A stretch of 64,000 bases of DNA from Takakia lepidozioides. Taxonomy: Eukaryota; Plantae; Bryophyta. Of this stretch, positions 1 through 64,000 are shown piece after piece. Each line of letters opens with the position of its first letter. Positions within the stretch are counted from its first letter, which is position 1. The notes beneath the pieces are model-generated. The model was given only the letters and a program-made list of their open reading frames with translations, had not been told where the DNA came from and did not search any database. The stretch spans positions 28,520,001 to 28,584,000 of the forward strand of contig CM060734.1 in the NCBI GenBank assembly GCA_030704615.1, given 5' to 3'. The translations under genes and the position numbers were made by a program.

Positions 1-639
1 CAGAATCTTTGTGGATGACATAGCACAGGAGGTCGAGACTGATTCTGATGACTGTGACTTGATATGAAGTTTTCTTTTGGTTTTATTCGGGGCCAAATTT
101 GAAATGGGATGGTTGTTTGTCCTTGTTGTCCTGTTTGCAATGTGTGCGTGGAATGCACATTCATGGGAACAAACTATTGTTGGAGAGGGGGTTGCATGGA
201 CTGCCCGGATTGTTCCTTCAATCTATTTAGTGTTTTTGTGGACCTCACATGACTTGAGTGCATTGCAAAACAAACAAACAACTTTGGTTCGTGTAGAGCA
301 TTCTCGCATCATTTGTTGCTCGTTGGTCTCCAAACCATTCCTGCTAGAAGAATGGTTGGTGAATCCATCACGGTGAAGTCCACCTCATCAAAGAGCGTTC
401 AGGCATTCTCAAATCTAATGAGCATCCATGATGCTCCCGCACATACCTGGCATATTCGCAAGGGTGGTGTGTAAGAAAAGATTTCGCAGGGATCCGCTTT
501 AGATGATGTCAGTGTGCACCTCCTCACGACGTACCCACATAAACTTGTGAGGGCTTGGTATGTTGATAACGTCTGGATGGATGCAATGGATACAATGGAT
601 GTAACATATCCACTCTGCATTCCCGGGAAATGGCTGATC

Positions 640-772
640 AACCCGCGGAAATAGGTGACACCCGCGGAAATAGGCCCTGTATGCATGCTGACGTGGTGTG
701 AGCCTGTGCTGGGCTCACGGTTTCCTGGGCTCACAGGCTCACGCCTCCAGGCTCACGGAATAGCACCCCCCC
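640..772. repeat. Probable terminus of an unidentified transposon extending left of the window
   Basis: Short subterminal-type repeats (acccgcggaaatagg x2, ggctcac x4) ending in ggaatagcaccccccc; partner end not seen. Confidence 0.3.
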
Positions 773-1249
773 TTGAGGCTTATGAACTCGTTGTTGCAGA
801 GTAAAAGTTTGTCGACTGTAACATGTGCTAATGGCCTCAGCTTTGAACTCAAGGGTTTCTTCAAACATTATGACTTTAGATGCAAACCTGGTTTTTACAA
901 GAGTCTTCAGCTTGCGAGGCTGTAGGCCAGCCGTCAGAGTCTATGCATGCTTTATCCCATTCTTGTCGACCATTTCCAGATTTCTTTGTCCAAGTAATAG
1001 TCTTTTGTAGCATCCTTGATCGAGACCTCCCTAAATTTCAATGAGGATAAGGACGGCGGCCCCACCAGCGGAACTATGGTGTCCAACCAGCAGAATTTGG
1101 TGTGTTGCTTGCAAGCTGCTTTGGATTACGCCTGTGGTTTGGCAGCCATACAATCAAATGGCACATGTTTCTTGTTGTTGTGTCTCTCTACAACAAACGG
1201 ATCCACTGTACATATTCTGCCCCAACAGGTCATATCCACCTATACCATA

Positions 1250-2036
1250 CTAATCACAGCAGATGTGAAGCTTCTCAGTGGCAACTCTTCTTTCATGATT
1301 AAAGACACTACCCTGGCGGATCTGGAAAAGGGTAATGAGGTCCATGGCGACATCTTTAGAGCTGGAATTGTACCAATTGTCATTCTGAACAATACCTTGA
1401 TGGACATGTATGCAAAATGTGGGTGTATGGAGGATACAAAGGGAGCGTTTGACACTACAGCTGAATGAGATTTGGTGTCGTGGAATGCGATGCTTGCAGG
1501 TTTTGCTGTAGTTGTACCAAATGTAATTTTGCACACTGCCCTGACAGATCTGGAAAATGGCAAAGAGGTCCATGGCGACATCTTCAGAACTGGAATTGTA
1601 CCTCATTCTGAACAATACCCTGGGGGACATGTATGCAAAATGTGGGTGCATCGACGATGTAAAGGGAGTGTCTGACACTATGGCTGTCGTGAAATGCAAT
1701 CCTTGCAGGTCCTGGCCCAGTTGTACCAAATGTCACTCTACACACTGCCTTGACAGATCTGAGAAATGGCAAATGTCCATGGCGACATATTCAGAGCTGG
1801 AATTGTACCAACTGTCATTCTGAACAATACCCTGGTGGACATGTATGCAAAATGTGGGTGCATCGACGATGCAAAGGGAGTGTTTGACACTATGGCTGAA
1901 TGAGTTGTGGTGTCGTGGAATGCGATGCTTGCAGGTTTTGCCGTAGTTGTACCAAATATCACTCTGCACACTGCCCTGGCAGATCTGGGAAAGGGCAAAG
2001 AGGCCTTCAGAGCTGGTTTTGCTGTAGTTGTACCTA
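1250..2036 (+). pseudogene. PLS-class PPR protein pseudogene, PPR-motif part
   Basis: Repeated translations LEKGKEVHGDIFRAGIV..NNTL(M/V)DMYAKCGC..D.KG.FD....(*)..VSWNAMLAGFA are typical PLS PPR motifs; in-frame stops and frameshifts; about 3.3 DNA-level copies of a ~210-230 bp unit. Confidence 0.9.
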
Positions 2037-2810
2037 ACACTCATGACAACCAACCAAGGGAAGTAACTCTACCTGCTGCATATGCTATCTCCCGTGCTTT
2101 CCATTCCACCTATCAGCTCACGTGGTATGCAGTTGGATTAACGAACCCTGTAATGCCTGCATGTTCTTACCATAATGACTAGACTGAACTGACAGGGCAC
2201 AACAGCTGGCTGACCACACCTCAAGGAACACGCCGTTGGACACCGCATCCATACAACTCAGATATGAAGGCACCCCCCCTGCACAAGAAATTGCCTCCCA
2301 CCCCCTTAAGGCATGTTCTCGCCCCTATTAGATGTAAATCTGGCCTCAGACAACCTGTTCTTGTTCCAAATCCTATGAATTACTGCTCCCATCATGTTTG
2401 TTATTCGAGAGCTTTTGCCCTCATCTCCATTGCTGTGAAACATCCGTCTCCACTCACTGATCAAATGTTTTCTTTTGCTGAAAGTATTGTGAATTGCTGC
2501 TACCCACAGATCTATCACTCAAGAGCTTCTGCCCTTATCACCACTGCTGTGAATTACCTCTTCCCGCATCGTGATCAAGTGTTTGTTCAATTTACAAAAA
2601 CTGTGAATTGTTGTTCCAGCTCACTTATTTGTCACTTAAGGGCCTTTGCCCTCGATACCATTGATCTAAAATACATTTATCTAGATATTCATATACAGGC
2701 CTCACTACCGTTATCTCCCCCACAGTGCTCTTCCATGCTATTTTCTTGAACGATTGACACTCAACACATTACCACTCTCTTATGCAAGATACTCAGAACT
2801 ATTGGCTATC

Positions 2811-2960
2811 TTGGGAAAATGCTACCTCAGGAAATTGTTACCTCTGGATATTGTTACCTCGGGAAAATGGTACCTCTGGAAAATGTTACCTTTGCGGAAA
2901 CGCTACCTTGGGAATGTGCCACCTTGGGAAAATGCTACCTTGGAAAATGTGTTACCTCGG
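2811..2960. repeat. Tandem array of a ~16-bp unit (GGAAAATGYTACCTYG), about 9 degenerate copies
   Basis: Directly visible. Confidence 0.8.
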
Positions 2961-3169
2961 GCCCCTTCAAAAATGATTCGGGTATACTGGTTACCATGGG
3001 AAGGTCCTCCTTCCTACTTTTGCTATACAATGCACCTCACCTGTTGGGGTTCATGCAACTCTGGAAATCACTCTGGACATCACTTTGGACTTGGACATCA
3101 CTTTGAAAATCACTTCGAAAATCACTTCACATGTAAACTTCCATATTTCTCTCCCCAAGTCATGATTTT

Positions 3170-3199
3170 AACCCTATTTTAATTAATTCTGGACTTTTG
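3170..3199 (+). repeat. Left TIR aaccctattttaattaattctggacttttg
   Basis: Reverse complement of 22251-22280 with 2 mismatches. Confidence 0.92.
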
Positions 3200-3599
3200 G
3201 CTTAAATCCGGACTAAACTTAATATATATTTGTATTAAATTTAATTGAAATATTAATAATATCATGGTGTAATGTGTGATTGAACTTTGTGAAATTTCAA
3301 GTGATGTCATACTTGTTTCAAAATGTGTCATAGAAGAGGTCCATTTGACATTGAAGTGCTCAATGTGAAGTAGCAGTATTGAACAATTCATTGAACGTCC
3401 ACTTGGAAGTCGAATAAAGTAATATTCCATTGCAGGATCATGATAAACAAATGGGTCACATCGAACATGGGCCAAACTCGTACTCTACCATACTCGATAC
3501 AACTTGCTAGTAATTTTATTGATTGAATCTTCATATGAAGCACAATGTTCATATACCACGCCATTGGAATGAATCATGTTTTGGATGTGACAAGGGCAG

Positions 3600-4620
3600 T
3601 AAAATATTAGAATAGCATGAAGCATTCGGAAGAGGTACTAGGGTAGTACAATAAGGTTTGGGGTGTAACTAGATAAAAGTGTAATAAGGTTTGGGTTTAC
3701 AGTAAGGGTAAGGGTTTAGGGTTTGGATTTAGGGTACAAAAAGACAAACAAATATGATGGACTCACACTCGGTAGAATTAAGAAATGGTTGAGGAATTTG
3801 ATATCCCTGTAATCATTCTATCATACCTTATCCAACAAAAAAAAATATTAAAAGAGCATGAAACATTGAGAAGATGTAACATGGTAGTACAATAAGGTTT
3901 GGAGTGTAACTAGGGTAGTACACTAAAGTTATTGGTTTATGGTAAGATTAATGGTTTAGGGGTGATGGTAAAGGTAGGGTTTTCGGTTTGGGTTTAAGAA
4001 CACTATTGGACAAACAAATATGGAAGACTCACAGTCGCTAAAACTTGGTGTGTGTTAGAAGGATATAAAATAAATAAAAATGGAAACAAATATTATGGAA
4101 GAGTCATTGGGCCGGAGAAGTATTTAGATTGAGGATTCGTCCTTGGAACCTGGTATTAAAATACATATGGTTATGGTATGGATACTTCATTCCCAGTTGC
4201 AGGGGAAGGGTAAGGGTTTAGACGTAACAATGGCGTAGGGTTTTCCTTAGGGTTTTCGACGAGGGTTTAGGGCTTGGGTTGAAGGCAGAAATGGTGAGCA
4301 TACATGCGGGAAGATTCGCACTCGCTACAACTTAGTGTGTGTTAGTATGGTACAAAATGGAAATTTGGTTACATTGAGATTTGGATAACAAAATGGTTAT
4401 TATGGTATGGATAGTTGAAAGAGAAAGGGTTCTGGGGTATTGGGTTAAGGTAAATGTTTAGGGTTTTCTAGTAAGGGTTTAGGGTTTAGGGTTTTTGTTT
4501 AAGTTACAAAATAGACAAACACTAAGTCTTATGGAAAACTCCAGACTTCGCTAGAACTTAGTGTTGTTAATAGGGTACTAGTAAGCAAAAAAAAAAAATG
4601 AAGAACCTAATATTATGGAC
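3600..4620. repeat. Degenerate ~240-290 bp subterminal repeats rich in TTTAGGG-like motifs
   Basis: Recurring gactcacactcg..aacttagtgtgtgttag blocks (~3760, 4026, 4313, 4544) and agggtttagggttt runs (~3712, 4263, 4474). Confidence 0.65.
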
Positions 4621-4773
4621 AAGTATTTAAATGAAAGACTCGTCGTTGGAACCTGGACCTAGTATTAAGATGTAACATAGAAAGCAAACTGTAACATGCC
4701 TAAATGCATGTCAATCCAAAACAAAGAAAAAAGCTAGCGCAAATGTGAAGGAGAAGACATTTCAATAACCATA

Positions 4774-4814
4774 ATGGTTATGGTTATGGTTATGGTTATG
4801 GTTATGGTTATGGT
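4774..4814. repeat. (ATGGTT)7 microsatellite
   Basis: Directly visible. Confidence 0.9.
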
Positions 4815-5499
4815 ATGAATAGATTTGGAAAGAAAATGGCGTTATATAACGACTTTTGGGAAGCGCCTGGATCTCATGGGAGAAAATGGATCTGAAGAAA
4901 ACATGAGAGAGGATAAAAAGTCAGAGAGAAATAAAAATTGCTTAAAATTTGAACAACGGAAAAGGACATGTGAAATTTCCTCTTAAACCAGGGCCAAAGA
5001 TGAGAAGTATGAAAATGAAATGAAATGAAAATTTGGTGCAGAAAAGTCGTAGAGCTTAGAGGGAAAATGGAGGAAAACCTCATAGAAAAAACTTGAGGAC
5101 TGGCAAATTGAAAAACTGTATGTCAACAACGATTGAGTAAGGCTCCTCCTAGTGGGAGACTTCAGTGGGAGAATTGGTTATGCGAAAAGCAAGTCCAATG
5201 TTTCAGAGAAGGACTGGAAAGGGGCTATTTTCTTCCGTTGTTAAAAACCTCTTTGACCGAATTTGAAGACTCCAGTGGTCGTGCCGCCCATTTTGTTCTT
5301 GTGATCTATATGTTATGTAGGCGAAACTCCCCACGGTCATCTTTGTTGACCAGGACGTACAGCAGGCCAGCATCCAGCAAACCAGAAACAAAGGACGAGA
5401 ACGTCCACTGGACATTCGAGGTTCAGTGCGACATAAGAATAACAAAAAGGATCCCCCAACGCAAACAAAAGGGCCATATAGAGAAGAAAATTTATTTCT

Positions 5500-8400
5500 T
5501 AAATCGAAGTACTGGAGTTGACCTCAACAATATGTCCTTGGTCTGGAACTCGCTCGCACGACTCGTTTTCTGACTGACGATTAGCCTCCTCCAAATTAGC
5601 GCGCGCCTTCACTGCTTCGGCGGCAGTAATTCTCTTAGTGCTATTCCTTGTCGTATTTTTTCGTGGAGGCATTGTCCACACACATTGTTCACGTGGATCC
5701 ATTGAGGAGGATCTGACGAGTTATACTCCCAAAGTTTTGACCAACAGTCCCTGTACCTTTCCAAGTCTGTTGGGTTACCACCTTTTCTCGGTCTCCACCA
5801 CTCCACCTTCACCTTCTTAAAATTAGGATCCTCCCTTTCGCGGATCACGTCAGATATTGCCACCCCATCCAGACCGGGCACGTACTTGGGTCATAAGGGC
5901 GAACGAGCACAAAACACCCTTTCTCAATATCCTTGATTCAGGGATATTCTTGGTCGCTCACACCTCGGGCCACAGTAAGGTTCTAGGATTTCATCCTCTT
6001 CTTCCACATCTGGCAATATATGTGGATGGATTCCATCTCTGTGATGATTCTTGGACCAATTTGTTTTCGGCCAGAATCCCTCAAGAAGCTGAATACGGTC
6101 GGGAGCTTCTGGAATGGCTTATCCAGCTCGGCGAGAATGTTTCCCCAGTACTGGTCGTATTGTTCCATTCGACCTCTGTAATGATCGTCAAGCATCATTC
6201 CTTTCGTCCAAAAATCCCTGTATTTTTTTATTCCATTTAATGAATGATTTTTCGGAGGAGTCGTCCCCGACTCCCCAGATAGGTCTCCTTGGAACGGCGT
6301 CTGGGTCTCCTTCAGGGAGCTTCGGAGTCCCGTCAGGATTGGACTTCCACATCTTCACGCTATTGTTTGTTGGAAGCCAATCCGAATCAGTAGCGGACTT
6401 CTTGTACTTCATGACGGGGCCAGCCCTCCGCATCCTTAAAAAAACGGAAGACGTGCATCTCCGAAATCCCGACCAACGCCTCTTTTCCATCCAGAATACA
6501 GCCCTTGACAAAATTCTTGAAGTCGGGAACCTCCTGAATAATCTGTGGAATGAACTGCAGATCTTGCGAGGTCATAAAAGACCTCATCAAATCCGAAAGA
6601 ATGTAGGTGCTTCGTTCCTTCAGCTTCTTCGAAAGGTAGCTGAAGAAACCCGTCGATGTCCTCATGGGTGTGTCCGACCATTAGGAACCCTAGCTGGATT
6701 TCTTCAAAAACATCTTTGGCGGTCAGGAGGGATAGAAAAGCAAGCATCCATCTGTTTATTGTCCTTCGCAGAGTTGTCCATTTGCAAGTACAGTCTTCTC
6801 GGAAGTGGACGAGCACCACGTTTGTCTTCCGGCCTGCAGGGTTTAAGAGCATCCAAACATCTCGATTTACCTCTTAAAAGTGATTCGAAAAACTCGTTTT
6901 GAAGTCGGTAATCGAAAATGTTCCTGGACTCGCGACAGGTTGGCTTTCTCCAGCTGGCGCAGGCAAACATGCCAAAGAACAAGTGTAAAGTTTGAATTCC
7001 CTTCCAGAACTCATGAGGATATTTCCGTGAAGCTCACAACGTATCAGGTTGGAGTGACCAGTCCCGTTTAGTGAAAATGGAAGCTGACCCAATCAAGAAA
7101 TCATCTTATTTGGAGTCTGTAGCCTTGGAACAGCTGTTTTCCTATGATCCATTTTGTCATGAATAATATAGAGAAACTCCTCCGGAATCATAACAGACTC
7201 ATTCCTCCAGCTATGGTACAGTCTTCTACACGACTCTTGGTGCCTCAAATGTCTATCAAGCGCTCGTTTGTGTGTCACCTGTTCCGCACTTCTCTTGACA
7301 GACTTCTGATCAGGTCCTTGAACATCTCACACTCCGTGCACTTCGCAAATGTACTCCCAGTTTACGAACCTCCACGTTAGGAAATATCTGACTCCGGATG
7401 CGGCTTACAGCCGACTGCGAGACTCATTGCAACCCGAAAAGTCTGTTGGTCTGTTACAATAAGGCAAGGTCAGGAAAGGAACGTCCACTGGATAGTGGAG
7501 GTTCATGAAACTAGAACCACAGTCGAAAGAGACAAAATCGAAGGGAGGATCATCCACATTGAATCAGAAAAATCTTCCAAGAAAGAAATTGAAGAATGGA
7601 GATTTCATACCTCGTTGGACTCGTCTCGTATTTGCTTCCAGTTCATTTCAGGTGGTAAGACTCTCAAAGTATCCCTCATTCCCTACCCAATGCATCTTGT
7701 CTTATGGGGCATGAGGTCAGTATTTCCGTTGACAATGGACATAATGTTACCCTCTGCCTGAAGTGTCCTTGGGCGTGGCCTCTTCACTCCACGGTTCCCA
7801 TGGAGACTTGACAACCAACCCTGTTTACTCAGCTTTTTGTACTCCATGTATGTGGACGTGCCAATTCCATGAATTGTCCACCAAGCAGTCTCACATACAC
7901 CCACACCCTCAATCGTAACGTATGCCCTGCGAGAGGTCCCTTCCAGCATGTGAAGTCGTTTCGAAACATTCAGTCCGTGTTCTCTCCTCTCATCGAAAGT
8001 GGATCCCCAAAACAAAGTACGGATAGCCAAGGTTTTTTGCCAATCGAAATATTGACAGCAGTGAAGTCTGCAACAAGGTTTGCTGCTCACGAACCGGACT
8101 TCTTCCAGAGTAAGATTCTTCATTCTTTTTTTGGAGTGTTCCAAATCTCGATCCTTCTTCTTTCTCGTAAAATGCCGATACGCCGCTTTTATCACACCTA
8201 CCTCGTGATCTTCGTACAAGATACTGTCAGAGGATCTAATAAAATTCTCCAGATCATTTGAGAGTAGTCTCCCACTTTCCAAAAGTCGTGTTTTTGTTAA
8301 AGGCCATTTTACAAGAGACATCAAAGATCCAGAACCTCCAGAAAGTATTCTGGTGACAAGAACTCCAACATCATCCTCTCCCAGTTTGTCATTGAGGATC

Positions 8401-8696
8401 ACCTCGTCCGGAATGCAGGCTTGAATCCTCCCCTCGAATAGTGCACCCCCATCATCACCCAACAGTACGCACTGCAAGTTTCTCCAGTTGTTTCTTCCGA
8501 GTCCTCCGCTCGGATTCCCGGAACTCTTCGATGGTCTGTGGTTTGATTCATCCTCGTCGACGTCAAAAGTCTCGGTAGTATCTCTTGTCTCCGGCATAAA
8601 ATCAGGATTCATGTCAGGCCCTCCTTGATACTCGTTATTCTCCGCAAGAACTTCGCCAACATTCCACATCACCGGGGTCCCAATGGCCTCCTTCAA
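5500..8696 (-). pseudogene. Sola-like (DUF7869-type) DDD transposase, frameshifted
   Basis: Concatenated frames give PCCRLHCC..VCETAWWTIHGI..LHGNRG..DLMPH (7683-8696), FAKCTEC, HLRHQESCR, IIHDKMD (~7150), LYLQMDNSAKDNK(N) (~6770), FLMVGHTHEDIDGFFS (~6660); several frameshifts and stops. Confidence 0.8.
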
Positions 8697-11383
8697 GGTG
8701 TCAGCATCCTATGTCCATAAGGAGAGGACATAATGAGTGTGCTTCATCACAGGAGATGAGAACCACTGAAATTGTTGAGGAAGATAATTGTTGTCCATGA
8801 CTGGTCCCTGCGACCCCGGAGACATTAAGGTAGTTCCCAGTGGGAGATGAAGACCCGGGAAGAGTAATAAACACTCTTTGACCCGTCTCTAAGATCATGA
8901 TCACCGGAACCTCCACTGCACATGCGAGGTTCAAGAAACTGAAAACCCCTCCGTGAAGACCTTACTGACAGTAATAAGCAGTATGAGTGAAGACTATATT
9001 CAGAGATGAATCAATTCAATAAAAGGAAATACACTCGCGTATGAACGTTTCAAAGAAGTAGAATAGAAATGGAATTGTTGTTTGGTCTGGAACATGTCAT
9101 TTGAAGATTGTGTCTAATTATATAACCTCCACTGTACAGTGGGGTTAGATGAGATACAGATGATGAAAAAGTCGGACGGATGAATATTAGTGGATGAACA
9201 TGGTTACGTGGATGAATAATTGTAATGACGGATGGATATAAGCATTGACGAGACTGTCCAATGGAGGTCCACGACTTGAGGTATAACGAAATACAGAAAT
9301 TGGAGAGTATTGGACTGTAATTTCTAAACATGCAATGACAAATAAGTAGATTTCCTGTAGAGTATCGAAAACACATAGATGTCTCAACATTTTCTACGGG
9401 TGAAAATGCAGTTCACATGAGAGATTATGGAAATTCAGAGAGTTACACCTGCGATAGCCACAGAGGTACAGGATGCTCAGAGAGGTGCAGTATGGGAAGC
9501 GAGGTGGGAGATGACCAGAGAGGTGCGAGAAACACAATCTCCAAGTGAGAGGTATGGAGATAGAAGTTTGAACAGTTTGCACTCATACCTTATATAGAGG
9601 TGGAAACCAGGTTGCCCGTTGGAACTCCTCCAATGGGATAGTGCGATACATTGTCTCGCGGATCGATTTCCGTCCGCCGTTGATATCCGATATGGCCACA
9701 ATCGAACGGTTCTAGATGGTGCAGGAGTGCACTCTTTGACCGATTTCGGAAAAGAGTGTCCTTTACTGGTAGATCCCTATGTAACAATTATGATGCCAGA
9801 AAGATAACGGCCGATAACGGTGGTTCAATGGTTTCGCACTCGTGCTTATAAAGCAGTACGTATTTCGCATTCAATGTTGTCCAAGTGGATGATGGCCTAA
9901 CACCGATGACAAGCGTTTCATGAAATCGTGCAGCTATGACACTCGGCCGAGAATGTGGCAGGCGTAAATGAGTGACAGAGGAAATATTCCAAGCCTTAAT
10001 CCGCCGAATGTAGACATGGTCAGGAGCAATAATTCCCAGCGGCAAAAACGCCGCAAGAGGATCTAACTTGTACATTTCACTTGTACATTCATTTAGTCAC
10101 GTGTGGGGTGTGGGAAATATCCCGCGGGGTTATAATTGATGATCTTGTGCAAGGGATCATTAACATCATATTTTCTCGTTCATTCATCTGTTTTTTCATT
10201 TCATCTAGTCATTCGTAAAATGGATGGATAGAATGAAATGGATGAATTGGATGACATTTGCATGGATGTTGGATGGAACACGCGCGACCGTTCGATTTCG
10301 AAAGGACGCAATGGTTCAGATCCTTTGCGACGGCACCATATAAGGGGTGTGGTCGTTCAGCCCACCCTTTCGCCACTCCATTGTGTACGCGAAAGCGCTG
10401 CGGAAGTGGTAAGACCGACTAGTGCTAGAAAAGAGAGAGTTTTGAAGAGGGGAGAGCGTGAAGAGCAGAGACTGTGTTGTGCAGGGTGTCGTGAGAGCTG
10501 AGAGAAGAGAGCGTGCAATTCAGTGCAGCATGAGAGTGCAGTGGAGGAAAGGAAGCAGACAGCGGATTCAAGTGCAGACAGGAGACGGGAAGGAAGCAGA
10601 GCGTAAGGGAGAGCGGAGCGGAGGGGTGGAAGCTTAAGGGTCAGGCGTTTCAGGTCAGCAACAGGGGCACCGAAATGGCTCACGCATCTAGCAGGTAATG
10701 TTCTCGTTTACGCATGTGGTTTGATGTCATTCTCTCTTGCTCGCTTGTCGTTATCTCATTCTCTCTTTGTTCTGTTTGTTGATTTGCTTTTCTTTTTGTT
10801 TTGCTGTTGCTTTTGTTGGTCAGCATCGCCCACGTCGCTGTTGGTTTGCTTCTCTTCCTCACTCGATTTCATTCCAGAGGTTATAGAGCACCATTGGATT
10901 CTTGCATGTCGCGTTTCGTGAGTGTGTTATCTTGTCTGATGCGGAGCATCTATTTTCCATTCATGTGGTTCCAAAGCTGTTTCAATTAGTTTGAATTGAT
11001 TAAAGCTGTTTAGGTGTTTCAATGCATTGCTGCTTCTCTGCTGGTGGTTTGTATGGTGGTTGGTATGGGTGGTTTGTGGTCCTGGTTTACTGGTGCTGCT
11101 GGATTATTAGGGTTATGGATTAGGGTTATGGCGGGTTAGGATCATGGTTTATAGCGATTTTTTTTCCGAATTTCCGATATTTGATAACGGGTTTTTCTTC
11201 GAGGCTAGGCTACTCTAGTAGACTAGTCTCCGTAGACCACTAGACCTCTAGTAGACCTCCATAAACTCCGACAGGACAAACCACACGAACCTCGCCTGCC
11301 CAGTGGAGGTTCCTGCGTGTTACTATGCCAAGGCACAACATAAGGATGTATTGAGATAGACTTATGTCGGTTCCTCCCCTGCG

Positions 11384-11950
11384 TTGATTTTTTGTTCTGT
11401 CAGTATAAAAAGAACGGGCGTAGGAGTGCACACGGTGGCCAAAGATGGTTCTAAGACCGTCGTCGACATCTGTAAGAGAAGACAGAATCCGATAAGCATC
11501 AACGAATTACTGGTTGTATCGAAAACAAAAACCTTCAAGAAAAGATCTGAGAATCAAATATCAGATGTGGGCTCTGACGTGCGAACCTTCATAAATCCGG
11601 GCACTGACGAATCAATGTTCGAGGGAGTTATTCGACGGGAGACAACGGAGGAAAAAGAGGAAGAGAAAGATGAAAGTGATGAGTGTAATCTTCAGTCTGA
11701 TTCAGATAATGACATTTATGTAGGAGATAGTGAACAGTACCCGGAATCTGTCCTTCCGTCCTCTCCAGGATACACTCCTCACTCTCCTCAGTATGCAGTC
11801 CTTGTAAATTCTCCAGAATATGTCCCTGCAGATTCTCCTCAGTACATCCCTGGAGATTCTCCAGAATACATCTCTGGAGATTCTCCGACATATACCCCTA
11901 GAGAGTACTCCCCTGAAACCTTGAGGATGATTCGAGAGAGCCTCCGGTAG
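11384..11950 (+). CDS. Acidic protein or exon with RNA Pol II CTD-like Y-x-P-x(x)-S-P repeats
   Basis: SPGYTPHSPQY..SPEYVPADSPQYIPGDSPEYISGDSPTYTPREYSP at 11762-11917; start codon uncertain. Confidence 0.55.
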   Translation: MIFCSVSIKRTGVGVHTVAKDGSKTVVDICKRRQNPISINELLVVSKTKTFKKRSENQISDVGSDVRTFINPGTDESMFEGVIRRETTEEKEEEKDESDECNLQSDSDNDIYVGDSEQYPESVLPSSPGYTPHSPQYAVLVNSPEYVPADSPQYIPGDSPEYISGDSPTYTPREYSPETLRMIRESLR

Positions 11951-12492
11951 TTATTGTAGATACAAGAAAATGAAAAGATGAAACTCATCTTACAAAATAA
12001 TATCGATTTCTTGTAGAAATTATGTATTCGTTGTAGGAACAATTTTGAGACCGCATGATGTATGGAATGGCGAGACGAGCCTTCTCTGAATAAATGTATT
12101 ATTCTTCTTATAAGTGAAATCGTTTTTTCCTCCTGAATTGAATTCTTTTATATGTCAGCTATGAGCGTGTGAATTGTTGAACCTCCACTGGACAGTGGAG
12201 GTTACTGTCCTGGGAATCTTGTATGGTTATCATGATAGGTGTCTGACGACCGAGGTGGTTTATTCTGTGGACAACAACATCACCCCGAGGGATTGTATTG
12301 TTGGAATGTGCAAACCTATATGTGGTTCATTGTTTTATCGAAAATCTCCGAATTTCAAGAATGATCACCTGGCAATTTTTGAGCTGAGAGATCACAGAAT
12401 GGGGCATTGTACCCGTTGGCACACCTCCGGACCATAAGTTCCGGTTCCAATACAAGATTGGTGTAGAGGTCGCCGAGCTCAAATATGCAGAT

Positions 12493-15400
12493 GTGGTCGA
12501 CGTAGAGCTGGAAATGGATGTGGAATTTCCGATGTTGGTAATGTTCATGATGGAAGATGGTAGATTTCCCAGAACGTTTGGCTTCAAACTTGAGGTACAA
12601 ATTCTAAGGAAGGCCATGATGAGAGAGTCCATTCGGGCGGGGTTCACATATTGCGACGAGGGTACTCAATTTACAGATGAAGGTTTTTGCATGGCTTGGG
12701 GTATTTTCTTGGATGTGCTTTACTTAAAGGGTAAGGAGATTGCTAAGACGCGGGAGGAGGAGGCTGCAAGAGTGAAGCCAAAGAAGGGAAAACGGAAATC
12801 CATTGACGCCGGTGGTGATGACAATGAAGCCAGTACATCAGGAGGAAAGAAGAAACAAAAGGAGGAGATGGATCCTGCGTTCATGACACATACCAAGAAA
12901 CCCAAGGCTGCAGACATATTCGACAAAGACAAGTATGAGAAGATGTTGGAGAGGCTGGAGCAAGACTACAAGGACATGTTTCCTTTTGGGTTTGAGGCGA
13001 CCCACGACGTCAAAGTTTCCATGATGGAGCTTGCTCCTAGGGATATGGTGTACAGGCCCCTAAATGTGAAGCACAAAGACGAAGTCAAAGCGCGTCTTTA
13101 CCAGCTCCGGGTGTTCGACTCCAAACATCCAGTTTATTTGATTCCCGCAAACCCCAAGAAGCCTATGGAGGTTTCTAGTTCGAAACCTCGAAACTGGAAG
13201 GAGGTGGAAAATTCCAGATTCTTCGTCATCGATGGACAACACACGATCATTGCTGCCAAGGTAAATTTCCCTACAAAATCCAATTTTTGTAACAACATGA
13301 ACCTCCACTGGACAGCAGTGGAGGTTCATGAACTTTAAACAACATGCTTGTCAGGTCGATATCATTTCTGACCTTATTCAATTCTGTCGCAGGAACTTGT
13401 GCAAGACGTGGACGACGACAATCTTAAGAAGTACTACACTGACTGGCCCTCAAAGATTATATGGTCAAAAGATCTGATGAGGCTCGTGAAGCTATCTAAG
13501 CTCCTAAACGACCCGAATAAGGTGCAAAAATTTGACACAACATTTGCCGAGAAAGTTGCACATGCCCGAAATTTCTTCGAGCTGAGGGGGAGGCCGAAAA
13601 AGTACAACGATCACACAACGAAGTCGGAGACTAGACAATGGAAGGTAAATGATTCATTGTGTTTTCCGTTCCTTTTGCTAGGTAACCAAAATATTTTTAA
13701 GCTCGGATTTAATGTGACAAACGGAGACCGCATTACGAAGCAGGAGACACTACAAAAATAGCTTCATAAGGGAGGGTGCTACAATGAATGAGCGGGATGG
13801 TTCAGCATTCGGAAATTCGACATGATGGGGTCTTTTGTAATGTGTCTTGTTTGGTAATGAGGTGCTTGTCCAGCTCTTATTTTCCCAATCTATTTATGTT
13901 CTCCACCTGTAACAGTTCCGCAAATGTGCCACAAAAATACTTGAAACATCATATGATCATGAAAACGTGATGTTGCGGAGAACGCTTCCAAAACTTTTCA
14001 TGCTCATTAGGTTTTTCAAGGATTTTCTAGGTACACTCTTGGAACTGTTCTTGGTGGAGAACATGAACAGATTGGACAAATTTGACTTGGAGGAGCACCG
14101 CATTCCGAAGCAGGAGACACTACAGAAAGAGCTTCAAATTATAAGGCACAACAAGATGGACAGAGATGAATTGACAATCGAATCATCACTTGGTGTATAG
14201 TATAATTGACATGATAGTTGTGACTATTGTTTCATCTCAAAAATTAATATCAAATATCGAATGAAATGTCTAACTTTGGCCCTGATAATTTTTGTAGGAA
14301 TTTATGCAAGCATGTCAACTCATACTGGAGATGAATAGCATGAAGGAGGCCATGGTTCTGGTTCTCTGTGACGAAGACGTATGGAACCTATGGGAGGAGG
14401 TTTTCAAACAGTGGGAACAAAGGAAGCTTATTGATATTTTCGGGATTCAGTGCAAGGGTGAACAGCTACCGCTGAATAAAACCGCTATCGCGAAACTGCA
14501 AGGACTTAAATAGCAGGCAGTTGAAAAGGGTGGCGGAGAAAATCCTAAATAGAGACATTTGCATTCGGGGAACGAAATTCAAGGGCGCGGACAAATCCAA
14601 AAACACAATGAGCGCGTATATTGACCAAATAAAATTGCGACGGTTTATTATCGACGATGTAATGGAAGTCTTAGGGTGGCCTCGGAGGAGCAAACAGAAC
14701 CCGGAACCGTATACCAAACAGGAGTGGCGTGATATTAAAAAAAAATACAACTTCAACAAAGGTGAGTTTGAAACATTTCGAGATAGGCTCGGGAACGACT
14801 ACATTGTTAGTAAACAGAAGATGAATATGGAGACGCAGCCAATGACTGCTGCCTTCAAGAAGTATGTCTTGTTGTGCAAGCAGACCTTCGAGGATAACCA
14901 GAATGCCATGGCGATTCTACGCACGAGCTTCAGGTCCCATTACACACAGCTGGGGGGAAACCAAAAATTTGCTGATGCCAGATCACGGTTGGGACTTGCA
15001 CCAAAGAATCGGTTCGATGACATATCTATGGTGTTTGTCAATACAGTTTGTGATGATGACTCTGTTGTCTTCGAGGCAAATGACTACTCAAATATCCTGG
15101 ATGCTTTTGTGGCTCGGAAGCTCATGTCCAGTGCTTTTGTGTTTTTCTCGACACAAGAATCATCGGGAAATCTTGTGTCATACATCCGGAATGCCCCTGG
15201 ATCAAAGTCGTTTATTATCCGACAGGGTTATTACATTCCCGGCGAGTTTGAATCACCTTACAAGAGCTGCACGACTATTTTCTCCCGGACGGTCCTCTGC
15301 CTCGACTACGTATTTCCGGCAACAACTAAGGAGATGGTGAATCCGGACGACCACATTCAAACTGTTTTGTTATCGCCGGACCCAAGTAATCCCGTTATCC

Positions 15401-15900
15401 AAGGACCAGATATAGACCCGACCTCGCAGGAGAAGGAGTGCAGGACTTACCATCATGAGCTGAGGCCGGACACCTACGATTACCTGGTTTTTTTTTTTTG
15501 CAGGGACGGAATGTCTTGTGTGAACATTTTCGGAGGACTGGCAATGATATACGTTCTGCTTGTAAGTGGATTCTGCATCTTGGAATTGTTTGTGTTTTCA
15601 ATTTTCCCCGATTTAACTCTCGTATTATTGACGTTGTCATAATAGCGTGTTTAACCTGTGTCTGATTGTTTCCATTTTGTTAACCTCCACTGGGCAGTGG
15701 AGGTTCATGTTATTGGAGTTGTGGGTGTTTTGGGTGTTTGTTATTCTGCAGTTTGGTGTGTTTGGTAGTTGTCTCAAAATAAAGCCTAACCCTTTCAATC
15801 TTTCGATGGTTGGTGTTCGTCGGATTTATTTTGATATCATTGTTTGGTTTCATTGCAGGAAAGAAATATTCGTGTGCTCGACATAAACTTTGTAACGAAA
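12493..15900 (+). pseudogene. Spliced cargo gene: ParB/Srx-like (DGQH) domain fused to a degenerate beta-class N6A/N4C DNA methyltransferase-like domain
   Basis: FFVIDGQHT at ~13219-13245; frame-preserving GT-AG introns 13261-13392, 13645-14297, 15562-15858; one +1 frameshift at ~14510; C-terminal HHELRPDTYDYLVFFFCRDGMSCVNIFGG...ERNIRVLDI resembles HP.QKP..L...LI.....GD.VLD.F.G...GR..IG.E. Confidence 0.6.
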
Positions 15901-15959
15901 AAGAAATTTTGTAGAAGCAAAGGTGGAGGCCTATTTCAGGTCCCTTCAGATTGACAATC

Positions 15960-17374
15960 AGACTATCGCATGAGACGGAAATGACGGAGACTCACTGTAG
16001 GATGACGAAGTGGACGAAGAAGATGATGACGAAGGACACGACAAAGATCAGGACGAGAGGAAATGGAGGAGAAACAAGAAGAGGACGACGAGGAGGAGAA
16101 AGACGATGATGAGAACATGGAAATCGTCAACGGAGTCCAGGGGCAGATGCGGCTAATGTGGGAAAGGGAAAGAGAGGGCCGGGAAATTTCACGGTTGGAT
16201 AATCTAGGTAGTACTCCAAATACCCAAGAACGCGTTGCGCCACAAGATGTACACAATCTGGACAGCTCTTCCTCCAGTTCCGATAACACCACAAATAAGA
16301 ATCCGGCTTCTCCAGGGGGACAAGAAGCGACATCGAGGGAGTTAGTTGAAACCCTCGGTCAAGGGTTCACACCTGTGGAAGGTGACGAGGCATTGATTAT
16401 GTCACCGGATCCCGTTAACAATCGTCGTGAGCTGGTGTCCCAGAATGTCACCCAAGAAGTGGTTCTGGATGTAGGTAACAAATGACAATTAGTGAATGTT
16501 TATTCGTACACACTTCTGAATACAATATGACAATATTGTAATTATACATACTTGTGAGTGGAATAATCCGAATGTTTTTCCATATGACAATATTGTAATT
16601 ATATAAAATCCCAATGTTTTTCCCATATCCGTCTTTCAGGACTTCCGAATAAAACATATTTCCACCCGGATACATATTTCCGTTCGCACACCTTTGTGGA
16701 CAGCCACTAACCGATTTGGATAACTTTTCTTGTAGATCCAAGAATCCAATTCGGAGGAAATGACACACACAAGAAAATGATCAAAAGATACTCAAACGGT
16801 GAAGAGACACGTGGATCTGACAGTGAGGGCCAGGTCACCTGAGCCGGTTCCACAAGTAACCTCCACTGTCCAGTCAACGTTGCCATCAAGGGACGCAGGG
16901 ATTGAGTCGGAGAATCCTCCTACTCGTGGGGAAGGAGAAGAGACAGAGCACCACAATCGCGTAATCCAACAACAGATCCCGATTCGGGTAAAACATTGGC
17001 TTTCTTCTTATTACTCTTATTATTGGTCTTTTAGTCTCATCTTCAGTATTGCTCAATTCGGTAATTTTGTCAGATCATTTTGGACCACCATAGTCGTCAT
17101 CCATGGGATTTTTCATTAATTTCCTGTAGATTCGTGAGACGACGTCTGAGGAGATCAAACACACGAGGACCGACTCCATCGACACTGAGATGGTGAAGAG
17201 AAGAGTGGATCGAACAATTACTGTCGCTCTATCTGAGCCGGTCATACAAGTAACCTCCACTGGACAGTCGAGGTTGCCATCTGGCTCCACAGAGAAGGAC
17301 GAAAACGTTGGACGTAGAGATGGGAAAGAGGAGGAGCAGCCTGCCCAGGGATCTCAGCAGCTAACTCCAAAACG
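15960..17374 (+). CDS. Acidic/low-complexity exons, including a duplicated exon pair (~16736-16987, ~17130-17374)
   Basis: D/E-rich ORF 16063-16485; paralogous peptides VKRHVDLTVRARSPEPVPQVTSTVQSTLPS and VKRRVDRTITVALSEPVIQVTSTGQSRLPS, each bounded by tgtag|...|gtaa. Confidence 0.5.
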
Positions 17375-17529
17375 GTAATGATTTCAACTCCATTCTTCCG
17401 TTTGTCTACTTTGGGATTTCTCAAATTGAAATTAATAATGAACTCTTCTGTTATTCCACATGACAACATGCATTACCCTCCAGTCGACTATTCCCTTTCT
17501 GTCAATCCAAACAATCTGCGTTCCCTTCC

Positions 17530-18267
17530 TTGGGGACCGAACGGATGCCGGCCAGGATACTACTGGTTCTGGACATCGGTTACCTTTGTGAGGTTTTCCT
17601 AAAGGATGGAAAGAAAACACCTCCTGCCACCCAGCCTTGTATCTCCGCAGGGAAAATCAAGTTAGCTACACGAAACGGTCTTGACGAATTCGTTAAGTGG
17701 GTCGTCAAAAAGTTTGCCGTTTGTTTTTGGAACGCTGGACCTGAAATGAACGTCGAGACTATCGCCAAGGCCGTGTTCGGGAAGTACTATTCCCAGGTCA
17801 TAACTTACAGCAGTGAAAATTCCGTCATGCATAGATCGACATTCAACGAAAAATGGCCTAAAGCTCCCAAAAATCCCATCTACTTTAAACGTCTTTACGA
17901 CATTTTCGCTGAGGAACACCCGACGGCTTACAAATCCAATACTCTCCTCATCGACACTGTAGACAATATGTACAAGTCCTACTTGAACCCGTTAGGACAT
18001 ACCATCTTCCTTCCAAAATATAAGGCGCGCGTGGACCCTGACAGGGATAAATTTCTACTGGAAGAGCTCAAGCCTCACCTTAACATGTTCCGGTTATCGG
18101 GGATGGATGTCATGCCATTCAACGACCTACATCATTTTGGCGTTTCGAAGGATTTCTTCGAGGACGACCCAGCGGTCAAATTTCTTAGAGACTTTGATTA
18201 TAGGTGGCAGAAGTTCCTTAGCAATCTCGAGTTGCGTGCCGCTGCATTGGGACATAAAATATTTTAA
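17530..18267 (+). CDS. FCP1/SCP-like (NIF, HAD-superfamily) phosphatase domain 1
   Basis: LLVLDIG..., TRNGLDEFV, AVCFWNAG, YFKRL, SNTLLIDT, KSYLNP. Confidence 0.75.
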   Translation: MGTERMPARILLVLDIGYLCEVFLKDGKKTPPATQPCISAGKIKLATRNGLDEFVKWVVKKFAVCFWNAGPEMNVETIAKAVFGKYYSQVITYSSENSVMHRSTFNEKWPKAPKNPIYFKRLYDIFAEEHPTAYKSNTLLIDTVDNMYKSYLNPLGHTIFLPKYKARVDPDRDKFLLEELKPHLNMFRLSGMDVMPFNDLHHFGVSKDFFEDDPAVKFLRDFDYRWQKFLSNLELRAAALGHKIF

Positions 18268-18399
18268 CTGAGTTTGGTGAACCTCGGCTATCCAGTGGAC
18301 GTTCTTGTTCACTTGCCTGGTGTCGGTTTTCCAATGCATTGTACTGTTCCCTTTTATTTTATGAATGACTCTCTGGCAGATTGGAGTCTCCTGCGCAAA

Positions 18400-19092
18400 G
18401 GTGCTTGATTATTTTTGAAATGGAGTCTTGTGAAAATCTTGAAGCACTAGAAGAGCTACAATGTCCCCCGGTTTTCAGAATCGGACTACAGAATTCCAGC
18501 TCTTGTCGGATTCTGACTTGTCTTTAGATGGGAGAAATATCGCGAAGTGTGGACAGAGTTGCACAAACACTACTCGTCAGGGATTTGGAGCTCTATGATG
18601 TACAAGAACTTGCAGCGCATCCTGGATTTTTTGCTTCGTGGTCTACCTCAACCGGCCTTCGTTATGTCTCAAGAGGATTGTATTTCATGCCCTACTTCGG
18701 TTCACCCTCAATTCAAATCAGGATTGGACCCTCCCCATTTGTTTTTGAAGCCACTGGTCAAGGTCTGGAAGGGATTTGGTGGGCAATACACCAAGAGTAA
18801 CACTCTGCTCATTGACGACACCGCCATGAAGTGTATATTGAACCTGCCCGACTCATGTCTTGTTCTCAAACCGTTCCAGACCGTTGAGACTGATGGTTGC
18901 TATCTTCTCAAGATTCTTCAGACCTATTTGCTTGGAATGAGGAAACATCCCACTGTTTCAAGCTATCTTAGGAAAAAAATGATAGGGTTGAGTCTTTTTC
19001 CCAATGTTTCAAACGATCCCAAGTTTAGTCCACTCTGGGATTTTATTGAGGACAACGGTTTTAAGAGTCTCAGATATGATGCTTCAAAATAA
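18400..19092 (+). pseudogene. FCP1/SCP-like phosphatase domain 2 (N-terminus degraded)
   Basis: GIWSSMM, SQEDC, LFLKPLVKVW, YTKSNTLLIDDTAMKCILN. Confidence 0.8.
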
Positions 19093-20653
19093 ATTATTTT
19101 TGATCAATCCCATCTCACTCGAGCTATTGAATATCTTCATGGTTTCTCTTTTTCATTTCCTTGTAATCACACACGTAAAAGATATGGTACTCTCATTTTG
19201 ACTCATTTTTCAGTTGAATTCTTGACGTACATTCCGGGCAATCCCAAGACTCTGATACAGGCCTTCATACGGGGACATGACTATATCTAGTGATCTCCAC
19301 TGTTCAGTGGAGGTTCGCTTTCTTGCATTCTCGGATTTATGATTATGTCTCTTTGGCAGGTTCAAGGAGATGCTAACAACGTCATCGGTTCCTCAAGTCC
19401 CCTAAAGGAACCCTCCGGATCAGCTGTGAGTCGGAGTATTGAAGGCTTTCCGAGGGTTCACGATGGTGCTCAAATTGAGGATGGATCCTCTGTCAGACCC
19501 TTGTCCTCCCGGGAAGTGGGCGACACTCTTCTCCTCTCGGGTCCTCCCGGGGGTAAAGTCCAAGGTGCAGGTGAAGAACACAAATATCCCGAAGACTTTA
19601 TCGACCTTTCCCAACATTCCTCACCCTCCCTGTTCAGTACGCAGGGTTTGGTCTATCCAACCCGCAGGGCAACCGTCGGGGACTCGACTACAGCTCTGCT
19701 GCACCTTCTTCCGTCTCTTCCTCGCATATCTCCCCAGCACGAGGGTTGGACAGCCCAAATCCGCAGCAGTCAGGTGACTTAAACTCATTTCTCGCTCCTT
19801 GCTCATTCTCCTAGTTTCACTTAGTTTGGGTCTGATATTCATCTGTCGCTCCAGGTAAGAAAATCTGCAGATTATGACATTCTTGTCAAACGACGTCTGC
19901 ATTGGAATGCAGTTCCGAGGTAAATTATTCCTTCGTTGCGTTTTCATTCCATCCAGGATGTCGAGTGCTCAAGGGACAATTTTCTGTGCTTGCCTGTTGT
20001 TGCCCCTCCACTTCTCCCGTCGTTCAATGGCAAAACATCTCCAACATCGACACAGCGTGACCCTGAACTACTCGCACAATATTCTGCACCAAAGAGGCGA
20101 AAAGAGCCCCCGAGCCATTTCCTTCCTCTGCAAGGAATCATTCCAAAGGACAAAAGGCTGACAAGAAAAAAAGAACGGACTCCAAACACTTGAGGACTCC
20201 CTCGGATGTTGTGGCGCCTTGTCAATCCAAGCCCGCGGGAATCCACTGTTCTTCTGCAAGACATTCCAATAAGGCTTCAATGGTACATTTCAAAACAATT
20301 TCTCCACTTTCGTTTGCAGTTTGTTTTTCTGTCCCAGACTAACTCCGTAATTTCTATACAAGCAAGTATGGAGCCGCATAACTTCTTGAATGCGCCTCCC
20401 GACAAGGTGCGTCCACTAACCTCCACTTGACAGCCAACGTTCATCTTTTTGTGATCTCAAACTCTTCGATATATGGTCTACTCTTGGTCATTTACAGTAG
20501 TCCATTGTCGGGACACTTATGTCTCAGAAAACGTAGAGGTCACTCTGAAACTAAGAAACACGACATCGTGTTGTTTCTGACGGCGGGAACACTTAAATTG
20601 CGCAGGATGGTATCGTCCATCAACCTTCATTTGCCACATCGGGGAAGAGGAAA

Positions 20654-21352
20654 CGGATGTTGTTAATATTGATGTCAACGGTCTCCTTTACTACCGGCCA
20701 CCTCCAACCGGCGGTGAATTGTTTAAGGAGAGATTTCGTTTCAGGAAAGTTACAGTTCATGTTCCCGAAAGGCCTTTTGTGGTTCCCCGGCCCAGAGTCT
20801 TGGAGTTTCTCAACCTTGCGTTCATGTATTTTCACGTGACGATCTGGTCATGTGCTGAAAGACATGTTCTTTGTAGGATGCTCGAGTGCTTAGTTCCTAC
20901 GAAAATTGCGAAGAAGTTTTGCTTCATCTGGTTAGCTGAGGATTGCAAAGACACTACCGGTTACATCATGCCTGGGATGAAATATCTCGTTAAGGATATT
21001 CGTACTGTTCTTGCCAAGTACCCTGGTATACCCTTTGCAACGCAGGGACAAATACTCCTTGTTGATGATGAGCCATCAAAGGGCCTCCGAAACCCACCAA
21101 ATACTGGATTCTTCCTTATTTCATACAAGCCATCACCAAAGGGATTGGTTGACCAGGATGATATGACAAAAGTTGTGTGGCCCTATATATTGAAAATGGC
21201 TGCAGCTTCAACAGTCGTAGATTACATCAGCGAGAACCCTGCCAAGTGTTCTCGTAAGCCTATTAGTCGTGACCATGCCTATTGGGCTTGGTACGGAAGA
21301 TATGTTGATCCTCGTGTTTGGATCCCACAACAAAAGAAACCTGATTACCTTG
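20654..21352 (+). pseudogene. FCP1/SCP-like phosphatase domain 3 (1-nt frameshift near 20669)
   Basis: MLLI/DVNGLL, PRPRVLEFL, VTIWSCA, FIWLAEDC, LVKDI, ILLVDDEPSKGLRNPPN. Confidence 0.85.
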
Positions 21353-22250
21353 GTATGTACTTATCCCACTGTTTGTTGTTTATGGAGAATTTGATCTTGA
21401 AAGTGTCTTCCACTTGCACTTTTACTTTATTATTTTTTCTACAAATGTTCCACATTTCAGTTGACATTTGTCAAATGAAAAACTGTTTTGCCCAGTCACA
21501 TTCAAGGAGCGAATTCAAAAAAAAGAAGAAGAGCTTCGTGATTGGCAAGAATGGCGGGCTTTCCGGCAGGCTTCAAGGGCATCAAGAGATTCAACAAGTA
21601 GAGTTCCAAGTAACATTTCGGATGATAATGTTACTACTAGGTTCGAGTTCTCCGAAAGTATTTCCGTTTCATCTGGTGCGGAGACCGTTGCAAGTGGTTG
21701 TGGTAACCGGAGGCGTCTTCGAACACATGCCTTGACTGCGAGCTGTTTGGGAGGAGGCTCTGTAATATTAATGGGTTAGTGTAAGCCGTTGTATGGCTTC
21801 GAGCCGCTGGATAACATTAAGTCCAACGGATGTACAGTTGACGTTACATTATATCTGACTGCAACGCCAAAGTTGCAATCTCTAATAAAATATGAATGTT
21901 TATCATCAATGTATGCGGACACATTCTTTCATATCATCCTCTTCATCACATGCCATGATTGTTCTATGTTTGGTTTTGTATGTCATCTGATATGGCAACC
22001 ATTTTTTGCAAAAAGTTTTACATATCTGACCTCACATCATGGTGTAATTTATTGCATCATCCCAATTTTTTCGTGAACGTCAATTTGGTAGTGGATGTTC
22101 TTCTAAAACCACAATACATACTTATATTGTCTCCAAAAAATGTTTGGAGGATTATATTGTGTATAAAATAACCAAAATAATCATATATATCACTTTATTT
22201 CAATAATAAATTTTGTTTATTCATATTTCTCATATTATTTCTGGACCAAA

Positions 22251-22280
22251 CAAAAGTCCAGAATTAGTTAAAATAGTGTT
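22251..22280 (-). repeat. Right TIR
   Basis: caaaagtccagaattagttaaaatagtgtt, inverse of 3170-3199. Confidence 0.92.
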
Positions 22281-24200
22281 TTTTACACAGTCACCCACGC
22301 AATTTCTCTCCAGCTCATTATATGTATGACATACGTATCTGTGTGATCTACTAGCTCCCTGAGTCATACTAAATTTCACATTCATATCTCTCTCCCCAAG
22401 TCATGATTTTACATAGCGACCCACGCAATTTCTCTCCAGCTCATAATACGTATGACATATGTATTTGTTTTTACTCACCAGTGCACTACCCACGAAATAT
22501 ATTCCACCCACAACCATCCATCCCACCCAAATTGGGCCCCGCCGCCATTCATTCGCAGGCCTCATCCATACCCTCTATCATCCAAGCTGTCACTTTCATC
22601 CCCATCCTTTGCCTAAAGCCCACATCAAATTTAACCATAGGCCACGCTATGTGTTGTCACAATCCCCACACTCCTCTAATCTGCTACATATACATGTCAA
22701 ATATTCCTACCCATGCACTGTTCCCTTGTCTTCATCAATACCTTGTGGGTAACAAAAACCCTCCTAACCCAAATACTACCACACGACTCCCATCCTCTAC
22801 TCGTCGTCATCTCCTAAACAGCTACCACCCATCCTCTACTCAACATATTGCACAACCCGCATATCAAGACCTGTATGCCAAAAAAATACCATCAAATATG
22901 GCGCATCCCAGACATCTCAACCCCAAATACCCATACAATGGATTGGCTTTATCTCCCAATCAGTATGCCCCAAGTCCTCACTATGCACTACTCATCCCTA
23001 GATCACTTTGCCCACATATTACCACCTCTCAAACTGTTGCCCAAACCCCATCAACCCCCTCCCTGAATGAAACCACATCACCCCAACCCACAACGCCTCA
23101 CGCATGGTGCCCCACCGGGATTGCTCTCATGTTGTTCTCCCGACCCCCGCCACAAACCCCTCAAAATAAACACTTCATCCAACCAACTCCATCCATACAT
23201 TTATATGAATACATTAATCTAAAGGACCCACCCACCTACCTCTTCCTTCCTTATCTAAAGCCAAGACCCACCTCATACCCGAAGGCCGCCCTCAACCCAT
23301 ACCCTGACTGCCAAGCATGCCCTCTCATTAACCTAAATACCATTAGCCCACCCATTCATACGCCAGCAACCAGCTCCACCTATACCCACTACGATGCCGT
23401 AAAAATCACCCTCCACATATTTTCATACACTGCTCACCCCCCAAATACCCCTAGACCACTCAACAGACACCTCCTAACCCACTCTCTACACAGCATATAC
23501 CACTGTCGGCCACCTGCATCCAAACACTCCCGCCATCACCCACCATCCCACCACAAGACCCACCAACTAGCATGCGCACAGATTATGTTAATACGTTGCA
23601 GGGACATCCACCCCAACCCGGGACCCCCTACCATCACCAGTATCATTAACAACCTACCAAAGGACCACAAAGAACGATATAAACTATATTTCCAAAAAGA
23701 CACAGTCTCTCTAGCCCCTGCATACCAACACCTAAGCGACCATTTCTTCCCCTTTTTTCGTAGCTCTTCCACCAATACACGCCCACCCACACAGCCAATA
23801 GCCACTTTTGGACTCCCTGCCTGCCAAAACTCAATGCTAGTCACTGTCACTCATAAACTCCACCTATACCCTCAACAACACATTCTCTTCTCACTAATCA
23901 TTACCATCTCCCCAATCCCATCAATATGTAATGACTACCTGGCAACCCACCCAGACACACAAATACGCTCACTTCTACAAAAACTACACAACTTACCCAC
24001 ACACCCCCACACTTCCTGCATAACCTTCACAAATCCCTACATTTACTACAAACCAAACCCTACAAAGTCCACCAAATATTAAGTGAACACTTAGCAGACA
24101 CATCTACAAACATACATGAACTTGACACCATCACTAACAAATTTCCATTCCTATCACAAAACATCCTCACTGCAACCCTCCAAGCCAAAGTAAGCATTCC
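22281..24200 (+). mobile_element. Degenerate non-LTR-retrotransposon-like relic with a 2A-like motif; continuous with ~2200-3169 across the giant transposon
   Basis: Strong C/A strand skew, 559-codon open frame, MLIRCRDIHPNPGP at 23585-23626; no EN or RT motifs remain. Confidence 0.45.
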
Positions 24201-24632
24201 CGTCTACACTACAAATGCCTTCATGTCAATGAGGACACACTATAAATACAACTATAGAACAGAATGTTAGGAGCATGCTACAATGGACTGACATGAACGA
24301 ACTACAAAGGAAGGAGGATCAGGGGGTACTCATCCTCGTTAGGCATGGAAGTTTTGTCCACAGTGGGCAGCCCATGTGGAGTGTGCCCTTTCAACTCCAT
24401 TCCCACCAGATGTTGCATTTCTAGCCTCTTGTGAAGAGCATCTTCCACAGGAAACCACGTCTTGTCGAATTGCGCATTGCAAATAAGCATAAAGACGGTT
24501 AGGAAAGGAGGGAAGAACACATATGAGACAACGAAATTGTAGCATCAGAAATGCAGAGGTCTTACCGGACCCGCCCCATTTGGACGGGGATGAACAAACG
24601 TTTCATGGAGGTACAGGTCAATGTAATGGGTG

Positions 24633-24959
24633 TGTCAAGTTATTTTACCACTAGTGTGAAACTAGCTAGGAAATAGCTAGCTTTTACATATTGACATTTG
24701 GGATTGGCCCAAGTGTCAATCCAGGGGTCAAGGCAGATTTAGGCCCTGGAGTGGTTATCTTCACGGCAAGCGCGGGAGGCTCATCTTTCTCGAGTTGAGC
24801 CTCACCGCGCCTAGCTATGGCGCCGTAGTGTGGATTCCCCATGGCGTGGGGTGCACTTGGCTTGACTTGTATTTGAGTGATGAGGTTATATATGCCTGAG
24901 TTTATGCTTCAGCTTTGTGAGCTCGCATGAGCTTGTGCTTGTATTCTTCCTCTTTATCA
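24633..24959 (+). repeat. Terminal repeat A1 (327 bp, TG..CA)
   Basis: Identical by eye to 35069-35395. Confidence 0.95.
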
Positions 24960-24975
24960 CTCGAGAAAGATGAGC
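24959..24975 (+). promoter_or_regulatory. Putative self-priming primer-binding site
   Basis: actcgagaaagatgagc is the exact reverse complement of 24779-24795 inside repeat A; no TGG tRNA-type PBS here. Confidence 0.7.
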
Positions 24976-26419
24976 TCGTATCTATGAGTGCTAGATACGA
25001 GTTAGTTGTAGCACTTGTGGTTTTTGCTTGAGAATGAGAGAAACCAAGTTGTTATGCAAGGAGCACCGTGGAGCTCTTGGTTGTTAGAAGCGGAGGCGAT
25101 GTGGGTTACGAGGTGGTAAACCTTGGCATTCGATCTTCAGCTTCAGAGATGAAAGCACCATACTGTAGGTAATTCCAGAGCACCTTGATGGTTTCAGATT
25201 GTGTACATGCATGAGCAAGCACGATTGGGAAGAGGACCAGTCAAGAGCAGGTTATAGTGGCTTTGGTGGCAAAGCTGAGAACTGGACTTGGGAATGCGAG
25301 CTGTCATTGTGTGAAGGATTGCAAGACCAAGCGAAAGGGCTGATTTGGCTTGGGGCAAATCAGTGCACTTTGTGGAGTATGGTGAGATTGGGTTTCAATC
25401 TCGAGCTTCAGCATTGAGAGGGCTCTTGTCATGGCGAGAGCAGGGCTGGAACAAGAGCTAAGAGGTGCGGCAAGGCCATGGAATGTGCACCTAGGGTTAC
25501 AGAGCTTGGAAGAAGAGCTCTTGCACCACAAGAAAAGTGTCTTGTGGCTGGAAATGTAAGCCTTAGGGTTTCAGGAGCTTGGCAAAGGCTATGGAGTGCT
25601 TAGTCTTGTCTTAGAGAGCATCACTCATTGAAGCTTCCATCTTCAAGCTTGGAGGGCAAGCAAGGAAGAGGGAAGGGCTGACTTCCCTTATGTGAGGGCA
25701 ATGCATGTGTGGAGCATGCTATCAGCCTGGTGAAGGCTTGCACTTTCAGGTGTGGGAGTGCAAGAAAGGAAGGAAGGGGCTGGTTTCCCTGTAGGGCATG
25801 TGGAGCATGCTTTCAGCATGCTGAAGCTTGTATTTTCAGGTTTGTGGGTGCAAGAAATGAAGCAAAGGAGCTGATTCTTTTATGGTGAGAGTGGGGCATG
25901 TGTGGAGCATGCCTTCAGCCCATTGAGGCTCTTGTTTTCAAGCTTTAGAGAGCTAGAACGGAAGGTCTAGGGCTGGTTTCCACTTGGAGTGAAAGAAAAG
26001 CACTTGTAGGGCATATGTGAGTTGGGGTTTCAACTTCAAGCTTGAAGGGAGCGCAACTCTTGAAGCAGCAGGTGTAGGGGGCTGGAAGAGGCTCTAAGAC
26101 AGATGCTATGGCCAAGGAGAGTGCTTGAATGAGTGCTCACAAGGGCTGGGAACCAGCAGGACTTGGTTGTTTGCCATTGAGTTTAGTGGCGTGTTTGGGT
26201 AGGCTAAGTGAGAAAGAAGGCTTGGTTTGTGGCAACCACCTCATGGCTTAGGGCTACTATGGTGGTGTGTGGGAGCCGAAAGAGCAAGGATACCTTGCTG
26301 ATTTCCTCACAGCCACCATAGCTCGGTGGAAAGAAGCCTAGAGTCCAAGAGACACAAACCCTAGCTTGGCGTGGCTAAACCCCTTGGAGAAATGGCTAAA
26401 CTGCCAGAGCGGCCATGTG

Positions 26420-27035
26420 TGGGGCTGTGGCAAGTTGTGACGGGCTGTGACGGGCTGTGTCAGGCTGTGGCGAGCTGTGACGGGCTGTGATGGGCTGTGG
26501 CAAGCTGTGACAGGCTGTGATGGGCTATGACAGGCTGTGCCCTGTGCCCTGTGGGGCTGTGACGGGCTGTGTCAGGCTGTGACAGGCTGTGCCCAGTGGC
26601 CTTTTGGGGCTGTGACGGGCTGTGCGGGGCTGTGACAGGCTGTGCCCTGAGGCCTGTGGGGCTGTGACGGGCTGTGACAGGCTGTGCCCATGGCCTTTGG
26701 GGCTGTGATGGGCTGTGAGGGGCTGTGACAGGCCGTGCTTGAGGCCTTTGAGGCTGTGATGGGCTGTGATGGGCTGTGACAGGCTGTGCCCTGTGCCCTG
26801 TGGGGCTGTGGCAAGCTGTGGCAAGCTGTGACAGGCCGTGCCTGAGGCCTTTGGGGCTGTGACGGGCTGTGAGGGGCTGTGACAGGCCGCGCCTGAGGCC
26901 TTTGGGGCTGTGACGGGCTGTGAGGGGCTGTGACAGGCTGTGCCTGAGGCCTTTGAGGCTGTGACGAGCTGTGAGGGGCTGTGACAGGCTGTGCCCAGTG
27001 GCCTGTGGGACTGTGACGGCTGTGACCAGTGAGCT
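26420..27035. repeat. Minisatellite of a 10-bp unit (GGGCTGTGAC) in the Gypsy 5' leader
   Basis: Directly visible, with higher-order ~45-50 bp periodicity. Confidence 0.9.
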
Positions 27036-27315
27036 GTGTGGGCCTGTGCTGGTCTGTGGTGGCCCGTGTTGACTTGTGGATGGCCTGTGCTGACTTGTGG
27101 AGGCACTGGTGGACTAAGGACTGACATGTGGTCTGGAAGGCCGAATTTTGAAGCTCGTGGAGGGCGGTTTGAGGAGTATCTTCATGATATTCCCATGGTC
27201 ATGCAAGTTCAGGTGTAGGCTATGTTAGGAACTTAGTATTCCAAACCATAAGCCGCAACAGGTTCTCTACCCGGTTACCTTGTGGAGAGGGGGTTAGGGA
27301 CATGTTCATGACCGG

Positions 27316-28700
27316 TTGAGTGTCAACACGGAGGTGCCACTAGTTGCTGGGGACAGTGCCGGTTCGAGCACTAGCGATACTAGTGGGTACACGAGACGAG
27401 GTGTGCGGTTTAGGCCACCTTCACCTCCTGTGTCTTCCACGGAAGGTTCTGATTCGGATTGTGAATCAGGAGGGCTCATACAGGCGGTGCAAGTTGTTTC
27501 TTTGCCATTATTGTGGGACACAATGGAGGAGATGTATGGAGCTACCAAGGGGCCACGAAGGTACTCTGGGGCGGTGGGCACCATTGAGTTGGATGATTTT
27601 ATCCAAGAGTTTGATAGTTGGTGTGATTTGCAGCAAATGCGCAATCCACAACTATTTACGCCGTTCATGGCATGGAAAGGGCTGTTTCAGCACCTTGAGG
27701 GGCCGCCTATGGATGATTACCATGAGTTCAGGCGGGGGCATGAGGTTGAGATCGAGGAGTGGAGGATGTACTGGTCACCCGACTATGTCTCCATCACTAG
27801 GGGCACTAGAGCCACGAGGGCAGTGGCTACACCTGCCGCTGCACCGGCAGCTTCAGCAAGCAGCAGTGGGACTGGTGGTACAGTAGCTACGACGTCCACC
27901 CAAGCCACTACCGCACCAGCACTAGCACCCGTGCCTGCCTTCAACCCTGTTGTGGAGTTCTTCGAAGAGTTGAGAGGGAACTACCAAGGGGTGAGGACAG
28001 AGAAGTTGCGGAGCTTGCAAGAGTTCCAACGGAAGCCGACCGAGAGCTTGAGGGAGGCTTTCACTCGCATGAGGCGCTTGATAAATGTAACCCAAGGGTT
28101 ACGGAAGCTCAGGCAGTCCAATTCTGGTATGGGATATTGGACAAGGAGCTGAGGAGAAGGGTGCGGGATGCAACTCTCCTACAAGCGGCCCAACCCACCT
28201 TAGCAAATGTGTTTTTGCTGGCAGAGCGGATAGAGCTCAACATGGTGGAGGAACGAGTGGTCATGGTGGGATTTGCTAAGGAGACACCACGGGTAGTGGT
28301 GCTCCTAGCCAACCACTACCTCAACGTGCTCAAGGCAACAAGGGGGCTCAGGTGAAGCTCAGGGAAGGGCAGAGAGGACCTCAAATGCAGGGGTCTCTCC
28401 CTTCATTTGCTGGCCAACAACGGGCGGATGTGGTGTGCTGGACATGTGGAGGACCCCATGTCAAGAAGGATTGCCCAGAGGGAGGCAAAGGGTCGGCACA
28501 TGCACAGCCTGCATAGTTGCAGTGTGGGCATTGTGGCAAGCACGGGCATGTAGAGGCCCAGTGTTATAGTTTGCATCCTGAGTTGCGCCCAGGCCAGTTC
28601 CAAGGGAACAATGGTGGCCGGGGGCGAGGTGGAGCAGCCCAGAGAGGACGAGGTGGCCAGCCACGAGGTGCAGGCCAAGGGCAAGCTCAACGTGGCAAAG
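27316..28700 (+). pseudogene. gag: Gypsy gag with two CCHC zinc knuckles (frameshifted)
   Basis: LDDFIQEFDSW, FQRKPTESLREAFTRM, CWTCGG.HVKKDC, CGHCGKHGHVEAQC. Confidence 0.8.
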
Positions 28701-29489
28701 GACGCGGAGGTCAGGGTGTTGACCAAGGCATGGCCAACCGGCTTCAGCAGCTAGAGCAGAGGCTCGCTGCCATGGCTACAGCTCAGGTGGTACCGGCTCT
28801 AAGGCCGGATGGTCCACCTCCTGCTCCTGAGGGAGGAGATATGGGAGGTATGGGATTCATGTGTGGAGCAGCACTACCACTAGTGCAGGTGGAGTCTGCT
28901 GCAGCCGTGACTCGAGGAGCAGCACGAGTTCCTGAGCCACGAGGTGCAGAGGTGGAGTTGGATCCACAGCGTGGGGAGGCAAGCCGTCAGGCTAGGCTTC
29001 CTCAGTCATTCACATTGGCGGAGACAGTGTCGACGACACCCATGGCACCTAGTTCTCGCCCGACTATTACCGAGGCGGAGGTTACTATGCCATTGGGGAG
29101 AGCTACACGGGCAGCACCACTACCTAGTGTTGCCAAGGCTACGGCAGCTAGTGTGCTGTTAGGAGCGGCCACATCTGTGTGCCAGGCTCCATTGTTCTTG
29201 GCTACCATGATTGCGACGCCGGGGATAAGACCAGCTGAGGTGTTCAGGCTGGCAGCTACACTCTGTGAGAGTGGGGAGGTTACTTCATCTTCTGCGGAGA
29301 TAGTGGGAGGTGTAGTGCCGGAGGGATCCTCGGATTTGAGGGTCAAGACTGCCACGGCGGCGCCATGGCAAGCTGCAGCTGCCAGGTTGATGGAGCTGCC
29401 AGCTAGGCCAGCCATTGAGCGCGCCATGGTGACACCTGGAGTTGTCATGTTAGACAACCAGGATGGCATTTTCTGTTTGAGTGGACCGA

Positions 29490-29800
29490 CAGGCAAGAGG
29501 TACCGGCCACTGCGAGTCTTGTTGGACTCGGGAGTTCAGCCACTGATGCTGGGCAGAGCTGCTATTGCAGGCTTGGGCCTCACGGAGGCGGATATGGAGC
29601 CTTGTCCTTTCCAGATATAGACGTCTCTGGGAGGATCGGAGCAGGCTCGGGGCATGACACGGCATGAGTTGGCTATCAGACTACGGCCGGATCACCCTAC
29701 ACATGGCTCAGTGATGCGAGCCAAGGCCATTGTGACAGACGCAGTCTCATACGATGTCCTGGTTGGTGGGGCAGTGTTGTACCCCATGGGCTTCACCCTG
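29490..29800 (+). pseudogene. Retroviral-type aspartic protease
   Basis: RVLLDSG (DSG 29525-29533), YDVLVG; TAG stop at 29618-29620. Confidence 0.8.
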
Positions 29801-30238
29801 GATTTTTGGGAGGAGTCAGCTTCCTATAGGCCTGCATGGCAGTCAGGGGAGGGCCGGCGTGTGCAGCTCCCTGTGACGTTCATAGGAGGAGTTGCGGTTG
29901 CCCAGCGAGGCAAGATGCCGACACTAGCAGCATTCACAGCGGCAGTGAGTTGGCCTAGAGAGTTGCTTGAGGGCAATGCTCATTCAGAGGATGTACCACC
30001 TCCGGGAGAGCAGGATGACATGTATGGTATGGCGGAGTTGCCTACCATGGTTGCTCATACTCCATTGTGGGGCACGAGCAAGGATTTGCAGCGGGATGCT
30101 GATCGACGGGTGCAACAAGCCTGGGTGGAGGCTTTTGTACCGTCAAGAGAGGAGGAGAGTGTGGGGATTGCACCAGGACCACCTCAATTGTCTCCATTGG
30201 ACACCACACCTATTGTGTGGCAGTCTCCGGATGAAGGC

Positions 30239-31170
30239 ATTTGTCTTCTGGACTTGTTTGGCGGGATCAGCACCGGATTGGCTGCTTTGTTACAGGCAGG
30301 TGTACGAGTTCGGCGTTACCTGTATGTGGAGAGGGATGAGACTGCACGACGCGTTTCACTTCGCCATGTTGCTCAGTTGGTGCAGCGGTACCCTGAGTTG
30401 TTGTCGGTGTCTGCAATTCGTGGATATCAGCAGGCCTTGCCAGCAGACATTTCGTTGCTGGGGGCGCAGGATTTGGAGCGGGTTGGCTCCATTGATCTGG
30501 TAGTGGCAGGTTGGCCCTACTAAGGGCATTCATCAGCCGGGCATGGCAATGGATTGCGAGACTCGAGGTCGGGTCTGTTTTGGGAGATGGTGCGGGTTTT
30601 GCGCCACTTGCAGCTTCATCAAGCTGTATCTCCAGCATACATCTTGGAGAATGTGCCACTGATGGGCGATTCTCGGGCCAGGGTGATGGCCAGTGTGCAT
30701 CAAGTCCGGTCGTGGCTTGGGTCAGCAGTGTTGCTAGATGCAGCTACAGTGGGGTCACGGGCTCATCGTCCACGGCTATGGTGGACTAACATGATGCCAC
30801 CCGCACTGCTCAAGCGTGCATTTGATGGGGTGCAGCGGCCAGCACATCTCACAGTGGATAACATTCTGGACACAGGGAGGCAGTCTCAATGTGTGAGACA
30901 CGATGACCGTTCGCCTTTGGCAGTGGTCAACAAGGTGGGTCAACCACGAGCAGCATTACCTACACTGCTCAGCTTCCCAGGATCGCATGCTTTCCGGGAT
31001 AGTGGCCCTGGCCTCCTGTGGGATGCTCAGTTGCAGCAGTTAGTGGAGCCTAATGCTGACGAGCGTGAGCGGGCAATGGGTTTTACCACTGGTACCACGG
31101 CGGTGTCGTCTCTTTCTGAGGCATCACGTCGTCAAGTGTTGGGGCAAGCAATGGATCTCAATTGCTTGAC
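30239..31170 (+). pseudogene. C5 cytosine DNA methyltransferase domain within pol (DNMT3-like motifs)
   Basis: Motif I LLDLFGGI; IV DLVVAGWPY*G (expected GWPCQG); SGLFWE; VI ILENV; VIII AHRPRLWWTN; IX ERERAMGF; X RRQVLGQA. Confidence 0.92.
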
Positions 31171-31644
31171 CTGGATTATCAGCTTGGCTCTAGCTGAGCA
31201 ATGCAGAGTGCGGAATACACTTCCCTCAATGGTCTCTCTGCCTACCGAGACGGTACAGGCAGTGAGTGGGGGCGAGCATATGAGGACCACGGGGTGCATG
31301 CATCCATGGCACACGTGGGAGGTGCTCGAGGTTCAGAGGGAGTTGGCAGCCAAGGCGGCTGTGATGGATGAGGTTGGGATTCTTCTCGAGTTGAGGAGGT
31401 CCTCAAGGATGAGATGATGGGGCAGGATGATGCCTTGTCATTGACTGAGCAGGTAGGGAGTACTGCTCAAGAGGTTGCAGCATAGCAACCACGGGACGCG
31501 TCCTCTACCTCTAAGCCCACTGGACTTAAGGTTGTAGTTACGGAGGACAATTGGGAGCCTGACATTGGACCCATTGTCACCGGAGGAGAGAGACGACGTA
31601 TACGGCGGTTCCTGAGGGCTTACAGGAATTGCTTTGCCTTCAGT

Positions 31645-32990
31645 TTGAAGGACTTGGGAGCACTGAAGGGTCAAGAGATCCGTATTGAGTTGGCCACTGA
31701 CACGCCAATCTTTCGGAGACCCTATAGATACAGTGACATGGAGAGGTCTTTGATTCAGATGAGGACTCAAGATCTCTGGGAGGCAGGTTTGGTGGAGCTC
31801 TCTGGTGGAGAGTATGCTTCAGCCACACTGATGATGCCAGCCAAGAAGGATGTCTATGGCAATTGGACGGAGAGACGTATGTGCGGTGATTACCGGCCTG
31901 TAAATCGTCAGACCAAGTCCGATAAGTATGCCATGCCAACACCAGAGGAGATCTTTGATGCCATCGGGCATGCTAAGGCCTTTAGCACTTTGGATTTACG
32001 ATCCGGATATCACCATTGCCAATCAAGGAGGCGGACAAGCAGAAGACGGCATTCTGGGGGATCAATGAGCACGGCAAGGATTGCCTATATCAGTGGCGGT
32101 TCTTACCATTTGGGCTTAAGAATGCTCCTGCAGAGTTTCAGAGAGTCATGGATAGGATTCTAGCAGGGGTGGACTTTGCTCGGTGCTACATAGATGACAT
32201 CATCATCTTTAGTGTTACGATGGAGGAGCATGAGAGACACCTTCAGGTGGTATTGGAGCGCTTGAGAGCGCACGGATTGAAGTTGCATCCGGGGAAGTGC
32301 AAGTTTTTCCACAACCAGATTGAGTATCTGGGTCACATGATATATCCTGGAGGATTGGGGGTACAGCAGACTAAGGTAGAGGCCATTGCACAAATTCCAC
32401 GCCCCACGGATGTGAGCCGAGTTCGAGCTTTCATGGGGTTGGCAAACTATTATAGACGGTTTGTCAAGGGATTTAGTACCATTGCAAAGGCTCTAACCAA
32501 GCTGACCAAGGTGGACCAGGAGTGGCAGTGGGAAGATGAGCAGGAACGAGCTTTTCAAGAGCTCAAGGCGAGGTTGACCTCGGCGCCTATCTTGAGACGA
32601 CCTATCAGGGGGCGTCCCTTTCAGCTGCATACGGATTGGAGCATGCTGGGGCTTGGAGCGGTGCTCACACAGGTGGATGATGAGGGAAGAGAGTTCGTAG
32701 TGGCTTACGCTAGCCGCTCAAACAACGCTGCAGAGGCTAAGTACAGCTCATATGAGGGAGAGTGCTTAGCTGCAGTGTGGGCCGTGGCACACTTCAGGTG
32801 CTATCTATACGGCAATCTTTTCACCCTTGTCACGGATCACCACCACTCAAGTGGTTGATGGAGTCAGACAAGCTTACGGGGAAGCTTGCACGGTGGGCAC
32901 TTATACTCCAGGAGTATGACTTTCAGGTTGTGCATCGACCGGGTTTGGTCAATCGGGATGCGGATGGATTGAGTCGCAATCCATGCATGA
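31645..32990 (+). pseudogene. pol: Gypsy reverse transcriptase and RNase H (frameshifted)
   Basis: RMCGDYRPVN, LDLRSGY, PFGLKNAP, YIDD (32187-32198), TDWS..GLGAVL, YSSYEGECLA, ADGLSR. Confidence 0.95.
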
Positions 32991-33374
32991 GCCAGCAGGA
33001 TGACACTGGAGCTCGGTGGCATGGTGAGACAAACGAGGAGATGGTGCCGGGATGGCACGCATCTGCATTTTTGTGTATCTTGGCATCGGGAGGTCAGATT
33101 GGACCTACAACAGGGATGACTGTAGACGGAGTGTCTGAGGACCCTGAGGCTAGTGATGAGCTAGGTGGTGCCAGAGATATACATGAGGATTCGGCTGTGT
33201 TGGACTACCTCCGCACGGGAGACACGGCAGCCATTATGACTGCCAGGGAGAGGGATCGGATCCTGCAACGAGCCAAGAGGTTCAAGTGGGAGGGGATACA
33301 CCTACTTCGAGTGTGGGAGGATGGTCGGGTGAGGATTGTGCCTCACCCCACACAGCGTGCACGGTTAGTGCGGC

Positions 33375-34618
33375 ATGCCCATGAGGAGTTGGGCATTTTG
33401 GAGTGCGACGCACTCACAGTTTACTGCAGGGCAGTATTGGTGGCGTGGTATGCATACAGAGGTGCAACAGTTTGTGGCTAGGTGCATGGTGTGTGACAGG
33501 GTGCGTGCTTCATTCAACGCCCCTACACCACAGTTGCATCCTTTACCAATCATGGGATTGGGCTACAGGTGGAGTCTTGACTTCGCAGGACCGTTGCCAC
33601 TGACTATGCGCCACCACAGATATGTGTTGGTGATGGTGGAGCACTTCTCCAAGTGGATTGAGTTGGTTCCATTGCCTGACAAGGCTAGTGAGGGGGCTGC
33701 GTATGCATTCTTGGATCGTGTGCTTAGCCGATTTGGTGCTCCAGCTGAGGTACTCACGGACCAGGGAGAGAGTTCTTGGGGGAGTTTCAGGCTTTGTGTG
33801 ATAAAGCCTTGATAGACCACCGCACCACTTCTCGGGATCATCCTGAGGCCGATGGCTTAGCAGAGAGAGTTGTTCAGACGGTGAATAGGGGTTTGCGCAA
33901 GTATGGCTTGCAGAAGGGACACCTAGGAGATTGGGATCTTCAGGTTCCTTGGTTAGCCATGGGCTACAGGTTCAGCAAACAAGCATCACTTGCCTCCTTC
34001 TCACCATATTTCCTTCTCTTTGGCCGAGAGCCGGATTTGCCTGCAGCCATTCGTAGGGACACTGCTCAAGTCCTTAACCTTGACGATCCGGACATGTGGG
34101 TACGTGCATGTGATCAGCGTGCAGAGTTGTTCAAGAAAGTCATGCCCATGGCTTTTGAGAACCTTGCCATTGCACAGCACCGTGATACGTTGAGGTATGC
34201 CACTATACGTGGTGGAGGATATCGTCCTGGGGTTCGGAGGTTTAGCCCTGGTGACTATGTTTATTTGCAGCAGACTGCTCCTACGACTCTGGATGTTACT
34301 GCAGGGCGTGTTATTCTGAGGGTTCGAGAGGTGTTGCCCTCAGGGGTCCTGATCTTAGAGGGTCGGGATGGCATGACTTGGAAAGACCATGTGCGTAATT
34401 GTGCGCCATGTCACCTTCCCAATGTCGATGGCAGAGTTGACCCAAACTTGGCAGTGGTACCTGCAGGTTTGAGGTGCATGCTCTGTGGGTCTGCCAAAGG
34501 GGCAGCCACCATGCTGGTGTGTGATCGGTGCTCAAGGGGTTGGCATATGGGATGCTTGACACCACCCCTTGAGAAGGTTCCTGACGGAGATTGGTTGTGT
34601 CCACACTGCTTGGGATAG
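33375..34618 (+). pseudogene. DDE integrase with C-terminal PHD finger (34475-34618)
   Basis: HHCC remnants, WSLDFAGPL, LTDQG, HPEADGLAER; CMLC..MLVCDRC..GWHMGCL..VPDGDWLCPHC. Confidence 0.92.
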
Positions 34619-34867
34619 TGGCAGTAGACATGACTGGAGGCAGCTAACAAGACATGGGAGGCCAAGCTCATAGGAGTCAATACATGAGATCCCAAGCTCA
34701 AGTTCACAGGTTGCAAGACGGCGACTAACGATGGGGCAACTCTTGCACCCGGCCTCTTGATCTATCGAGTTTGAGTGTAGTAGGGATAGTGGTGGAGGAC
34801 TTAGTGAGGCTATGGTCACTATCACATCTTGTGGCTACCTGGACTTAGAGGGACCTAAGCACCAGCT

Positions 34868-34877
34868 AGGGGGGCGA
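34868..34877 (+). promoter_or_regulatory. Polypurine tract preceding repeat B1
   Basis: aggggggcga followed by t-TGTGTGG. Confidence 0.7.
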
Positions 34878-34878
34878 T

Positions 34879-35066
34879 TGTGTGGACTAGTGACTGCCAT
34901 AGTGGGCAGCGTAGTGGCAGCCTAGTGACTGACTAGTTGTAGCCTAGTGGTTGGACTAGTGGTTGGACTAGTGGTAGACTAGTGGTATACTAGTGTGTGG
35001 TGTGCACATGTGTTGTGTGGTTTTGGACAGCGATGTAGTTGTGTAGCGATATGTATGCGCACGACA
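34879..35066 (+). repeat. Repeat B1 (188 bp, TG..CA)
   Basis: Matches 35397-35573 apart from one extra 11-bp agactagtggt unit. Confidence 0.95.
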
Positions 35067-35068
35067 GC

Positions 35069-35395
35069 TGTCAAGTTATTTTACCACTAGTGTGAAACTA
35101 GCTAGGAAATAGCTAGCTTTTACATATTGACATTTGGGATTGGCCCAAGTGTCAATCCAGGGGTCAAGGCAGATTTAGGCCCTGGAGTGGTTATCTTCAC
35201 GGCAAGCGCGGGAGGCTCATCTTTCTCGAGTTGAGCCTCACCGCGCCTAGCTATGGCGCCGTAGTGTGGATTCCCCATGGCGTGGGGTGCACTTGGCTTG
35301 ACTTGTATTTGAGTGATGAGGTTATATATGCCTGAGTTTATGCTTCAGCTTTGTGAGCTCGCATGAGCTTGTGCTTGTATTCTTCCTCTTTATCA
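35069..35395 (+). repeat. Repeat A2
   Basis: Copy of 24633-24959. Confidence 0.95.
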
Positions 35396-35396
35396 T

Positions 35397-35573
35397 TGTG
35401 TGGACTAGTGACTGCCATAGTGGGCAGCGTAGTGGCAGCCTAGTGACTGACTAGTTGTAGCCTAGTGGTTGGACTAGTGGTTGGACTAGTGGTATACTAG
35501 TGTGTGGTGTGCACATGTGTTGTGTGGTTTTGGACAGCGATGTAGTTGTGTAGCGATATGTATGCGCACGACA
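35397..35573 (+). repeat. Repeat B2 (177 bp), right end of the element
   Basis: Followed by the GGTG TSD. Confidence 0.95.
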
Positions 35574-36200
35574 GGTGCAAAAGTAACCACATTCCCAATT
35601 CGAAGGCTGTTGGGGCACAAGAGGCCGCAACCACCGGGTTGAGGAACATGCCCAATTCCATTCTGGTGATATAGGGAACAGGCCGCGTAGCACGGCCCAC
35701 AATTTAGCCACATATTGGTGGAGGCGACGATCCTTATGGGACTTCTGGATAGAGTTCAGGTGCAGGTACCTGTGAGCCTCTAGAATAAGCACGCTCCAGT
35801 GGGAACTACAAAAGAACTTGCGTGAGCATGTAAAAAACATGTAAGTTCAGACATACACACGGTAATGGAAGGGGTAAGGACTTCACATGCAATACACGAA
35901 ACATGCAATAAGGATGAAGAACACTTACTCATAAAAGACGGGCACAATAAGAGCATGAATGCCAGAAACCATCAAATTCTGAAAACGTGTCTCCTTCCAT
36001 GTTTTTTTGGACTCACATGTACTACCATACTTCTTACAATGCTCTCAAAGTCCCAGCCAAGTAAAGGAATGCAAAGCTACATATTTACACGTTACATGGT
36101 GGGGAAGAAATAAGCCCTTCCAGATAATCAAAAATCTATCATTCTACCACTAGTCCAACCCCTTGGATCTTGAAGATTATCCATGTCTTCCAGGCGCAAA
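35574..36200 (-). pseudogene. Ulp1/SENP-like (C48) cysteine protease domain; C-terminal part continues at 24632-24565
   Basis: LEDMDNLQDPRGWTSGRMIDF, HWSVLIL, VPQQPSNWECGYFCT; removing the Gypsy and one GGTG restores the in-frame ..CGYFCTHYIDLYL. Confidence 0.8.
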
Positions 36201-36662
36201 GGCACCTACTTAGCTGACACATTTGTGAAGAACCACACATCAATGTTTCTGTTGTTGTGTTGTCCATGCTGCCTCCTGCCAAACAAATACGGAATCCCCC
36301 GAACAGCATGAATGTTACATGGTTTTGCCTTATATTGAATTGGGTGGTCACAACAAATTTTAGTTGGACCAGACCTTTCATTCAGGCCCGTTAGTATGGA
36401 AAACACAGGCACTGTACATGATCCACCACCATGCACACCCCTAAACCACACCATTACATATAAATGGTATGCCAATATATGCATTTCAGCCTTGTCTAGT
36501 GTTTGGTAATAGAAACAAGAAGAAGGTTATTAGTATGAACTTGTTCATTTTTAGGTTTTGGCTGCCTCCCCTATACAATAACATGATCCGAACTGTACCA
36601 TGTAAACGGAAGAAAAGAGGGGTTGATTGTGATGTTGAACTCACAGTACGTCCTTCGTGGCC

Positions 36663-39600
36663 TTATGCAAGCTGCGAACATAGAGCATGGACAACAGGAT
36701 TAATTTGATGCAGTGAATGGATGTCCTTCACAAAATTAAGTCTCCACACAGCAAACAACAAAATCAGGTGATGTGAATATTGAGTAAGGAAGCACTTGCT
36801 ACATGGTGGTTTTGGATCTCCTCCCTGACTCTTCTGAACCTTGATTCTTTGTGCATCCTCCAATGCCAATTGAGCCTCTTTGGCTGATGCTGGTGGAGAT
36901 GAGGCGGATGCGAGCAATGCAAGATTCTTGAAGGGGTATGGTTCCATCCTTAAAGTTTGAAGAGTGTGTATCATTCCCACAGGGTTGGCAGGGGGGGAAG
37001 GGAGTTTGCCTGTTTTATATCCGAACTGAAGGGGGGGGGGGGTTTGCCAACTTGATCCCACCTCTGTAAGCGCTGCTTCCATGGCCGGCTTGCAATCTTC
37101 AACGACCATTATGGAGTTGAGGGGGGTAGGAGTCAGGGGCTCATTAGCTGTCGCGGGCACAGTTTCTTGGGCAAAAGTTGGAGGATCAGGTGGAACAACC
37201 TGTGAACTGTTTAACGCCATCTCCATTTGTGTCATAGCCCCTGGTAAGTCCATATGAGGGAGATCATTGTCGTACCCACTTTGGTTGTTGCAAGGCAGGG
37301 ATGTTGAGTTCGGGCCTTCATCATACCGCAAGACCGCTGTAAATGCATCAGGGGCAGCTGTAGCAGTTCCCAGATTGACTTCTTCACGCACCACATGCAC
37401 TTCCGCAGATGGCTCAGTTTGGGGATGCAGGTGTTCAAGCACAGTGACTGGAGTGGGGTTTGAATTGTCACAAGTCAGTAGGTGCTCTTCAACCAACACC
37501 ATAACTCGTGCATCAAGAGAAGCATGGTCTTCTGTCCCATGTGGATGACCCTGGACAGTGCGCTCCACTTGTTGCCACATATAGACATTCCCATCTTCAT
37601 GTGCAGGTTGTACTACGCCAAATGACAGTTTGTCCACTTCGCACACATTGGTCCACAATGCCGCAAGTTGTTCCGGGCCAGGGCTGTGGCTTCATGTATG
37701 GCAGCATTCATGAATGTATATTGATCACCTGCTCGACATTGCAATGGTGTGAATGAAAAATGGACTGACATAAAGACTACGAGAAAGTGCAGAATGAGTT
37801 GGGAAAGATGAACGGAGCGTACCAGGGGAAATGCGCATCCAACCAATCCAAAAATCCTCCCGCTGCCTGAGACAGGTCTGAAATTGATCGAGGGCCGCTT
37901 CTCTAGTATCACAACTGGTGGCCCTACACCACAACGTCTGAAAGTGCTGGGGAAGTGCAATTGCCATGTCCCCGATTGTTCTAATTCTGATGATAGACAG
38001 ATTTGCGTGTATTTTGTCCAATACACACTTCCGTTGGGCTTTGCTGTTTCCAGTGAGAGCATCAACGACTTTGTCCAACTTGAACTTGGCATTAATGGGG
38101 TCGAGCATATTGCCAAACATGAGAGACCCTACACTGAGCAGCGTAGCAGCAGATGTTTGGACAAGCCAGTGGCCAGGTTCAAACTGAGATAGTGATTGAA
38201 GCATGTGTGGTAGAGGACTATGGAAAATGGTGGAAATAGGCAAGTTCGGTCCACCTGGGTCATCCACATGATGCGGATCAATCTGAGGATCATAGGGGAT
38301 GTGGCTGGCGAGTTCGTGTTTGCTCCTTGCCCAACCAGCGCAAGGGCGTCGATGATATGTTTGCATTCTTCCTGTGAATGATTCCAGCAGTCCAGGCGTT
38401 CAGTGCTCAACACAACCCATATCGGAGACCAACCCCATTTATTATTTTCTTTCTCACGGAACCTCCGTTGATCCCATTCCTCCAATTTTCTTTTCATAAA
38501 CGTCTTCTTCAATCCCAACAATTATGTCTATGCAGCAGAGAACTTCTGGTTGTAGACTTGCATGTGTTGGCGAAATGCATGGTATCTGAGCAAATTTGAA
38601 ACTTCACCATGATGCGCAGAGGTGTTCATCTGTTTCCCAGCCAATGCGTCTGTGGTCTTCTTCACTATTGTTTTTTCGTCTTCAGGTGCATCTGCCTGCA
38701 ACCATTGAATTTGCATGCTGAAGCCCTAAAATACTCATGAAATACACGACAAGTAGCAAAAAAAATGTGAAATATGATATACACGATGAGGGAAAGGTAG
38801 GGTGGGTTAGGTACCTGACGCTCCATATACCAACGACCATATGCTGATGCAAAGAACTCCCTAAATTTGTTGTTTCCAGTTGTGAGGAGCGCGACAAAAC
38901 ATTATGTGAATGTGGGGTCCTCCAACATAGGAAAACCATCGGGGAACAAATTGAAATCTCTTAAGAACCAGAATCCACATGGTGCCACAGTCTTCGGCCG
39001 TGGAGGGACATGGAGACTCAATTGCAGATGCGATGCCTGTTCTTTGAAGAGCGCAATGGCTTCTGTTCTATTCTGAGGGTCTGGAGGAGTGTGTGCAGGC
39101 CGGCTGGTCGCAAGGGGAATAGGTACTTTGTCTACCACGCCACGAGGGTTGGAAGGTGCGGGCTCCTGGGAGGCGGGCTTCTTCACTTTCTTTCTGACGG
39201 CCAACGGCGCCAATCGCCTGCGTTTAGTGGGTGTTCCTTCTTTCTCATGCATGTCGTCCTCCTTCGGGCCCTCCTTGGTGACATTGCCTGTGGCCATGGC
39301 GTGACTATATTTCCGGTTAGGCATGAAGCCTTTGTCAATGAGAACCTATTCCATTACAGCTCGCTGGCCAACTTAAAAAACAGGATACATCTTCAGTTTC
39401 CTGTTTACTTCAGGACAATCATTAATCCTGTGAACATTCAATTTTTTCTTATCTTTGTAGATAATGTGGCAGTAGATACATTTGAATGGTTTTCTGTGCT
39501 GATCACCAGGTTCTTCAATGCGGGCCTTGGAGTGCGCCTCGCAAATGAGGTTGGCCCACTCGTCACTATCATAATCCTCATGGTATTGGCGCCTATTCTC

Positions 39601-39966
39601 TGTCATTGTGCTTCGTTTCACCATAGTGAGGTCTGCAAAATGCAAAGCAAACGGATCACGGTCATTACACACACCTGTTACAGCCAATACGTCCTCGCAA
39701 AGCCAAATACATAGAGTTTGAATGCCATGAACCCTAGGTAATTGTCTGCTTGATGCTCCTGCTACTGGCCGTCTGCTGATCGTTGCTCGTATGATCAAAA
39801 CACAAACATGTGAATCTGTCACAAGTGTGTTCTCAGATTTTTTGGCACATTCTCTCCATCGACGAGGTTCGAAGTGGCGCCACCCACGATCATTCTCCTC
39901 CACAAGAGCATGCAAGACAATGCCATTACACGGATGAAAGAGATCATGGAGAGTAGTGGTGGCCAT
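36663..39966 (-). pseudogene. Decayed upstream exons of the Ulp1-linked gene, including a C2HC zinc-finger-like motif
   Basis: FKCIYCHIIYKDKKKLNVHRINDC; several same-strand long ORFs separated by single stops or frameshifts. Confidence 0.5.
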
Positions 39967-41199
39967 TGTGACGCTGCGAGGGCACGACGGAAGTGGAGGA
40001 CGCCAAGCTATTGGACAGAGACCGCTTCAAACATTTCGCACGTGAGTGCCATCCTTGCAATTAAAAAATGAATCTAGTCATATCTCATACTTATGTCATG
40101 TGCATGTATGCATGTTGGGCATGGGTGGGCACGAGGCATGTGGCGTCATGCATGTGGACGGCATGGGGGATCACATGCATGACGGTGTGGCGATCATGTA
40201 ATTCGGGTATTCATGTATTGAACCGCGGTCGGCGAAGCGACCACGGAGGGTGGGTCGCCCAGGGAGGCCCGGGTGGGCCGTTGTTGGGGCCCGCTGACAG
40301 GGCTGTCAGGGCATTCAACTCCCCGGGCACTTCTATTACTTGGCGAAACTGGGCAATTTACTGCAGCTGGGTACCCAAAATTGTTAAAAACTCCAAAAAG
40401 GGCTTGGGAAATTAAGGGTTAAGGGTTATTTGATTTTTCCTATGAGCCAAACAGAATTTTTCTAAACCTGCGATAGGGTCGCATCTGCATTAGGTTTTCC
40501 TTGTTTTGTTGTTTACTTCAGTTGATAATTGGCCAAACCCTCAGATATACCAATGATGCATGGATATTTGATTTTTATGATATCAGTCGGTTATGGATGT
40601 CTAACTTTAACTTTGTGTTGAGATCCTTCGGTTCCGAGGTTTTGGAACTTTCTCATTTCTAATATCCTACCAGTTGGCAACAGATATAAATTTTAAGCCT
40701 ATACCATTATGAACAAATGGAGTTTATGTTTGGAATGCCTCGGATGGTTTGGTATCCGGTTATCCAAGTTTATGTGAAGGAAATAATCTTTTTTAATTTA
40801 ATTTAATTTAACAGAACAGGGGACAGTGGCCTTGAAAATTTTATTAAAGAAAGGGAGGAAAAAATAACCTCCAAAAACTATTCAGATTCAAAAATGTAAT
40901 ATATTATGTATGTATACATCTGTTTTAGAAATACTCTTAAAATGAAATGAAGAGAAGGCCGACTGAGTGCGCGCCTGAACCCAATAACCAGTTATCCAGA
41001 TTGTAACCTCCGATTCTAAATGCCAGATAAAATGGTTCATAACCTGCCTCTTTGGACTACTAGCTTCGGATCAAATCAAACACTAAGAAAAACAAAAGAA
41101 CTGGTTCTCAACGGATGGCAATAATCTAAGCTCTTCACATCTCGTGGTTCCTAATAGGGGCAGATGATTACAGTTTTTTCACCGTCGGCTGATCCACAT

Positions 41200-41200
41200 A

Positions 41201-41237
<37 letters not shown>
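41200..41237. repeat. (TG)n(TA)n microsatellite; a second (TA)n lies at 41958-41982
   Basis: Directly visible. Confidence 0.9.
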
Positions 41238-41392
41238 CTCGCAAAAGAGGGGATGGTGGCCCTCAAAACCTTATTAAAATGGCAAGGAAAAAATAACCTT
41301 ACAAAGGCCATGGAGGCTGATAAACAAGACACTGCTCCAAGAAGAATAATCATATATGGATAGCTTCTCATTCAAAGACAATTCAAAGATAA

Positions 41393-41933
41393 TAGCGTCT
41401 TCAATGCCCGCGCATGTGGCTGGAGCGGGGCCCGCGTGTGGCAGAGGGGGTCGTGGAGGGTGGGCGCGCCCCTACCCGGACCAGCCAGTCTGCTGGGTCT
41501 GGGGCCACCAAACACTTAAAATATGCACATAAAACATTAGTTATTTCATTGGTTTGTGTTTTCCGTGATGAAGCTCGCTGCCTTGAACCAACTTCTGTAC
41601 GAGATCATAGCACCTACGTGGTGGGTAGTGTGGTGGTTAAGAGCAACGAATAATTAGCATGAGGTTTGGTGTTCAAATCATGTCAGGTTGTATTGTGGCA
41701 GTAATGTGTGTTATTAAATATATATTTTGTCGAAGGGTATGCCAGTCCGCTCGAAGGTTGGAGTTAGTCTATTGGAGGGTCTGCCCAGTCCGCTAGAAAG
41801 TCCGCCGTGGTAGATGAACAAGGATTTAGAAAAATTTCAGAATTTGGCCGACCCGGTGAATGGGCGGTGGGCTTATGAGCTCACCCCATGGGCCGTACTA
41901 CTGGCGGGGCCCATAGGTGCATTGAAGACGCTA
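41393..41933. mobile_element. Tourist/Harbinger-like MITE
   Basis: TIR tagcgtcttcaatgc ... gcattgaagacgcta, flanked by TAA and TTA. Confidence 0.65.
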
Positions 41934-42599
41934 TTATTAAAAATTGAGAGGCATATGTATATATATATATATATATATATATGACAAAAAAGAATGACAC
42001 AAGACGAGGGTGGGATTTGACGTGGGTTGCTTCTGGCGAGCTCTCATGTGACTAGTGACCAAACTGGTAATAAAGCTCATAGCACACACGCACGCATTCA
42101 ACTCCTATCCTATGTCTTGTGCAAAATCAACAAACAATCACCAAAACTTGGAACAATTGCACTCAGGATTCTTGCTTTGATAAAATATTTACATCTAAAT
42201 CTAAATCTGGAAAATGGGTGCTACAACTTCCCACAAATAATCTTCTCCCCCCTTCCCTAGGCGGTGTCCCTAGAGCCTTGTGCTCGGTGCCTCATGGCGA
42301 GGTTACTGTGAAGGAGTTTTTTTTTTTAAAATAAATTTTAGAGAACAAGGGGATAGCCCTGAAAACTTTATTAATAAAGGGGGGTAGGGAAAAAATAACC
42401 TGAATTTGCCATTAAGGCTGAGTAATGAGGTTCCACTCCGAGCCTAAGAACACGAAGGAGAAAAGCTCAGAAGAAGACTAAGAATGTTGCATCTAAACAC
42501 CAAGCTTATACAACCATAAGCTATAGCAAATGCAATACTACATAGGAGAAGAAGGAAGGTTTATTTCTCCTTTCACTATAATTAAGGGGGGTCCCGTAC

Positions 42600-45500
42600 G
42601 TGCTCGTGCGAGCTCCATGCTCCCATCTTCCTCCCCCCTTCCTCCCTGTCCTCCATGAGTGCTTGATTACAAGCTCCATGTAATGATTTAGCCTTGCCTC
42701 AATGAGCGCCGTTTTTTTTCCCCCCTCTTTTAGGAATCTCCACCTCTTGGATGAGCCCCGTCACTCCTTCTATCCCCGTGGCTCTCTCTCCTACTGCCTG
42801 TCGCGATCATCCCCTTAGTTCGCTGCATCTCTGCATGACAGCCCTGGTTTTTGGATGATGGCCGCCTTGTTCTTCATTGATGGATTGAATTAATCTCCAC
42901 TTTGGCCTGCGCTGCTTAGTTTGGGTTGTTGTGCGCCGCGCCTTCCCTCGTCTCGAGGTATTGCCACAGGCAGAGCCTTTTTCGGCATCTTGAGTAATTG
43001 CTTGCATGCAGAAGGCGGCTCGTTGTCCCCTCTCTCTTGAGGACACTCTTCTATTCCCTCTGCATTGCAGGTCCTGCTTTCTCCCCTGCTTGAGCTTTCG
43101 ATTTTGTGTTGGGCTCTCTCTGCTTTGCCTGCTTACCATGTCGACGAGAAGAAACGCACAGCATAGGAAGCATGGGAATTCGGGGTTGAGGGGCAGGGGC
43201 TCAATGGTTGCTAAGGGTAAAGGAGTTCAGTCAGTTGGTTCGCTCCTGGGAAAAGGTCCGGAGCCCACAACAGGCCCGGCCAGTTTGGAAATTGTACCTT
43301 TGGACCGAGTCGGGTTTTTCAGGAGAGGAGGATCAGCAAGTCCTCAAGCTTAACATGGATTTTGTCAAGTCTCAGTCTAGGAAGATGTCGCAGCATGGAA
43401 TTCTCGCACACTTCCCGGGCAGAGTGCATGAGAGACAGCGGGTTCGCAAGTGGATCATTGAGCATTTGGGGGCGGATGGAGGCCTTACTCACCACTTTTG
43501 TCATTCAATGGGTAGAGGGTTTTATACTGTGCTTTTTAGCTCTAAGGAAGATGAAGATCACAAAGCCCTAGCGACGAAGCTACCTTTATCTCGTTTCAAG
43601 GTCAACCTGTTCCCTTGCCAGATAGGGGCCATAAGAATGGAGTGACCTTCAAACCCAGGGTCATCGGTTTTCCTTTTTCTGCCAGACAACTATCTCGCCT
43701 CTCTTCCAGAGATAGGCGCGCACTTTGGCTCCTACATTGGTTCTTTGAATGTCTCGATCCCTGGAGATGGAGTTCCTCTCAGTGTGGTAAAAGACAATGT
43801 AGTTCTTGAGTCCACTAGAGATGGTGGGGTGCCTAAGGTGGTTGTAATGATGCCAGAAGGAGCAAAAGTGGGTAAGAGTATCAAGCTTCCTACTCTGGAG
43901 GGGTCTTAACATATCAGTTTTGATCAAGGAAGAAGTACTAAGTGTGATCTGTTTTGCATGTAATGGAGAAGGCCATGTCAAGACCGACTGCCCGCATGCC
44001 GGGAAAGGCAAAGCTCTATGCAGGTCTGAGGATCTGGTGCTTTGGGTGACTAAGGAGATCTTCGCTACCAAATGCCACCGGTTCAGATTAAACCAGGAGG
44101 CAGTGGCACACGTCAGAGCATTTGTAGAAAACTCTCTGGATCATGACTTCTCCACTATTCGTGTTTTGCTTGTGCTTGCTGTAGATGAGGTGTTGTGATT
44201 GCATGCTGAAGTAGCACATAGCTCCTGGATCTACAAGCGCACCCTTAAGGCCCCCCCACCCCTTGGATGTTGGGGTTATTAAAAGTATGGCTCTCCTTAA
44301 AGCTGGTTTCACGATTGTGGATGCCATCCTGGGGGTGAACTCTCCCACTGCTCCTGCAAAATCTCCTATAGCGGGTGGCGAAGGGCTGGATTCCATGGCT
44401 AATGTTGCAGAGTCCTCATTGATTGTCAGTCCTTATGGGCGGTCTCCCTCCGCCAGATCGGCTGAGCCCCATGTGTCTGTGGTAAGCTCGTCTTACTCCG
44501 CCACGCGCCTATTCATCTGCTGTGAGGACCCCCTTTCCTGCAAACGTTGTCTTGTTCTAGTCAGGGATCATGTTTTTTTTAAGGTTCTCCCAGTCTGGTT
44601 TCTCGATAGCCTAGCCCCGGGGGATGTAGGGCGACAGCTCCATGAGGTTGCTTCTTTCCTGGGTTTCTTGGGGTTTCTATTATCACACCCTGCTTAAGAA
44701 GAAGCGATGGGTGGTGCCACTGGGACTTGGGGCCAAATGTCGGGGCTCCATCCTTGTGGTGGTCTTCCGTCTCACCCACTTCCTATCTCCCCCGCCGGGG
44801 TTCAAATGGCTCTCTGCCCTAACCCCGACGGATAATCGTACCCTTTTTCATTTCTCTCCTTGTGGGCCATCATTTCGAGAGCTGCTCTCGGGCCTTACCC
44901 TCCCATTTTCATGAATTTCTCCCTCAGATCTTGGAACATAAGGGGTATTGGCTCTGAAGCGTCCGCTCCAAAGCGTACCAGGATTAGGAATTGGGCTGCC
45001 CCTTTCATTTCGTCTACCTTAGTTATATTTTTGCAAGAGCACAAATTAGATGACTTGAAGATAGCTAGTCTTGGTAGTACAATCTGGCCTCAGCAGGCGG
45101 CTTGGTGGAATTGCTTTGTCGCAGATGCTAGAGGGGGTACTGCAATTCTATTATCTCCATCTCTTCTTGCCTCTTTTGGGTCCCATGAGGTGTGGGTGCG
45201 TGGTAGGGCGCAATTTGGTATTTTTACTTCCCCTGGGGATCATGCCAAGATTGGCCTTATCAATGTGTATGCCCCAAACCATGCTCAGGAAAGAATTGAA
45301 TTTTGGGATATTCTTAGTCTCAATATCGCGGGTCATAACGAGGTGGATCATTGGATTCTCGCGGGTGATTGCAATATGATGGATAGGGTTGGAAATAGAT
45401 TGGATCCTAACACCAGACTCTCTTTAGAAGAATCGGTGACGCGGGACTGTCTCGTTGATGCTTCTATTCCCTGGATGGCTCATTGAAGTTCACTTGGTCT

Positions 45501-47225
45501 AATAATAGGATGCCTCCTGCTCTCTGTATGGCTAGATTAGACAGGATATGTTGCTCTCATGCTATTCTGCCTTGGATCTCGACTGTCCTTTTGGGCCCTA
45601 CTCTGCCAGGTTTTGATCATGCGGAGGTCAGTTTAACCATCAGATCTCTGGGCTAGTGCCCTAAGGGTAGGGGTTATTTTAAGCTCAATCCGGATTTCCT
45701 TAAGTGTCCTAACGTGCTGGAGTCCCTTTCTCTAGTCTGGATTTCATTGGGGAACCAGTTCTCTTCTCCTACTTTGAGATACCTAGCTAAGCTTCATGCT
45801 ACTCGAAAAGCCTGGCAAGAGCTCTTGCGCGCATATGCTTTGAAAAGAACTCAAATGGAGAAGGGTAAAAGTTGCAGGATAAGGTGGACCAAAAACGACA
45901 GATGTTGTCTTCCATGGAAGTCCATGACCAAATTTAAATTGACGATATTTCCCCAAATAATTTCAAAGGATGAAAGACAATGGTATATTTAATATATTTA
46001 ATAAATCTTATCCCAAACATCAAAGATAATTTTTACTATAAATTTTAGTTTTTAATTTGAATAAAATTTGATATATCAAAAACTAGAATTTACATCGATT
46101 TGTCTATATACAACTAAAGCCATTATAAATTATATTTTTGTATCATTTGTAGTAAAATATGAGACCTCAAAAGCTCAAAACACAAGATATACTAAACTAG
46201 AACAAATCCACCTATATATAACACTCATATTAATCCATAGGTAATAAATGACAGCTGATATTGTCATTTTAAATTGAAATCTAGAGTGTGCTCTATATTG
46301 ACCCCTTATCTCAAAAGTTCAAAGTAATACACCAAAGGCACAATGGCTTATTTTGAGTCCACGTATCTCCATTTTCAGCGGTGACAGTCCACAGTTGATG
46401 TGTTAAAAAGTCCATACCTGAGTCTTGGACATTTTATTTGATTGACAATTTGACGGTTGATACAGATAGATATTGAAGTTATGAATCCAGCATGGAAAAT
46501 GTTTCTCAACATTATTGATTATATTCAAAACAATTCATGATATTATGCACGACAGTCACTGAAAACTGTGCCGGTGACGTTAATTTTGGTCCACCTTTAC
46601 CTTGCATCTACCCAGAACTCAGAACTGCCTGCTGAAGTGCCTGAGAGCAGTTGATAAATGAGAAAAAAAAAGGGGCCTCAGACGTTGCTGTCTTATAATC
46701 GGGCTAAGTCTAACCTGCAGACAATCATGAAATACAAGGAGAATGCCATGAGGCGAAAGGTTGGGGTTAATTGGTCTTTGAAGGGGAAAAAATGAATAAA
46801 TACTTTTTCATTAAAGCTAAGCAGAGATCTATGGCTAACTCCATTGCTTCCCTTATGGGTCCACAAGGGACCATTCTAGATGGATGCCCATGAAAATTGG
46901 TTCCCCTCTGATTCTCCTGCTGAATTGGGCTAAGGCCATCTTTGGAACCCATGTCATGTGTGGTCCTATCTCCGCGCTCACACTTTGTGGTCTTTATGGA
47001 AGTCCAGGTGCTCGTTTGTGTATGAGGGGCGTTGTTCCAGCATCAAATCTCTCTTGCATAAGATTTTTGCAGATCTGATGAATGAGGGGTTTAAGGCATG
47101 GGGGGCTTTGCTTGCAGCATGTGACAGGTGCGGCGAAAAGAGGCGGCATCAGCTTATCTATGCTTTTGACCAGTCCTTGGGCAAGGATCACATCCTCTGC
47201 ACCCGCACATCTGCTCAATTGGAAT
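42600..47225 (+). mobile_element. Decayed L1-clade LINE lacking the RT domain
   Basis: ORF1 relic (MGRGFYTVLF, CFACNGEGHVKTDC); APE endonuclease 44911-45630 (SWNIRG, FLQEHK, GGTAIL, NVYAPN, GDCN, RLDR, DH); linker W..KGEKMNKYFF; C-terminal LWSLWKSRCSFVY; boundaries approximate. Confidence 0.85.
45863..46613. mobile_element. Non-autonomous TIR element (751 bp) inserted in the L1
   Basis: Imperfect ~30-bp TIRs gggta...aaggtggaccaaaa / ttttggtccacctt...taccc; 4-bp TSD AGAA (45859-45862, 46614-46617); AT-rich interior. Confidence 0.8.
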
Positions 47226-47226
47226 G

Positions 47227-47705
47227 AACAGGATGCCGCGACTTATGTGTTGCCATCAAACATCTATGCCGCAGCTGGCAGGTGACAAGACACTGCAAAG
47301 GTGAGAAAAATTGATGAAGGTCAGAGGAGTTAGAAAGGAGCTAGCATGCTGCTACATTGAAGTCGGCAACAGGGTGCACACCTTCATTGTAGATGACAAG
47401 TTGCATCCAAAACTCGAGGAAATCCATGCGGAGTTGAGAAGATTGTCTTGGCAGGGTATGTGCGTGACATGCACTTTGTATTGCCTGATGTGGAGGAGCA
47501 GAAGGAGTTTTCTCTTTGCCACCACAATGAGAAGCGGGCCATTGTTTTTGGGCTGATTGGCACCCTGTCATCGAGAATCTGCAGGTGTGTAGTTTTACCA
47601 CACCCCACAAGTTCATCTCAAGGATTGTTGACCAAGCAAAAGTTGTTCGGGACTACCACTTTTCACTCTGAAGATGGGGTTTGTTCTTGTGGGGATTACT
47701 GGTGA
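47227..47705 (+). pseudogene. PPR E/E+/DYW deaminase C-terminal region, degraded
   Basis: AATYVLPSNIYAAAGR*, RGVRKELACCYIEV, HPKLEEI, GYV.D, HNEK, CSCGDYW*; frameshifts; CxxC reads CSFY. Confidence 0.92.
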
Positions 47706-48890
47706 AAAGTTTTTCTGGAAAGGTGTTAGTGTTTTCACTCATCAATAGGTGTAGCTACAGACAACGCAATGTTCAACAAATCCAGATAAATGGTGCCCAA
47801 CCTGTTAGAGAACAGAGTATGACGATGTTATGAAGTGATAACAGGTTAGCTCCTTAGTTGATGTAGCAACTACCTAAACTTTGCATTGAGATGGTCTGAA
47901 CAGCACATTGTGAGATCTCAAGAGGGTATCGCAACCTGGTTACTGGAAGCTGAAATTTCAATGCAAGAATCTTGCATGGTATCAACCTGATTGATTCACT
48001 CTCGGGAGATTTCTAAAGTTCAAGACACTCTAATATTCCAACATTTTCTTCAAAAACAATTCAAAGCATTAGTGTTCCTGGATGCTTGAGTGTGTTTATT
48101 TCTAAAGAAACATTGTGGGTGGTTGCCAATGTCATTAGGCTAGTGGGTTCAACCCAACATTGTTTTTTTAAACTAACTCCACTCTCATTGTCATCCCTCT
48201 CCTAATCTGGAAAAGCTCCAGCAAGGAAACCAGGGTCCACTAGTAGAGAGGAAAGGTGTGAAAATCATCATGAAGATTGTGCAAACAAGGGCTATACTTT
48301 ATTTCACAGGAATCCCCCAGGCCAAGGGGGAAGAAAAATTTGGATTAAGAACTCTACCTCCCTAATGGATAGTTGTAGTTTGTGTGTACATTGACGAGGG
48401 GTTGTGCAGTGTTGGTGCTTAGACATTGCATCCATCCCCAATTTCGAATACTTATACAGAGCTGTTATACAACCTCTTCGGAGGTCTAGTCTGTTGTCAG
48501 GGCCCACGCCTGCGCAAACAAGCCACAAATCACTCCTCAGCAATTTATGTATGAATCTATGCACTCAAACAACACATTCTGTTATCTTTCTCCATCAGCC
48601 CTGAGAAATGTGCAGGAATCACTCTCCGCGTTCGAAACCACGCTCAATCCACCATAGTCAATGCCGTTAGTTGTGAGTGGGCTTGATACCCTCAGTGGGT
48701 TAAAACTGTAACCACCTCAAAAAGCCTAGCATACCAAGGGAACTATGTCCCCAAGGGCACATAATACCCAACAATCACAAGGATAGGTAATACCAACATT
48801 CATAGCAACAGTGATTGAGTACATCTTCTCATTCTCAGCATCACCATGATAATCTATCTCATTTGCGATAGAAATGAACAGAGAGCATAC

Positions 48891-51327
48891 CCGGATTTTT
48901 CCATCTTGGGAGCCACTGTAAAGAGTTTCCCCCACCAAAGCCAGGGTGGTGACTTTGCTCCCACAATTGAGGATTGCTATTTTCGACACTCTCTCCCGTA
49001 GCCATACCTTCATCAAATGAGACCAAAAATTAGATCCTGCCAACAGAAGGATAAAATCTGCTCGACTAGAGGCACCTACTGTCTCCAAGAGAAGGCTTTT
49101 TCCCTTCCAACTTTTGAATTGCCTACACAGTTGAACGATATTGACGGATTTGGGCATGCTAACCATCTGCTTATGGTGCACATTCTGACCTGCAAATCCA
49201 GAGGAATTCCCTGTCCTATCCATGTGTCCCTCTCCTGGAAACTATCAGTTACAGGACCCCTCCCTCCTCCCCCCACTACTTTCTGCTCTGACCACTTGGT
49301 TTTGGCAAGTCTGGTCCATTGAGTACATCTTTCTCTCCTTCCCACCTTCGACACTTCCTCCAAAGAAAAGTAGAGGAAAGAGGGTTGTCAAACCTCAATG
49401 GTCCCTGCAGGTGAGCGGGATGCAAGGTATATGAAGTCCTCGCTGACCACCATGGCTCGTACATCTGCTTGTGTCGGAATTGCCATAAGAAGTGTTCTAG
49501 TTGATCGTTGCCAAACCTTTAACAGAGAGAACAATGTGTAGAGCTCAATACATTTTTACAAGCATTTCTGAAACTCAATTGAACATCAGTATCATCTTTC
49601 CACTCGCAAAAACCTCCTCTAAATTTCAGGCATTTATGCTTTCACCGGTCTCAAAACTACACAAGGTTTTCACGCAGCATAACTCACCATAACTTGAGCT
49701 TAAGAGCAAGCAATATTCAGCTATACAAATTATCCTACACTAATCAGACTTTTTTGGTGTTTTAATGTTAAAGGTTTGAAAGCTGAAAGGTAGGTAACCT
49801 TGGCGCTGCCACCCTCGACAAAGGCCCCAGCTGTGAACAGCAAGTCCTGGTATACTTGCATAGAATATATAGGCTTCTTCGATCGCATCAACTTTAGCCC
49901 TCCCTGTATTGTCACTATCGCACCTGTCACTGCATTTATTTCCTGTCACAGTAAATTGATGAAGGCCTTTGAGTTCAAGCTCGCATTGGAATGATTTAAA
50001 CTCTTCATCTCTCCTTCTCTGCTGCCTATACCCTTATCAACACTAAACCCGAAATTGTCCAGTGTTTGTGAAGTGGGGGATAACAGCCCTACATCTGGTT
50101 ATTGTTCAAAGGTAGACTCCCCACCCTGACTTTAAATTTAGTGCCGAGGGTAGGTAGGCTCTTTAGATCATCCTCAAGGTCCTCACCCATGTCACAAACT
50201 GAAAACAAGTTCAGGGAAGTTTTATGCCTATGTTCTTCTTGTTCAAAACATTCTTCATGCTCCCCAACATCGCCGTAGACACTTCAGCCTCCAAGTCAGC
50301 TTCGTCTAGCAGGGTTAGTTCTTCCTCCCTAATATTCAGGTACTTGAAAATCTCCTCTACCTGGACTTGGCCTGTTTAACAGGATGGTCTTGCTACCGAG
50401 AAATAGAGTCAATCATCTTAGGGTGTCTAGTATTAGGCATGTGATTCAACTGACCCCACCATCTGACCTTGAATTCATCATGTCGAGAACTCAAGGGTGG
50501 TACGCCAAACTCTCCCTGAACACAACAGGAGTAGAGCACGCTGACTTGCTCTCTTTGAGCACCATGAATGGGTTCTAAGGTTTTAGCATGGTTGGAGTTG
50601 CCAGGAACATGTATACTCCAAGGTAGGCCTAATAACATGGCAAAGCATGATCCTATTTACTTGACTATTAATACCTTTGCAGTCGGAAACCGCTTTGCCT
50701 TCAGCTGTTTGAACCACTTTTTATAAACGTGCATCCCAGTTACAACTGGAGGAAAACTCAACACCAAGATATGTGTAGGAAGGGAACACAAGGATCTCCT
50801 CACTGCCCCATGTCCATTTGAGATCCCTTCCCTCCCCACGATCAATGAAGGCCACCACCGCACATTTACTAACACTGCCTTCTAGCCTCCACAGGTCAAA
50901 GTACCTCTTCACACAATCAATCTACTCCTGAAGCTTGGATGGGGTCTCCTCTAGGCCCGCGAAGACATCCGCAAATATAAAAGCTGGTATGGTGATATCA
51001 CCCACCTTTAACCCAAATCCTCACTTTCCACATCATCATAGAGCTGATTAATGAAAACATTGAAGAGCAATGGGGAGAGGGTGCCACCTAGAGCTACACC
51101 ATGGTCAAAGAAATTAGACTTCTGGCCATTGACCATTACGCAACTTTTGGTGTTCCCAAATAGATTGTGAACCATCCTCCACATCACAAAGGTGGGTTTT
51201 CATTCTTTATTCCCTCCCAGAATAGTCTGGCTTAGGATGAAGATATGGTCGATACAACCCCTATTTCTCTGGAAGCCTGCCTGACCTTCACTGACAGAGA
51301 GAAATGAAATGAAATGAAATGGTGCTT

Positions 51328-51365
<38 letters not shown>

Positions 51366-54300
51366 TTCATTCCACCCACTGGAGGACAAAAGGGCAGAAC
51401 CTGGATGCCATTGTCAGTGCAGCCACAGTAGATAGTATCATCAAAAAAGATTATGCTCTGCACGTGCTTGTTGCTATTCAGCACCTTGCTGGTTCCAGCT
51501 GCCTCATCCAGCAGCTGCTTCCCCCCAACCAAGTCCATTGACTTCTGTCAGTCACAGTAGCTATTATGGACATCTACATGTAATCCTCCAAATAAGTTCA
51601 CTTACTCTTGACCACATCTGTGGGTAGACATGTTCCCGGGATAAGGGCTATTACTTAGGCCAATGGCATTCACGTCAGGTAGGTAAACCTCGCTTGAATG
51701 AAAGTTCACTTTTTTAATTGACCTGAGAATATACCATGAAGAAATTGCGGTGATGTGCAAAATTGCTACCCTCCAACTTGAAACATCTAAATAAAGAACA
51801 ATTCTCTTCTTCAAGTGGAGATACAGGTGCATCCATTTAAACGAACCCTAGTCAATGTAAGTCAATGTTCCACCAAACCACTTATTTCTAAGCTTGAGTA
51901 GTCACGCACCTTTACACCAGCACCCTGGGGAAGAACACAAGTGTAACAACTGTTCACAGCGAGTGCTACCACTGGCTCCTTCACATCCACTGTGCGGGCA
52001 ACCTTTATGGCCTCATCTTCCAGTGCCCAAACCTGCAGCAACCCAATTATGTCAAGTTTATGTAGTACGTTAACAAAGAAATAGAAAGAGAACTTAAAAA
52101 GGAACTCCGTTGTCTTTTGAGGTCACTACACATCAAACAAAAGGAAACTGGGAAAGATGGTTCGGGTCGGAGCGGTACTCGAATCGTCTTGTCAGCAGAC
52201 CCACTGAACAGTTGAGTGGCTGATTGCCGCAAGGCCAAGCACAAGACAGGCTTCAGGTGCGCCTTCAGTTCCTTGACAAGCTGTGGTACCCGCCTCCTCA
52301 CATCCCACACCTTTGTCCCACACAAATGCAAGTGAAGCTAACATCAGACACCGAGCCTTAATGAGCAAGGTGCCTCCCAAAACCTCGCGTCTACAGTGAC
52401 ATGCCAAATTGTAAAACTGTGTACTTTACACTATTCTAAATGAATCAGCGAGTTGTCGCAGGTAGTCAGCAACATCCTTCTAGACACAAGAATGAAATGG
52501 TACTTTCTAGCATCCGCAGAAAGCTCAAAGAGAGAGGAAGCAAGAGAGCAATGAGATATATGGAGAGAACTGCTAAACGTACACCTTCATTTTTATTTAT
52601 GTTTGGTTCCAGAAAAGTCAAGAGCTATGATTGACAGGGACAAAGCAGACACCTTGATAGAACCATCCATATGGGCACTGTAGAGATGGCTTCTAGCAAA
52701 GAGTAAGGCCCGTGTTTCTCCACTCAGGCTAGTATCCATGACGTGAATCTCCTCATGTGCCCACACCTCCGGGTTCTGCAGAATCTTACAAGGTTTAGCT
52801 AACAGCACAAATATCTACTTCAAGCCTGCACAACCACATCAGAATCAAATCCTGACTCTACTGCCCACTCAACCAGAAACACAGACTAGTCATAAACCAA
52901 CAACCGTAGCTCAATTCGGAATATCCTTGGTGTACTGTCGAGTTGAGATAAAGGCTCATTACTCAAGGCTCTTGATAATGTAGACTTTGAGGTAGAGTTG
53001 AAGGGGTCTAAAGGTGATTGCAGGGTAAACCAGCCACATATACTTCTGCCCAGCTCACTTAACCATGACTCTTTGTCAGAGCCAAACAGCACAAAGCAGT
53101 CAAATTGGATTGAGAACTCAGAACCTGCAAGCCTGTGGTGACAGTCCATTGAAGTCCAGTACCTTGATAAATGTAGCATTTTCTCTATGTGTTGATTCTA
53201 TATCATCCTGTTGCATGATTATCATGATTCTGCTCCAAAATGTCAAAGAAAGCTTCAAATCAAAGCACACCACTTCCAAGGAAAATAAATGGTGCACGAG
53301 ACATACTGAGCTCATTGAGGGGCTATTTACAAGGGTGTTGAGTAATTCTTTGGCTGTCCATGTCACTCGCTTAAATGGCCGTAGGGGCCCAATCAACTCT
53401 TTTGAGTAGTTTGTCAACTGTTGCACCCCCACTGCACAAGATCTTAGATAGGTCAGGACCATAGACCCTCGAATCTCCACTACTAGACAGCCAGAAAATT
53501 TTGAGTTTAATGTAATGACAACTAATTTCAGCAGCTGCAGCCCTGGAAATAAAACAGCACAGCTGATTATCTGCTCTGGTCCCTACCAGAGAAGCCTGCT
53601 TGACTACATACACAACACTATTGCCTGTATCTTTCCTGCTGAACAAACCTCTGAACAGGCTAAAACCCTTGGATTATTGGAGCACAAAAAAAGGATGTTA
53701 ACTATGCATGTTAGAGAGTTCATGGTGTATTGAGGAAAAGCTGCAACTATAAACTACAGAGCTTGACCTCAGCTCAAAAAAATTCTGAGTCTCTTAGGTT
53801 CACTCACCAGGATCAGAAAGAAAGCTATTCAATGCAAGTGCTGCCAGTACTCTCTCCTCAGTTTCCTTTGCAGTCTGGACAACAGAAACCAGGGCTGGCA
53901 AGCAAGAGTCACGTGCCACAGCTTGCAACCCCGTGTCAGGCATACGAGCAATCAAAGTTAGGAACCAGGTTGCAGCAACTAGACAAAGTCTCGCCACTTC
54001 AGGTTCAGGGCTTCGCAGCACCTTCCCAAAGGCCTCGAGCACTTCTTTTCCATTTGACCCTAGGATGGCACGTGATACTCGGTCATCCCAATCGGAGGCC
54101 ATCTTCTCTTCCTCTTCCTGCGAAAGACAACATGGTGTTGTTCAAGCAATAAATTCTTTGAGCTTATCGGGGGTTGATCCCTCAAATGAGCCTTACAGCA
54201 AACATATATCCAGGAAATAATCTTCTTAACAGACAGAATAGAGCATAAAAAAGGTTAATGCTGGTACCTTTCCAAAAAAGGGGTCAATCTAGCTGAAAAT

Positions 54301-57300
54301 GCTGACAGTGATGTCCTCAAGGTAGGTTGGCCATCAAAGACCCTTTGCCAGTTTAGGAAAGTGGCAAGAGGAGCTAGAGCTACAGAAGGAGTGCAGCATC
54401 GGGGCAGTAACACCATGGAATATTTTGCGCAAGTAGTAAGCCTATCATTGAACAAGAAGTTGATTCTGACCTTGCAGGAAAGCTCTCAACTATGGAATTG
54501 TACAAATATGGAAACCATAAGTAAAGTCCCAAGCAGGGTCACAACATCCATCATTGCCTTCACCTTTTTGAACTGAGTGAAAACAGTTGCAGTGGATGTC
54601 TTTTGATCAAAAAGAGGGCTTTCCCTCAAGAAGGCTGTTGATTAGAAGGCATCAGGAATGCATGCTACCTCACTGTCAGGCACATGGGTTCCCTGTTCCC
54701 AAGTAGTTTGACTTCAGAGGTAACTTACTGAGTGTGAAATTCAGCCTAGTGTGTCCAGCCTCGAGAGACCCTCATAGTAGTCCCTGAGTCCCACTTGTTC
54801 CTCAAAGGCAGTGTCCTTGCTTTAGAAGCCAAAGACAAAAGAAGAAGAAAAGACAACAATAGTCCAGACCAATAAATAGTACTGGGCAGGCAGGCAGGAC
54901 ATCAGCATCTACAAACAGCTACCAAAAACGAAATGAATGCCCATACCTGATTGGGCACCATGTCTTCAGACCAAGGGCCCTGATCTTCCTTCATGTACCG
55001 GTTGAAAGATTCTTCCAGGTCTGCAGTCTTGAGGAGCCAGGCCTCCACCAATGACCTCCCTGAGTATGAAAACCGTCCCCCTAAAGAGGCAAACACTTTC
55101 ACAGCTGCAAGTTGTGCCTTGCTATGGTCCTCCGAGCTGAGCCCAGTTACCAATGCATCCAAAGCCTCTTCTCTGTACACACTGTGGCGCCGTGGTTCCA
55201 CCTGCAGAAAAATGGAAGTCAGCAAATTTCCTTAAAAAACTCATCCCCCTCGTTTCTTACCAGCACCTTACCAAATTCATGAGAGCTCTAGAGTTAGAGA
55301 AGGATTCCGATTTTTTGAGACTTTATGAAAAGCTCTCATTTGGTCCTCCAAACTGCCAGTGAGCATACAAAGTTTTTCTTCTTTCTTAAAAAAACCAAGT
55401 CTCCGTACGGAAGAGAGAGCTGGATGCATTGCCATCTAGTGACAATCTCGCCTGCATGGGAAAGGGGGATGATGATCTATCCCTTGTGCTTTGCATGAGG
55501 TAGCCTTATGGCCAGGGACCCTCCGGCAGACATAATGAATTTCTTTCTCTGGCCTTCTTGAGAGGTCTGTAGATGAGTAAAAAAGCTGACTCCAGCACAC
55601 AGCTTCTTCACAATCTGTGATGAGTAGCTTGGACCTAAGGACCACATAAAGGGCCTCGATATGCTGGACACTTGGCTGAAGCTAGAAATCGGAAGAAGCT
55701 TCTGACACAAGTCTGTGGCTGTGAATTCCAAGGTGAACCAATACATGGGTGAAAGATTTTGTAAGAATTAATAGGAAGGCCAGAATCAAGTTTGTTCATT
55801 AAGGGGCATCCTTGCATGCGATGGGAATTGGTCCGTAATGCAGATCCGCCTGCCGACTTTTCTGCAGCAGGGCCTATGAGGGACAACGCAGCTCAGCAAG
55901 TTAAGTCCCATGAGTTCTCTTCGAGTGGACATAATAATGTTTCCTCTTTTCTTCTGCTGAGAGGGAGAGGAGAATGGACTTACCAGAAGGTCAAGCTGAA
56001 GTAGGAGGCCAGCTATCAAAGGCCGTTGCTCCAAGGGTGCTATTTGGAGGTCAACCATCAATACATGCATGCTGTTGAGCAATCCCTCCCTCATTACTGG
56101 ACGCAGTATCTTCTCTATTGCTTCTCGCCTGCAATACCTCATACAAATACATTTAAAAGTTACCTACAGTATGTGTACAAAAATAGCAGCCATGCCAATA
56201 ACAGATGTGCAGACTTAACCTTCATTCTTTTCCCTTTGGCTCACCTCCCAAATATGTCTCCCTCATCTGCTTGGTGTAGATGTCTTCTCTCTAAGTAAGC
56301 TTTTGCAAGTCAAAATGTTTTTTGGTCCTCAACAAGAATTCTTAACTGAGTTTAATGGCAGCACACCTGTTTAGACGGATAAGCTCTGAAAAAAATGCAA
56401 CGGCCACCGTCCGTGATTGTCCCTTGCAATTGTGTAGCATATCCACCATTGGAGCCAGCTTTGCACTATATGCAACAGAATACCGGCAGCCCCCATCCAC
56501 TTTCATGCAGCACCAAAGCACAATTGCTGCACCTATCCTCTCTTCAAAGACCTTCATAGTTGCAGATCACAACAAAAGCATTTTAGTAACCAATGTACAA
56601 CAGGGGAATCTTCACCAGGGGTTTGCTTTCCTAAAATGGCTTGCAAAAGTCCTACATGTCGGGAGCAGTGCTGATCTAATTTAAATGGCTCACACTAAAC
56701 ACAGATGACACCAAGGTATGACTAGCATGTGCAGTTTACTTTTGGTGGCAGGTGTCATGACTATTCAGTAATATGATTGTTTCAAAATAACTTTTGAGCA
56801 ATCTGACGAGTTAGGTCAAATGGAGATGAGTACACATGTAGGAATTCATCTCAGCCCAACATTCTTTTACCTTAGAATCCAGCCTGCCAATCAGGAAAGG
56901 GACAGCTCCCAAACTAACGACGGCCTCTGCATGTGCCTTGTTGGTTGCAGGGTCGCAAGCTGTCAACAGTTGCTCCAGCAGCAGCACTGCAGCAGCTTTA
57001 GGGCTCCAAGAGATCTGAAACCCTCCTGCTTCAAAGAGTTGGGTCTCCTGGAATAGACTGACAAGAGAAGGTATCACCTCTGTGGCTGCAAGCTCTGTGG
57101 CACCTGCCTTCAGCAAGTACAGCAACACTGCTGCATGTGGCACGCGCCCGATTTGGAGCACATTCACTATGGTCTCCAGAGAGGGGTCAGTTCGCAAAAC
57201 AGCATGCCTCGCAAGCTCGTCCTTAAATATTAGCTCAGAAAGTAGACATACAGTGGCCCTTAAGATCTCATCAACCACGGAGTTAGAAAGAACTTCCATT

Positions 57301-57986
57301 AGGCCATCAACAACTGCCACCTTGGAGAGGCTAGCCTCAACTGCAGGATCACCCTTGGTCTCAAGCCAAATATGGACAATTTGGCGTACAGCCATCTCAC
57401 ACTCACTCAATTCCTCTGCAGTGCAAAGTGCTGCGATTGCTGGCTTCAGCTCTCTCATCAAGCTTTCCACAGCTTCAGCACTCAAATGGTTCGTAGACAG
57501 TGTGCTGGTTCCTCTTGGACTGAATCTGCGGCTCAGCCTTCGCTTCAGGCGTGGGCTGCCAACCTCACTGATCCGTGGGGATGATACTCGATCAATGAGA
57601 CCACGCGGGGTACCAGTCGCAGAGGATATGCAGGAGGGATACCCACTCTGGGAAGCAAACTCCAAATGCTCTTCCTTCCAAGTATCCACAAGCCTTTTCA
57701 ACACATAATTAGTCCTTGGAAGTATCAGGCTGGTAAGAGGTTGGTGTGTTATAGGGCATGATGTGTTGCCCCGGTCAAGCCACTCTTGAATTGCCAGCCG
57801 TTCATAGGTTTGCCCAGTCTCTAGTGTGACAGGCTCATCAAAGTGCTGATCAGTGATAGGGCAGACAAAGTGCTTTGGTCGATGAGAGGCTTGCTGTGAA
57901 TACCACTTAGGCAAACCCGACAGAGACAGGCGTGTTAGTTGAGACCTGCTGATGCCCCAGCTGCTCTCTGTGTTTACAGGGGATCC
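48891..57986 (-). CDS. LIN: U-box / ARM / WD40 E3 ubiquitin ligase, LIN/CERBERUS family (core exons)
   Basis: Approximate exons 56871-57986 (U-box PKHFVCPIT..VTLETGQTYER..CPIT + ARM), 56366-56549, 55984-56128, 54947-55201 (VEPRRHSVYREEA, GRFSYSG..AWLLK), 53808-54119, 53307-53431, 52652-52776, 52180-52311, 51910-52032, 51401-51514, 49799-49942, 49394-49516, 48891-49007 (WD40s); mostly clear GT-AG boundaries; last coding exon not fixed; family-level call, orthology untested. Confidence 0.85.
50100..51295 (-). mobile_element. Intronic LINE RT fragment
   Basis: SEGQAGFQRNRGCIDHIF, GGTLSPLLFNVFI, FADV (YADD position), YTYLGV; shares sequence with 62696-62960. Confidence 0.85.
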
Positions 57987-58069
57987 TGCACTGAACAATA
58001 CAGAAAGACAGCAAAGCATTTAGATTGTAGCTGGTCCTTAGGCAGGAATGACTTCCTGCATTTTCCAGA

Positions 58070-61000
58070 TCATTGAGCCAAAAGAAGATTGCTCTCTCTG
58101 TACGGGTAGCTGAGAGGACTTTCTGTGTTGTTGATGCTGGAAATCCCCTTTGGTCGAAGGCCCTTTGGGCTTCCTGTGAACGTTATAAAGGTTCTTTCTT
58201 TCCACTGCCACAAGATCCAGAAGGTCTAGAAGATGTCTTCCAAACATGATCACAACAAGCTAGAGCTGGTGGAACTCCATGTTAAGCAACCTGGAGACCC
58301 AAGAATCTTACAATAAGCTGCAGCTCTAGCATGACACCTTGTCCCAGTGGAATCATACAGCCCAATTACTAGTCTTCAACTCTATCTGCCTCACTCTTCG
58401 GAGCACTCTCTTTCCTGTTGCTTTCTTCCTCGTCCCATAAGCTCTTTGCTTCCCGCAGAAGTTATGAAGTACCATTTCATTTCCCGATCACTTCAGTGAT
58501 CTTGCTTATGTGATCTGTTGTCTGTGGTTCATTGTCGTTCTGTTTGTCCCCGGGCCCCCACACCAGTGATCTCTGTATGATGGACGTTATACAGTGCCTT
58601 TCATTTCATTTGTCTACTGCTGTCTCTTCTGGCAGCTCACCTAATGAGGCCCTTTCCCTTTGTCTCCAGGGATTCTTCTCACATGGTTTCTTGTCCGTGG
58701 CCCTTGAGGCCCCTTGTGGATGTTATAGAAGACTCATTCTTTGTTTTCTACCAGTGTGCCTTTCGAGACACAATATGACCAACAGGGGGTCACATCTACA
58801 GTCAACTTGGCTGCATTGAACTTTTGGTACTATTGCATGATTCTACCACCCCTCATACACTTTACTGACTGGTAACCATATTGCTGTTGGCTGCATGAGA
58901 AATTTTGGGCTCAGTTCCAGGCATGCAACCCCACAACCCACTCAAGGACGGCTAATACCTTATGGGGAATATGTCTTAAGCCAACGTTTGCAGGGCATAC
59001 ACACATGTGCTTCTACACCCAACTGAGACACTAAGACAAAATACAAGCATTATTCAGGTCAAAAGTGTGAGAAAGAACCTGAAGTCTGAAGAGTTGGCAA
59101 GAAAAGTAGAACTAGATATAGCAGGGTCATGCTCAATTCTCCTTTCCAGGGCCTGCCTCGCAGCCATGGCACTGATTGAACCCACCTATGTCATAACATG
59201 TGCCACAAGAAGAATAGACAAGACACCTTGGATCACATCACTGGGAAAACTCCTTATAACCAAAAGTGTTATCTAGAACTCTTTCAAACTAAGCAGGAGG
59301 TCAAGAGCAATAACCAAGCAACTTTTGATTCACACCCACGTGTCAATCTCTGCATCTTTTGAGCATTTCTTGTGGAGGTCAGGGGCATGCCCTTCCTCAC
59401 GTGGGTCATCCAGACAAACTACAGTGGAACTACCAAGCCATGACCAAAAGGCTGTTCAGCACATGCTGACCAAACTCTTGTATCTGTGCATGTGATATTG
59501 ACCATTGGGCAGTGAATGAGGAGAGCACCTCTATCTCAATACTTGAATCACTTGAAGAGGGAACACTTATAACCAAATCACAACGATTAGGACCCCTTGG
59601 AATCCCTGCAACAGCCTGCAACTTCTGCCTTCTATCCTCAGTGGCTTTGACAATGGTACTCCCATCCTCATAAGAAGATGTAGACGAAGGTGATGAAATG
59701 GCAGCCTGGGGAGAATCTGCACCAAAATTACGGTTGTTTGGAACTGCTTGGACTGGCCCAAGAGCCTTCCATCCTGCTTGCTGTGCTGCCTTCCCAAGAC
59801 CACTGAACTTTGTGGAAGCAAAGCACCCATGCTCTGTAGAATTACAGGGAGCAGATGAAGGACCAACAACTTCACCTCTGGTATCAAGATCCCTTGAGAC
59901 TGGTTGATGGGCAACTTCCATGAGCTCACTAAGAATTTCTGTACCAGCCTCAGAAGAAATGGCCCCAGAATCAGACTTGAAAGGAACCAATTGAGCAGTA
60001 GATGAAATTTTCTGGTCTGGTTGTTGAGCATCCTCTACTAGATCATTGAGCTTCCTTGGGATGATGTCCTGGCTGTCTGGAAGAGGAGAGGAAGAGGATG
60101 ATGTATCTGCAGTTAGTGAGAAAGAAGCAGCCCCAGAATCAGCCTCTCCTGAGACAGGGACTTCCGAAATCCGCTGGATCTCAACAAGCTCACTAAGCTC
60201 TTCTACAGTGATTCCCTGACAGTCCCTGCTTGTGATCATTCTTACGAAACAGTCTTTTTCCCCTGAGCTTAGCCTCCCTGAACGAAATTCCTTCCATATT
60301 TGTAAAAGCTGCCGTTGCGTAATTTCTTCGCCATCAATAGTAAGTCCTGTTCCTCTCTCTGCCTCTGCAGATCCAGGAGGACTAGTGCCCTCTTCAGCCC
60401 CCACACTCTGTTGCTTGACACATTGCTGCAGGATCACATCCCACCAGAGTCTTCAGCATAGCACTGTTGCATCCTTATTGGTATGTACAGCAGAAAGAAG
60501 ATAGAAAGAAGACAATCAAGTACAGCTGGGGAGAGCCAAAGGGCTCAAGGGACATACAACAGAATGTACTCATAAGACGCGTTGTTTGCCGTAGCCTTGT
60601 GGTCATTGACCCCGCGCCCAGTTTGAGCAGAACACAAAGGGACAGAAACTACTTTTGTCAGGGGCTGATGCCGGTAGTATGACTTGTTGGAAAACCACTG
60701 GCATGTGGTCAGGCTAGGGATTGAACCTAGGACCTCCCCCTTTCCGGTGGGGTGCTCTACCACTGAGCTACCCGTCCCGTTTTGTTCTCAAAGTGCCGTG
60801 GCTATAACCTTGACACTCCAACACTCCCCCTCAAGGCATAGCCCTTATAGCTAATGCCCACCCATTCTGACCACCGCCCCAACCTTGGCTCTGATACCAT
60901 GTTGGAAAACCACTGGCGTGTGGTCAGGCTAGGGATTGAACCTAGGACCTCCCCCATTCCGGTGGGGTGCTCTACCACTGAGCTACCCGTCCCGTTCTGT

Positions 61001-63562
61001 TCTCAGAGAGTCGTGCAAGGGCTATAGCCTTGACACCTCCAACACTCCTCCTCAAGGCATAGCCCTTATAGCTAATGCCCACCCATTCTGACCACCGCCC
61101 CAACCTTGGCTCTGATACCATGTTGGAAAACCACTGGCGTGTGGTCAGGCTAGGGATTGAACCTAGGACCTCCCCCATTCTGGTGGGGTGCTCTACCACT
61201 GAGCTACCCGTCCCGTTCTGTTCTCAGAGTGTCGTGCAAGGGCTATAGCCTTGACACCTCCAACACTCCCCCTCAAGGCATAGCCCTTATAGCTAATGCC
61301 CACCCATTCTGACCACCGCCCCAACCTTGGCTCTGATACCATGTTGGAAAACCACTGGCGTGTGGTCGGGCTAATGAACCTAGGACCTCCCCCATTCCGG
61401 TGCATAGCCCTTATAGCTAATGCCCACCCATTCTGACCACCGCCCCAACCTTGGCTCTGATACCATGTTGGAAAACCACTGGCGTGTGGTCGGGCTAGGG
61501 ATTGAACCTAGGACCTCCCCCTTTCCGGTGGGGTGCTCTACCACTGAGCTACCCGTCCCGTTCTGTTCTCAAAGTGCCGTGCAAGGGCTATAACCTTGAC
61601 ACTCCAACATGACTGACCTTTCTGTGTGTGCAGCACCTGGACTTTCCGGGAGGTCACCCATCCCAGTACTATTCCGGCCCAAAGGTGCTTAACTTCAGAG
61701 TTCTGATGGAATCTGGTGTAGTAGCCTTGATATGACCGTACCACAGGCATACAACAGAAACATAACCAAAGAACTACTCAAGAAAGAAGAAATGATATTG
61801 TACTTTATAACATCATCAGACTTCATTATGTCCAGAAGGCCAGAGGACCAAGGGACAGAGAGTGGTAGGAGCCGGTTCAGAAAGAACCATAGAACTACTG
61901 TAGAACTATTTGGGAAACAAAGAATCATTAGAACTTTGCACGAAGTTCGAGAGAAACTGTACATGACAAGTAACGTTATATTTGCCACTGAAAGGAAAGG
62001 AGAAAAACAAACTTTATAACTGTCCACGTAGAGCTACACGGAAAGAAACAACGAAGAACCCTGGGGTTGTTAGGAGGAGGAAGAAGTTCATGACTCCAAA
62101 GGACTGGCCCATAACAAAGAGTACAAGGAAGAAATTGGTTGCATCCACAGAAGATCCAAAGAGAAATATGAGAGAAATGAAATGAAATGACACTTTATAG
62201 CATCTGCACAAAGATGCTAAAGCTGCCCAGCAATTAGACCCCAACAGGGCTAAGGCCTTAGGATTTTGAAAGTTGGTGAACAGAGGTTCAGGGACCACAG
62301 CCCCCAGTTTGGATGGAACAAAAGGGTACAGACACTAACATTGTTTCACTAGAGGGGCTTACCTTGATATAAACAATGAGTTCAGGCTTTCCAGATTTCC
62401 TCTAGAAAGCCCTTCACACAAGCATCAATCTGCTGTGTGTGAGCTGCCCAGCAATTAGACCCCAACAGGGCGAGGGCTTTAGGATTTTGAAAGTTGGTGA
62501 ACAGAGGTTCAGGGACTACGTTCTTGATGGTCCTGAAGAAGGTCGATCTCTGATGAGAATACCCCGCACATTGTATCAGAAAATGGATATCGTCTTCAGG
62601 CCACCCCCACATCAGGCATTGACACTCTCTTTTTTCTCTCTGCATCTGTTTATTGATCAAAGGTGGAACTCCCAGCCAAAGTTTAATTTTCAGTCGAGTA
62701 CCGAGGGTAGGTAGGCCCTTCAGATCATCCTTTAGGTCCTCACCCATGTCACAAACTGGGTGTTCAGGGAAGTTTTATATCTGCATACGTTTGTTCAGAC
62801 ATTCTTTGTATTTCTGCCATGGCCTTAGACACTTCAGAGCAGGGTCAGTTCTTCCTGCCTAATTTTCAGGTACTGAAAATCTCCTCTACCCTTTTCCTTC
62901 AGGACTTGGCCTGTTTAACAGGACAGTCTTGCTTCCAAGAAATAGAGTTGACCATCTTAGCGTTATGACAGCGCTACCTTGCAATACTTTAATAAGAGAT
63001 CTGCTACCTCTTCAACCAATAAGTGATCAAGAAGAGTACCTCTGTGGCGGTGCTCAAGTCCGCCAGAACAGAAAATCTGGTATTGAATTTAATGCTCGAT
63101 CCTGAAACCTTGGGAAGATCTGAAATAACTTCAGGCACCTTCATCTGCTTGCCTTGTGCAGGTTGACCACAAATATCGTCATCGCATTCATCAGGACATA
63201 TAGCCAAAATTTGGTGGTGAGTTTGCTTAATTGCATTCACAAGCTCACAGAGCTTCTTGGAAGTGATCCCCCGGCCATCCTTGTCAGCAAGCCTTTCAAT
63301 AAAAGTCTTTGCCTCTCTTGAGTTCACTTTCCCAGAGGAGATCTCGTCCCATACTTCTAAAAGTTCCCCTTGTGTAATTTCATCTTCATCTAAGTACAGG
63401 CCAGTACCCTTGTCTGGCTCTCCTGACAAGAGAGGACTGGTGGGTTCTGTGTTTGCAGGAGAAAGCTCTATTCCACTCTCTTCGTTGTCCACAGGAGCAA
63501 GGTCTCTCAGTTTCTGTTGTTCTTCCTCAAATAAGGAAGAAGATGTGGAAGTACTTGTGGAC
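58070..63562 (-). CDS. Probable N-terminal exons of the same gene (about 63040-63562, 59529-60425, 59079-59185, ~58070-58173); may continue beyond the window
   Basis: Same strand, open frames with mostly phase-compatible splice sites; two exons share a ~70-aa repeat. Confidence 0.55.
60685..61609 (-). mobile_element. Tandem-array TRIM: 5 LTRs (~145 bp, one internally deleted) and 4 internal domains (76 bp, one truncated)
   Basis: LTR TGTTGG..CCAACA at 60685, 60900, 61121, 61342, 61466; minus-strand PBS TGGTATCAGAGC (iMet) and PPT TGAGGGGGAG; 5-bp TSD TGACT (60680-60684, 61610-61614). Confidence 0.93.
60921..60992 (-). ncRNA. tRNA-like cloverleaf inside the TRIM LTR (repeated in each full LTR)
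   Basis: GGACGGG-TA-GCTCAGTGGTAGAGC-A-CCCCACCGGAATGGGGG-AGGTC-CTAGGTTCAATCCCTAG-CCTGACC-A: A box, B box, D, T and acceptor stems pair; lacks U33. Confidence 0.8.
61625..61743 (-). pseudogene. Full-length 5S rRNA-derived copy (bryophyte-type), probably the head of a SINE
   Basis: cggtcatatcaaggctactacaccagattccatcagaactctgaagttaagcacctttgggccggaatagtactgggatgggtgacctcccggaaagtcc; several substitutions; no oligo-T terminator; single intronic copy. Confidence 0.88.
62177..62960 (-). mobile_element. LINE 3' fragment(s) with C-terminal Cys motif, 3'UTR and (CATTT)n tail
   Basis: KLWLGVPPL..ECQC..EDDIHFLIQC..Y...R; 62221-62297 duplicates 62442-62518. Confidence 0.75.
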
Positions 63563-64000
63563 CTGCAATTCGCAATTAGACAACATAGAATCTGAGTTGG
63601 AGCAATGCTCACAAATATCTCTTTCAGCAACGCAGATATGTGATCTGGAGCAACTACATGTGAGCTGTGAGAGTGTGTCTCTCAACCTCTAAATGCCAGT
63701 CTCTCTCTCCCTTCCCTCCTCTCTGACATCTCCCAGCATATCAGCTTTTCTGGCTGAAATTAGTGGATTTACACTTCTTTGCACATATCTTCTACATTTC
63801 TATGGCTCTGAATCGTTGTGAAAAGGCCTGCAATGTCCAGGTGCCAGTCACCAGGCCTCCAGGCAGCAAGTTCTCAATAAACTCCAAAAGAAAGGATAGG
63901 GTCACATTCACAACAGCATTGGCTAGAAGGAATCTCTTGTCTAAGTTACAAAGTCTGCCCAACCAACAGACGCCCGAGTTAACCAAAAACAATCCCTCGG

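Follow-up and report, generated by a model that had tools for sequence, protein, structure and literature searches.

The 64,000-nucleotide stretch of Takakia lepidozioides DNA analysed here (hereafter the window) contains one decayed copy of an old lineage of 19–21-kb Sola-like DNA transposons of early land plants. Families of this lineage are each studded with a 22–24-base palindrome of their own and share a conserved gene for a ParB-like, pseudo-methylase and pseudo-phosphatase protein, a combination that suggests an undescribed mode of transposon self-recognition and self-regulation.

Structure, transposase and relatives of the element

The ends of the element and its features other than cargo exons and palindromes are as follows, with the strand given where one was assigned.

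3166–3169: left target-site duplication TTTT, flanking the left end
3170–3199, plus strand: left terminal inverted repeat (TIR), 30 bp
3600–4520, plus strand: subterminal region containing repeats of 241/266 bp along with degenerate hexamers of telomere-like sequence
5609–8708, minus strand, 5′ limit provisional: broken DUF7869 (Sola-like) transposase with an intron near 7457–7610 and several frameshifts or stops
13833–14127: foldback in a cargo intron, 133-nt arms, 74%
22251–22280, minus strand: right TIR, a terminal match to the left TIR
22281–22284: right target-site duplication TTTT, flanking the right end
22376–22475 (approximate), plus strand: empty paralogous site in a tandem duplicate of about 120 bp, with a single TTTT at 22407–22410

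The two TIRs match at 28 of 30 positions and are not the exact repeats that a sequence-only reading of this DNA had reported. The 4-bp duplication and the empty paralogous site described in that reading do stand: TTTT lies on both flanks, and the rebuilt pre-insertion sequence aligns to a tandem paralogue about 120 bp downstream, which has one TTTT and no insert. A homopolymer duplication such as TTTT is ambiguous when taken alone, but a complete relative of 20.9 kb in another genome, with homologous TIRs and the same layout, has a TTAG duplication and the same AA..TT termini. The left TIR of the window is almost identical to the TIRs of an AT-rich sister clade (e.g. L036), and telomere-like hexamers occur at 8.7 per kb in the subterminal region as against 0.3 per kb in the window outside the element. 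In-frame stops and frameshifts in both the transposase and the cargo agree with the decayed copy first described. That the span might consist of several nested insertions, which had been named as a possible refutation, is not borne out, as relatives share the layout; the small foldback is the only candidate nested piece.

A minus-strand Sola-like transposase opposite a spliced plus-strand cargo, as first proposed, is confirmed by the divergent cargo exons and by DUF7869 matches in three frame-shifted minus-strand pieces (Pfam, E = 1e-13, 8e-5 and 6e-5); a word-index protein search with the N-terminal piece of the transposase gave no match. Three Asp motifs, HDKMD (7147–7161), QMDN (Asp at 6776–6778) and GHTHEDID (EDID at 6652–6663), are candidate catalytic motifs and are kept between the window and its relatives; from the motif pattern, we infer that they form a DDD catalytic triad. 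Conserved Asp motifs, a 4-bp duplication (TTTT; TTAG in the complete relative) and TIRs of 27–30 bp are all features of Sola, a superfamily with a reported TIR range of 11–1124 bp (PMC10741241). In a tree of transposases from the fetched loci, the window groups with putatively plant-derived loci in one clade (support 90). CACTA genes near L001 and L006 raised the question of a CACTA carrier; in L006 the TIR ends the element ahead of the CACTA fragment, and such a carrier was rejected there.

The same layout with a DUF7869 transposase is found at two loci of another genome, homologous TIRs close the cargo in L004, L006, L008, L015 and L101, and the order of ParB fold, methyltransferase (MTase) fold, acidic linker and FCP1/NIF domain is repeated in at least seven distinct relatives. 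The co-occurrence of transposase, cargo and palindrome in other genomes, suggested earlier as a check, is found. In the ParB, MTase and NIF domains alike, synonymous sites are saturated while amino acids are conserved (pS 0.65–0.94, pN 0.21–0.53). Judged by these sequence comparisons, the cargo is old and under purifying selection, and is neither a Pack-type capture nor a product of nesting; the neutral or captured cargo against which the earlier reading had guarded does not agree with an order common to distant elements and with pN below pS. Its remaining objection, copies with the same TIRs and no cargo, holds in part: such copies exist, but in the only complete one half of the transposase is missing, and it seems to be a deletion derivative. 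Set against this, neither ParB nor MTase turned up near any of 80 transposase-baited metagenome loci, though most of these contigs lack the length to show one and the long ones are decayed.

Folds of the cargo protein

The spliced cargo, which was searched exon by exon, encodes in order a ParB fold, a helical region, a beta-class amino-methyltransferase fold, an acidic linker and FCP1/NIF. The exons and domains of this region in the window, all on the plus strand, are as follows.

11404–11950: exon with an acidic stretch and six SPxY motifs, absent from all relatives
12240–13260: exon with an N-terminal domain without assignment, a basic linker and the initial portion of the ParB/Srx-fold domain, up to DGQHT
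13393–13644: exon with the remainder of the ParB domain, a conserved Asn and two helices
14298–15561: exon with a basic helical region and a beta-class amino-methyltransferase-like domain without catalytic motifs; frameshift near 14510
15859–17374: acidic/low-complexity exons, including an internally duplicated pair (16736–16987 and 17131–17374)
17520–18267: NIF/FCP1-like domain 1, motif I DI-GYL
18392–19092: NIF/FCP1-like domain 2, motif I degenerate; frameshifted
19359–20193: low-complexity linker exons
20560–21352: NIF/FCP1-like domain 3, motif I DVNGLL

The exon at 12240–13260 has a frameshift near 12390–12437; the phase-0 intron that follows it is kept in AT-rich relatives, and the intron after WK, at the end of the next exon, is kept in relatives. 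Both ParB-like exons are found by a profile that contains no rows from the window (E = 7e-36 and 6e-13). A model of the domain (P0021; from relative L004, not the window protein) has a pLDDT of 82, its best Foldseek matches in the PDB are ParB/Noc (E = 4e-4 to ParB), and the viral matches include phage ParB and ParB-methylase proteins (ranks 13 and 17). By this modelling, the cargo domain is predicted to have the ParB/Srx N-terminal fold. The arginine patch GERRxRA was not found in the ParB-like domains, which have GQH(S/T)xxAxK throughout, and this reduction to GQH(S/T) makes CTP-driven sliding doubtful. Helices lie after the ParB N-terminal domain and before the MTase fold, in a region that spans introns; no helix-turn-helix (HTH) was identified after the N-terminal domain in the models, which cover single exons. 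No ATPase that could be a ParA partner was seen among the open reading frames (ORFs) of the element or the genes called in related loci, and neither a PHROGs search nor a ParB scan of viral contigs gave a match. Prokaryotic genomes gave one ParB match (L018); this contig of 4.2 kb has a spliceosomal intron and carries the palindrome of the P0021 clade, and we take it for plant contamination of a MAG.

The MTase-like exon of the window gives a match to a profile built without window rows that is weak but full-length (E = 0.008; 1633 window ORFs), and its gene order and intron positions are the same as in relatives; a word-index protein search with this exon gave no match. For the model, made from the L004 exon and not the window protein (mean pLDDT 58, core 60–88), all of the top 50 PDB matches are MTA1, METTL3/14, CcrM, HpyAVI or MboIIA. 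As modelled, the domain has the permuted Rossmann fold of beta-class N4C/N6A methyltransferases, to which the link from the window is weak but full-length. The profile matches and the L004 structure models together uphold the ParB-like and MTase-like fusion of the sequence-only reading. The catalytic (D/S/N)PP(Y/F) and SAM-binding FxGxG motifs are absent from the domain, with only IFGG/IFSG/YTG remnants, and the DNA-methylase fold is apparently dead, a pseudo-methylase.

The NIF domains of the window match Pfam above the cut-off (E = 7e-7, 1e-4 and 2e-8), and the NIF profile finds human SCP1 (E = 7e-6); a PDB sequence search with the first domain alone gave no match. The three FCP1/SCP domains reported earlier thus hold for the window but not as a family trait, since relatives have one or two. 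The catalytic motif of FCP1/SCP phosphatases is DxDx(T/V). Aligned to DLDET of SCP1, motif I is mostly DxNG (DI-GY, a degenerate form and DVNG in the window; DLNG, DING and DLNR in relatives) and is DxDx(T/V) in no NIF domain examined, which speaks against the dephosphorylating role once proposed; the CTD-phosphatase fold is apparently dead as well, a pseudo-phosphatase. The SPxY repeat (11783–11904) is real, but its period is 24 bp or 8 residues, as compared with 7 residues in the Pol II CTD, and no ORF with three or more SPxY was found in loci L001–L098, so that a CTD-like repeat ORF can no longer be counted as part of the system.

Palindromes and their candidate binders

5400–22099: 14 copies of a 24-bp palindrome, half-site AAC[C/G]TC[C/G]ACTG with a 2-nt spacer, starting at 5400, 7480, 8908, 9124, 11288, 12180, 13300 (3 nt longer), 15682, 16858, 17252, 18280, 19292, 20418 and 22076

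As the sequence-only reading had noticed, the element is dotted with its own palindrome: all 14 copies at up to 6 mismatches lie inside it and none in the other 45 kb of the window, and 10 copies remain at up to 3 mismatches, where 0.00 are expected. They are spaced about 1.3 kb apart along the whole element, mostly in introns and non-coding DNA, with two in exons. A search of the metagenome collection for exact copies of the motif gave none, which leaves no sister copies of the exact window family and no consensus. Each lineage has its own 20–24-bp palindrome, placed mainly in promoters and introns, with at least nine unrelated motifs among the loci compared and no cross-matches among the window, P0021-clade and L005 motifs. 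Four ParB subfamilies pair with four unrelated palindromes, and one palindrome is preserved across elements with saturated synonymous sites. This lineage specificity strengthens the idea of self-recognition.

What binds the palindromes? In the reading that we favour, and to which we give an even chance, a dimer of the ParB-pseudomethylase would bind them and control transcription or chromatin of the element in the manner of VANC, most likely as anti-silencing. The cargo protein would dimerise through its ParB domain, read the half-sites with its helical region or with the target-recognition surface of the methylase, and load along the element that encodes it, in the way of ParB from parS, while the acidic and NIF parts would engage the host transcription machinery, probably the phosphorylated Pol II CTD, as binders and not as enzymes. 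The outcome would be control of both transcription and chromatin of the element, specific to its family. Most likely this would shield it from silencing, as VANC does, or alternatively it would be negative autoregulation; deleted copies that retain palindromes would be served in trans. More tentatively, and on balance doubtfully, the system may be a eukaryotic counterpart of parS/ParB, in which a prokaryote-derived ParB-pseudomethylase loads at lineage-specific palindromes, spreads over the 20-kb element and engages Pol II via the pseudo-phosphatase, giving a diversifying lock-and-key form of anti-silencing with many natural specificities.

Since ParB, transposase and palindrome are co-inherited, covariation by itself cannot name the binder. 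The transposase might bind the palindromes and so regulate itself or counter silencing, as TnpA and AtMu1 are reported to do, with the cargo doing something else. Transposases can activate cognate copies (bioRxiv 10.64898/2026.08.24.746577), and palindromes lie upstream of transposase genes without visible cargo in L023, L024, L030, L036, L071 and L093, of which L071 and L093, outside the plant clade, each have an internal palindrome of their own. However, L036 is a deletion derivative without the N-terminal half of its transposase, the other contigs end before the cargo region, and the promoter and introns of the cargo have clustered palindromes too. In addition, palindromes bear no resemblance to the TIRs, and the window and the AT-rich sister clade have nearly the same TIR with unrelated palindromes and ParB domains only 28–40% identical; the palindrome changed while the TIR hardly did, and so does not follow the known target of the transposase. 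We consider binding by the transposase distinctly unlikely.

Unlikely too, if deserving of serious thought, is an architectural role, in which the ParB-like protein would sit on the palindromes and act as an accessory factor of transposition, bridging or condensing the 20-kb element for end synapsis. Bridging and condensation of DNA are known activities of ParB (PMC7333895), most Sola elements are much shorter (2–9 kb; PMC10741241), and in the window the sites are spread over the full length of the element. In relatives, by contrast, promoters are where the sites gather, away from the termini (in the complete relative they cluster upstream of both genes and avoid the first 3.4 kb), and the conserved NIF domain would be left unexplained.

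The promoter clusters arose by short tandem duplication (periods of 57–110 bp in L004 and 78 bp in L007), which might point to host transcription factor sites accumulated by the elements, with a cargo devoid of sequence specificity; sites of this length that differ wholly between lineages and are absent from the 45 kb of flanking host DNA make this improbable. We give least credence, very little indeed, to RNA hairpins or cruciforms, or remnants of a tiny mobile repeat. Many palindromes do lie in introns, and symmetric arm changes in the P0021 clade slightly exceed a within-locus shuffle (23 vs 16.7, P = 0.009; P = 0.10 without the outermost position). However, all 37 arm deviations in the window affect one arm and none is symmetric or compensated, the pattern to be expected if half-sites are read on double-stranded DNA. 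The loops are only 0–3 nt, some copies stand in frame within exons and others upstream of genes, and the flanks are unrelated, with no evident duplications around the copies.

Relation to known systems

Sola elements (Bao et al, 2009; PMC10741241) are alike in DDD-type motifs, a 4-bp duplication, short TIRs, occurrence in moss and some members over 15 kb. The present elements differ in their length of 19–21 kb, their divergent multi-exon cargo and their lineage-specific internal palindrome. The Physcomitrella element Sola1-1_PP, of about 15 kb, may carry an NIF-type second gene, in which case Repbase may already include this lineage. Nothing relevant on ParB with bryophyte transposons, Sola1 in moss or DUF7869 was found in the searchable literature, the original Sola paper lying outside its coverage; even if the transposase is the binder, a eukaryotic transposon with conserved ParB-fold cargo appears to be undescribed there.

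Phage ParB-methylase loci and eukaryotic ParB-linked N6A methylases share a ParB domain upstream of an amino-methyltransferase fold, and loci of the phage type are a plausible ultimate source of the cargo; the published eukaryotic cases, from chlorophytes, chytrids and haptophytes, have not been described as lying on TIR transposons (PMC4738411). In the present cargo, by contrast, the catalytic motifs are lost and there is no PHROG match. ParB/parS, Noc/NBS and KorB are alike in the ParB N-terminal fold and in multiple palindromic cis sites near the gene, and ParB spreading can alter transcription kilobases away (PMC7333895). Unlike bacterial ParB, the present protein has GQH(S/T) in place of GERRxRA, no ParA, no identified HTH and an MTase-like and NIF fusion, and is encoded by a spliced eukaryotic gene. 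The NIF domain is common to the cargo and to FCP1/SCP CTD phosphatases, with DxDET changed to DxNG or worse in every cargo copy examined.

Most of what is known of transposons that counter silencing in a sequence-specific way comes from Arabidopsis and maize. If the preferred reading is true, the ParB-pseudomethylase would be a separate answer to the same problem, assembled from the folds of bacterial partition proteins and methylases in a different superfamily and plant lineage. Its 20–24-bp dyad sites can be read directly from sequence, and at least four protein–site pairs make specificity, coevolution and mechanism open to direct tests in Physcomitrium or Marchantia. Orthogonal long-site DNA binders acting on plant chromatin could also serve as tools.

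There is a parallel in logic with VANC/VANDAL, a transposon-encoded protein with cognate non-coding motifs that are tandem-duplicated and differ between related families (PMC5735166; bioRxiv 10.64898/2026.08.24.746577). An extra transposon protein and family-specific, tandem-duplicated non-coding motifs are common to VANC/VANDAL, TnpA/AtMu1 and the present elements, in which binding is putative. No homology to MULE-related, VANC, TnpA or other plant transposon families was detected in the cargo ORFs, and, in contrast to VANC/VANDAL, the present system belongs to another superfamily (DUF7869, not MULE), has long dyad sites instead of short motifs and employs cargo folds of prokaryotic type.

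Ends, insertion site and relatives of the element

The Sola-like element is closed by terminal inverted repeats (TIRs) that match less than perfectly:
3170-3199 and 22251-22280, TIRs, identical at 28 of 30 positions
The two mismatches correct the sequence-only reading, which had called these repeats exact. Its 4-bp target-site duplication and empty paralogous site are borne out: TTTT lies on either side of the element, and the pre-insertion sequence rebuilt by in silico excision aligns to a tandem paralogue 120 bp downstream with a single TTTT. Also as described there, a transposase on the minus strand lies opposite spliced plus-strand cargo; the transposase is a DUF7869 protein in frame-shifted pieces with in-frame stops, and the cargo exons are bounded by canonical splice sites. 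The element agrees with the Sola superfamily on the criteria checked. Degenerate plant-telomere-like tracts occur near one of its ends (3600-4520) and upstream of the ParB gene of a related metagenome locus (L001, 4300-6050), and are absent at the corresponding end of the complete relative described below.

With the first ParB-like exon as query, 25 relatives were recovered among 1.8 billion representatives; a ParB-like profile search gave 65 matches, nearly all additional to these, and a transposase-baited scan 80 loci. The order ParB-like, methyltransferase-like (MTase-like), acidic linker, NIF recurs on the relatives' contigs; on that of L005 no NIF was seen. Two long contigs of one assembly, followed upstream of the cargo, carry opposite-strand DUF7869 transposases, which diverge from the cargo just as the window's transposase does. 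Transposase, cargo and a palindrome do co-occur in other genomes. One of the two contigs holds a complete relative of 20.9 kb, whose TIRs are 27 bp long and whose target duplication is TTAG; it settles the 4-bp duplication and the AA..TT termini, and its TIR type bounds cargo in four further loci. Since cargo order, divergent transposase and closing TIRs recur, independent nested insertions were rejected; Pack-type capture was rejected because the cargo order is common to distant relatives and the cargo is under purifying selection.

The transposase tree retained 62 of 79 rows, near-identical or short rows being excluded; frame-shifted pieces were anchored on a query with X in place of stops. 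Overlapping views of one natural contig were merged (L017 with L014, L016 with L007), and none of the contigs was judged to be human. The tree places the window transposase within a clade whose loci are putatively from plants, adjoining an AT-rich group with an almost identical TIR. In that group, one locus (L101) holds ParB, NIF and a right TIR together, and the 10 kb upstream of the group's ParB genes showed no transposase. Cargo-less copies exist as well; one of them (L036, 4.6 kb from TIR to TIR) looks like an internal deletion derivative, because the N-terminal half of its transposase is missing. Elsewhere, two related elements are inserted tail to tail (L016, 1589-7683), with transposases about 80% identical and the same palindrome in separate promoter clusters. 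A spliced plant transposon fragment within a cyanobacterial MAG (L018, CADCWO010000074.1) is likely contamination.

A cargo of degenerate enzyme folds

We infer from phase-0 splice sites that the ParB, MTase-like and NIF domains form one fusion; a foldback with 133-nt arms lies inside a cargo intron (13833-14127). The ParB and methylase folds proposed from sequence hold in models of relatives. The ParB region of P0021, a relative, was modelled at pLDDT 82, with ParB, Noc, PadC and KorB as top PDB matches and phage ParB proteins, ParB-methylase fusions among them, as viral matches. The bacterial arginine patch is GERRxRA (PMC7333895); the cargo domain has GQH(S/T) in its place, with a downstream Asn retained, so that nucleotide switching is uncertain. 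The second domain, modelled from L004 with moderate confidence, matches beta-class amino-methyltransferases only and lacks catalytic and SAM-binding motifs. The window exon matches it weakly but over its full length (E 0.008), and gene order and intron position back the view that it is probably the same domain. Ahead of ParB, some 150 N-terminal residues form a further domain that is conserved in the P0021 clade (L004 532-1200, L007 10001-10400, L018 1990-2500) with no match in Pfam or PHROG.

All three NIF domains of the window cargo score past the Pfam cut-off, as the FCP1/SCP assignment had it; relatives carry one or two, so the triplet is no family trait. They align to SCP1 without the second Asp of DxDxT, which matters for activity in HAD phosphatases. 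The NIF domains are therefore probably catalytically inactive, and the proposed dephosphorylating role is not supported. The CTD-like repeat falls away too: this SPxY repeat has an 8-residue period, occurs in no relative and was dropped from the system. Between relatives, a comparison for which the window copy is too distant, synonymous sites are saturated in all three domains (pS 0.65-0.94) against non-synonymous values of 0.21-0.53, in keeping with selection on the cargo. With three degenerate enzyme folds retained under selection, the cargo would be a binding or scaffold protein.

Lineage-specific palindromes and their candidate binder

The element is indeed dotted with its own 24-bp palindrome: 10 copies at up to 3 mismatches, with none expected, and 14 at up to 6, all internal; the remaining 45 kb of the window has no copy. 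The dyad differs by lineage, being 21 bp in the P0021 clade (L004, L006-L014 and L018, with a variant in L015), 22 bp in L005 and, in the AT-rich clade, a site whose core measures 14-16 bp and which occurs near ParB genes as well as in copies that lack cargo. No cross-matches link the motifs of the window, the P0021 clade and L005. Other unrelated dyads lie upstream of transposase genes in L023, L024 and L030, whose contigs are too short for any cargo to be seen. Two loci that fall outside the plant clade have such dyads as well:
L093, 583-3102, DUF7869 transposase with its own internal 22-bp palindrome
L071, 663-1998, DUF7869 transposase with its own internal 22-bp palindrome

The complete relative has 19 sites inside the element, concentrated within introns of the cargo and upstream of the two genes, and promoter clusters expand by 57-110-bp duplications. 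The P0021-clade site is under selection, as it is kept across elements with saturated synonymous sites. In the window each arm varies on its own, and tolerated variants recur at positions 4 and 7; in the P0021 clade symmetric change is at most slightly in excess. This pattern fits half-sites read by a dimeric protein better than it fits a hairpin.

What binds these sites? Proteins of the ParB family load at palindromes as dimers. The sites are unlike the TIRs, and between the window element and its AT-rich sister clade they have changed wholly alongside a ParB only 28-40% identical, while the TIR is nearly constant. The most likely binder is therefore, in our judgement, the putative ParB-fold cargo, which would bind the palindromes, probably as a dimer. 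Binding by the transposase is conceivable, since the parts are all inherited together and some loci have palindromes but no visible cargo, but sites that differ from the TIRs and are swapped while the TIR barely moves make it improbable. Of the self-recognition first proposed, the palindromes remain, with the ParB-like protein as candidate binder, and their lineage specificity strengthens the idea; the dephosphorylation and CTD-mimic parts are not supported. Control of the element's transcription or chromatin, which we predict with even confidence, is preferred over an architectural role of the cargo in synapsis; the clustering of sites at promoters speaks for the former, as does the NIF domain, and the latter is unlikely.

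Neighbouring features and known systems

The window also contains:
1016-2050, PPR-like tandem fragments with a period of about 212 bp
24633-35395, Gypsy LTR retrotransposon with identical 327-bp terminal repeats, RT, RNase H, integrase and a C-terminal PHD finger
44860-45486, endonuclease-family ORF, probably LINE
56811-58019, LIN-like U-box/ARM gene
60600-61600, 221-bp tandem repeats

The PPR fragments and the LIN-like U-box gene, together with the sequence context of the relatives, suggest a non-seed land plant as host. The Gypsy element is broken into many frames (27316-34618) despite its identical terminal repeats, so assembly indels could account for some frameshifts in the window, those of the Sola-like element included. 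At 29654-31417 the retroelement carries ORFs with similarity to a Dnmt3-type cytosine methyltransferase (DNMT3A, E 0.004). Dnmt3-carrying Gypsy elements have been reported from the charophyte Klebsormidium (PMC5890265), and an apparently young one in a probable land plant may merit separate study.

A Physcomitrella Sola element may include a NIF gene. Long moss Sola elements have already been reported (PMC10741241). Our search, mostly of papers readable without subscription, found none on ParB-fold cargo or lineage-specific palindromes of a eukaryotic transposon. We would class the element with DNA transposons that bear a self-targeting accessory system, and there is a real chance that the mechanism of such elements is new. 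The VANC motifs of VANDAL transposons likewise occupy non-coding DNA, occur as tandem repeats and vary from family to family (PMC5735166); the logic of the two systems is close, whereas no homology between them was detected.
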